A stretch of 64,000 bases of DNA from NCBI GenBank assembly GCA_050084985.1, contig JBITNC010000001.1, positions 174,902,001 to 174,966,000 on the forward strand. Direction: 5' to 3'. The notes beneath the pieces are model-generated. The model was not told the origin of the DNA. It made no database searches and saw nothing but the letters and a program-made list of their open reading frames with translations. This document shows, in pieces, positions 1 through 64,000 of the stretch (its first letter is position 1; the number at the start of each line of letters is the position of its first letter). Both the position numbers and the translations under genes were made by a program. The DNA is from Nageia nagi (taxonomy: Eukaryota; Plantae; Pinophyta).

Positions 1-560
1 AGAAAGCATAGCATGATCAACAAATCAATAATCAACAATTTGATGTCAATGATCAAATCCTCTTATACTGTAGCCATTATAAACATCGAATAAGAAAGTT
101 AAAATTCAATGGTTAGGGCCGTATATAGTGGAGAATATAAAAGGTGAAGGAATAATATAATTAAATGCACTCAATGTCCATATTTGCCAAGGATTTGTCA
201 ATGGCCATAGATTGAAGAAATAAATTCCTCGAGAATAGGGACCACCATAATAAAAAAAAAACTACATTATCAAATATGTATCATACCATTAGTAGGTACA
301 AAAATAACTATTACAAAAAGGGGAGATATATTTAATTAGAAATATTCACCACATATTCTACTCCATTACATTAGATATCAACGATAAACCATATTAAGTT
401 GGGGAGAACTATTTATAATAAAACTACTAGCTATACAAGATTATACATAGAGGTCATGTTTCCATCCATATTCAGATCAAGAACAAAGGTGAAAAAGAGA
501 TAATAGAAGCAATAATTATACTACATATTTTATCATCAATGTTGATTTTAAGAACTATGA
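1..560 (-). mobile_element. Highly decayed L1-type LINE fragment (RT N-terminal region)
   Basis: Minus-strand remnants resembling 'LQSM..DKAPGPDG' (~175-215) and 'RPI.L.N..YK' (~60-120). No intact ORF; boundaries approximate. Confidence 0.3.
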
Positions 561-619
561 TATTCATATGGTAAATTCCAAATGGAATCAAAATTCACTT
601 TATTCGAGACCAATAATAG

Positions 620-3600
620 AGAAATAGTGACTTTTTCACATTTATCATATCATGAGATAATCACCTACATTCTACCATAAACCAAAGCCATTCATCTAAC
701 TTTCCATCAATAACTCCATCACCTTCAATTAGTCATGTCATTAGAGCCTCCACATCCATAATCATAAATAGACTCAATCATCAAAATATCAAAAAGGCAT
801 AAAACATTATAAAAAAAATTACCACCCCATACACCAATTTATAGCCATAATCGTTCCAAGCAAATTCAATTACAACATGGTGATATATATTAACTTTTTT
901 CCACCCCACTAAACTCACATGATCTCAAGATTAATTGTAATTTAAATCAAATATTTTACTACACATCAAAAATCAACCATACCTAATGTGGTGCATTGTA
1001 CCAAACACTAAGATAATTCAAACAAAATAGGCACACTTGTCAAAGCATTCTCATTCACAGTAAGCAACTTGGGCCCAATTGTTGAGAACCAAACATAATA
1101 AAAATTAAAACAACCAAATTTATAAATACCAAGATAATAATGATATATAATAATTGTCATATATTTTTAAAAACCACTTGGTTTTACATGCAAATCACTT
1201 ATTCAAACAAACTTATAAATTCTAGTCCTTTGAGACAAACAAATATGAAATATATAAAAGCAAGAATCGTACATAAATGATTTACAAAAATAGTAGTGCA
1301 AGAGGAAGGATATCATGGAACCAAAAAGGAAATAACCTCCATCATTCCAAGGATTCATATAGGAAACATTAGAATATCATTTTATGGGGGTATTGCTGGG
1401 AGAGCAAGGGATTAAAGAATCAATAGAGTACATACAGTATCTAAAGCTAAGTTATCCTAACATCTGAGAGGTAGAAGATGATCAAAAATATTTTACACAA
1501 GAGGGAGTTGATCTATTTAATAGTATGTATTTGTAAAACTTAGTCAATATGCCAAAGTTCTATAGCTATGATCAGGTTGTCAAATTTATTTGTAGCTAAT
1601 TTCATAAAAAATAAGCTTTGGCTAGATAAACCATATGAGATCATAATGGTAGTCATCGAGTAGATTATCAAGTTGAAATAAAAAGGGGAGAAGCATCTAC
1701 ACCTAAAACACAAGTGTAACCCCATTAAAGCCAAAGAAGTTGAGATGCTTATGGAATAAAAATAAATACTAGGTCTATAGAGCTAGGGATGATTATGTTG
1801 AATTTATTTTGAGTTGCAACAATAATCATCACCAAACATTTGTATTTAAATAATAACCATAACTATATCACCATTGTATAATATGAAATGGCATACAATA
1901 TCATGCATAATAGATTCTAGTACCACCTTGCTAATATCCACCTTGCCTAGTTGTACCAAAATGATGTAGCAATAAAGTTAAATGCAAAGAAAACTATCAA
2001 TTTAAAATATGGCTTATTTCTAGTCTTAAAAGCAATGTATTTCTTACAAATATTCTCATTTTAACAACCAATTACTACTAAACTAGGAAAAGAAAATGAA
2101 GGAAAATAAGTAGTTAGCATAATGGAAATGGATGACATTAATAACACCTACCCTTTGGTTGAAGAGTATAAGGACGTCAATATCCAGAATACCAACACTA
2201 CAAAATATTATTCAAGATCATACAAGAATTCTAGAGAGATCCCTCATTAAAGTCAAGAATACTAACGATAAAATTTACTTGTTAGTGATGGCTAATAAAA
2301 TCCTTACCATAAGTAAAGATGAGTCATAGGATTTCATCAACTTACAACTCCCATACCAGGTCGATTAAAAATAGTGTTGGGAAATCTTTGAATACTTGAA
2401 AAGTTATCAAGCTAGTGAGAGTGGACCATCAAATCAATAACATAGCAAAAGTCAAGCCCAAGTTTACTTAGTCTCTTCATCATCTCCTTCTAATAGTGAC
2501 TCAAAAAGGAAGTAGCCATAATTATCTGAGGACTTAAAGGATTACATCCCATTGAACTAATGATGGACTATACACTAGAAACCAACAAGTATAAAGGACA
2601 TCAATTTCATTTTAAGCATTGAAGTTAATAAGGATCCATCAGAGTTAACAATGAAGATAACTCAAATCTAATCCATTATAATAATAGATGATAGGTTGAT
2701 TCCAGAATTTGTAACTTCAACTATAACCACTCCAGTTATTTTAGATCCATTACCATCATCAGTACTAACTATGATATTAATCACTGAATATGACCTAAAA
2801 ACCATCCTTAGATCCTACCATTTTAATTCAAATTCCACAAACATCTTTAGTCTTTTCCTTTGTTAATACCATCATTCCTATTAATATTTACATAATCCTA
2901 GTAGATAGACCATCAAGTAACCAAAAACCATTTAGACACTATTCTTAAAAAATGAATAATAAATACCCTTGAACTTAACTTGCCCCATAGTCTTACAATA
3001 GATCCATATACAAATTTATTAAGCCACATAAACTCTTTATCTCTAATGATCACATAATAAGAACTCAACATTATGCCTTAGCCAATGTCATCCACTTCTC
3101 ATTGTTAGATCATATCCTGATAAGAAATATACTTAATCAAAATATAGAAAATTTTATCCATACCTAAGAATTCCAACACTAAGACCTCACAAAAATAGTC
3201 AAATCTCTTTTCCACTAACTCCAACAAAATGTTTTATACCCTTTTATTCCATCGATAAATTTGACCAACTGAATAAACTAGCTCCTCTCAACCTTGATAT
3301 CCAAAATAGACCAACCACCCAATAATTCAAATCTTTTAGTCAAAATACAAGAGAAATTACCATCTTTGAAAATCAATGCTACTAGTACTCCTCATCAATA
3401 CTTAAAGCAATGATCAAATATCACAAATAGATGATCGATAAAATCCAACAACATAGCAAGATAGAGCTAGAGAAACTAATAATGACCTATAAAGAAGAGA
3501 TCAAATAATGTAAAGCTAAGATCAACCAACTCAAAAAAAAAAAAAAAGAGGGAGTAACAAGAAGAAATCAATCAAATCCAAGAACAACACAAAAAGGAGG

Positions 3601-4500
3601 TGATCAAAATCAATCACCTTTAGATAGAGTATCTCCTAATATAAAAAAATCAATGGGAAGAGGAGATTGATTAATTGAAAAGTGAATGATAAGTAGTGGA
3701 ATAATAACTCTAGGAAGCATAACAACAATGCTAACAAGACCTAGAATAATACCAGCAAGTATAGATAGAGGTTGACTAACTACAAAAAGAACTAAAAGGC
3801 TTGCTAGAGATAAAATCAAAAATGCATCAACTCAATTAAGAGATAGAAAAAGTAATAGAGTTGCAATTTCAATTAAATCAAATCCATTATCAATAATAAG
3901 AGTAATTTACATAAATTAAGGAAGCCCTCCAATATTATGTAACTTTGGTCTAATTCAACCTCAATAATTATAGATCCATTTGCACCAATATTCATAATTT
4001 CATAAAAATGTAATACCTAATGAAGACTACTGACATTGATTAGGGAATGGCTAAAATCCAACCCAAGGAATCAAAGCTCCAAAAAATAGTTCTTATTACC
4101 ACCTAGAAACCTCACTGAACTTAATAACATTAAGCAAAAAGTGTTAGAGTTATTGGACCAAAGAGAGGAAAGGATCAAGACAAGCCAAAATATAACTAGG
4201 GAACTACCGAAAATCAACTATGTCCACCAAACATAATTAGCTCAGGTAGAATATCTATTGACCAAAGGAATAAAAGATAATTATCAAGCAATATAGGTCA
4301 AAGCATAGCTCAATAAAATCATACAATAAATCACACATGATATAGTTGTTTAACTACTTCAATAGATAACTTATTAAAAAAAAACCCCAATTCAACTCTG
4401 TTGATCCCCTACCTACCACTCTAGTTCATATACAATAACAACTACAACCACTTTCCCAAAAACATCACATTGTTGATGTAGAAAAAGAGAATTGGTTTAT
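620..4500 (-). mobile_element. Decayed L1-type non-LTR retrotransposon (endonuclease-RT-RNase H remnants)
   Basis: Minus strand reads IQMFGDDYV at ~1818-1845 (YADD-type RT motif), GTTRQGG at ~1935-1957 (GxRQG), an 'LKLDISKA'-like segment at ~2010-2040 and a 'W..RN.VVF'-like segment at ~1165-1200, in LINE order. Many stops and frameshifts; boundaries approximate. Confidence 0.5.
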
Positions 4501-4859
4501 CCCTTGGTACAAACTAAAAATGTAAAAGCACCAAATGGTTGTATGTAGCAAAGGAAGGATAAAACCAAGTTTTTAATTGATTGTATATAGTTTTATTTTG
4601 AAATTAAATAGAAGAAAAAGAAGGATGTTGTGTGGAATATTGATGCGATGAATGTGTGAAGAATATAATTAAACTAATAATATAGGTTAGCAAGGGAGAA
4701 AAAATAGATACAAAGAGTAAATTAAAGATTTTTCATAATAATAAGAAGTTAAAAATGGTTAAAGGATAACTTTAGAATGGTTAAGAAAAAATGACACAAC
4801 TAAAAAGCAAATTGTTATGAGATTCACTATAAGAAGAAGAAAGCAATGCATAAATCAAG

Positions 4860-5190
4860 CAAGGAGGATTTCTCAGTAAATTTCCTGTAATAAGGAAGAT
4901 ACCACCCATCATAATAAATATATAATTACTCACATATTATATTATGAATCCTATAATGAATTTCACCACCCTAAAGAGTTATTCTCCTATGTATAACTTG
5001 ATATTAATAGTTTTCTAATGTCTCCATATCAGATCAAAAGCCTAATTACTCAGATGAGTTATCAACCCAAAGTAAATGGATGGGAAATGATCATAAAAGG
5101 GGAAGACTTACCCATTTTAGTAGATGCCCATATGATATTTCTATAATATGAATGGGAGTTCATTAAATTAAGGCTTTCCATCATGAGTTA
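4860..5190 (+). mobile_element. Decayed LINE ORF2 segment, apparently continued at 13531-14700 after the Tat insertion
   Basis: Weak similarity to the post-RT LINE region (LKS...P.Y; W..GG-like) that stops at the LTR edge 5191. Confidence 0.25.
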
Positions 5191-5826
5191 TGTAGATCTC
5201 AAATAGTGCATATATAGTATAATCAATGTACTATTTGTCTACAATAATTTATTGAATCATATATTATAAATATGGTAACAACAAATAATAACAATCAATG
5301 TACCTTCATTACAATCACATAATCATCATGTAAATACATCCATTCATCAAATATGAGCATGCATTTATCCATATACATGCTGCTAACGGCCCATAAGTGC
5401 TACATTGTTGACTTCATGAAATAAGCAATATTATGAATAGAATAAAAAGTGTGCAAGAGTGAAATGAAGGGTTTAATAGATCTATGTAGAGGTGGTGTTA
5501 CAAAACATTATTGTTGGTAGGATAGAGTGATATTGCATTCGTTGGAGTCTCTCTAGGATCTTTAATGCCCTCACATGATCATTTTCCATGTTTCCTTTGA
5601 TGTTTTTATATAGCAACATCCCTGTCTTCTTGGATTCTTGGGATCATTGCAAATTACATCACTTAAGAAGTATTTTTAGGCATTTTATCCCTTATTACAT
5701 TGTACAATGGTCCATTATATTGATTATGTTACCTTGGGTATTATTTTAACCCTTTTTACAATAAACATCCTTGAATCTATAAAATGAATTATTTAATAAA
5801 TAATAATTCATTTTTAGGTGTCTACA
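5191..5826 (-). repeat. 3' LTR of Tat element
   Basis: TGTAGA...TCTACA termini; direct repeat of 12894-13530. Confidence 0.9.
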
Positions 5827-5840
5827 TTTTACCCCTCTTT
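5827..5840 (-). other. Polypurine tract of Tat element
   Basis: Minus strand AAAGAGGGGTAAAA immediately precedes the LTR TG. Confidence 0.8.
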
Positions 5841-6481
5841 GGAGGTGTGATTGAAGTAATGAAATTACATGTCCAAAGAAGAAATTTAGAAGAAAATGTT
5901 TGAGAACTTTAAACTCTTTACTACACTATCACTTGATGTTGATGATGATGGTGAGAGTCCTTTTGCTTCCCACTTTTGGTTTGGATGCCCCAAGAAAGGT
6001 CCTTGAGTGGTGCAATGAAGGAAAATTTTGAATAACTATGTATCTTCAACTATTATGATGTCTTTGTTCTAGAAGGAACTCTACTATTAGGTAGTCTTAC
6101 AATCCCATGTCCATTCTTTGAAATGAAATCTTTCTCTTTGCCCCTTACACAATTCAACCATGAATCTAATGATTCCCTTATGTTCGATACGTAGGAACCT
6201 ATCGCACTTATGTTCATACCTTGAAATAAAGGAGGTTGCCTTTTGTTTTATCAAATTATCAATGAGCTACATGTTATTAATGATACAGGAATAATGAGTA
6301 CACCTTTAACAGTATTGGTTTCTTTATGCTTTTTTCTATCCTTCATGATGTAGATACCTACAAAAAGGTATTAATCATACCCTACATAAAATATTATGGA
6401 TTCGTAATGAGGTGCATCATCCATTGATGATGAGTCAATGTCAACGATCTACTTACAGTTACATCATCGATTTGTCATTTA

Positions 6482-6690
6482 AGTGAGTGAACTCTCACTA
6501 GCTATTTCATTGGCCATCAATGGTCATATGTTTTATGTCTATGACCCGAATACATTATGCTTTGTATGGTTCAAAGAAAAAACCATGTGGATACATAGTA
6601 ATTTTCATTTTATACTTTTGAGTGAACTCTCACTAGCTGTATCATTGGCCATCAGTGACCTTGTATTTTATGTTCATGGTTTGAAGATAT
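6482..6690. repeat. Two-copy ~134-bp-period repeat in Tat 3' UTR
   Basis: GAGTGAACTCTCACTAGCT.T.TCATTGGCCATCA.TG occurs at ~6485 and ~6620. Confidence 0.7.
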
Positions 6691-6839
6691 TATACTATCA
6701 TCATTTTGTTTTCATGCTGCTAGCATTGTATAGATAGTAATATACTTCATTAGCTAAATGGGTACAATATTGTATGTTGAAAAAACTAAAAAAGTACAAT
6801 AAAATATAGGTACCTTGATCTATATTTTTAACATTCTAT

Positions 6840-9800
6840 AATTATAAAGCGACTGCTTCTATGCATAGAATCATTTTATATGGGTGGTATTAAAGTTCTT
6901 AGGTTCTTCTTTGCCATCCATGGATGATAACTTATATGCCCATTAATCCTATTGCTTCCACAACAACATAAGGCCCTAGCCAATTAGGTTCAAATTTTCT
7001 TTTTACCTCATCATTTGTTGTTGTTTTATTGATATTCTCTTTTAACACTAGATCTCCCACATTAAAGTCTTTAGCTTTTATCTTTTTCCCAAATGCTCTC
7101 TTGAGTTTTACATGATATACCTTCCAATGCTCAATGACTCTGATTCTCTTTTTATCAAATAATTCCAACTATTGTAACCTTACTTTTCTTATTCCTTCAT
7201 AAAAAATTTCTCCTTGTAATGAGATCCTAAGTGATGGGATCTCCAATTCTAATTGTACACTAGCTTCATCCCCATACACTAATGAGAAAGGTGTTGCCCT
7301 AATGGCTATCCTAAAGTTGATCCTATATGCCCATAATACATATGGAAGTTTTTCATTCCAATCCTTCTTATACTTATCCCATGTTTTTGATAGAATGCTT
7401 TTAATAGTCTTGTTGGTGGCTTCATCTTGACCATTTCCTTGAGGATAATAAACTAAAAAAAATGTTTACACAATATGAAAATTTTTGCAAATGCTTTCAT
7501 GTCCTTACCTTTAAAATTAGGCCCATTATCCATAATCAATCATTGTGGTACATCAAACCTTGTGATAATTTTTTTAGTAAGGAATGCAATGATCCTATCT
7601 TGAGTGATTGACTTCATTGGAATAGCCTCAACCCATTTAGTAGTAAACTCAGTAGTTGTGATGAAAAACTTGTGAACTTCCTTTGAATGAGGGTTAATTA
7701 AACTAATCAAATCAATGTCCCAAGTAACAAATGGCTATGGAGAGACAATGGAATGCAACTCTTGGGTGGGTTGCTTTTCTAAATTTGCATGTTTTTGACA
7801 TTGTAAGCAAGTTTTTACATGGGCTTTGCAATCTTCCTCCATAGTAGGCCAATAATATCTAATTCTTAAAATTTTTGTATACAAAGCTTTGGCATGAAAA
7901 TTTCCACCATACAAACCATCATGAGCTTTTTCTATTGCGGTAACTATCTCATGTTGAGTTAAACAATGCAATAAAGCATCATAAAATGACCTTCTATATA
8001 AAATATCACCAATTATGACATACCTTATGGAAGTTATCTTCAATCTCACTTTTTCATTTCAATCAAAACTATCAAGAATTGGTTGATTCTTCAAGTAATT
8101 ATAGATATCAAAATACCAATTCTAAAAATCATTCTTCTTTATAATCAAATAGGTGTGAATTTCATGCATACCTTCAATATAAGGAGAGCTCAACTTATGA
8201 ATTGTCAAAATAGTCTCCTCATCTTCAATTTCAATTGGCACAAGAGAAGCTGCACTTTCCATGGCATCTATGTACCTATTATTAGTCCTTGAGATATTCT
8301 AAATAGTATATCTATCAAACTAATCTAATAAATCATCAACTACCAATTTATAGGGCTTTAACTTTTCATATTTTGTATCAAAAATATCTCGTATTTGGTT
8401 GATGACAAGCTGTGAATCCCTATATATCTCTATGTCCTTAATTTTTAATGTAATACTAGCTTTCAAGCTCAATATTAATGCCTCATATTCAGCCATATTA
8501 TTTGTACACTCAAAACCAAGTTTATAGGCCATAAGGATTACCTCATTTGTAGGAGATACTAATATAAAACCTACCCTTACTCCATAAGAACATTTTGAAC
8601 CATTGAAGTATAGTACTCATACAGTAGGCTTATCTTCCATGAGGCATAAGTGTTCATTAAGTATAAATATTTCATCAAATTCATGTCACTGGTAGCCTTC
8701 TATCAAACCTTCACACCATTATCATCATGGATCATCTTCATATTCATCTAGAAATTCTTCATGCATTAGTGACTCTCCATTTTGAGGAAATTCAGCTATC
8801 AAATTTGCAATGGTATGTCCTTTAATTGACTTCTACTTTGCGACATTGATATCAAATTCTTGCAATAACATCATTCATTTTGCTACTCTTCCTACTAAAT
8901 GTTGTTTAACCATAAGATATTTCAATGGATTAATAGGACTAACAACAAATGTAGTGTAGTATAATAGATAATGCCTCAATTTTTAAGTAGCAAATATGAT
9001 AACATAGTAAAGTTTTTCCATTGGGGTATATCTAATCTCATAATCTATCAATGTCTTGTGAAGATAATAAATAGCCCTCTCTTTATTTTTTAAATCTTTT
9101 AGACAAAATATTTCCTCCAATGCATATAATGTAGCAAAGATATATAAATAAGTAGGCTTGGTGAAGTCCATGGGAACTAGGATTAGTGAATTTAACAAAT
9201 ATTTTTAATATCCTCAAAAGTTTTTTGATATTTATCATCACATACAAACTTTACATCCTTATTTAATAGATGAGTAAATGGCCTACACTTATCCCCAATA
9301 TGTGAAATAAACCTTCTAACTAAATTGATTTTTCCTTGAAGACCCCTCAATTATTTCAAATTTCTTGGTGGAGGCATACAAATTATTACATTCACTTTCT
9401 TAGGATCTACCTTTATTCCTCTTATAGAAACCATGAATCCTAACAATTTTCTTTAAGTAACTCCAAATGCACACTTTTGAGGTTTGAGTCTAAGTTTATA
9501 CCTTTTCAAGATGTTAAATACTTTCTCAAGTGCTTGTAGGTGATCTTGGCCTTGTTTTGTTTTAACCAAGATCTCATCAACAAATACCTCAATTATCTTG
9601 TAAATATGTTCATGGAACATGGTGACCATAGCCCTTTGATAGGTATCCCTTACATTTTTAAGTCCAAAAGGCATAACCTTTCAACAAAAATTACCTCATG
9701 GAGTAGTAAAATTTGTTTTATATTGGTCAGTCAGATTGATCAATATTTGATTGTAAATGGAAAATCCATCCATAAAAGATAATGTATCATGACTAGCTAT

Positions 9801-12790
9801 ACTATCCATAATCATATCAATACTTGGTAATGGAAAATCATCCTTAGGACATGCATTATTGATATATCTAAAATTAGTACATACCTGAATTTCACCAGTT
9901 TGCTTGGAAACAAGGATAATGTTAGCCATCCACTTAGAATAATCAATAGACTTGATAACTACAACATTCAAATATTTCTCAATTTCTTTCTTGACTAACA
10001 ATGCCTTATAAGGATGCATTTTTCATGGCTTTTTCTTAATTGGCTTAGCATCCTTTTTTAGTGGCAAATTATGCATAATAAAGGAAGGATCTAAACCAGG
10101 TATATCAGTGTAAGACCAAGAAAAATTCTTAATATGTTCAATAAATTTATTTTTGTATCTTTCTTGTTGCAAGGGAGGTATAGCTACTCTAATTTGCAAT
10201 AATTTTTCCTCATCCATGGTTCCAATATTGATATTCACCAACTCTTCTGCTGGAAATGTAAGCTCTTCTTTCTTTATTAGGAAAGAAGGTAACTCCTCTA
10301 ATCCCTGTATATTAGTATCATCACCATCCATGGGTTGAACTTGAAAAACTTCATTAAAATTTATCTTGCTTACATTTTTTTTTCATTAGATTTAGGAAAC
10401 TCTAAATGTACCCCAAAATATTCAAGAATATCATCATTAATAGTAAAATAATCAAATTCAAGTGGAAGAGGATCATAAATCCATAAATATTTATCAATAT
10501 CATCAGATAATTCAATCAAATTGCACTCTTTAACAAACTTAATTGGTCCCCATCTTTGTTTTACACTTCCATCACTACCCAATCCTATTTTGGTCATTTG
10601 AGCTTTAGAGTTATCAAGAAAAGTAGACATTCCTTGTTCATTTCTACCTAAGCCTCCCCCTTTATAATTACAATTTTGTACCATGTATTTATTAACAAAA
10701 GGAGATGGAAAAAGTTTACCCATCTTAGATGATGATGGTGCTTGTATTGAAGGAGTTTAAGTAGGTGCGACAATAAATAAGTCTACACCTTTTAACGGAT
10801 GTAAACAAGTCTACACCTTCAATTTTGTATGAACCCATTCCTGTTTCCATGATTTGAACATGCTTTTCTATACTTACCCCTAGTTTGGCAAATTCCAAGG
10901 GCTTAATTTCATATCTTGGAGTTGTCATTACAAGGTCATCAAATTTTGTTACATTACATAAGGCATAGGACTCAAGATCTCCTAGTATTATATGCACCTC
11001 ACCCTAAAATTAAAATTTCAATCACCCATGCTGAGTAGATGGGACTACATCCATGTAATGAAGTCAAGGCCTTCCAAAAAGCATATTATAGGATAATTTT
11101 GAATCCACTACTTGGAATTTAGCTTCTATTGTCCTTACAACTATAGTTATCATAATTTTAACTATCCCTACTAGTTTTTTAGATGAACTATCATAAGCTC
11201 TAATATTGAATGTAGCTTCTTCTAATGGAGAGACTTCTACACCTTTTTCTTGCAATTGAGTCAAAATGCAATGGGAACATACATTCACAGTTTATCCATT
11301 ATCTACCATTGTCCTTTTAATTTCCCATTCATCAATGAAAGGTATGATATACAAATCTAAACATTCATCAAGCATTTCTTTATTTAATTTTTCATATTTA
11401 TAAAAGGAAATAGCATCACATTCTTGTAGAACCCTAAGCTTCTTAGAAAATATGGTGGCTGACATATTAGTAGGAATAGTTTCTTTTTTAAACAAAGCAT
11501 ATAGAATCTCTCTGTGTGTTGCAAATGTAGAAATGATATCATACAAGCTAATTTTTACAAGTGTATTCTTTAACTTTTCAATCATACTATATGTCTTTGT
11601 ATTAGGTGGGATACTTACTATTCTATAGTAATTAGACTAGGAACATGGCATGGATGTCCTCTTCTTAACCCAACACACACCTCCTTGTCAACTATAATGG
11701 TATTAATTGTATGGCTTGGATTGGAAGCAATTTCATTAATTTGATATTTTCCTTGAGTAATAAGATTCAATATAGCAGCTTCCAATGACTTGCAAAAATT
11801 TGTAACATGTCCCTTCCTTTGGTGATATGTGCAATAAGCATCAAATCATCCTATTGGAATATTATCATCTTGTGTAGATCTTTCTATAGGCTGTAATAGT
11901 TCATTTTTCATGAGATCTCTCATAATAAACCTTGGCTAAATTGGAAATGTGTATGTAAAATCTTTAGTAGTGGATGATCTTTGCAATTTTGGAGGAGAAG
12001 TAGGTTTTCTAGCCATATATACAATTTTCTCTTCTTTCTTGGTATATGTACATCTATTATCTTTATTCAACAGATTGCATGCATATTTGAGTTCACCCAA
12101 TGCAAGCAATATCTTTATTGCTAGGAGCATGCAAATTAAGAATAGGTACAATGGAATCTCAAAAAATAGCATAAATTTCATTCTCATCTAATTTGCTTTG
12201 AACAAATTACCATAACTTTTTTAAATTATGGGATGTACTTCTCTAAGGTTTCATTACCCCCTTGTCTCATTACGCATATTTTTGTAATAGTGCTTTGATA
12301 TTTGATATTGTGCTTATATTGGTCCATAAAGAGCTTAACCAATGACTTGAATTAATCAATTGAACCACCAGGAAAATTATAGAACCATTGACTAGAGTCA
12401 TCTTTAAAACTCCTTGGGAAGAACTTTACAATCAACTTCTCCTTCAACCCTAATTTCAACAAGCATTCCTTCTAAAAGCTGATAAGATGTTGTTTTGGGT
12501 CTTGTTCACCACTAAACATTTTGAACTTGGGGGCCTTATGCTCAAGTGGTAGGTAAAAATTATAGATCTCCTCATACAAGGTTGAGGTAAAGACACCATC
12601 ATATTCATCTACACTTTGTTGTAGTATGATAGAAGTTGGTCCAACTAAGGGAGTAGGATTAGATTTGATTGAGATACTAAAAGCACTAAGATCATTAAGT
12701 TGTCTCTTTAATCCATCATGTTTCGTAGTTAGTTCTTTCAACATTTGCACCATTTATGATATATGTTCTATTTTTACACCATTGATGACC
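6840..12790 (-). pseudogene. Disrupted gag-pol polyprotein of Tat element
   Basis: ORF fragments 12472-12753, 11292-11585, 11064-11288, 10370-10723, 10023-10331, 9696-10019, 9453-9674, 8983-9198, 8320-8532, 7735-8049 and 6932-7168 are collinear retrotransposon domains. Confidence 0.9.
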
Positions 12791-12874
12791 TAGGAATAGC
12801 TATAAACATCACTAACAATGTAGATCTACTACAAAATTCTCACAAGATCTCACTAGGAGGGTAAGATAAATTAA

Positions 12875-12890
12875 ATAGATGGGTTTACCA
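12875..12890 (-). other. Primer-binding site (degenerate, probably tRNA-Trp)
   Basis: Minus strand TGGTAAACCCATC starts 3 nt after the 5' LTR and resembles TGGTGAACCCGAC, the complement of the plant tRNA-Trp 3' end as recalled. Confidence 0.5.
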
Positions 12891-12893
12891 AAA

Positions 12894-13530
12894 TGTATAC
12901 CTCAAATACTACATAAATAGTATAATCAACATACTCTTTTTCTATAATAATTGATTGAAGCATATATCAAAAATATGGCAACAACGAACAATAATAATCA
13001 ATCTACCTTCATTGCAATCGCATAAGCATCATGTAAAGCCATCCATTCATCAAATACAAGCATGCATTCATCCATATGCATGCCGCCAATGACCCATAAG
13101 TGCTTTGTTATTGGCTTCATGAAATAAGCAATATTATGAATAGAATAAAAAGTGGGCAAGAGCAAAATGAAGGGTTTAATAGATCTATACAAAGGTGATG
13201 TTACAAAACATTATTGTTGGTAGGATAAAGTGATATTGCATTTATTAGTGTCTCTCTAGAATCTTTGATTCCTTCATAGGATCCTTTTGTGCATTGCCTT
13301 AGATGTTTTTGTATAGCAACATCCTTGTCTTCTTGTATTCTTGGGATCATTGCATATTACATCACTTGAGGAGTCTTTTGAGGCATTTGACCCCTTATTA
13401 CATTGTACAATGGTCCATTATATTGATTAGATTGCCTTGGGTATTATTTTAACCCTTTTTACAATAAACATCCTTGAAACTATAAAATGAATTATTTAAT
13501 AAATAATAATTCATTTTTTGACATCTACTA
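12894..13530 (-). repeat. 5' LTR of Tat element
   Basis: Direct repeat of 5191-5826; end degenerate (..ACATCTACTA); no clear TSD. Confidence 0.88.
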
Positions 13531-14700
13531 AGTGGCCATATGACACTCCCAAAGTCTAGTTGAACTATGTCTCAAGGAAAAGGAATGAGAATTCCTTCAA
13601 GTATTTGATTAGGAATTCAATAGTAAGTGAATTTGTGTTGGTATGTGTAATGCAATAACTACCTTATAAAAGGGAGTTATATGACTATAAAGGATACTTC
13701 ATAAGTAAATATCAACCAAATTTAACCTCCCCGAAAGTATATCAATTCTAGAGGAATAAAATCCAATGATAGATAAGAAGCATTTTAAGACCAATATGTC
13801 TAAGAAACTCATGAATATTTTGCAAGATAAAAGAAATATTAGAAGGAAAATAAGAATCAAATATGCATAAGCTCCTCCATCAACTTGAAAATGATACTAC
13901 AACTCCCCTTCAACATATAAGCTAAGATATTGATCGAGCTTTTCAAAATTAGGGATTCTTATGCTTGGGAATTAGACATCAATAAGGAAGACCTATTTAT
14001 CAAGGTGGATTCCTAAAAAATATTTTTGGAAGAATAATTTGAAGTTCAATTAATAACTAAATTCCTACAGTTTTGGCCTTGTAGAACAACTAGAATAATC
14101 CTAGATTATGCCACTTATATTTGGTTCCAAAATTCCTTTACCTTTATGTTGATTAATTTCCTAGTACAACCAACCTCAATAGATTAAATAGATTACTAAT
14201 CAATTACCCAAACAAAAGAACATTTATGACTATAATGACTACTTCATGAAAAATAATGATGTTGTACCTACTTTACCAAAATAAAGGAGATCACATTGCA
14301 ATCATAGGAGTGTCAAACTAATCATCAAAATTCAAAGAAAATGAGAGCTTTTGTGTTAATTATTAGCAAAGAGAATCATCATCGATGGAAAAAGCTATTA
14401 AAGAGTATGGCTTGAGGATGATCATTAGGATTAAGTTGGGGAGTACATTAGCAAGAAAGAATTCCAATTAATTAAGGATATGGAATTTGACCAATAGTAA
14501 ATTTAACTACAAATAGATGATCGAATCTAATGAGTTTTCACCAATTGAGCCCACTCTTTACTGAATCAACACACCTCTCTTGACTGGTACTTTAAGTTAT
14601 CAAGAAGGATTTCAAAGAAGAAAGAGAAGTGTGAGAGTTAAGGGTTGATAAAGAATCAAAGATATATGGTAGATGATTAGATAAATATATTATAATATTA
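13531..14700 (+). mobile_element. Decayed LINE 3' region (zf-RVT and RNase H remnants)
   Basis: 'FWK..KF..FW'-like segment at ~14020-14080 and IIDGK...GLRMIIR..LG at ~14378-14440 (RNase H-like N-terminus). Confidence 0.4.
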
Positions 14701-14872
14701 TCGAATGTATCTAATATTCATATATTAATAAATATTAGTGCCCATTTTATGATTCAATTATTATTCTCTTTTTATTCTACATTTTATAATATTTCTATTT
14801 GTATGTGATCATCTGATTCCTAGTTGTAGAAAAGAACCCCATCGATCGACTTAAACGATCAATAATTTATAG

Positions 14873-15400
14873 TCACTAACACCCATACAAATAATAGATG
14901 CAAAATAGGAATGCAAGGGAAAATATAAGGTGTTTGCACTTGTTATTACATTACTAAAAATATAAGTCTCTCATTTATCTCCTTTCATCAACCCTTTACA
15001 ATGGGACAACATCCCTATATATATGCCATGGACTTGGTGATTGAGTGTTTGACACTCTATGAAAAAAATAACTAGATAGAAAGTTTGCCAAAATATCTAC
15101 AAGTAAAGTATAAAAAAAGTATAAAATCCACTTAGAAAATCTACTTAATGTATGCAAATATGATATAAAATCATGTTTTATAGGTGTAAGGATTGAGAAA
15201 TCATTAAACTTCCTTCTAGAAGCTTGCAATGTTCATCTAGAAGCCTACAACATATTAATGGTAGGTATCAAAAGTATGCAACTAATTAGTGGATGGTATT
15301 ATAGGTCATTGAGGTAATTGGATGCACCCATCATTGGAGAAATATGGATTATTAACATCAAAATATCAATACACAAATCATGGAAAATTATAATCTTTCA
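14873..15400 (-). repeat. 3' LTR of copia element (truncated)
   Basis: Matches ~30983-31482; similarity is lost to the left of ~14873. Confidence 0.82.
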
Positions 15401-15429
15401 TTCTCCCCTTAATGTCAATGATTTGTATG

Positions 15430-18117
15430 TCGATTATATCTTTGAAATGAAGGAATTAATCGATCATCAAGGATTTAGTAAAGATATCGATAAGATGATC
15501 TTTAGACTTGCAATATTGAACTCAATAGATCCATCTTGCATTAAATCTTTCATGAAATGATGGTGAATGTCTATTTACTTAATTTTTCTATGAAATATTT
15601 GGTTCTTCATAATGGAAATGGTGTTGGTGTTTTCATAATAAATTATGATAGACTATGAAATCTCCATATCGAAGTCTTCACACAATCTTGCCATCCAAAT
15701 AGCTTGAGTGCAAGTAGAGGAGGAAATCATATATTCTCCTTTTGTAGTGGATAGAGAAATTATATGTTGCTTCTTATTGCTCCATGAGATTAGATATTCA
15801 CCAAATAAGAAGGCATACCAATATGCACTTTTCTAATCATCAAGGTTTCATGCCCAATATGCATTTGTGTATGCAACTAAACCTTTAAAGTATGTAGCTT
15901 TTTACCATAGGACAAAGTTCTTGGTGCCACCCACATAACAAAGTATTCTTTTGGTCACTTTCCAATGGGATCCATGTGGCAATTGTGTGATTCAAAATAC
16001 TAGACGTACTGCAAACATAATATCAAGCCACATAGCTATAAGATACATTAGGATATCGATAAGAGACTTATACAGGGTTACATCAACAAGAGGAGTGGAA
16101 TCCTCTTTCATTAGTTTGTAACTGACAATTGCTAGTGTAGCAATATATTTGCATTCATTCATGGTGAACCTAGAAAGCATGTCATCAACATACTTAGTCT
16201 GAGTGATGAAGACATCATTAGATGATTAATGAACTTGCAACCTAGAAAGTATTATGTTTCACCTAGATTATTCATTTTAAATTTGTTCACCATGGAAACT
16301 CTAAATTATTGTAGCATGGAAGGATAATTACTCATGAAGATAATATCATCAACATATAAATGATGATGAAGTTAGGACCAAATACGTTTATGTACATTAT
16401 TACTTTCATTGAACACCTCTGATAGCCATTTTGGTGGAAATAGAAATCAATTTGAGAGTACCATGCTCTCGATGCTTGCTTGATCTTGTAAAGAGATTTA
16501 TTCAAAATATATAGTTTATCTTCATGGTTAATGACTATAAATCCTTAGGTGTGATTCATGTACACTTCTTCTAGATTACCATTCAAAAAGGTTGATTTAA
16601 CTTCCATTTGGTAAATAATCAGACCAAAATGAGATGCTATAGGTAGTAGAGATCATATTATCTCTAATCTAGTGATTGGAGAAAATATTTACTTATATTT
16701 CAATCCTTGTTTCTAATTGTATCCTTTAGCTACTAAGCGAGCTTTGTACTTGGTGATGTTATCGTAAACATTATACTTGAGCTTGTAGACCCACTTAATG
16801 CCAATGAAATTCTTATTCTTTAGAGGAGGGATAAGTTCCAAGAATCATTTTTTTTTATACACATAATCTTATATTCCATTACATATCACCAATATTCATT
16901 TGTTATTACTTATTTGAAGTTTATTAGCTCAATGAATGAAGAGGACATCAAGGCATAGCTAATCATATGATCACACCCTTGATTATTATTAGGTTACTCT
17001 TTTAGAGAATGTCATCATCCAATATTTGAGCATGAGGATGATTTATGATGATCCTTTATTATGTACATTGTCAACACAAGAAGGATATGTCACCATAAGA
17101 ATGTTGGTTGGTTGAGGCTACAATGGCTCAATAGGTTTGTTGGAGCTAGAATATTCAAACTTTAGAGTGATGGTTGGTCAATGTAACTCTTGGTATGCTT
17201 CACTTTCATTAAAGATCACATCTTAGTTGATATACAACTTGTTGGTGATTAGATTGTAGCACCTACATGATTTGGAATCTTTAGAGTATCCCATAAAGGT
17301 ACTCTTGATGGATTTTTCATCCAACTTCTTCCTATTCTCCTTAAGAAAATGCACATAACATATGAAGCTAAATATCCTAAGGGATACAATGTTTGGTTTC
17401 TTTTCAAACTAAATCTCATAAGGAGTTTAATCCTACATAATTTTTGTAGGAAAATGATTTAGAATATAAATAGTTTTATGAATAGCTTCATCCCATAACT
17501 CATTGTCCATGTCCATCTCCCTCAACATGCACCAGGTCATCTCAATAACTATTTGGTTCTTCCTCTCGATAACTCCATTTTCTTAAGGAGTGTACATTGT
17601 TATGTACTTCCACTTGATGTCATGTTTATTATAGATATATTTGAATTCATGGTTCTATACCAAGGCTTTGAACTTGGAAAATTGGTCAACATCATCTAAC
17701 TTTTCCTACAACAAATAAAACCAATTCATCCTAGAATGGTTGTTAGTAAAAATAAGAATATACCTACACTTGGACATTATTGGAGTCTGCATGGGTTTGT
17801 AAATATTAGTATGCACCAAATCCAAAGGCTTTTAAGCATGATATTGGTGATAGGAAAACTTCTTTCTTTGTTGTTTTTCAAATTTGTAGCTCTCACACAA
17901 ACTGTCTGATGGGTATGAAAAGGTTAAAAAATATTTCATGAGCTTGTGCAATCCATGCAATGAGTTGAAGTTGAGGTGTCCAAACCTCTTTTTCCACAAC
18001 CAAGTAGGATCAAGTGTAATCTTTAGGCATTTGATAATATTTAGTTACATCTTGAACATGTACATTCTACTCTCAAATATGAGAATAGGGGTGACTACTT
18101 GACAATTGGTCTCATTT
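15430..18117 (-). pseudogene. Copia pol remnant (INT-RT-RNase H)
   Basis: Minus-strand remnants including LWKKRFGHLNF (GAG-pre-integrase, ~17970-18000), IKWVYKLK, YKARLVAKGY and the RT fragment 15992-16180. Confidence 0.85.
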
Positions 18118-18708
18118 AACTACTACATTTTAGTCATTTTAAGTCATCCCATGCATCATAAAAGTGGGTTTTGATGTCTTGATGCATTATACATTAGTGT
18201 TTGGAAATCTGCATCAAAGTAAATTTGATGAAAATGTTGATGCCTCTCTTTATGTTTTGCTTGATGCATTGCTTAATGCATTTTTTTGCACTTTTGTGAT
18301 ATTTTACTTGATGCTTTACACGATGCTTTTTTGAAGATTATTTTGACATTTTGTGTGATATTTTTTTTACTATAAATTTTAAGGTTTCGACCATGAAACA
18401 TGTTTATACTTTTGACATTTGAAATGGTTATATATGGCATTGATTGAACATCTAAAACATGAAAATTGCTAATTATTCTAACATGTTCACTTCAATCAAA
18501 AATAAAGCTACAATAGAGGAACTATTGCAGCTATAGTATATAGTTATCTATGTATGAATGAATGACATAAATCATTAAGATATGGGGCATTATGTATCTA
18601 GATAAATATTTAAAGTGAAAAAGTAATATGCAAATTACAAAACATTCAAAAAAATACTATAAATAATATACATATAATATTTAATTCATCAAATGTACAT
18701 GTAATATT

Positions 18709-21700
18709 TTAATCATCATTATTATTATTATCATCAAGAAGATGTACAATATATTTCTCTCTTGGATCACAATCAATTCCAAACCACATCTTTTCATCTA
18801 GTACATCTGGACAAAAAAATATTTGACTACAATGTTGTGGTAAAACATATGGCTCTTTTTCTTGAGGTAAATATCGTGTGGAGTCGATTACATAATAACC
18901 ACTGGGTATATCATGCAATATTATTCTTCTATTTACAAATCCTTCAAACCATTTACATTTAAATACTACACTTTTGAATGATCTAAAATTTAATTGCAGG
19001 ATTTCTTAAATTTTTCTAACATATTGTATTTTTCCTTGTATCAAGTTTGTATCTTTTGTACTTACATGACTTGCTTGATCAAAATCAACCATTACTCCAT
19101 ATTCAAAGGTCATTCTATTACTATCTTTATTTTCAATTTTGAAGTGTTGACCATATGCCCACATTGCAAGAAAAGATAATACTTGCACACATTTTTATGT
19201 AAATGTTATATTGGTGAAAGTATTATATCTATATTAACAACAATTTATTATACAAAAAATTTAAACTTAAGTTCATAAGAATTAATGAATAATTACCTCA
19301 TAATTAAACATCCATCAAGTATATTTAAAGCATCTTCATAGGTTTTTTCTTCTACACCTTGAGATAATTTCTCTTCAATTGCTTATTTTATCCATGACCT
19401 TGGATACTATTTTGGCCAATTTTCATCTATTAAATGTAGAGGTATAGGTGTACTTCTTGAATTTTCACTACAAAATAAAATATGTTGTGTTAAAATTACA
19501 CTTATTTTACTTTCATACATTTCAATCCATTCTTTACAACATTTTATATTCATCATGATAAAATGGTTTATAGATTCATATATGTCATGATCTGTAATAT
19601 TTTGATGACATAAAATGAACTTGTTAGTAACCATCGATTAGATTAATTCAAAATTGCATGTACATATTACTTATATAAATTACTATTATCTAAAATGTAG
19701 TTAGTACCTTTACTAAGAGCATATGATCTCTCATTTATTTCTAAAACCTACCCTTCTAATTTATCCATGTCTTTGTTTGCTTGTAACCATATTGTTGGAG
19801 CTGAATCATGAATTTGAGATAGAAACTCACTTACATAAAAAAAATACTTTTACATAATATATCCCTCACATATACATCCTTATGGTCTTAACTTTTGTCT
19901 AACAAATCTTTTTAGTACTTTCAAAAATCTTTCCACAAAAAACATGCTTCTAGTACTTATAACACCTGCTATTTCAATATCATCTACTAGGTGGATCAAT
20001 AGATGAATTTCTAAGTCCATAAAAGTAGCAAGCATTTCTTTTTCAAATTTACAAATAATTTCCACAATTTCTCTTCACCATCTAGGGATTTCATCGACAT
20101 GTATTTCCTTTAAAGTCAACCACTTATTTATGAAAATATAATTAATATCATCACATCTAAAATATATTTAAAACTACAAAACAATAATAAATGCACTATA
20201 TTTTTTCATTAAGAAGTATCATAAATAATATGAAATACCTTAAAAATAATGATAGTCAACCAATTGCATATCTTATATCAACAAGTAAAGTTGTACATCC
20301 ATGAATTGCAAGTGGAAAAATAATCTGTAGCAAAATTTATATTAATCAAAATATAGATGAATACAAATATATATAAGGATTTTGATATGCATATAATATG
20401 AGAATACCTTCAATAAGTTGTGATAATCATGAGACTTAAATTCTATCATTTTTCCATCAATTATGAATGATTTTCTTATAGATGATGTATATCCCATTAG
20501 TATTTTAATGGTTATAACAAAATTGTGTAGAATGTTCACTTCATCTTTAGTCATAAGCCATGAGGCTAAAGTAGGTGCAATTGTTATTCCATCTAAAATT
20601 TTAGTTACCCAAAAGGCATGTTTTGTTTTGATGGCCTTTAAATCATATCTCACTTGAATAGTGAATGATTCTTTGCTTGTTGTATACCAATATTAAGAAG
20701 ATAAAATATTCTTTACAATATGCATATGATCCAATAAATGTTTCACTAATAAATCCTTCTAGTATTCTAGATTATAAAATATGGACAATCTGTTCATACC
20801 TAGAAACATATGTAAATGTAAACATTTAATTGATAAAATAATTGAATTCATGATATTTTACAAAGAATGTTTTGAAATAAATAAATATATTGATATAATA
20901 TTTTATTAAATTTTACCTTGAGGTAAGTCATCTTTTTTAAAAATAACATCCTCTAGGTCTTCAGCAATACCTTCCTTAAAGGCTTTTATCCAACATTTTT
21001 CTTCACTTTCTTGGTACTTTTTCAACCAATCTAAAGGAGATACATATTTGGGAGTTTTGGTGTGATTAGTTTGACCATTAAACTATGATTTCATATTTTG
21101 AAACTCATGATATGATGGTATATATTTTCTATGGCCAAGGTATTCCATCTTCTGCAAGTGTTGTGAATATCTTGTTGTGAGATTTATGCACACCATGGAC
21201 AAGCATGATAACCTTTTTTATGCAAGCTTGCAATACATTTTTATTAGAGAATACAACTTTATCTAATTGTGAAATTAAATATTTATAATTTATTATTTTA
21301 ATATAAATGTAAATGTAATAAAAATTATAAATACATACCTGAAAAAATACTAAGACTTGGATAATCATGTATAGTCCAACATAGTATGCCATATAATGTG
21401 AATAGTATTTATTAGATGGCTCTACTTATATCAATCACATTTTGAATTCAATTCCATAATTGCATCAATTCATCAATTACTGCTTCAAGGTAGATATCCA
21501 TATTTTGCACCTAATGTGGTCCAAGAACTAAAAGAGTTAACATTAAATATTCCTTTTTCAAGGACATCTATGGAGGTATGTTATAATTTATTATAACAAT
21601 AGGCCACACTGAATAATTAGATAATTGTATGGAATGTGTATTGACACCATAAATTGCTAATCCAACCTTAGAATTTTAAGTTCATCCCAAATTTATCGGG

Positions 21701-23200
21701 ACACATATTTTTTATATATTTCATTCCTCTAGAATCTTCAAGAATGTGTAATACATTATCGTCACTTCTATTCTTTTCATTCCAATCCATATACTGTGCA
21801 AGTGAATCACACTTATACATTCTAATGAATCTATCAGTAATTGAAAGATGGCGAATAACCTTCAAAGGAAGATTTTTCCCCATAGTTCCTAAATGGTATC
21901 TATTTGCACCACATTTGGACATACACTCAATTTTTCATATCATCCTCTATATGATATGCAATCATTAATACAAATATGGTATGAAACACATGATACCCCT
22001 ACATCTTTCAAAATGTTGCATGCATTTCTACATGAAGAAGGGATGACATTGTCACTTGGAAGCAACTTTTCATTTAGTAACCTATAACACAAATAAAACT
22101 ATAAAATTATTAAGTATATAATAAACAAATATTAAAAAATATCCAATAAATTTACAAAAATGCAAAAAAAATTATAAAAATAAATACATACTTCAAAAGA
22201 TCATTGACACTTGTATCTGACCATCCATTTTTGGCCTTTATATTCATGATAAGTAGGAGCGCTTCCAACTTGGAAATACATGCTCCATTGTATAAAGGTG
22301 TTTTGGTAGTAGCATACATGTTATCATTTTCAAAATCACCTCTTCCATCATCATGCACATGAGGATTATCATTCATGTCTATATCTGCATCATTTTCATG
22401 TGTATAGATTGATTGAAATAAATCATGCATTGCATTTTGCTATTGATCATGAGCATTATATTATCTTCATCATTTTCATTATCTAAATTCATGAGTTGAA
22501 CAAGAGCCATTAGATTTGGATTTGTAATGAATTCTACATATGCATCCCTACTTAATATATTCTTTAGTTGCTTCTTTTTTTCCAATGAATATTTTTTTGA
22601 TGTAAGATTGGCATATAAGATATTGTATTTGACTCGTCTTATTTATTTGCTACAATATGATGTACCTATGAAATTAGTTATTACAAATAATTAATATAAT
22701 TAAAAAAATAACTTTAACAAGTATTTGTAATATCCAATAAGTATATGTTAATAACTTTAACAAGTACATAATTTTAAGTAAAAATTGCACAAGTAACATG
22801 AGTTTATATAAAAATTTATCAACAATTCCAATAGTTAGGTTCTTCAACAAGGAACCTCCATTAAGGATCTTCAACAAACTAGCAAATAACATAGTCTAAA
22901 TTCATAACTATATGCCTAGTACTACAACATTAGTCTAAAGTCCTGGTTTAATAAATACATTTGGATCTCTTGAATCCATATGTCTCTTACATGCTAGAAT
23001 ATATTTATTGATATTGTAAAGATCTCATCACCAGGATTAAGAGTTACAATAGGAGCCACACCTACAAAACTCCTCATTTTTCTAGGCATAAAGTCATATT
23101 TATCATTTGCATATTCTACAAAAAATACAATTTGTTGGACTACCTATGCCTTTGAAGTAATTTATATATCCTATAATGTTTCCAAGTATCTTTGGTCAGC
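18709..23200 (-). pseudogene. CACTA TnpD-like transposase, intron-containing, decayed
   Basis: TPLYNGACISKL...KAKNGWSD (22152-22430), CGANRY...LKVIRH (21668-21922), KSHDYH (20342-20653), HLLIHLV...MFFVERFLKVLK (19880-20065, DUF4218-like), EPYVLP.H.SQIFF (18709-18918, DUF4216-like). Confidence 0.9.
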
Positions 23201-23814
23201 CATCAATGTATAAACATTCTGAATCTTTTGTTTATGATGTTGCATTTCCACATATACCATATTTAGCCATACTAAAGAAATATGATGTTAATATCCTCCA
23301 ATCTGTTATATTGTAAATTAGCCCACAAAATGGCATCAATAGTTCTTTTTCAGTATATAGATGAACTCGCACATTTGATGAATTAAACCTAGACTCTAGA
23401 TAGATTTTTTTACTAAAATTTGATGAATTCAACTAAGGGTTTGAAAAAAAACTAAGATTTACAAAATTAAAGGTTTGAAAAAAAGTAGGGTTTACAAAAT
23501 TAAATAAATTTAAAAATTAGATTCTCAATCATTTTACAAAATTTGCAAATTAGGGTTTCAATTTTGTTGTAAAAAATTAATAAAATTTAAAAATTTCATA
23601 GAAAAATATACAAAAACATACCAAAAATTCCTATAGCTCTTCTTCTTCTTCTTTTAATCAAATTGACCACATGATCTTCATTTTTATAAATAACAAGTTA
23701 ATAATTCATTTAGAATTTAGAATTTTAACTTAATTTATAATATAATATACTTTTAAATTTTAATTTATAATATAATACAATTTTAAATTTGAAATTTAAT
23801 TTATAATAAAAAAT

Positions 23815-24600
23815 GAAGGGTTTAGGGGTTAGGGGTTTGGGTTAAGGTTGAAGGGTTTAGGTCATAGTTTAATTAAGGGTTTGGGTTATGAGTTAGGTGT
23901 TTTATTTTAATTTGGATTAAAATTCAATTTATAATATAATTTTAAATTTTAAACATATAATTTATTATTTTTAAATTTTTAATTTTAAACATATAATTTA
24001 TTAAAAATTTTAAAAATATAATTCAAGTTAAGGGTTTAGGTTTAAGGGTAAGGGGTTTGGGTTAGGGTAAGGAGTTAGAATTTTATTTTAACTTAACTTA
24101 AAATTTAAGGGTAAGGGTTAAGGTTTAAGAAATATGGTTAGGATTTAAGAGTTATGGCTAGAGTTTAAGGGTTAAGGTTTAAAATTATGGTTATGGTTAG
24201 GATTTAGAGGTTGTAGTTAAAGTTTATGGTTAGGGGTAAGCGTTAAAGGTTTAGATTAGGGGTTAGGGTTTAAGGGTTAAGGGTTTGGGTTTAAGTTTAG
24301 AGTTAAGAATTAAGATATTTGGGGTTATATATGGTTAGGATTTAGGGGTTTGGATTAAGGATTAAAGGTTTGAGTTTGAGTTACGATTAGGAGTTAGGGT
24401 TTTATTTTAATTTAACTTATATAATTTTAAACATGTAAATTATTATTATTTTAAAAATTTTAATTTTAAAAATATAATTTATTTAAAATTTAGATTAATT
24501 TTTTTTAAATATAATTTAGGTTAAGGGTTTAGGTTTAAATGTAAGGTGTTTAGGTTAGGGTTAGAAGTTAGGATTTTATTTTAACTTAAAATTTAATTTA
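23815..24600 (+). repeat. Degenerate telomere-like (TTTAGGG/TTAGGG) array interleaved with AT-rich spacers, block 1
   Basis: Dense GGGTTA / GGGTTTA / GGTTTA variants; G-rich strand on +. Confidence 0.85.
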
Positions 24601-25724
24601 TAATATAATTTTTAATTTTAAACATATAAGTTATCTTAAATTTAAATTTTAAACATATAATTACATCGAGAGGCATTTCTACAGCTGCAGCATGGGGGGT
24701 GGAGTGGGGGAGCAAAATGTCGCATGTGAGTCCGTCCGTTAAACAATTAGCGGGAAAATAATTTTTTTTAAAATTAAAATTATATAGCCGACTGAAATAT
24801 TAAAAGACACATCTTTTCAAAAATTATTATATAAATGGAAGGAAGAATATCAAACATCATAAAAATTCATTCCCAAATCAATCGAGAGATGTAGTGAATT
24901 CGAACAAGCAAAGTTGGAACAAAAGATTGTAAAAACAAAAGAGAACTTTAATTTTATTGTAAGTTAATTCTCTGCTATTGTAAATATATTTTTACTATAA
25001 TATTTATTATTTCTTATTTTACATACAATTTATACTCTGAATTCTTTTACGCTTCTTATCTTGCTATTCGCATAAAACTTTATCAAAAAATGCTCTGAAT
25101 TCACAAAGTTTTACATGTCTTGGTCTAACATATTCGTTGTTGATGCCTTCTTTTCATTAGAAAGTTATTAAATAAAATCAACACAAGATCATAAAATCCC
25201 CATTATACCAAATTAATTTAGTTTATATTGTTTCCATCACATTTCGTGGTTTTCAATTTGCCATGCATCTCCACCACGCAGTGCCAATGCACTTCTACTT
25301 TGATATTTGAATAAGTAGATTGATATTTATACTTTAACAGAGTCAATACAGTCATCCATAACATTATTTTATATGGTTTTCATTACATGTAGTGAATCCA
25401 CATTATCGCCATAGTTTTTTGCTAGGCTCAGTAAACCTCTTACCGAAAACTATTGTGTATGCGTTTTGTCATAATATTATAATTTTATGGTATAAGAAAA
25501 AAATATTATAGGTATAATAAAAAATATAACTAAAAAATTTCAAAAATATTGAAGAGGATGAAAAAATACATAAAATTTATTTAAGAGAAGAAAGAACACA
25601 AGTTCAGTCTCTCCAGTTCATACTTATAAAGAATGGAATGAGATAGGCGCCTCGAAATGATATCTCTCGACGTTTTTTGATATATAAGGGGTTATATCAA
25701 AGCTAGTTTATTATAAATTTTAAA

Positions 25725-26485
25725 AATATAATTTAAGTTAGAGGTTTGGTTTTAAGGGTTAGGTGTTTGGGCTAGGGTTTAAGGGTTTATGTTAGAATTT
25801 AAGGGTTAGGAGTTTGGGTTTAAGATCAAGGTTAGGGTTTTATGGGTTTAGATTTTAGTTGCAAATTAGGGTTTAAGGGTTATGGTTAGAATTTAAAGGT
25901 AAGGGTTAGGGCTGGTTTAAGGAATATGGTTAGGATTTAAGGGTTATGGTTAAAGTTTAAAGGTTAAGGTTTAAAATTATGGTTATGGTTAGGATTTAAG
26001 GTTTGTAGTTAAAGGTTTAGGTTAGGGGTTAGGATTTAAGGCTTAGGAGTTTGGGTTTAAGTTTAGGGTTCAGAATTAAGATTATGAGTTAGGGTTTTAT
26101 TTTAACTTAACTTAAAATTTAATTTATAATATAATTTTAAATATTAAATATATAATTTATTATTATTTTAAATTTTTTAATTTAAAACATATAATTTATA
26201 AAAAAATTGAATTATAAATTTTAAAAATATAATCTAGGTTAGGGTTTAGGTTTAAGGGTTAGGGTTTAAAGGTTTGGGTTAGGGTTAAGAGTTAGGATTT
26301 TATTTTAACTTAACATAAAATTTAATTTATAATATAATTTTAAATATATAAGTTATTATAAATTAAAAATCTTAATTTTAAACATATAATTTATTATAAA
26401 ATTAAATTTTAAAAATATAATTTAGGTTAAAGGTTTAGGTTTAAGGGTTAGGGGTTTGGGTTAGGGTTTAAGAGTTTAGGTTTGA
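25725..26485 (+). repeat. Degenerate telomere-like array, block 2 (direct duplicate of block 1)
   Basis: Same motifs; 24121-24240 is clearly repeated at ~25915-26035. Confidence 0.85.
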
Positions 26486-26546
26486 ATAGTTTTATTTTTT
26501 ATACACTAATAATATATTTTGTTATTATCTTTATTTAGTGATTATC

Positions 26547-28150
26547 ATGGCTGATGACGGGAAAGGAAAGAAGCCAAAACCTTCAAAGATAACTGCAAAT
26601 AAGAAGGGTTTTGTAAGTATTTATTTATGAATATGATTTGTTCATTTTTTATTTAATAATATTCATTTTAAAAGAAAAATTAACTTTAATTTTTTAATCT
26701 TTATTACAAAGTAAGGCAGTGGCCAAATTATATAAAATGGCCACACAACAGATGGAAAGGAGTGAGATTGATAGAGAAATCAATAGACAAATGGGTATTA
26801 GGCCTTTAGGTACTGGGCCTTCTGAGACTGCTACTAACATTGATCGATCATCATTGACGGGCTCATCACTAGATGGTAACATTATTTGATTTGTCAATTT
26901 TAAAAAATTGGTTGAAATTACCTTTTATTAATTAAATGTTACATTCAATAAAGATAATCAAAGTAATGTTGTAATTACAGATGTACAGTCAGTCAATAAG
27001 TAGATTGTATTTGCAACATGCAAGGACATCAATGATATTGAGATTAAGATGGATGAAAAGGGTGTTGTTATTAAAGATCATAATGGTAAGAATTGATTTT
27101 AAAAAATATATATTTATATATTTATATTAGAATATATTAATTTACTAATATTATTAAATTTTCTTTAGGGTATTTTTTATATGACACTCTCAGGAAACAC
27201 ACTTTCCACCAGTTTGATCCCATAATAGATCTCTAGTGAAAAAAAATGAAGTAGGTATATATATAATTTGTTATACTTAATTTTATAAATTATAAAGTAT
27301 ACTTAATTTAATTTTTTATAAATTATTATTAATAGTACATTTTACTTAACTTTTTAATTCATTTTCTAAAAAAATATGTATTTTACAGCAAAACAGAGAG
27401 TGATGGATATCTTGAAAAAAGAATTTGGTGATGCATGGAATCCAAAATGGGCATTGCAACAAATGGGCAAGAATTTAAATTGGAGGAGAGATAAAATCAG
27501 GAATAAAATAAAAACTTCTTAAAAATCAATGTAGAGGAAGTATGACTACAGATGTTGACAAAAAGGTGTGGAAGAGCTTGATGAAGAAAGTGGAGAAAGA
27601 GGAAGCATGAAGAGAATCCATTGCTAAACCATTATAGTTTGAAAAAACTGTGCATGCATGATACAACACATCTTCCATGACATATACCCATAAGTCAAGC
27701 AAATCGAGAAAAGTAGGGATTGAATCAAGATATGTAAGTATATTTAATTATTTATTTAATATTATATGTGTGAATAATTATATAATTAAAATTTGTTTAA
27801 TTAAATATGTATTTTTCTAGTATGAGAAATATGGCAGGTATCCTTCAAAAGATGAAGTAAAATTTACTCTTAAAAATGGTTTTCAAGCACTAGTCTTGAA
27901 GATAGCATTCGAGACTATAAGTAATATTTAAATATTTTTTAATTAATTATATTATTTTGATATTGATGCATAAATTTTTATATTTTGATTACTTACTAAT
28001 ATTTAGTTGATTATTCCTTACAGGGTGAGGAGGGTCGATCGAACGGTGGTCGAGATGAGGGTGATCAAGAGGGGTGGCAAATTGCCACAATGGATGAAGT
28101 TGATGAAAAGAGAGATGATGAGTACACTAGGCATGGTCATGATAGTGAAT
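26547..28150 (+). pseudogene. Second CACTA gene (TnpA/ORF2-like), multi-exon, decayed
   Basis: ATG at 26547 (MADDGKGKKPKPSKITANKKGF|GTAAG), then purine-rich exon-like blocks separated by short AT-rich GT-AG introns. Segment VMDILKKEFGDAWNPKWALQQMGK..WRRDKIR resembles the Ptta/En-Spm ORF2 family (inference). Confidence 0.6.
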
Positions 28151-28479
28151 GACCCATTACCATGAATTTATACTTCATGAGATATGTTTTGTCGATTGGG
28201 ATTATATACATTTGATTATTAATGTGTCATTTTATTTATACTTAATGTGTTTTAAGTTTTATTTTTATTATTCTTGTTTTTAATGTTTATATGTTTAAAT
28301 TTTAATTTCTTTACTTTTAATATATTATAATTTAATTTTACATTATTGTATATATTTAGAATGCATTAAAAACATTGAAATAAAATTTGAATGTATATAT
28401 ATTACGTTTAATGTATTTTGATTGTATTAAACATAAAAAAATGGTAATAATAAACCATTTAAAAAAATGATATCAAAAT

Positions 28480-29050
28480 TGACACCTTAAGCATCCAACA
28501 TTTGACTCCTACCATGATTCCTAATGTGTTAAAATTTTGACTCTAAAATTGACTCCAAATGCATCAAACTCTTAATATGTAATGCATTGACACATTGATG
28601 TTTTATGAGTCATACTTTTGACTCATAATGTATTGATATATTGATATTTTATGAGTCAAAATGTTGACTCCTTGTGCATAGATACCTTGACATTTTATGA
28701 ATCAGAATTTTGACACTAAAAGTGTCTACAAGTTGACGTTTTATGAGTCACACTTTTGAATCAAATTGCATTTCAATATTGACATTTTAAGAGTCATCCT
28801 ATTGACCCAAATTGTGTCTAGATATTTACATTTTAAGAGTCAATTGAGTTGAAGTATTTAACATTAAAGGATGATGCAATGTGTGTCCAATATAAGATGC
28901 ATCAATTGACATTTCATAAAAAATGATGATGTCTAAAATGACACATTGTTTAGCACTCCCCTTAGCGTTAAGTTAGACATCAACTTGATGACTAAAAAAA
29001 GGAAAAAAAATACATTAGGGTTTGATGCATTAGATGATGCAAAACCCCTT
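28480..29050. repeat. CACTA subterminal repeat array
   Basis: Repeated TTGACTC / GAGTCA / ATGCATCA motifs in both orientations; a shorter array lies at 18140-18420. Confidence 0.7.
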
Positions 29051-29063
29051 AAATGTAGTAGTG

Positions 29064-30300
29064 TTTATGATTGTGCAACTCTTGTTTTGAAGGCTATTAT
29101 ATAGTGCTTCAATCACATATGACCAATGCTTAATAGATTATGCTTTATCCCTAAAACATATAATGTGTCATGCATATGCATGATCTTACCAATATTTTCC
29201 TTGAAGGTAATGGATTCTTTTTTAGTGATGTTGACCTAGTTGTTGTCAACAAACATGAATTATTTGTTAACATTTTCTTCAAGCTTAATGAACATATTCT
29301 TGTTACTAATTATGTGGTTTGAGAAACCACTATAAAGGTACCAAATTTGATCATCAACAACTTCAAATTTATTATGAGTCAGGAATAAATTTATGTCAGC
29401 TTGCTCTTCATTGAAATTAGATTTTTTTTTGTTTTACTTTCTATATAATTGTTGTTTTATGTGTCCATATTTTCCATTGTGATCATAATATCTTTGGTAT
29501 GAGCTTTGGATTTTGCTTGTTGACCTGTCTCTTCCTCCACCATAGTCACCTCTTTCATGACTTGATCTATTACATTCTCTTGACAAATATTTTGAATTGG
29601 AGGATGTAGATGCTTGGTTGTTAAGTCCAAGCTTTCCTTGGAAAGCTTGATCAATATTTTCAGACCTATCTTTCATTCTATACTTGTAGGTCTCAAGCTT
29701 ATGAGCAATTTAATTAGAGTGAGTTGAGATAAATCTTTAGACTCCTCTATGGATATGCTGATAGGATTTAACTTCTTAGGAAGTATTCACAACACTTTTT
29801 TCATTATAATTGTGTCATCTAGCGACTCACCATATGGATGAATATAATTTACCAAATCCTAAAGGGTCCTAAACTCTATTCATGAAGAACTCAATGGTCT
29901 TATCGTCAACCATTCTTAGAGATTCAAAATCTCTACATAATAGTTAGAGCTTAGCAAATCTTACCTTGGAATATCCCTTATAGGAACTCTTAAGAGTTTC
30001 TCATGTTTCCTTTGAATATGTGCATTTCATAATCTTGGGAAAGATAGACCCATCTATCCCACTCTAGATGGTAAACAAGGCTTTTTCTTTCTTTTTTTTG
30101 GTCTCAGAAAGCTTCTTCTTCTCATTTGCTTAGTGTACTATAAATTCTATTGTATATACTTCTATATAACCTTGCAAAATATGTGTCCATAAGTCTTGTG
30201 AGATGATAAACATCCTCATTTGAATACTCCAATACTCAAAGTGTTCACCATTAAAAAAAGGAATCTACATATGTACTATGTTTCCATTCTTATGTTCCAT
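29064..30300 (-). pseudogene. Copia gag-protease remnant
   Basis: Minus strand: MEHKNGN..FNGEHFEYWSIQMR...QDLW, UBN2-like region, zinc knuckle remnant, WYLYSGFSNH (protease). Confidence 0.85.
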
Positions 30301-30335
30301 TTTAACCCAATAGAATGAATGAATCTAATACCAAT

Positions 30336-31482
30336 TGAAAGTTTTGATGATCAAAGACTAAATGCTTTGATACCAAATGAAGATTTTAATAATCAGAGGT
30401 TGGCCCAAAGTTTTCAATATAACAAATGAAAGTGTTAGTGACCAACAACTAGAGCTAATGGTGACTAACATTTTGAAGGTTGATAAGCTTAATATATTGA
30501 TAAAAACTAATGATTGATGGTTAGATATGTTGTCAATCCATCAACCACTTAGTTTCTGATGACTTGATTGAAAAAGGTTGTAATGGTAAATATGGCAATG
30601 AAGTCACTAAGATCGATAATAGTTGTTAGGTCATCAACTAGAAATTTGGTGAGTGCACATTAAGGAAATCACTATAGTGATTTAGACCATACAAAATATG
30701 GCATTTCATATGTAATTGGAAAGGGTTCCATAAAGATCATCCAATATAAAGGAAATCACATTGAAGTTGATCCTTAAAATGATAATAACAACCTCAAGAA
30801 TAAGATAACTTTCAATAGACATGATACACAATGCTAAGGCATAAACACAAATTTATTCGAAAGAAGTACATAAAATGAAAATCTAATAGACACCCACTAG
30901 GCTAAAATACCACAATAGTGGTGAATATCACCTTGGTTTAGCACTAAATCTTATCTATGATGATGTAGGAATGACTTCTAACCACTAACACCCATAAAAA
31001 TAAGAGATGCAAAATAGGAATGCAAGGAAAAATACAAGGTATTTTCACTTACTATTATACTGCTAAAAATACAACTCTCTCATCTATCTCCTTTATCAAT
31101 CCTTTATAATGGGACAACATCCTCGTGTTTAACACTCTATGCAAAATCTAAAAAATTGATAAATTTTTTGCCTTGATATCTACATGCAAATTTTGATATA
31201 AGTACAAAATTCACTCAGAAAATCCACATAAAGCCTACAACAAGATGGACAATTATGTTTTGTAGGTGTAATGATTGGGAAAAAATTAAATTTCCTTCTA
31301 GAAGCTTGTAATGTTCATTTAGAAACTTGCAACAGATTAATGGTGGGTACTGGAAGTCTGCATTTCATTAATGGCTAGTATCGTAGGTCATTGAGGTAGT
31401 TGGATATACTAATTGTTGGAGGAATGAAGATCATTGATGTCAAAAGATCAAAACATAAACCATGGAACATTACAATCTTTCA
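30336..31482 (-). repeat. 5' LTR of copia element (with duplicated PBS/LTR junction)
   Basis: TGAAAG...CTTTCA terminal inverted hexamers; PBS-like sequences at 30322-30333 and 30364-30375. Confidence 0.8.
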
Positions 31483-32793
31483 TTTATTTATATTTTAAAT
31501 GATTAACTTAATGGTGTAAAATATGTTTCAATGAATTTTTCACTATAAATAAATAATAACAAAAAGAACAAATGAAATATGTAAGAATGATCAAAAGCCC
31601 TAATTATTGGATCACTACCTTGGCCTAATCAAAGAACAAATAATTAGAAGCAAAACTCCTTTTAGGGAAATCTATTAATGCATAACCTTATTATGGGAAA
31701 TTCGTTGACGTACACTTTAAGAATATATTTTGCTCCACTAAAAATTTTATCATGATTGTCAACTTGCATACTATCATAATCTAAATTCGATATTGCAAAA
31801 ATGGAAAGTAGTAAGATAGTTTTAGGCACACAACTTAGAGTTTGATAGGTGGCACTAAAAGATACTGTTCACATCTAGTAATGAGAATCATCGAATGAAA
31901 TAAATCAAGGTTTAATGATAATTATCTCATCATACATTCCTCTTTTTTGTAGATTGAGCTCTTTCATTGGGTTGAGACTCATTGCTTAACAAGCTTAAGA
32001 CCTCACACCACAAAAAAAGGAAAGTGTTGGACAATAATGTAAGACACAACAAATGATAGAATATAAAAGAATATTTTTGAGTTTAGCATAAATAATATAA
32101 ATAATCAATATTTTTTCCTTGATACATAAAATATGATTTTGATATAAATAAAAAATGAAATTTAGGTATTCATTGACTAGTTTTGAGCTTTGACGATAAC
32201 TCACTCACAAAGCCTATAAACTATAAACATCAGTTCAAAGGGGATTTCTAAGTCATCATACACTTCAAAAGTTTACCTTTAAGAATAGTATCAAAAGTTT
32301 TTTTGAATTATAACATAGCAATCAAATATATTTTCTTTATCATTTCAATAATTTTTAGCAATAATTCAAAAAGTGAGAATGTGATCAATTGTTAAATATT
32401 TATTTCTAAATTAAACTTGATCTTTCACTCTTAATTTATTTTCATCAAGCCAACCACTAATTTTCTTTTCTAGAATACCACCATAAAGTTTGATGAGTAA
32501 ATAATATATCATAATAATTCTATAAATGAATTATTCTTGTCCCATAGGTATGATGGAACTTATAATATACTATTTAAGGAATCCTTATTTTAAAAAAGAT
32601 GTTTATCGATTTGACTTTTGACATTGATATTTAATTCATAATTTCTAATTAAATTTAAAGAATATTTCAATAATTATAAAAATGTTGCAATGGTTTTTAT
32701 AATATATTTATTAAAAAATTCAAAGTATTGAAAATTCCTCCAAAAAACTTAAAATCAACCGAATTCGAAGCATGATACATCCTGCTCCAAGTG

Positions 32794-32855
32794 ATGGAGA
32801 ACACCATGTATCTGCTGCTTCTGGTTTTCTCTATAGTACACGTTCAATTTCAAAG
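32794..32855 (+). CDS. NDPK5: Nucleoside diphosphate kinase (type IV, NDPK5-like), exon 1 (signal-peptide-like)
   Basis: MENTMYLLLLVFSIVHVQFQ hydrophobic leader; GT donor at 32856 splices in frame (phase 2) to the acceptor AG ending 32930. Confidence 0.7.
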
Positions 32856-32930
32856 GTATTTATTCAGTGCAAATTTGGGTATATATTTATCTTTGGTGGG
32901 AATTTTCTTGTTGTAATGGGGGCCTTGCAG

Positions 32931-33167
32931 ATCCTCAGGGGATGCGTGTGGCGGTGGAGATGGTGCGTTGGAGAGAACGTTGGCAATGGTGAAGCCCGAT
33001 GGCATTCTGGGTAATCACACTGAAGAAATAAAGAGGTTTATATTGGCAAAAGGTTTTGTTATAGTTGCCCAAAAAGTAGTTCAGCTGGATGAGTCTGGTG
33101 CAAGGACTTTCTATGCTGAGCACTCTCAAAGAGCCTTCTTCCCCAGCCTTGTCAAATTCATGACCAG
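32931..33167 (+). CDS. NDPK5: NDPK5-like exon 2
   Basis: ERTLAMVKPDG...FYAEHSQRAFFPSLVKFMT, canonical NDK N-terminus; AG/GT boundaries. Confidence 0.95.
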
Positions 33168-34306
33168 GTGTTGTATTTCAAGTTCCCTTCATCCCATTTA
33201 TATTCGCATTGTTCAATGGACCATAACAGAAGACGGTTATCTTTTTTTTTTTGTTCTAAACCTAGTCAGGTTTGAAAGAGAATTTTCACTTTAGTTTTGT
33301 GGATGGTTGCTTAAAAAATTGTACTTATTTGGGTTTGGATCCTCACTTGATGGGTCTTTCCAATCCTTCACAATCTAGAAGCTTGTGAATACTAAGTAGG
33401 ACGCTTCTTAAATTTTGTTCGTTAGACATTAATTATGTTGCTGTACCCTCCTTCCCAGCAAGAAATGCAAGAACTTGGCATGAAAAATCGATTGAGAATC
33501 CAGTTTGGTCTAGCTAACTACTTGGAGGATTCATGTGTTGTTATTTTTTTTGTATGATGGCGACGACGGCTACTTTTCTTGTACTTTTAGATCAACTTGC
33601 TATTTAGGATCTATTCAAGGTGTTTAAGTGGATAAATTGGCTCTAAGTCCTTGAAGGATCACTCAATATTTGAGTATGATGTTTTTTGGATAAGGACCCA
33701 TGCAAGTTGTTTATTTGGATAAAGCATAGTTACTGCAGTTATTAATATTGTAATAACTTTTCTGGGTCTAATTTTATTCTCTTGTTTATTTGGATATAAT
33801 ATGATTTTTGAAAATCTTAAGAATGTATGACTGATTTAGCGTTAAAGTTGTTTATCTGGTTAAGATATGGTTTACAAGTGTTATGTTGTTCTATAAGTTA
33901 TTCACGTTCAGTTTGACATTATTGATTATGAAATCTTGTAAGCTAGTTTATGATTGTATATATCACTGAAGCCTATATCTATCTAAAGATGTCATATAAA
34001 GAGTATTAACTATTGGTTAGATGAAGATCAGATGAATATGTCATGGCACTATTTTGACATTATGGTTCTTGCAGTGTAGGTTACAGCATTGAACTATCTT
34101 AGCATGAACAGTTTTGATCTTATGGGTATAGGTACATGGTGGAGGCCATAGGATTTCATGAGGATTGAATATGTGAACCTGGATGTTGAAAATAATCTAG
34201 AAACCCTACCTGCTTCGCTTTTTACTGAAATGTAGAATCATGGTCTTCTGTTAGCTTTAATTGGCGGCCAGACTTTTTCACAGTTCATGGATTAGGTGGA
34301 TTGCAG

Positions 34307-34414
34307 TGGTCCGGTTGTTGCCATGGTGCTGGAGAAAGAGGATGCTGTTGCTCAATGGCGTGCACTGATTGGGCCTACAGATGCAAGAAAAGCGAAGATT
34401 TCACACCCTCAAAG
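34307..34414 (+). CDS. NDPK5: NDPK5-like exon 3
   Basis: SGPVVAMVLEKEDAVAQWRALIGPTDARKAKISHPQ; TTGCAG acceptor, GT donor, phase-compatible. Confidence 0.95.
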
Positions 34415-34989
34415 GTTTACCTCGAGACCTGCTATGTTTTTCCATTATGTTCTAATCGTTGTTTTATTGACCTAGTTGGGGTTATGCTTCTTGTTATATA
34501 TCCTTTCTTGTTAGACTAGGATTATTACTGGTTTCAAGATGCCATTAACACTTGATTTGTAAAATCCATGAATTAATGAAATAGATTCAAGAGGGACTAG
34601 TTTGTTCTTATTAAAATTAAAGTAACTTCATTCTAGCATATCACATTAGATTTCTAGAGTCAGATTACAGTTTATATTTATAATAGTCAAAATGAAAAGT
34701 CTGTTGCAGTTAAGGGTTAAAATGCAAGCACTGGCTTTGAACTTATAATGTGATTCAGAGCATGAACACGATATCATTTACGCAATGCATCGCCATATCA
34801 ATTGCAAATTGAAATGTAACCGCAAGAACTAAGAAGTGTCCATTGAAAGCTGAAAATATTGAAAATTGAAATGAATCAAATTTCAGATTGCAACTCCATA
34901 GCTGGCTTGTTGCCCTTCTTGGAGTGAATTTTTTCGAAGGTACTCTAATTGTCCTTGCATCTTGAAGCATTGCATGTTTGATTGAGGAT

Positions 34990-37900
34990 ACCGATGGCTA
35001 TTTTTTGCAAGTTGGGTGTATCATTGCTAAAATTATTCCACCGTAAATACGAATCAAATTAGAAAAAAATAAATTTGGTAAAAGACTAAATGTATTAAAC
35101 GAAATGAACAATTTAAAATATTTAGTTTCCTCTCATAGAGAGAGCTCTCTATGTGCATCCCTAGTAGTATCAAAGCTAAAGAAGCTAGTTGCATCCTCGT
35201 ATATGTCAAGGTCCATGAGGATTTGGTTATGTATGTTGGGATTGGTCACCATCATCCATATGCATGTAACAAAGCCTCTCAAAACCTTATGATCAATCAT
35301 GTATGTGGAACATGGTGCAAACAATAAGCCAAGGTTCAACAAGGCCCTTGATGCATGAAAAGGGCGATGGAGGATTTTGTTCCATCATTCATCAATGATG
35401 CCTTAAAAGATTGTGTATTAACTCTTCATCATACAAAGTGTGCTTCTCATACCAAACCCTGATGGCCTCCTTGGCCCTATACAATGGCCTCGTGTAAGTA
35501 AGCCCATAACAAGTCTATCTCCATCAATGAAGCTGAGGACAACAAGTGGCTTAGTTATTGAACAAATCCCTCTAACCACCCCCTAAAATTCCTCCCTACC
35601 TACCAAGGAAGCCACCTTCATTCCTTTTGGCCTCTTATTCATTGGGGAAGCATACCACTCCCTAGAAATGGACATTTCTCGAAGCTCAAGCTTGCACCTT
35701 TGAATTGATTAAAGGGAGATGAAGTTGGAGTCAAAATGTGTGACTGCTAAGCGCAACAACTCCTTACTAAAGGTAAATTGCCTCATCATGCTAAGAATAC
35801 ACCAAGAAATTGATTAGAGTTCTACCCTTTCCATTTGTCCACCCATCAAACATCATAGTGCCACTCATTACCTTCCAAGATTCTCAAATTTCAGGCAAAT
35901 TAAAAAAAAAGCAACTAAAATACAACTCTATGAAAATGTAATTAAATACTACAAGTAAAGAAATAATTAAAAAAATATAATATACATATCCAAGCACTCC
36001 TGCTTGATATTGCTCACAACAGGCCCCTGCAATTCTTTGTAAGTAGGTACCTTGTACCCAACCCCAAATTGAACAAGCTGCATTGAACTTTGGTATCCAA
36101 GCACTCCTGCTTGATATCGCTCACAAGAGGCTAAGTGGGTGCCTTGTACCCAACTCCAATTGAACAATTTCCATCGAACATTGGTTGCCAAAATGGACTT
36201 CTAGCAATGTTGATTGAAAGGCCTTCATAATATTCCAACTTGGCCACTATTAGATCTGCCTTTTTTTTCTCGTTCTTATTTAGCATACTTGTAATAGATG
36301 GTTGGGCTCCAAGTAGTGTTCATGGCCTTATTTTGGTAGAAATTCCAGAAGTTTGAAAACCTTGTTTATTGGAAGAACTATAATTCACATCACTGGAAAT
36401 CTGAAATCTTGAAGCATTTATCCATAGCTTGGTTTGAATGGCAACCTTCTTAGCTTTCTTATTTGTTGCAACTTGTAGGGATTTGCTTGCATCTAGAGTA
36501 AGATTTGCATTTGGGAAAATATCCACATTTCTCCCCATTTGTTATGAAATATGGATTTAAAGCCTGTAGATTCTTCCAAAGATAATGTTTTTACAAAGAT
36601 TACATTGCACCTTCCTTGGCCTGCCTTCCACTTGTGTTATATATTACCAGAATGGATTCAATTCCTTAAGCATTTTATGGACTGATTTTCTAGCTGGAAT
36701 GCAAGAAAATGAAGAAAACCAACCATAAATATCTTTGCCTATGGTAGACAAATCATCCTCTAACCTCTCACAATCACGTAATCACAAATTCATAAATGCA
36801 CAAACTATTGGAACTTATGGAGCACACTAAAAAACACGTTGTATTATTTCAATATATAGAAAGATACATCATAACTACTTCATAACTTCCTCAAAATTAA
36901 CCTAACCATTTAATATTCAATACCTTATAATAACATTTCTAACACTCTCCTTTAATGACAAATCCTTAGATTTTGTCATTACAACATTACAATATTTTTT
37001 TTAATATGTCAAAAGGAATGGGCTCACTAACAAACACCATCATAATTAGTGGCAATGGGCTCACTAATACTCAGCGGAAATGGGTTCAATGATCTCCAAA
37101 CTTTCTTCAATGGTAATGGACTCACTGAAATCCTCATGTGGCAATATTGGCATCACCAACTCTACAAACTTCTGACAGCTTGCAAAATTTCAACACTCAG
37201 GCTTCTAGCAGCCTGAAACTACACTCAAACTATTGTCAGCTTGGAATAATTATCACTTCAAGTGTGGTATTGATTGGCATCTACCATCACTTGAAAACAT
37301 ATTAAATTTTATGACAAGAAATTTAGCAGTTTAATCTCCAAGAGGAAATACAAAATTACCCCTTATCACTCCAAATACAATACCTAACCATTTTTTTTTC
37401 TTTTTTTAAATATATATCAAAAACCTAATAACTTAACTAAATACCAAATACATAACACACCACATTTTTTTTAAAATTATAATTGATTTCTAAAAAATTT
37501 ACTGCTTCTTTAATTCTCTGGGGCAGCCCCAAGATGAGACAATTACCCAAGATAAAGTGCAGATTTGGAAGCCCATGAGTAGGAAAGCGCAACTAGGATT
37601 TGATTGCATTCAACTTTGAATTTGGGTATTGCTGTGTATAAAAAATGAGACGTGACTCATCATAATCCATGTGTGCTCTTGCAAGCAACGCACCTTCACA
37701 GATCTGGGTGGCTCAATGGCGAACACATACATTTGGATACTGATTCTCGAATTGAGTTTGACTCCCACTTTCTAAGGGATGTGCGTGTATTCCTTGACAC
37801 TTCCAACACTAACAAATCATGAGACATCTAGAAATCTTTGTTTTTCCTCCACTAACGAATTTCGTCTGTCCTTGAATGCCATGGATTTGTGAGAGTTTAC

Positions 37901-38910
37901 CACAACTAGTTTCTCCCTTAAGGGAGGTCTATAGGCAGAGAAATACTCCTTTTGCATGCAGACTTGGTAGCACACAACTTTCTCAACAACGCACTCTTCT
38001 ATTTGGCAGATTTTCTATGTGCAATCTCCGTCTACTCCTCACACGCGGGTTCTGGGCACTTCTCAATAAGTCGAGTGCTCTTTTTCATCGGTCCTACTTC
38101 TTTTTCTCTGCATTACGAAGTCTAAACACTTTCATGCTCCTTCGCAGCAGGTGTAAGTTGGGTGCACTTGTCTTCTCCACATAGAATAGAAAGTGAGTGC
38201 AGTCTTTCTCTTCGTGGACAATGGATGTGCTACTTCTCAGGTCTCTAGACTCCACTTAGGTCTTCAACAACGCTGCTTGTAAAACACTATCCTCCTTCAC
38301 AACTGTTCATGAATATCACTACGCACAAACAGTCTAAGAATAATGCACAGTTCTCTATGAACGCTCCCAAACAATGCTCACCTGTCAAAACATTGAGAAC
38401 ACACACAAAAGGAAAAAAATACCAGTTTATTTACATATTTACAGCAGAAGAAATAACAATGAACATCTCCACATAATCTGGGTCGGAGGACAACCCATCT
38501 CTCTTTCAATCCCAGTGCTCTGATACCATATTGGAAATTATTGAACATGCTAAAAAACACATTGTATTGTTTCAATATATAAAAAGACACATCATAACTA
38601 CTTCATAACTTCCTCAAAACTAACTAACCTAACCATTTAATATTCAATAGCTTATAATAATATTTCTAACACAAACACCCACAAAGCTCATGTATTTTTT
38701 CTTCCAAGCTTGCAAGAAGATAGAATAACCAAAAACAAATCAGAAACACCCTTTTTAACATCTTTAAAATTTGACTGCACAGGCCCACAATTTTGTAGGA
38801 AAATCATGATTTTTTTGGCAACAAGAAATTAGTCAATTTTTGCAAAAAATCAACATCGACAAAAAATTGTGATTTTAAAAAAATCAGCAATTAATCGGCA
38901 ATTTTCTAAC
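34990..38910 (-). mobile_element. Decayed hAT-family (DUF659-type) transposon, internally deleted and interrupted by a small LTR element
   Basis: Minus-strand GVGYKVPTYKELQGP (35967-36191) and the ...PLVVLSFIDG...MGLL.EAI segment (35480-35580); hAT-type subterminal AATTAATCGG at ~38890. Boundaries approximate. Confidence 0.7.
36806..38671 (-). mobile_element. Non-autonomous small-LTR retroelement (large TRIM-like)
   Basis: LTRs 36806-36944 and 38529-38671 (~140 bp); perfect 5-bp TSD CAAAC; PBS TGGTATCAGAGC (38517-38528, -); PPT at 36945-36953; no retroelement ORF recognised inside. Confidence 0.9.
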
Positions 38911-38939
38911 AGAGGATAGAACATCTCAGTTGGAATTTA

Positions 38940-40230
38940 CAATCCTCAAAGAGAGCAAAAGAGTTAAGGAAATCATGAAGTGCATTTGATATGCACTTTT
39001 CTTTGTTTATTTGTTGGTGATTTATCTTCTTCCTAAGAATTCTTTGACCTGGATGGATTGAAAAAGAATCTTGGAAGGTAACGGGTTGCACTATAATGTC
39101 TGATGTGTGGATGGAAAGAGTAGAACTCTAATCGATTTCTTGGTGTATTGCCCATAGGGCACCATATTTATGTAATTCGTTGATGCATCTCTGCTTACAA
39201 AGGATGTAAATAGGTTATGTGATCTTCTAGACCAGTTTGTACAAGAGGTGGGAGTGAAGCATGTTGTTTAGGTGGTCACAAACAATGATGCCAACTATGT
39301 TGCAGCAGAGAAGTTACTTATGGATAGGTATCCCACCATTTCTAGATCTCATGCATTGCTATGACATTGGTCTCATTTTGGAGGATATAGGCAAATTGGA
39401 TTGGGTGAGAGAAGTGGTTGACTAAGCAAGATCAATCACAAATTTCATTTATAACAAAGCCTCCATTCTTAGCATGATGAGGCAATTCACCATGAGTAGG
39501 GAGCTGTTGAGTTTAAGAGTCAACACGGTTTGTCTTCAATTTCATCTCCCTTTAGTGGATTCAAAGGTGCATGCCTGAGCTTTGGACAATGTTTATTTCT
39601 AGAGAGTGATATGCTTCCCTAATGAATAGGAGGCCAAAGGTCACAACAGTGGCTTCTTTGGTAGGGAGGAGTTTTGGGGGGTGGTTAGAGGGATTTGTTC
39701 AATAACTGAGCCACTTGTTGTTATCCTTAGCTTAGTTGATGGAGATAGGCATGTTATGGGCTACTTATATGAGGCAATGGATAGGGTCAAGGAGGCTATC
39801 AGGGCTTGGTATAAGGAGCACACTATGCATGATGATGAGTTTGAGGACAAGATGCCCCAAGCATTGTTGATCAATGATGAAACAACATCCTCCATTGCCC
39901 TATTCATGCAACAGGGGGCTTGTTGAACCTCGACTTCTTATTTGCATTGGTCTCCATGTACATGATTGATCGTGAGGTTTTGAGAGAGGGTTTGTTACAT
40001 GCATATGTAGAATGGTGATTGATCCCAACATATGCAATAGATCCTTATGGAATTTGAAATGTACAAGGATGCAACTAGCTTCTTTTGCTTTGATGCTGCT
40101 AAGGATGCACACAGGGAGCTCTCTCTAGGTTAGAAAACAAAAAATTTCAAATTGTCCATTTTGTTGTTTTTTAATACATTTAGGCTTTTACCAATTTTAA
40201 TTTTTTCTAATTTTATTCATATTTTACAAG
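38940..40230 (+). mobile_element. Decayed hAT transposase fragment (same family as 34990-38910, opposite strand)
   Basis: SWKVTGCTIMSD, VVT.N.ANY, and EPLVVILSLVDGDRHVMGYLYEAMDRVKEAI (39681-39926). Confidence 0.85.
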
Positions 40231-40239
40231 CTTCCACAA

Positions 40240-40560
40240 GGCCTCGAGAATGGGGGAACATGGGAATGTGTTTCTAGGAACAAGGAATGGGGAACGCCAT
40301 TTTTGGGGAATGTCCTAGGAACACTAGGGGAATGATATATAATACTAGTAAAAATTCCCGGAATTTTTAGATTTTTATTTTTATTTTGGAATGGATATAC
40401 AAGTCTTTTTAGGGTTTGGAGGGGTTGAGAACATTGGTGGATCTCATCCCCAATTTATTTTGCATCCTGTTTTTTAAATATTAGAGCAAGTTTATTTATT
40501 TATTTTTTAAAATGGCTGGCTGTCCGCAACCAGGGGTAACAGTTATGGGTGTTCCCTTCA
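40240..40560. mobile_element. MITE-like remnant with GGGAAC repeats
   Basis: Clustered GGGAAC/GGGAAT motifs at 40250-40335 and a reverse GTTCCC at ~40551. Confidence 0.3.
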
Positions 40561-40869
40561 GCTTTTTGCTATTACTCCTTTACACAATTCTTCTTCATCA
40601 AAGATAATATCATGACCAATGGGTATCTTCTTTGTCATTGCATTTTACAGCCTTAACCTTTTGACTCCTCATTGTAATTAGTAAAGATATGATGAATATA
40701 GGTTTTTAGTTTTGATGTATTCACCTTGTGAAAAATATCTAGTTGTCAAGACTACAAACGTGGCTTTTATGGATCTTTTGGTTTCTACCAAATACATCTT
40801 GAACCCTCACAAATGGTGGCTCTATAACCTTTCTTTGATACCAATTCAAGGTTTAATGGTGTTAATTAT

Positions 40870-41100
40870 CATAGCAGCAATAATCTACGATTAATCGTGT
40901 GTTTTGCATTGGGTGATTTTGAAACGAGTAATCACTATCCAACTTCGCAAGTTTTTTTCTTTTTCCAATTTTTTGCGAGTTTTCAGGAAGCTCATGATTG
41001 TTTTGGGAAACCATTTTTGTGTTCCAAAATATTTTTTCCGTCTTTTTTTTCATGTGTTTTTTTGCCGCCTGATGTGTATTCAGCAAATCAGTTAGCTATG
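40870..41100. mobile_element. Possible hAT-type MITE
   Basis: CATAGC...GCTATG termini; TSD poorly conserved. Confidence 0.3.
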
Positions 41101-42812
41101 GTAATATACTAATTACAGCATAAATTTGACAAAGAGTAAAAAGGTCACTAGAGTTCACACATAACAATAAACTTACTACTTGATATCAATATTATCACTA
41201 AAACATATACTACTTCAGTTCTTTATGCAAAAATAATTCACATAAACAGAGGTATGTTGCTGCAGCACATCAATATGTCTTCTTACAATGCAACACTCAG
41301 TTCTTTCTAAAGCATGAGATTTTATTAATTTATTGACATTATATGCCTGAAATATAATAATAGTTAGCTATAGATCACAGAAAAGTACAACACCTAGATA
41401 CTTTAGTACCTCCTACTTTGCATTTGCTTCATGTATGCTTTATTTTTGAAATTACAATTTCAACTGAGTGTAAGCTTCATGATTGCTTTACTTCTAGAGA
41501 TCATGAATCTGAAGCAAATATAAATTGAAATTATGCAATTCTAGAGGATGCTTCTCATTTAATGTTGTAAATTTAGATCTGGAACTGAAAAAACAAATCA
41601 TCTTTAACCTTCTATCTTTGGTGTAGCTAATTGGGTCCTGTTGTGGCTTCCACAACACGCCCCAAATTGTTAGCAAATTTGGGGATCCCCTCAAATTTTG
41701 GCAATCAGGAGTCACCCAACAAAAGTGACCAAGTTGGTGGTGTGTTGAGACCAGGAGGCATTGGAAATCGGAATCGACAGAAAGTGATCAACATTGGACT
41801 TCTGGCAACATGGATCAAGATTGTGACTAAGGCATGACTGAACACATGTCTGTAAAGAGACAACACCCATGTCCCCTCCCAGATGTATGCTAGTCTTTCA
41901 GTGGGTCCGAATGGCCGTTTCGAGTAGCAGAAAGTAAATTTGGCTAAGTTTGGAACACCTCTTGCCTTGGTGCAAGTCGGTAGGAAGACAAACTTCTTGT
42001 CTCATTTTGGATATGCTCTGGACCCAAGCATGCTTCCTTGGTGCAAGTGTGGCCTAAGACATCCCTCATGACTCACCTCGGACTTGCGCCAGCTTCACAA
42101 GGGTTCCAAAAGAAGATTTTGAGCAACAACAATGAAATTTGACTAAGTATGGAGCATGTCTTCCTTGGGCGCATGTCTGGATAGAGACAACTTTCATGTC
42201 TCTTGTAGCACTTGCACCAAGCTTAAGAGCACTTTTTGGGCGCATATCTAAAGCAAGACACCAGTTTTGTCTTCCCTTGGACTTGTGTTGGGCATTCTTG
42301 GCCAATATCCCAGCGTAGATGGACATCAAGACACACCTCATGACCCTTGGAGGATTTGCGCCAAGCCTGCATGTCCATTTCCAGGGCAAGTGCACATCAA
42401 GACAGAGGTGGTGACCTCTCTCGGATTTGTGCCAACCTTCTAGGATCATTAAGGGAGTATTTCGAGCAACTAGAGATGAAATTGGCGAAGTGTTGAGCAT
42501 CCTCCCTTTGGGCGCATGTTGGGAAGAGGACAACCTCCATGACCCCCTTCTTATCTGCGTTGGGCTCACACCCCTCATCCCTGGCGCAAATGCAGCAGGA
42601 GACGACATGCTTGTCTCCTCCCATACATGTGTTGGCCCTGTCTCTCCTCACCCTAGCGCAAATCCAGACCAAGACACCCCCCTTGACTCCTAGAACACTT
42701 GCACCAGCCTTCCAAGAGCCAATTGACCTTGAATGCCATGGCAAAATGCCTAGAAAACCACACCCATCTCTGAAGGCACACATCCCTAGGCACTTGAAGT
42801 CGTTGTCTTAGA

Positions 42813-42841
42813 AAAACCCTAGAAATATCTATAAAAGGGGG
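42813..42841 (+). promoter_or_regulatory. Telo-box + TATA box upstream of the LTR-encoded ORF
   Basis: AAACCCTA followed by CTATAAAAGGGG, then a pyrimidine-rich leader; TATA conserved at ~56199-56210 in the 3' LTR. Confidence 0.65.
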
Positions 42842-42988
42842 CAAACCAGCCTTCATCTTTGCATGACAACATTGCTCTCTTCTTGTGAACTCACTTGAGC
42901 ATTGAAACTAAGACCCCTAGAAACTATTCCGAAGGCAAGCCAAAGAATTCCTCATCTCCTTTTGCTAAGACACCCGATTCCACATCCA

Positions 42989-43516
42989 ATGGCAAAGATG
43001 AATTCTAAAACACAGGGGTGAGAGATCAAGTTGAAGGAGGCAATGACCATTGATGAGGCCCTAGCAAAGACAAAGCTTACCTTTGATCTTGCAGCTTCAA
43101 TGAGGGCATTGCATGAGGATCCCAACCAGAGGGTGAAGGATGAGTCCACGGAGACTCACCATGTGAGTCGGTTTGTCTTCAAGGTCAACAACATGTTGTC
43201 CGTGACTAGAGTCTTCTTGAACAAGGACTCGAAGAAATCCCAAGATGTGGAGGCTCAGACATTGAAGACTGAAATTGGCAAGGTCAAGACCATTGGAGCA
43301 GAGTGGATTAGGGACATTGCCATGATGGCCAAGAAACTGGAAGTGAGCTAGAGGAAGATTGGCCCTGAAGAGGAAATCATACTCCTTTAGCCATGCCGTT
43401 CACAGGAAGAGGAGACCACTCAGGGACAAGCATGCCTAGAACCAGCAGGTGGGGATGACTCCAAGGCAGGTGCCATGAGTGGAGAAACAACTGATGGACT
43501 CATGAATGCCATTTGA
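42989..43516 (+). pseudogene. LTR-encoded ~175-aa ORF of unknown function (copy 1, three in-frame stops)
   Basis: ATG 42989 to TGA 43514-43516 in one frame: MAKMNSKTQG*EIKLKEAMTIDEAL...KKLEVS*RKIGPEEEIILL*PC...GLMNAI*. Confidence 0.7.
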
Positions 43517-43713
43517 CGGAAGCCATCCTACATGCAATATTTTAATTTTAATTTTATTTTTTCATAATTCAGTATTTTAGACCTCAAATTTTATAAATTT
43601 TGTTAAAGCCTTGTGATGGATGAGGATTTACTCCCACAAGTGGACTTAATTTGGTGGTGCCACATGGCACATTTTTGATTGAATTGATGATATTTTAATA
43701 ATTTTATACTAAT

Positions 43714-43762
43714 TAGGGTTAGGGAAACACTTAGGGTTGCCTTGCAAAACTATAAGTAGCTC
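43714..43762 (+). promoter_or_regulatory. Second (canonical LTR) promoter: reverse telo-boxes + TATA
   Basis: TAGGGTTAGGG...TAGGGTT then CTATAAGTA; the 3' LTR copy reads TTATAAATA at ~57079. Confidence 0.55.
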
Positions 43763-44706
43763 TAAAGGGCTCATTTGTGTGAGAGAGGAATTTTTGAGAA
43801 TGGAACTCTGAACATTTTGCAACTAGACGAGTAGAGTAATTCTTTCTATCTTATACTTGTCTGTTGTGAATGTGGCATGATCTTTGAAATGAAAATTGTA
43901 CAACTCCATTTTATGGTATTATGAACTTGGACATGTGATGTTGGTCATTGATGTGTGTTGCTTGAGATACTTGAAACATTTCACAAACTCCTTGAGGGGT
44001 AGGTGAAAGAGTAGTTGAATATCTTTCGAAGTGTTGAATGTGATGCATAGTTGATGATTGTTCATAATATGCAGCCAGGCTTGTATAACTTTGAAAGTGG
44101 GTTCCTTTATGACGTTTAGCATGTGAACTTCATCCACATTAAAAATGTCATCCTTGTCCCCTTAGACGCATGCTTCCTTCGGTAGACCATTCGTGTGTTT
44201 GGCTACTGCAAGTGGATGAATCCTTCTTCTAGACCCTTCGTGTAGTCTGGCTAGAATGAAAGGATGTGTGGAACTCATAAGAAACCTGAAGGAACTTGGT
44301 TTTAGACACTGTACTTGTTAGTGGAGCTTGATGCAAAGAGCTGAACTCGTATGCCTTTAGCCATTTTCAATCTCCTCTCCTGTTTTTCTTTTATTTTAAA
44401 TTTTTTTCTGCAGCTTTCGCACCCCCAATTTTATTTAACTTGTTTGAGAAACAACCCTTACCTAGATGCGAAGGCAATCCAAGTCCTTGATTAACAAATT
44501 TTATTTGAGTTGTTGTCAGCTTCAAACATCTCAACCAGTCTCTTGAGTCAATTCTTGCACACCCATTTCACTTGACCTTTGAGGTAACCAATCCTCATAG
44601 TGGGTAGGGGTAACACCCTTCCACCTTCATGTTGGTTTCTTTCATAAGCCTAGCAAGCCAATTTGCCTATTCGTAGGGTAGGAAAGAAAAATGGCCCAAC
44701 ATAAAT

Positions 44707-44724
44707 TGGTGCTAGAAGGAGGGC
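44707..44724 (+). other. Primer-binding site, tRNA-Asn type
   Basis: TGGTGCTAGAAGGAGGGC starts 5 nt after the LTR. It matches the complement of the plant tRNA-Asn 3' end as recalled (..GCCCTCCTTCTAGCGCCA) with one C>T. Confidence 0.7.
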
Positions 44725-44910
44725 TGAACTGTCTTTTTTTTTTTTATTAAGGGTTGTTTCTCATTTGTTTTCTTTTTCACTTGCGTCCTTAAGCACATGC
44801 ATACATCAAACAAGGGTCCAAGCCTTTTTCACTAGGATACCCCAAGCATACACTTTGAGTCTTGGAGACATATCTTTTGATGGTTTCTACAACCGTCGTA
44901 TTGTATAGTC

Positions 44911-46419
44911 ATGGCAATAACGCCATGGTGGTTGGCAAGTATACCATGGAACTCTCAAGGACAACCATATGCTTCGCCCACATATATACCACCTCACATA
45001 AGTTGGCAGGCATATCTGAATTCAACCCTGCAATAGTCTCAAATAGGAGTGATCACCAATTTGAATTCAGTCATACAACAACTACTGGTTCAAGGCTTGA
45101 ATGTCAATCATCAAACATGGCCAATACAACCAATGTGTCAAATCCAATTCGACACATGGATCGCACAAGCAGTCAGGTTGCCACAATACAATCGACTCAT
45201 CCCATCCCCAAATACCCTGAAAATATTTCTAGCTTACCCAGTACTCCTAGATCCAATATCTCCGAATGCTCTACAGGAAAACCATGGAAAATGTGTTATG
45301 ACATGGAGCAACATAGGCAAAACAAAGAATTGGATCAGCTAGAAGATGCCTTGAGGAGATGGAGAATGATCCAGAGCAAATGATGGACAGAAGACCTCAA
45401 CAGGGTTTCCATATACCTCCTCCTTGGCTTGCTCCAAACCAAGCGACATGTAAGAAGGATATTTCCCAAGAGACAAAGCAGCCCTTTCAATGTCATATGC
45501 GACACGGGTCGACACAAGAACGTTCGAGCCATCATGAAGAAGAAGTTGCCCAAGTGGAGAAGGTAGAGCACCAAATATACATTCTGGCCTTATGCCTTCA
45601 AGGAAGAGTGTTCCGAGATTGCATAATAGATACCCACCATGATGGCAATGTAATAATGAGTGCGGCTTGTTATGAGGCAAGATTTGTCCCTCTGACTGAA
45701 GATGAACATGAAGATGATGAATCAGTCATAGTGGGATGCCTAAAGGGTGCTTGTGTGCAAATTGTTGGATCAAAAGAGCAATACTCCTTAGACTTCACCA
45801 TAATCAACTTTCTCGGGAGTACATGTCTAGGCCCGATCCAACTTGGTAGAAGGTGGGTAGATGTTGTAATTGGTTCTGACTCTCCAAGCTCCCATTTGTA
45901 CAAAGATGATGAAGAGAATGTTAGTGGTTGTCCCTATGAGGGAGATCAAAGGGCAACAGAACCTACGCACAAAGACACATCAGATGCGGACTTTGCCTTT
46001 GAGTATTTCTTTGATGATCAGCTAGACCAGATAGGGGAGGAGAAAAACCACAATGATGGAGCCAAGGATGAGTACCCCAAAGACCACTTCCCACCCATGG
46101 TATCAGGACCAGAAGAACCACTTGACCTAGAAGATGAAGAAGAGATGGCTTAGGAAGCTCAGGAGCATGAATTTACAACATTCGTGTGCCTCAAGGATAG
46201 AAAGTTTACCAATTGTATGGTAAGCTCCAGAATGGACTTCAACGTGATGACATACGAAGCTTGCAAGGATGTTGGATTTGTCCCATCAGTACCGAATGAG
46301 GAGGACCCCATATGTGTTGATAGTGCATTTCTGATGTTGGGTGTGCTAAAGAATTGTCATCTTAATAGTTTGTGGAAATATGGGTGCTTGATGTTCCAAG
46401 TGTCACCTCTGTCATGTTT
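44911..46419 (+). pseudogene. Internal ORF of the large element, 5' part: acidic protein with two retropepsin-like repeats
   Basis: ORFs 45049-45342, 45359-46153 and 46184- (in frame with 45359 across one TAG) contain a repeated CL..R.F..C......D.NV....AC....FVP motif and LGRRW. Confidence 0.65.
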
Positions 46420-46830
46420 TGTAGAATCCCAAATACAAATTCAAGTGCAATTAAATCAAAACATACAAGTTTGCAACAACATCTGACCTAGGGCATCTAG
46501 ATAAAGCTCCAATAGTGCAATAATGTCAACGTCTGGCCTAGAATAGCAGATACAAGTATTCAACACCTCACAATGCCAACGTCTGGCTCATACAATCATG
46601 CATATGCAAAAGTAATCCAATGATGCCAATACCTAAGTATACGCAACATAATAATGAGATCCAATAGTCCATGACTTGTATTAATGGTACATAATGAACA
46701 ATGATACAATATCAAGACCATAGGGCTCAATGTTGGCCTTCAAGGAGCCAACTAGGGCACAACGAATATGATCAATGTTGGATGGACGGAAAATTGAATG
46801 GGACAACCTCACTCCCTTAGAATTTGAATT

Positions 46831-48001
46831 TATGACATCCCCCTTGCATTATTGTATTAAATTATGGAATTCTAGGAATTCTCCATTGTAACATTTTATT
46901 ATTATGTTATGTTTTAAGTTAGGACTTGGGATAGAAGACTTAATGGGTTAATGGACCCCACTATGAGCCCCAAGTGGGACGTCTCCCTCCCAAGCATAAA
47001 TTAAGTGTTTAATTGTACTTGGAGATCTCGATCATGATTGTGGAAATCCCAAGGTCTGTTTAGCACTTAGATGGATGGATGAGCACTTGTACACGTGCTA
47101 GCCTTGGAGAGACTCCTAGACCCCCATGTTGGCCTATGATGACACCCAACCCCCACACATGGCTCCTAGACCCACGTTAGGCATGCGTGGCACTCTAGAC
47201 TCCCACGTTGGCATTTATGGTATTCCAGGCCCCCATGTTGGCATGCTTGACCCCTAGGCATCCACGTTGGGCATTTTGGGCCCCCTAGGAGGCTAACGTT
47301 GGATTAGAAGAGCTGGTAATGATTCCTAAGTGAGATCCAGATCCAGTAAAATGTTTTAAAAAGGCATTGGAGCCTCATAGTTGGACATGCTTGATTACAC
47401 TTGATATCGTCCAGAGGACAAGAAGTCTTAGCGGCTAAGCAAACCCTTAGGTGTAGCATCTAGGAGGATTAATAGGTTGAGGGATCCTGTTAGTCTATGA
47501 CATTGGTGTAGCACTCTTGCCCATCCAATGGTATTCTGAGGTTGCGCATCTACCATTTAGTTGGTCGCCAGGATTAGAGGAGGGCTCCTTCGGTGGAGAG
47601 GATTCAAGTTTTGAGGGAGCAAGATTGTCCCATTTGTTTGTTCAGTTTGAGGATACACCTTGTGCCCTAGTTGGCTCCATTTATGCCAATGTTAGCCCTA
47701 TAGGGCTTGGTATTGTATTGTTGATCATCATTCATCTTATATACAACCGTTGGGCATTGGATCTTATATTTGTATTGTGCACTTGTCCATTATTGCAACA
47801 TTGAGGTATAATTGTCCTTTGATGCATGTATGAGCCAGACGTTGGCATTTTTGTGTTGTGTTAATGTGTAATTGATGTTGTAGCCCTAACGCTGGCATTG
47901 TGAGGGTTTGAATACTTGCAATTGCACTTCTAGGCCAAACGTTGGTATTTACTTGGTTGAAATTGCTAATATGCACTTGAGAAATTATTTGGATCTTTAC
48001 A
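46831..48001 (+). mobile_element. Solo LTR of a related chromovirus subfamily inserted inverted into the 3' LTR
   Basis: Reverse complement of the host LTR sequence (TATGACATCCCCC...CTTTACA). Flanks GAATT/AAATC correspond to the empty site GAATC in the intact LTR (~52660). Confidence 0.85.
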
Positions 48002-48832
48002 AAATCCTCTACACTAAAGGAGCTTTCTCCAAACTGGCAACCAATTGAATGGTAGGAATGTGACTTCAGAATGCCACCGGATGGACTAAGATGCTACACC
48101 TCAGCTGTAGATCAACATGATCCCTCAGCCTACTCCTAGATGTTGCACCTAGGGATGTGCTTGACGCTGCGCCAAGACTCTTGTCCTTTGGACGATATGA
48201 GTAGTAATAATAAATTTGTATATTCGACAATGGTGCACCAAGGCTTAATATAGCTCAACTGGGTCTCGATCTCATCTCAAAGTCATCACCCAGCCCTCCA
48301 AACCCCAACAATGGCACCTACGGGTCATTCCAGGCCCAACATGGGTATTTGGGCCTCACTTATGCTCCATGTGGGTCCTCAAGCTCAACATGGGCTTAAG
48401 AGGTCATGCATGGGTCAAGGAGGCATGAGTGGGCACCTAGGAGGCATGTGTGCATGTCATGGGCCAACGTGGGGGTCTAGGAGTCTCCCTAAGGTTAGAG
48501 CATGTGTACAAGTGCTCCCAATCTCAACGTTGGGGCCATTAGGTGACTATCCATGTTCTAAGCAATAATAAGCCTTGGGATTCCCACAATCACATTTCGG
48601 GATCTCCAAGTACATTAAATCATACTAAACTACACTTGGGAGGGAGACGTCCCACTTGGGGTTCACAGTGGGGTCCAATGGCCCATTATGTCTTCTATCC
48701 CAAGTACTAACTAATAGAGCACAATTAAATGATTAATTATACAAAGGGGGAATTCGTTGGATTCCAGAATTAATTACAATTATCCAAGGGGGACGTCACA
48801 AAGCCTCCCCTCTCTAAATTGCTTGCCCTCAA

Positions 48833-51800
48833 TCAATTCAATGTTGGATGTGCAAGTATCTTTGCTCCTTCCCATGTTGAGTTTTCATCAAGCAAGTCCT
48901 TCCATTTGATCAGGTATTCCTGAATCTGTCTTGATCTCAGCTTCTTCACTCGAGTCTCCAACACCTTCTTTGGAATGAAAACTAGTTGTCGCTTATCATC
49001 AGGAAGTGGGAGTGTGGTGGATGAAACATCCTGCTGTTCCACGACCTTCTTCAGGAGTGATACATGGAAGTTGTTGTGGATCTTGCTCTCCTTGGGAATC
49101 TCCAACTCATAAGCAGTCTCTCCCACCTTGCGCATGATTTAATATGGCCCAAAGAATCTAGGTTGTAGCTTCTCTGCTCTCTTCTTCTTGAGAATGGATT
49201 GTTAGAATGGTTAAAATCTCAAGTACACCATTTCCCCTACTTCAAAGGTCCTCTTCTAATCATAGTACTTCTTTTGTCAATTTTGGGCCATCTTCAGATT
49301 CTCCTTCAAAGCTCTTATGATGTTATGATATTCCTGCAAGAAGTCTTTAGCTTTTGGGACCTTTCCTTCATCAAAAATCAAGTTTGTAAAGTTAGGAAGA
49401 TCATAACTATACAAATCTTTGAAAGGAGACATTTTTATAGATAAATGATAAGTGGAATTGTAGCAATACTCCCCAACGTGGAGCCATTTGACCCATGTTT
49501 GCTGTTGGCCTGTCACATAGTGTCTCAAGTACCCCTCCACCCATCTACTCACAATTTCTGTTTGCCCCTTTGTTTGGGGGTGGTAGCTAGTGGTTGGGGT
49601 TAGATTAGTGCCACTCAATTGGAACAACTCTTGCCAAAACATGCTCATGAACTTGTTGTCTTTGTCACTCACAATCCTCTTTGGTAACCCATGTAATTTG
49701 AAGACCTCCTAGAAGAATAATTCAGCCAACTGTGCTGCTGTATAGGTGATAGTAATGGCAAAGAAATGGGCAAATTTAGTGAGCCTATCTACTACCACAA
49801 AGATATTCTTTACCTTGCACCTTAGGAAGTCCTGTGATAAAATCCATGGAGATGTCTTCCCATTTCGATTGTGGAATGTGTAATGGCTGAAGTAACTCTG
49901 CTGGTTTCACATTCTCCTTTTTGTTTTCTTGGCACTATACACACTCCCGAATGTGCCTCAAAATGTCTTGCTTCAACCCTTTCCATGTGAACCTCTCCTT
50001 TATTGCCTTATATGTCTTTGTGATGCCTAGATGACCTGCAAGAGGGATATTATGCAAAGCATGGAGCACCTTCTCCTTCATTTCAGCGTTAGGGGTCAAG
50101 AATATTCTATTTCTCTTCAAAATCAGTCCTTCCCTAACCGTGTACCTTTTGTTCCTCACAGTCCTATCTAAGATGCCTTGAGCAAATTCATCATTAGTGT
50201 ATTCAACCATTATAGTCCTTTTCCAATCAGCAGTGATAGAGGAAAGAGACTAAAAGGATGAGTTTCTAGATAATGCATTACCAGCTGTTTTTTTCATTCC
50301 TTTAATATACTGAATCTCAAAATCAAAGGATTGAGTTTTATTTACCCACCTTTGTTGTTTCTCACTCAAATCTGATTGGCTGAGAAAGTATTTCAAGCTA
50401 TTGTGGTCACTCTTGATGATAAATAGCCCACAAACTAGATACTGCTTGAACCTCTCCAACACATGCATGATGGCCAACATCTCCTTGTCATACACGCTGA
50501 AATTCTGTTCTGCACTTGTCAATTTCCTGCTCTCAAATGCTATCGGCTGCCCTTTTTGCATGAGTACATCTCCAACACCATGCTTAGATGCATCACACTC
50601 AACAGTAAAAGGGACTGAAAAATCAAAGATATCCAAGCAAGGACAAGAACACATAACCTTCTTTAGTGTCTCAAAGGCCTCTTGAGCACTCTCACCCCAA
50701 ACGAATGCATCCTTCTTGGTCAACTACGTTAGGGGGGAAGCCAAGTGTGAGAAACCACGTATGAACCTCTTGTAGTAATTGCATAATCCCAAAAACCCTC
50801 TCAGCTGCGTCAAGGTAGTACGCACTGGCCAATCTTGGATAGTTTCAATCTTCTGCTCATCCACCCTAAATCCCTCAGGGCTGATTACACGACCAAGATA
50901 CAAGATTTCAGTCATGTGAAACTCGCATTTGGACTACTTGGCATAGAATTTCTGTTCTTGCAACGCGCTCAAAACGTGTTCTAAGTGGTGGAGGTGCTCC
51001 TTCCACGTTTTGCTATACACCAATATATCATCAAAGAAGACTAGTACAAACTTACTAAGCTGCTCCTTGAAAACTTGATTCATGGCTGATTGGAAGGTGG
51101 CTGGTGAATTTGTCAATTAGAATGGCATCACCAAAAACTCAAAGTGACCATAATGGCATCTAAATGCCGTCTTGTGGATATCCTACTCCTTCATCCTTAT
51201 TTGATGATATCCGAATCTCAAATCAATTTTCGAAAAGTACCTAGCACCATGCAATTCATCAATGAGATCGTCCACTCTAGGAATGGGATACCTGTTCTTG
51301 ATGGTTTTCTTGTTGAGTAGGCGGTAGTCAATGCACATTCTCATGGTCCCGTCCTCCTTGCCCAGCACAACTAAAGAGGCGAAGGGACTAGAGCTTGGCC
51401 GTATGAACCCCATGTCTAACAGCTCCTTGATGGTCTTCTTGATCTCATCCTTGTAGACTTTTGGATGCCAGTAGGGAGTAATCATTATTGGCTTAGCTCT
51501 AGACTCCAACTCAATGGTGAGCTCAAAGCCTCTAGAGGGCGGCAGCCCTTTCGGCATATCCCCCAAAACGTCCAGGTATCGATCCAAGATGCGTTGGACC
51601 TTAGTTGGATGCTCCTTAGCCTCCCCAGAATGCAATGTGGGACCTCCCTTGGCCAGAGTGAAAATGCAGCCCCACTCTATCTTCTCCTTCTCGACAATGG
51701 AACTCAGCTTCTTGGCCGATACAATTTGAGTAATGGCCTCCAATATGCTATGGGCGGCTCTCGATATGAGTGATAACTTCCGCTCACCCCTCTTCTTTAG

Positions 51801-52217
51801 ATCCAACAAAGTAATTGAATCCCTAACATTTCCCGATGGTCTAGATTCATACGTTGGGGTCCTGGTTGGCTCTTCCCCTCCAATGTTGGATTTCCTCCAT
51901 GCCACCACTCCATACCCCAAGAGATCTTGATACAATTGAAAAGTGATGTCTCTTTGGAACTCCTTGATGGTTCCACAGTAGATCTGGAGCAAAATTTCAA
52001 TCTTTGGCACAATCTTGTGTGGAGGAACAGCTCTGGGCTCCCATGTTTGCCCTCTCTTCTTGGACATCTTCTCCTCATGCTGTTCGCCCAAAAACCACAA
52101 GAGTCTCTCCCTTTTCTTCAAAGGGATCTTGTTATCTTCGAATTTCTGAAGGAGTTGGCAAAAAACCACCCTTCCGAATTCTGATTTCTTCGCTTTGGCT
52201 GTAGACTTGGCTTCCAT
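48833..52217 (-). pseudogene. Chromovirus pol with short N-terminal leader; several in-frame stops
   Basis: ORFs 51183-52253, 50934-51116, 50724-50915, 50250-50723, 49935-50210, 49277-49672, 48833-49135. Confidence 0.92.
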
Positions 52218-52253
52218 TTCCTCAGGTGGCAAGATCTTCAGCACTAACACCAC

Positions 52254-53447
52254 TGTAGAATCCCAAAAACAAATTCAAGTGCAACTAAATTAAAACACAT
52301 AACTATGCACCAATGTTTGACCTAGGGCATCCAGATAAAGCTCAAGTAATGCAATAATGCCAACGTCTAGCCTAGAATAGCAGATACAAGTATTCAACAC
52401 CTCACAATGCCAACTTATGGCTCATACAATCATGCACATGCAAAAGTAATCCAATGATGCTAATACACAAGTATGCACAACCCAATAATGAGATCCAATA
52501 GCCCACATATTGTATTAATGATACAAAATGGACAATGATACAATATTAGGCTCACAGGGCGCAATGTTGGCCTCTAAGGAGCCAACTAGGGCACAACGAA
52601 TATGATCAATGCTGGACGGATGAAACATTGCATGGGATAGCCTTACTCCATCAGAATTTGAATCCTCTCCATCGAAGGAGCTCTCTCCAAACCTTGGCGA
52701 CCAACTGGATGGTAGGAATGTGACCTCGGAATGCCATCAGATGACTAAGGTGCTACACCTCAGTTGTAGATCAACAGGAGTCCTCAGCCTGTTAACCCTC
52801 CTAGATGCTGCACCTAGGGATGTGCTTGATGCTACGCCAAGACTCTTGTCCATTGGACGTTATGAGTAGTAATAATAAATCTGTATATCCAACAATAATG
52901 CTCCAAGGCCTAACATAGCTCGCACGGGTCTGGATCTCACCTCAAAACCATTACCTAGCCCCTCAAACCCCAATGATGGCACCTAGGGGTCATTCTAGGC
53001 CCAATGTGGGTATCTGGGCCTCACTTATGCTACATGTGGGTCCTCAAGCTCAACATGGGCTTAAGAGGTCATGCGTGGGCACCTAATAGGCATGCGTGGG
53101 TGTCATGGGCCAACGTGGGGGTCTAGGAGTCTCCTCAAGGTTGGCGCATGTGTACAAGGGCTCCCAATCTCAACGTTGTGGCCATTACATGACTATCCAT
53201 GCTCTAAGCGCTAAATAAGCCTTGGGATTCCCATAATCACATTTCGGGATCTCCAAGTACATTAAATCACACTAAACTACACTTGGAAGGGAGACGTCCC
53301 ACTGGGGGCTCACAGTGGGGTCCAGTGGCCCATTATGTCTTCTATCCCAAGTACTAACTAATAGAGCACAATTAAATAATTAATTATACAAAGGGGGAAT
53401 CCGTTGGATTCCAGAATTAATTACAATTATTTAAGGGGGACGTCACA
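52254..53447 (-). repeat. 5' LTR of nested chromovirus (1194 bp)
   Basis: TGTAGAATCCC...GACGTCACA on +; matches 46420-46830 plus 48002-48800. Confidence 0.92.
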
Positions 53448-54674
53448 TGTTTGGTAAAGCATGGGTACATGTCTTCAAGAAACCTGAATATCTCACCCTT
53501 CTGGGGGATGAATACAAAGAAGAAGATGGAGGCAAGGAGCTAGACATGTTGTGTGATGGTTCTTCCAAGGAAGTGTGGGAAGAGGACAATGCTGATAATG
53601 AACCTGATCATGAGCCGATTTCGCAACAAGAGCATGCAAACGACTATCAACCCTTAAATGACCCATGGTTTGAGATGGATGCCACATTAAGCAGTGAGGA
53701 CCCACTCTTTGAGCTTTCTGCTGTAGGAGAGCGAAGTGCTACATGCGAATGGAGACATGGTGGAAGCAGAGCGGGCATTTTCAATGGAATTGTTTCCAGA
53801 ATTGGGATTTAAAGAGCTCGAAGATGCCTTGCTTGGTGAGATGCTTGATGACTCATGCTCCGATGATTGACTAAGTCAAACTCGATTGGAAGGAAGCAAC
53901 AGTGACAATGAACCACATCAAGAGTTGAACCCATAATAGGAGCCAAGCCATGCATACTATGGAGAGGATTACATATGCTAGGCTGTAGTGTGACTTGTTG
54001 ACGAGGGTATCATCCATGGTGAAGATCGGGACCCAATAAGATCAAAACCTCTCATGGATGAACCTCTTGGCTTGGAGTTTGATGATATAGAAGACTCCTT
54101 GTTTATTCAAGCATGAGAACTATCACATCAAGATATAAGGGATGCTCTTACCAGTGATAGTTATTCCTTGACCTATGTGGATGAAACAAAGGAGATGAAA
54201 ACTGAACTGGTGGTGAGACAATCTGAACTAGTAATAGAACCTAAGCTTGACTCCAAGTGGTACCAAACTTATATGCCTACGATCCTCACATCCAAGTGCT
54301 CATACTTTCCATATTTTGGCAATAAGAAGGTTGTAGATGGTGAGAGTCGAGGTCAAATTGTGGTCACTAATGAAATCAATATACTTGCACGAAAGAAGAC
54401 AGATGGCATCTTGTGTGGCGAGGTGGCTATCGATGGAAATCCTTTGCTCTTATCTTCCGAAAGCTCATATCAATTTTTGAGAATGATTTTTGTAAAGATG
54501 AATTCCTCATATGCACACATTGTATTCTCGTTGGCATCTATAAGATTCTTGTTACAATTCCCCATCTATCCGAGAAGCCTATTACATGCAGATGAAAATA
54601 CACTCTCTATTCATTTAGGTGAGGATCAAAACAAGATCTTTGACCCTGGAATAAAAGAGATCTTTGGATGGTAG
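53448..54674 (+). pseudogene. Internal ORF of the large element, 3' part (acidic, ends ...IFDPGIKEIFGW)
   Basis: Resumes after the TSD with FGKAW (end of the second retropepsin-like repeat); ORF pieces 53447-53812 and 54168-54674. Confidence 0.55.
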
Positions 54675-55030
54675 TTTAGTGTACAAAGTAGATTAGTGTA
54701 GAGAGAAAAAAGAGAGAGAACATTGAAGCCTATCCATTGGGACCCATCTTGAGAGCGACTAAGCTTAGGGACTAGTTCTCCTTTTATCTAGAGATTATAG
54801 TTGGAACAGATACTCTTGATGACCACAATGTCCCCGGACCTGGACTATAACACAGGTGTCCCGATGGTCATTCGAATGACTAGTAAGAGTTCACTCATTA
54901 TAATGAAACCGACAATGCAGCTGTGAGTGACATGTTGACGAAGGCTCACACCTTAAGGACGATACATGTCGTTATGTATCCAAACTTTTATTTTCTAACT
55001 TTGTTTTATTTTGTTTTTTGTTTTAGCTAT

Positions 55031-58000
55031 TGTTGTGGCTTCCACAACACGCCCCAAATTGTTAGCAAATTTGGGGACATTCAAATTTTGGCAATCAGGA
55101 GTCACCCAACAAAGTGACCAAGTTGGTGTTGTGTTGAGACTAGGAGGCGTTGGAAACTAGAATTGGCGGAAAATGATCAACATTGGACTTCTGGCAGTAT
55201 GGATCAAGATTGTGACTAAGGCATGACTGAGCACATGTCTGTGAAGAGACAACACCCATGTCCCCTCCTAGATGTGTGCCGGTCTTCCAAAGGGTCTAGA
55301 TGTCCATTTCAAGTAGCAAAAAGCAAATTTGGATAAATTTGGAATGCCTCTTGCCTTGGCCCAATTCGGTAGGAAGACAAACTTCTTGTCTCATTCGGGA
55401 TATGCGCTCAACCCAGGCGTGATTCCTTGGCGCAAGTGGGGCCTAAGACACCTCTCATGACTTAGCTCGGACTTGCGCCAGCTTCACAGGGGTTCTGAAA
55501 GACAATTTTGAACAACAACAATGAAATTCGATAAAGTTTGGAGCATGTCTTCCTTGGATGCATGTCTGGATAGAGACAACTTTCATGTCTCTTGGAGCAC
55601 TTGCACCGAACTCAAGAGCACTTTTCGAGTGCATATTTAAGGCAAGACACTAGTTTTGTTTTCCCTTGGACTTGCGTTGGGTATTCCTGGCCCATATCCT
55701 GACACAGATGGACATCATGACCCTTGGAGGACTTGTGCCATGTATGTCCATCTCCAGCACAAGTGCACACCAAGATAGAGGTGGTGACCTCTCTCGGATC
55801 TGCGCCAGCTTTCTAGGAGCATTAAGGGAGTATTTCGAGCAACTAGAGACGAAATTGGCTAATTGTTAAGCATCCTCACTTTGGGCGCATGTCGGGAAGA
55901 GGACAACTTCTATGATCCCCTTCAAATCTGCGTTGGACTCACCCCTCATTCCTGGTCCAAATGCAATAGGAGACGACATGCTTGTCTCCTCCCATACATG
56001 CGTTGGCCTTGTGTCTCCGCACCCTAGCGCAAATCCGGACCAAGACACCCCCTTGACTCCTAGAACACTTATGCCAGCCTCCCAGGAGCCAATTGATCTC
56101 GAATGCAGTGCCAGAATGCCTAGAAAACCACAACCATCTCTAAAGGCACACATCCCTAGGCACTTGAAGGTGTTGCCCTAGAAAAACCCTCGAAATATCT
56201 ATAAAAGGGGCCAAACCAGCCTTCATCTTTGCACGACAACATTGCTCTCTCCTTGTGAACTCATCTGAGCATTGAAACTAAGACCCTTGGAAACTTTTTG
56301 AAAGACAAGCCAAGGAATTCCTCATCTCCGTTTGCTAAGATACCCGATTCCACGTCCAATGGCAGAGATGAATTATAAAACACAAGGGGAAGAGGTCAAG
56401 TTGAAGGGGGCAGTGACCATTGATAAGGCCTCACCAAAGACAAAGCTCACCTTTGATCTCATAGCTTCAATGAGGGCACTGCATGAGAATCCCAACCAAA
56501 CAGTGAAGGATGAGTTCATAGAGACTCACCATGTGAGTCTATTCATCTTCAAGGTCAACAACACGCTGTCTGTGACCAGAGTCTTCCTAAACAAGGACCC
56601 GAAGAAATCCTAAGACGTGGAGGCTCAGACATTGAAGATTGAAATCGGCAAGATTAAGACCATTGGAGCAAAGCGGATTAGGGACATCGTCAAGATGGCC
56701 AAGAAATAGGAAGATAGGCCTTGAAGAGGAGATCATACTCCTTAAGCCACACCATCCAGAGGAAGAGGAGACCACTCAGGGACAAGCATTATTGGAACTA
56801 GCAGGTGGGGATGACTCTAAGGCAGGTACCACGGATGGAGAAATAGCGGATGGACTCATGAATGCCATTTGACGGAAGTCGTTGCATCCTACATGCAATA
56901 TTTTACTTTTTATTTTATTTTTGTATAATTTAGTATTTTGGACGAATGAGGATTTTCTCCCACAAGTGCTAGACTTAATCTGGTGGTGCTACATGGCACA
57001 TTTTTGATTGGATCGACAATATTTTAATAATTTTATATTAGTTAGGGTTAGGGAAACACTTAAGGTTGCCTTGCAAACTTATAAATAACCCTAGAGGGCT
57101 CATTTGTGCGAGAGAGGAATTTTTGAGAATGGAACTCTGAACACTTTGCAACTAGACGAGTAGAGTAATTCTTTCTATGTTATACTTGTCTATTATGAAT
57201 GTGGCATGATCTTTGAAATGAAAATTGTACAACTCCATTTTATGGTGTTATGAACTTGGGCATGTGATGTTGGTCATTGATGTGTGTTGCTTGAGATACT
57301 TGAAACATTTCACAAACTCCTTGAGGGGTGGGTGAAAGAGTAGTTGAATATCTTTCAAAGTGTTGAATCTGATGTATAGTTGATGATTGTTCAAAATATG
57401 CAGCTAGGCTTGTATAACCTTGTAAGTGGGTTCCTTTATGACGTTTAGCGTGTGAACTTCATCCACATTGAAAGTGTTATCCTTGTTCCCTTAGACACAT
57501 GCTCCTTGCAGTAGACCATTCGTGTGGTTAGCTATTGCAAGTGGATGAATCCTTCTTCTAGACTGTTCGTGTAGTCTGGCTAGAATGAAAGGATGTGTGG
57601 ATGCATGGAACTCATAAGAAACCTGAAGGAACTTGGCCTTTAGACATTGTACCTGTTGGTGGAGTCTGATGCAAAGAGCTGAACTCATATGCCTTTAGCC
57701 ATTTTCAATCTCCCCTCCTGTTTTTCTTTTATTTTACACTTTTTTCCATGGCTTTTGCACCCCCAATTTTATTTACCTTGTTTGAGAAACAACCCTTACC
57801 CAGATGCAAAGACAATCTGAGTCCTTGATTAACAAATTTTATTTGAGTTGATGTCAGCTTCAAACATCTCAACCAGTCTCCTGAGTCAATTCTTGCACAT
57901 CCATTTCACGAGACCTTTAAGGTAACCTGTCCTCATAGCAGGTATGGGTAACGCCCTTCCACCTAGGTGTTGGTTCCTTTGATAAGCCTTGCAATCCAAT

Positions 58001-58039
58001 TTGTCTATTCGCAGGGTAGGAAAGAAAAACGGCCAAACA
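55031..58039 (+). repeat. 3' LTR (3.0 kb)
   Basis: Direct repeat of 41639-44701; followed by TSD GGTCC. Confidence 0.93.
56359..56872 (+). pseudogene. LTR-encoded ORF, copy 2 (one stop, 14-bp deletion)
   Basis: MAEMNYKTQGEEVKLKGAV...KDPKKS*DVE... frameshift ...RKIGLEEEIILLKP...GLMNAI*. Confidence 0.7.
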
Positions 58040-58401
58040 GGTCCTTTTCTGTAGGTGAAATTAATTGTCAACTTGTGCCTTCACTTTTTGTGAGTTTTCG
58101 AGTTGTTTCCAGTTTGGAGACTTTTTCTAGTGGAATTGAAATGTGGATAACTTAAATAAGAGTATTTTAAATTTGTATTTATGCTAAAATTTTATAGTTT
58201 TTCCAATCTGCGGTGTTGCAAATAGTGACTTTGAAGCAATATGTTTTGCATTTCCATATCATTCTCAACTTCTTAATAAATTTATCTTCATTTATGCTAT
58301 ATAGTAAAGGTACACTATTTCAATTGCAAACAAAATAGCTGGTGAAACATATATTTAGTAGCATTATTCATATGTTCCAATTTTCTTTCTTTGCTTTGCA
58401 G

Positions 58402-58511
58402 CATTAGAGCATTGTGTGGATTAGATACAGAAAAAAATTGTGTCCATGGGTCTGATTCTCAACAATCAGCTAATAGGGAAATTGGTTTTTTCTTTGGGGA
58501 CTGTAACTCAG
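58402..58511 (+). CDS. NDPK5: NDPK5-like exon 4 (catalytic His)
   Basis: SIRALCGLDTEKNCVHGSDSQQSANREIGFFF contains the NDK active-site signature N-x-x-H-G-S-D; polypyrimidine tract + CAG acceptor, GT donor. Confidence 0.95.
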
Positions 58512-58852
58512 GTGAATGTTTCTCTTCCACATCAACACTTAAATGTTTTGAAGTATTTGTTAGTGCCAAATACCGTAAATTTGATTTGGTTTATGTCTTG
58601 TTAAGGATCTGATTAGAGTGTAATGTGCCATCCAAACACCCAAAAATCCATGCAAAATTTATCTTGAAATCTCAATTATCATAGATGGAGTGTGAAGGTT
58701 GACATTATTATCTGCAGGAGACTCACATCACAGACGTGACTTACACACATTGCATTTTAGCCCTCATCAAATGTTCTATTTGGTGAAGTGCAAGTGGCAG
58801 TGTACTTGCAAAACTTTAGGCTGCGAGTTCACATACTTCTATCTCATTTTAG

Positions 58853-59315
58853 CATAGTTGCATGGAGATGGATATAGTATTGAATACAGTTATGACAAAT
58901 TTTCAAAACCCCTCGATATGAATATGAAATATTTTTAAAATCCCTTGATATGGATTTGGCATATTTTCAAACCCCTTGATATGGACACGTCTGAAAAAAC
59001 ACATATACTTTGTCTATTGGAGAACTTATAGAACATAACAAATATTTTTACATGTATAAGCTGAAAAGAAGACATTTTATTAATTAAAAGGAGTAATACA
59101 GATTTTCTTAGGTTTGTCTATTGTTGTTTAGTGTGTTACTTGATTTTCTATTTATAAGATGCACTTTTTTTAAAAATTTTCTAATATGTTGTTGATGATA
59201 TGGCCTGGATATGAGCACATATGGGTATGTCTGGATATGGTATCCAGGCCGTATCCATGGAATATCTCATCATTATGTGTGTCTGATATGTGGATACAAG
59301 TATCCAAGCAAGGGG
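58853..59315. mobile_element. MITE-like remnant with GATATGGA subterminal repeats
   Basis: Repeated GATATGG/GTATCC motifs; imperfect inverted ends TTGCATGGAGA / TATCCAAGCAA. Confidence 0.4.
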
Positions 59316-59414
59316 GATGGAGTATTTTGTAATTATGCATTTCAGTCTTGTTATAATTGGTGTTGAGGTCCAACAACCTTAGCCGTACCAGATTATGGTT
59401 TTTTAAGGAAGTAT

Positions 59415-59693
59415 CATAGTTGTGAAACTTGAACTTGACCAATAGTCTTCAAGGTTGAAATTTTTTAAAAGCTTAGACTCAAGAAAATCGTGGGAAAGAA
59501 GAAAACAAAAAAAGAAAAGAAAGCACAATAAGTTCTTAAAAACTTGGCAAGAACTCATCGATTCAGGAGGTTTTGAAAAATTTACCAAAAACTTGACGAA
59601 ACCTAGGAATATTCCTGAATGTGCATCTTCACGCTACTATTTGGCTAATGCAACGTGGCTAGTACTCAGTAGACTTGCAATTTCATAACTGCG
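59415..59693. mobile_element. hAT-type MITE
   Basis: TIRs CATAGTTGTGAAA / TTTCATAACTGCG; 8-bp TSD GGAAGTAT / GGATGTAT. Confidence 0.7.
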
Positions 59694-60215
59694 GGATGTA
59701 TTAACAGGTCTCACTTACTGTGACATGGTCTTAATTCCTAATAGTCAATAATCTATTCTTTCTTATAGCTAATTATATTTTCAATGTTAGAACACAATTG
59801 AATGGTAACCAAACCAATGATTGGTAATGACATTGATCATATAATGATTGTAGAAGAACTTGAAACCATCATATAATCATCACGAAAGTAAAACTTTCTT
59901 TATGAGCTATTGCAACTACCTACACAATTCAGATACTAACACACAGCAGTTCATCATTGTTTGATTTCTGCTCAATTGAGTTCAAAATATTATATTAGAT
60001 CGAGATGTAATTAATAGATGACAGTTTATTATAATTAATGGTCAATTGTTTTGGGTTAGCTCGTATTTGTATTGGCAGTTGATGCTATCTTCTTTGTATT
60101 TACGTTTGATCCAAGTGTTAATAATGATTACACATTATTATTTCCTGTTCTGATAACAATGTTTGATTAAGCCAAACAAGGAAATGAATCAAACAACCTA
60201 TGAATGTATTATAAC

Positions 60216-60427
60216 CAGTGGTTTCAAAAAAATGCATGTTTAAACACGTAGTTGCGTTTAAACACGTTTTTTTAAACTTACATTTGTTTTCTTAAAAACA
60301 TGATTTTTTAAAAACCTATAAAAAAAGTATGTACCACATTTTTTTCATGTTTTTCTTATACATTTGCTGTTTTCTAAAATTTGTCCCCAAAGACGTTTAT
60401 ACTCGGTACACATTTTTTCAAACATTG
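60216..60427. mobile_element. hAT-type MITE
   Basis: Termini CAGTGGTTT / AAACATTG; 8-bp TSD ATTATAAC / ATTATAAA. Confidence 0.7.
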
Positions 60428-63006
60428 ATTATAAATTATCATCCATCTAGTTACTATCATAATGCCTAGTCTGCCTTCTTACACTAAACTGTTCATCCAT
60501 CAAGGTAATTCAAAGTCAGGGTACAATTGTAACTAAAGTGCGTAAGTTATTTGAAAAGGATCATCTACCAATAGGAACTCAATCATCAATCACCAAGTTC
60601 CTCTATGATTAATGTCTTGCCTTAGATTAATGTCCTTAATTACTCTGCGATTATGTCTAGCCTTCCTCTATGAGGCTGTTGATATTATCTATATTGAAGA
60701 GAAAAACAAGCCAACTAAGGTGCAGTCCATTGATATCCCAGGTTTCTTTCACTGTCATATTCAGAACCATACAAAATGAAACCAAAAATCAAATCTATAA
60801 ATTCAATGAAATGGTAATTAAGGGGATGATTTACAGTTTTGTACAAGATATTATGAAGGTTTCTGTTCAATTGAATATGACTATTAAAAGTTAAAACAAC
60901 AATCCTTGTTTTGAATGCACTGGCAGTCATGAAAAGATCACCGACTGGTTTAAGAAGTGGTTATGTTGTCACATTTTCTTTATTTCCTGAGATAACAGTG
61001 CCACTTGTGAAGGTGAAGCCCAAGTACAGTCCCATCAACATCACAGTTCTGTTCATGTATCTACAGTTTAAAGAAGATAAATACAATTCCATAAAGCTCT
61101 ACAAAAGTATATGTTTGATGTTGTTCAAGAGGCTTAGATATCATATTATGTACCCACTTCGATCACATACTAGTACAATGACATCCAACTACTGAAGCAA
61201 CATAGTACCATAAACCTGGTTATGTATCAAACTATCGAGACAGTATGTTCAAGAATCATAGTAATGCCAAATACAATAAACAAACTGTTTCCCTGTGTAT
61301 TCAATCTCATGAAAGAAGTGCACAAGCCTTTACAAGATAATCTAATGATTTACTGAAGAACAGGAATTAATATACTGAATTGTGCTTTTCATGTTTAATA
61401 TACTGATTTCTTTGTTGTCAGAGCACTTGGAAGATGACACTTCTATGGCCAAGAAAAAAATGACGACGAAAGGACAAACTTCTCATTTTGTCAGGAATTG
61501 AAAATTGATTAAGAAAAGGGTGCAAGGAGTAATAAAGCGATTTAAGAGTGATAATGAAGACCAAGATTAATTCCCTCCAAAGGATAGTTTTGAACTTGAG
61601 GAATGAATCTTGATTGGCAATGCACATCAAAATGCTATGACTGAATATCTGCTACGTAGTTTGTTTTGCATTTTTACACCTTACGCTAACTAAGATATCA
61701 TTTCATAGCATCACAAATCCAAAGATTTGTTTACATATTAGATGCAGGAAAGTAGATGGTTATCACATCCTAAACAATCCGAATTCTAACTAAGATACCC
61801 ATTTCATGTGGAACACCTCATATGGAAGACAACAAGGAGGTTTCTTATTCTTATGAAATATCCTTTTTTTTTCAGAATATGGGATCCATAGCTGGAGTCT
61901 AAAAGGTTTAAATCTTATGGGATGGCTCTATCTACAATTGAAATAATCCTATCCACAATCTTATTGTTGTGATTATAAACCCTCACAATTGAGTCGCTGT
62001 TAATAAGGATATAGAAGATATTGTACTCATAAGAATCCTTCTGAGACATGTCATAGAGTCTTCTATAGATAGAGTGAGTGGCCAACAACGTCTGTTTTTC
62101 AGGTAGAATCAATTGTGGGTGTGAGTGAGAAGTTTCATGTTAAGTCCGAAGTCCATTAAAACAGTACACATAACTGTCAAGAAATTATATCAACTTTTTA
62201 CTAGCGATTTCATGCTGTAGATTTAATACAAAACAGTTCTTTAGCCTGGACAATGACTATCTAATTGTTCCATGCAAAAATAACATGTATAATGTATATA
62301 CAAGGATAAGTTCTGACTAGGAATAGTCTATCATTATTCACTTTTAATGCAGTGAACCTAAGAATTAGGTTTATCAATTTCATAATAATTTTCTCATGAA
62401 ACACAGAAATGAATAATTGGCTGTTACAACCTAGGATAAACACTTTTCTCTCATGCTTTTTATTTAGCATTATTGGAATTGCTGTCTGGGAGGAATAGTC
62501 CAAATACCCCAAGTAGGATTTTATTTTAGTGCTGTTTTCTTCAACAGCAGTTGACTTCTTTTGCAAGCTCAACATACAATTCTGGCCCATATCCGCTCAT
62601 AGTAACAGACTATAGTAATGAGAAATATCCTGCCAACAGATTGGTGGTATTTGATGGCAAGCAAATCCAGTGATATATAGTATATACAATGCCTAATAAA
62701 GTTCTGCTACACATAATGTCAATAATAGAGTTCCGTAATGTTAATGCAATAGATCAATCAGTACAGAAGTACATTTCACAAGATGCAGTTATTATTTACT
62801 TATTGTCAATTTCATAATGTTTATATGCATACACTATCATTTATAGAACTAGTCCCAATTTCATGATATGATGCTATATTAGTTTAAAGAGGAATTGTTT
62901 TGTTCCCATGAAGCATGTCACGTAATTGTTTTTCTTCTTGGTGTCCTTTGCTTACCTATCATTTTGAGGAATAATATTCCAATCTGCTGTCTCATTATAA
63001 CCAGAA

Positions 63007-63200
63007 TTAACAATATCCTATGAAAAAAGTCCTCATTTTGATACTCCAATAATCATAATCTAGCCCATTAAGTTCAGGAATATGGAGAGACTTGCTGTTG
63101 TTGGCCATGAAACCCAAATAATCAGGTGAAGTCTTCTTGTAGAGAGATTTTCTGTTGTTGGTATAGTTGTCTTCTAAAATAATACCATACACTCACACCT
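63007..63200 (-). pseudogene. Copia gag N-terminal fragment
   Basis: MANNSKSLHIPELNGLDYDYWSIKMRTFFIG, the typical copia gag start (P.L.G..Y..W..KM). Confidence 0.7.
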
Positions 63201-63907
63201 TCACTTAGCAGCAACATGAACATCAAGGTTTTTGACACAAGTTACAACATAGAGCATCCATGGCTATCTTCTATTGACTTCTACTCCAAATGAAAAGAAC
63301 AAGCTCTCTCTAAAAAATCTAGCCCACTTTTACTTAAATCACAATGAGACACCCTTATTTTTTGCGGCTGGGATGACTCTTGAGCCTACCTCAAGTCACA
63401 ACTGCTACCTGACTGTTAGAACAAAGAGAATATAGGACACAGCCCACCAAACAACTGTCTACGACAGTTGTGTTTGGTTTAAGAGGTTTTTGTCATATGA
63501 AACTGATCAGCATTTGCCCCTTTTCTTGACATGATCCCCTTGCCATTTTATTCTCAATTGAAAAAGCCACAGTTTGGATATATCACACCATGTATTGAAT
63601 TAGTTAGAGGTGAGAAATCAGGTTCGACACTTGTGCAAGGTAGAACAGAGAGAAGGAAGGACTTGAAACTTGTTTTCTTCATCAACATCACCATTACAGC
63701 AAAGACCTATGTGTACCCTTTTCACTGAACCTACCTACGTTAACTCTTGCATTGAATTTGGAGTGGGGGCTGTTAAGTTTGCCTCGCCATTGTTCTGTTT
63801 TTTGTCTTTTCTTTATTGTTTCTTGGTTTTGTTTTTCTTTCTATTTTTTCTTTCCCCCCCTTTCTTTTTGTAATTGATCTTTTAGTTATATTTTCTGTTT
63901 ATTTCAG

Positions 63908-63939
63908 TCCCTCTAATTGTACCACATACCTGTTTATAA
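63908..63939 (+). CDS. NDPK5: Probable NDPK5-like terminal exon (VPLIVPHTCL*)
   Basis: Long polypyrimidine tract + TTTCAG acceptor; phase-1 join with exon 4 gives a 182-aa protein ending H-x-x-L-stop. Confidence 0.45.
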
Positions 63940-64000
63940 AGAGTGCGGGCAGTGCCTGTCCTTCCTTAAGACAGTCTCGGTGAGTCCACATACAAACACA

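Follow-up and report, generated by a model that had tools for sequence, protein, structure and literature searches.

Decayed copies of an unnamed protein-coding gene in both LTRs of a Nageia nagi retrotransposon, adjoining a palindrome array

The outer element and its surroundings

The stretch of DNA analysed here (the window, 64,000 nucleotides) carries an LTR retrotransposon on the plus strand, and both of its 3-kb LTRs hold a decayed copy of a real, unnamed gene of 175 codons. The 5' LTR (41639..44701, plus strand, 3063 bp, with TG...CA ends) and the 3' LTR (55031..58039, plus strand, 3009 bp) are bounded by a 5-bp target-site duplication whose left (41634..41638) and right (58040-58044) copies are identical; paired TG...CA LTRs together with such a duplication identify the outer element as an LTR retrotransposon. 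Self-comparison of the window gave 86.8% identity between the LTRs across 3080 columns (K2P 0.117). A perfect hairpin with an 8-bp stem opens each LTR (41639-41657 and 55031-55049; z -3.0), and upstream of 41639 the contig ends in two of four runs had unlike flanks.

The internal region (44702..55030, plus strand) contains about 3.3 kb of the element's own sequence (44702-46419 plus 53448-55030), which is degenerate and gave no Pfam gag or pol match. Within it, the stretches 46200-46420 and 53448-53470 look to us like a presumably degenerate protease of retroviral type, split by the nested insertion; neither Pfam nor PDB supported this reading. If the protease stretch is real, the outer element would be of a gag-protease-only type. 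No polypurine tract was found before the 3' LTR, where T-rich sequence abuts 55031. The tract may have decayed or been deleted in this copy of the element. Since neither gag or pol nor a purine tract is recognisable, the outer element is non-autonomous or decayed; the only reverse transcriptase (RT) present comes from the nested chromovirus and does not place the outer element in a lineage. A tract resembling a primer-binding site, which starts with TGG, lies 5 bp past the 5' LTR (44707..44723, plus strand), and it may correspond to the 3' end of plant tRNA-Asn. Priming by tRNA-Asn is known from Athila, TatII and Retand (PMC6317226, in excerpt). Membership of the Athila/Tat (OTA) lineage of Ty3/gypsy would be consistent with the long LTRs, the repeat arrays and the possible Asn primer, although these features do not define OTA (PMC6317226).

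The nested chromovirus (46420..53447, minus strand) encodes RT, RNase H, integrase and a chromodomain, has its own 5-bp duplication and is a separate insertion, outside the accessory-gene finding. Its LTRs, of ~1.2 kb, lie at 46420-46829 plus 48003-48800 and at 52254-53447, the former being split at 46829-48003 by an LTR from a related family that runs in the opposite orientation and is 68% identical. Elsewhere in the window we observed further LTR-like pairs (5190-5815/12893-13518 and 14861-15402/30970-31484), an inverted repeat pair (35045-35884/39065-40224) and a G-skewed degenerate tandem region at 23700-26500.

Array, promoters and reading frame inside the LTR

Just upstream of the first TATA box of the 5' LTR, ten degenerate palindromic units of ~53 bp form an array at 41840..42706 (no strand assigned). 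In each unit, GCGCA-type arms on the outside enclose a GACA-N7-TGWC motif, and the units are spaced at 71-73 or 128 bp; none occur in the rest of the same LTR. A strict form of the motif matched 10 times in 970 bp, compared with a mean of 0.2 and a maximum of 3 in 2000 shuffles, although the motif had been picked by eye and the test is therefore post hoc. The 41.6 kb to the left of the LTR contain 6 matches, a chance-level number. The corresponding array of the 3' LTR (~55230-56076) has 6 strict matches. CpG observed/expected ratios of 0.31 and 0.45 in the array compared with 0.29 in the flanks gave no clear sign of methylation protection, and an Rfam search returned 0 matches. A 193-codon stop-to-stop frame runs over the array on the minus strand (42066-42647); it has no Pfam match and is probably a by-product of the repeats.

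According to the earlier note, each LTR is laid out as a TATA box, a leader, a 175-codon ORF, a trailer and a second TATA box, and this order was recovered in both LTRs. TATA 1 (TATAAAA, 42830..42836, plus strand; copy 2 at 56200) is preceded by AAACCCTA at 42814 and followed by an initiator-like pyrimidine motif (42850..42863, plus strand), which is the likely transcription start. The leader, described in the note as pyrimidine-rich, is so only mildly (55-56%), and an additional upstream ATG at 42863 is found in copy 1 and is lacking from copy 2. The ORF itself lies 1.35 kb inside both LTRs, at 42989..43516 (copy 1, 175 codons) and 56359..56872 (copy 2), both on the plus strand. Behind it lies a candidate 3'-end signal, a T-rich trailer (43531..43620, plus strand); its AT-richness was correctly noted (20% GC, 49% T), and no AATAAA was found in it. 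TATA 2 (43751..43758, plus strand; copy 2 at 57080), with two TAGGGTT motifs ahead (43714 and 43732), is the likely main LTR promoter. Motifs of the AAACCCTA/TAGGGTT type, presumably telo-box-like, adjoin both TATA boxes.

Codons 11, 121 and 134 of copy 1 are premature stops; copy 2 carries a single one, at codon 85, together with a frameshifting deletion of 14 bp near codons 119-123. The breaks differ between the copies, as the earlier note had stated: of the four premature stops, three occur in one LTR and not in its partner, and the same holds for the frameshift. Because the LTRs were identical at insertion, these private lesions arose after it; the LTR pair gives no date for the stop at codon 121, where the other LTR is deleted. 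Homologues are open at all four stop columns, with a residue present in 20, 22, 17 and 12 of 29 rows. LTR-LTR differences within the ORF are distributed over codon positions as 18/13/15, matching a neutral simulation, and such neutral divergence of sister LTRs is as expected after insertion. Under a simple decay model, with 0.64 stops per copy, the two copies together should have ~1.3 premature stops, somewhat fewer than the four observed. An ATG-started frame of at least 175 codons arose in 6 of 1000 block-shuffled LTRs.

The same arrangement was seen in a distant relative, L001, which is the only one with DNA and is known from 1.5 kb alone, which may or may not be LTR sequence. Five palindromes of ~50 bp stand in L001; they are cleaner than those of the window but built on the same arm logic, and their spacers are shorter by about one base. 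Past them come the same TATAAAA (with which TATA 1 aligns), an initiator-like motif equally far from the TATA box, a leader of similar length and then the ORF. A AAACCCTA/TAGGGTT-type motif also stands before its TATA box (L001 962). In a blastn comparison of L001 with the LTRs, the core of the ORF gave the only strong match (227 bp at 76%), and the frame is colinear without indels across 124 codons. Other non-coding DNA barely aligns; array, promoter and gene thus travel jointly as a cassette in two families.

Homologues, selection and predicted structure

A phmmer search of 1.84 billion representatives gave 30 matches, 29 of which belong to the family of the ORF; the remaining one (P0033) is a false match caused by a coiled coil and was rejected. 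Homologous protein records total 38, none of them named, and they form several supported subclades in a tree of 27 rows from which short fragments were excluded. Full-length open homologues include P0006 (175 aa), P0008 and P0034 (172 aa each) and P0035 (188 aa). The start codon is shared: Met stands at column 1 in 19 of the 20 rows that cover it, four of which have longer called N-termini. Several subclades keep open frames at 40-60% identity, a degree of intactness that is inflated by the protein libraries containing called open frames only. Pairwise identity is highest at residues 49-80 (0.63, compared with 0.29 and 0.22 at the ends). The protein searches returned no named homologue, and Pfam gave nothing at threshold for the ORF or for 28 alignment members. 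A metagenome scan for DNA of the family yielded one locus out of 114 pattern matches, and neither viral contigs nor the genomes of prokaryotes added a further locus (0 each). No fused longer form was present among 7993 scored longer candidates, which is a weak test.

Selection was assessed by site-class and simulation tests; Nei-Gojobori ratios (0.33 for the LTR pair) were set aside because transition bias inflates them. Over codons 32-116, copy 1 differs from L001 at 18% of 0-fold and 50% of 4-fold sites (Fisher p=0.0014), with differences of 23/13/37 by codon position; for copy 2 the corresponding values are 25% and 52% (p=0.017), falling to p=0.12 when codons 1-116 are taken. Codons 1-31 showed no sign of selection in the site-class comparison with L001. 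At 58 codons common to both LTRs, the comparison with L001 gave 22 amino-acid changes against 28.7 expected (p=0.005), the neutral expectation being a transition-matched simulation; the synonymous excess alone was not significant there (10 versus 6.4, p=0.10). The evidence for selection thus comes from one distant relative with DNA (L001), which is a thin base, and the protein alignment. The two LTR copies diverged neutrally from one another, and the site patterns show that the ORF is under purifying selection relative to L001.

These data agree with the earlier note in its main claim, that of an LTR-borne protein-coding accessory gene and not a one-off capture: there is a homologue family with codon-level selection, the same cassette layout recurs in L001, and contigs cover the whole LTR in four of four runs. 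We regard it as very probable that the gene is real. The opposite explanation, a captured or chance frame carried passively with its core conserved as a DNA element, fits the broken state of both window copies, the neutral 18/13/15 pattern and the four premature stops where ~1.3 are expected, but sister-LTR neutrality is expected after insertion, and the excess of differences at third positions and fourfold sites against L001, the common start codon and the fact that frames have stayed open at 40-60% identity across several subclades make it highly improbable.

AlphaFold2 models of two natural intact homologues, both of moderate confidence (mean pLDDT 66 and 60; pTM 0.46 and 0.45), share the same topology. 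The predicted order is a helix at residues 34-43, four strands at 48-95 and a helix from ~103-105 to 127-131, with disordered ends. The note had spoken of a helical-looking core; the models instead give a core that is mainly beta-sheet. The acidic tail that it described is present, with a net charge of -4 to -9 in all five long proteins checked. The most conserved columns cluster in the hairpin region at 52-79, which is net basic, and residues 55-85 carry a net charge of +2 to +7 in five of five proteins. Conserved cysteines were absent from the five proteins checked (0-2 per protein).

A Foldseek search of PDB and viral libraries returned no match at E<=0.001, and a PDB sequence-profile search gave 0 matches. 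In a wide structural search, in which the absence of a match does not establish a new fold, the top Z scores were 5.8 and 4.8 for the two models and no entry stood out. Pur-alpha (Z 5.2, rmsd 7.0, 81 aligned) and WRKY1 (Z 4.7, rmsd 3.7, 53 aligned) tie with unrelated sheets, as do the PUR- and WRKY-type sheets matched by the second model (Z 4.0-4.2). The nearest entries in the ESM Atlas, to be read as leads only, are unnamed Streptophyta protein clusters at 0.89 (171-317 aa) and one cluster at 0.87 with PF04195 in 36% of its members; a search with the core alone gave nothing named. Judged by sequence, the protein is a new family without a named relative. It probably binds nucleic acid.

Proposed working, alternatives and precedents

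Taken as a whole, our preferred reading is that of a selected LTR gene with its own U3 promoter, whose product would be a nucleic-acid-binding regulator acting in trans, possibly via the palindromes; we give it a probability of roughly 0.45. A short mRNA would start from TATA 1 and end either within the T-rich trailer or at some point beyond it in the LTR, and the genomic RNA would start from TATA 2; we think this assignment somewhat favoured. The placement of the ORF in U3 is one that we infer, and it requires TATA 2 to be the genomic-RNA start. Because U3 is copied into both LTRs, each insertion and each solo LTR would carry the gene. The acidic, predictedly disordered tail might act like an activation or recruitment region, and a dimer or a pair of dimers might occupy the four half-sites of each palindrome and so activate or de-repress the LTRs of the family. 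This step is drawn by analogy with VANC on VANDAL repeats, and we consider it doubtful. A little more doubtful still is the fullest version, in which the LTR would be an autonomous regulatory module composed of an operator-like array, a promoter and a gene whose product, a new sequence-specific DNA-binding protein, reads the array. If that were true, every LTR, solo LTRs included, could switch on or shield the family in trans; VANC anti-silencing would have its parallel among retrotransposons, protein and operator spacing would diverge jointly from family to family, and there would be a possible reason for the very high copy number of such elements.

The parallel with VANC is that of a transposon protein beside repeated non-coding motifs that differ between related families, as in the Mu-like VANDAL elements (PMC5735166 and PMC12844716, in excerpt), and the palindrome array consists of such repeated family-specific motifs in non-coding DNA. 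However, VANDAL is a DNA transposon with short direct motifs, whereas a retrotransposon with palindromic four-arm units is seen here. In Pfam profiles and PDB sequences no homology was found.

Among the alternatives, one modelled on BARE survives best, and we hold it to be unlikely. TATA 1, lying behind an ordinary palindromic enhancer read by host factors, would start the genomic RNA. The ORF, once a 5' extra ORF and since moved into the LTR, would come first among the genes of that RNA and lie in R/U5; TATA 2 would give a gag-pol mRNA, and the protein would serve RNA handling or particles without binding palindromes. BARE likewise has two TATA boxes in one LTR, of which TATA1 gives the replicated and TATA2 the translated RNA (PMC3735527, in excerpt). 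Sireviruses share a palindrome array in the LTR, which there sits in the cis-regulatory part, and the available part of that report invokes no protein for these palindrome-rich regions, which counts against palindrome binding in our preferred reading (PMC4728375). Moreover, 21-33% of Ogre, TatII and Tekay elements have 5' extra ORFs in sense orientation (PMC6317226, in excerpt), and AATAAA is absent from the trailer. Against this stand a derivative without TATA 1 and the ORF start, seen in two of four runs with one contig each (see below), and the sharp T-rich trailer directly past the stop codon, which resembles a 3' UTR. The TATA1 RNA of BARE is uncapped and untranslated, which would leave a selected ORF right behind TATA 1 unexplained. 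Sireviruses and BARE are also Copia elements, and the excerpted reports describe no protein gene between the features in question (PMC4728375; PMC3735527).

Somewhat less likely again is that the gene lies in U3 under its own promoter but that the protein it encodes works against the defences of the host, on the level of either RNA or protein, by binding small RNA or dsRNA or as an adaptor to a host protein, with the palindromes unrelated to it. A basic beta-hairpin with flanking helices would suit RNA binding as well as DNA binding, and a Tekay extra ORF is reported to be structurally similar to dsRNA-binding proteins (PMC12844716, in excerpt), but the order of array and gene, kept in L001 despite changed spacers, would be left unexplained.

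In plants, extra ORFs have been described in the internal region of retrotransposons (PMC7264820; likewise PMC11963269, in excerpt). The accessory ORF resembles the known aORFs and eORFs (Grande gene23, Retand TRP28, the Athila ORF) in being conserved across many copies and families, in its unclear origin and in its setting in a long-LTR element. Some of these have their own promoter (gene23) or predicted DNA binding (TRP28), according to PMC7264820 and to excerpts of PMC6317226 and PMC11963269. In contrast to the aORFs and eORFs, which mostly lie between pol and the 3' LTR, and outside the usual definition by an internal position up- or downstream of gag-pol, the accessory ORF is inside the LTR and duplicated in each element; nor did the accessory protein match PF04195, PF03078 or PF10536 in Pfam. 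No plant retrotransposon protein gene within an LTR was found in the literature covered, a scope outside which most subscription journals, Repbase and preprint supplements fall.

LTR-encoded accessory genes exist in retroviruses, in the form of MMTV sag and of HIV nef, which overlaps U3; MMTV sag is a membrane superantigen of an animal retrovirus. Like sag and other retroviral U3 ORFs, the frame described here is protein-coding within an LTR, but unlike sag the cassette has its own TATA box inside the LTR, and no relation in sequence or fold was seen. Among plant elements, Cassandra TRIMs also have LTRs that bear a gene-like unit with its own promoter, although the unit is a 5S RNA sequence with a Pol III promoter and not a protein gene (10.1101/2023.07.14.548913, in excerpt).

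What is new here is a genuine gene family without a name, which sits in an uncommon location, the LTR, and has a regulatory anatomy that can be tested. A gene of this class would be missed because LTRs are annotated as non-coding and because a large survey of plant extra ORFs, which classified ORFs relative to the polyprotein, used a cut-off of 250 codons (PMC6317226, in excerpt), above the 175 codons found here. If the gene acts in trans, solo LTRs and non-autonomous elements would not be inert but would add gene dosage. The adjoining palindromes offer a handle on the means by which LTR retrotransposons of plants may counteract silencing.

The LTR family is abundant, with 1993-9116 matching contigs per run in all four runs (three studies) and all 30 bins of the LTR covered; contig depth does not equal copy number, and depth variation along the LTR was left out of the reasoning. 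One contig in each of the runs X1 and X5 (two of the four) has a joint that skips 42729-43199, so that TATA 1 and the ORF start are gone. The joint points to a possible cassette-less subfamily; it also hints, weakly, that in cis the element can do without the cassette and that TATA 2 is sufficient. In place of the removed stretch it has 17 other letters.
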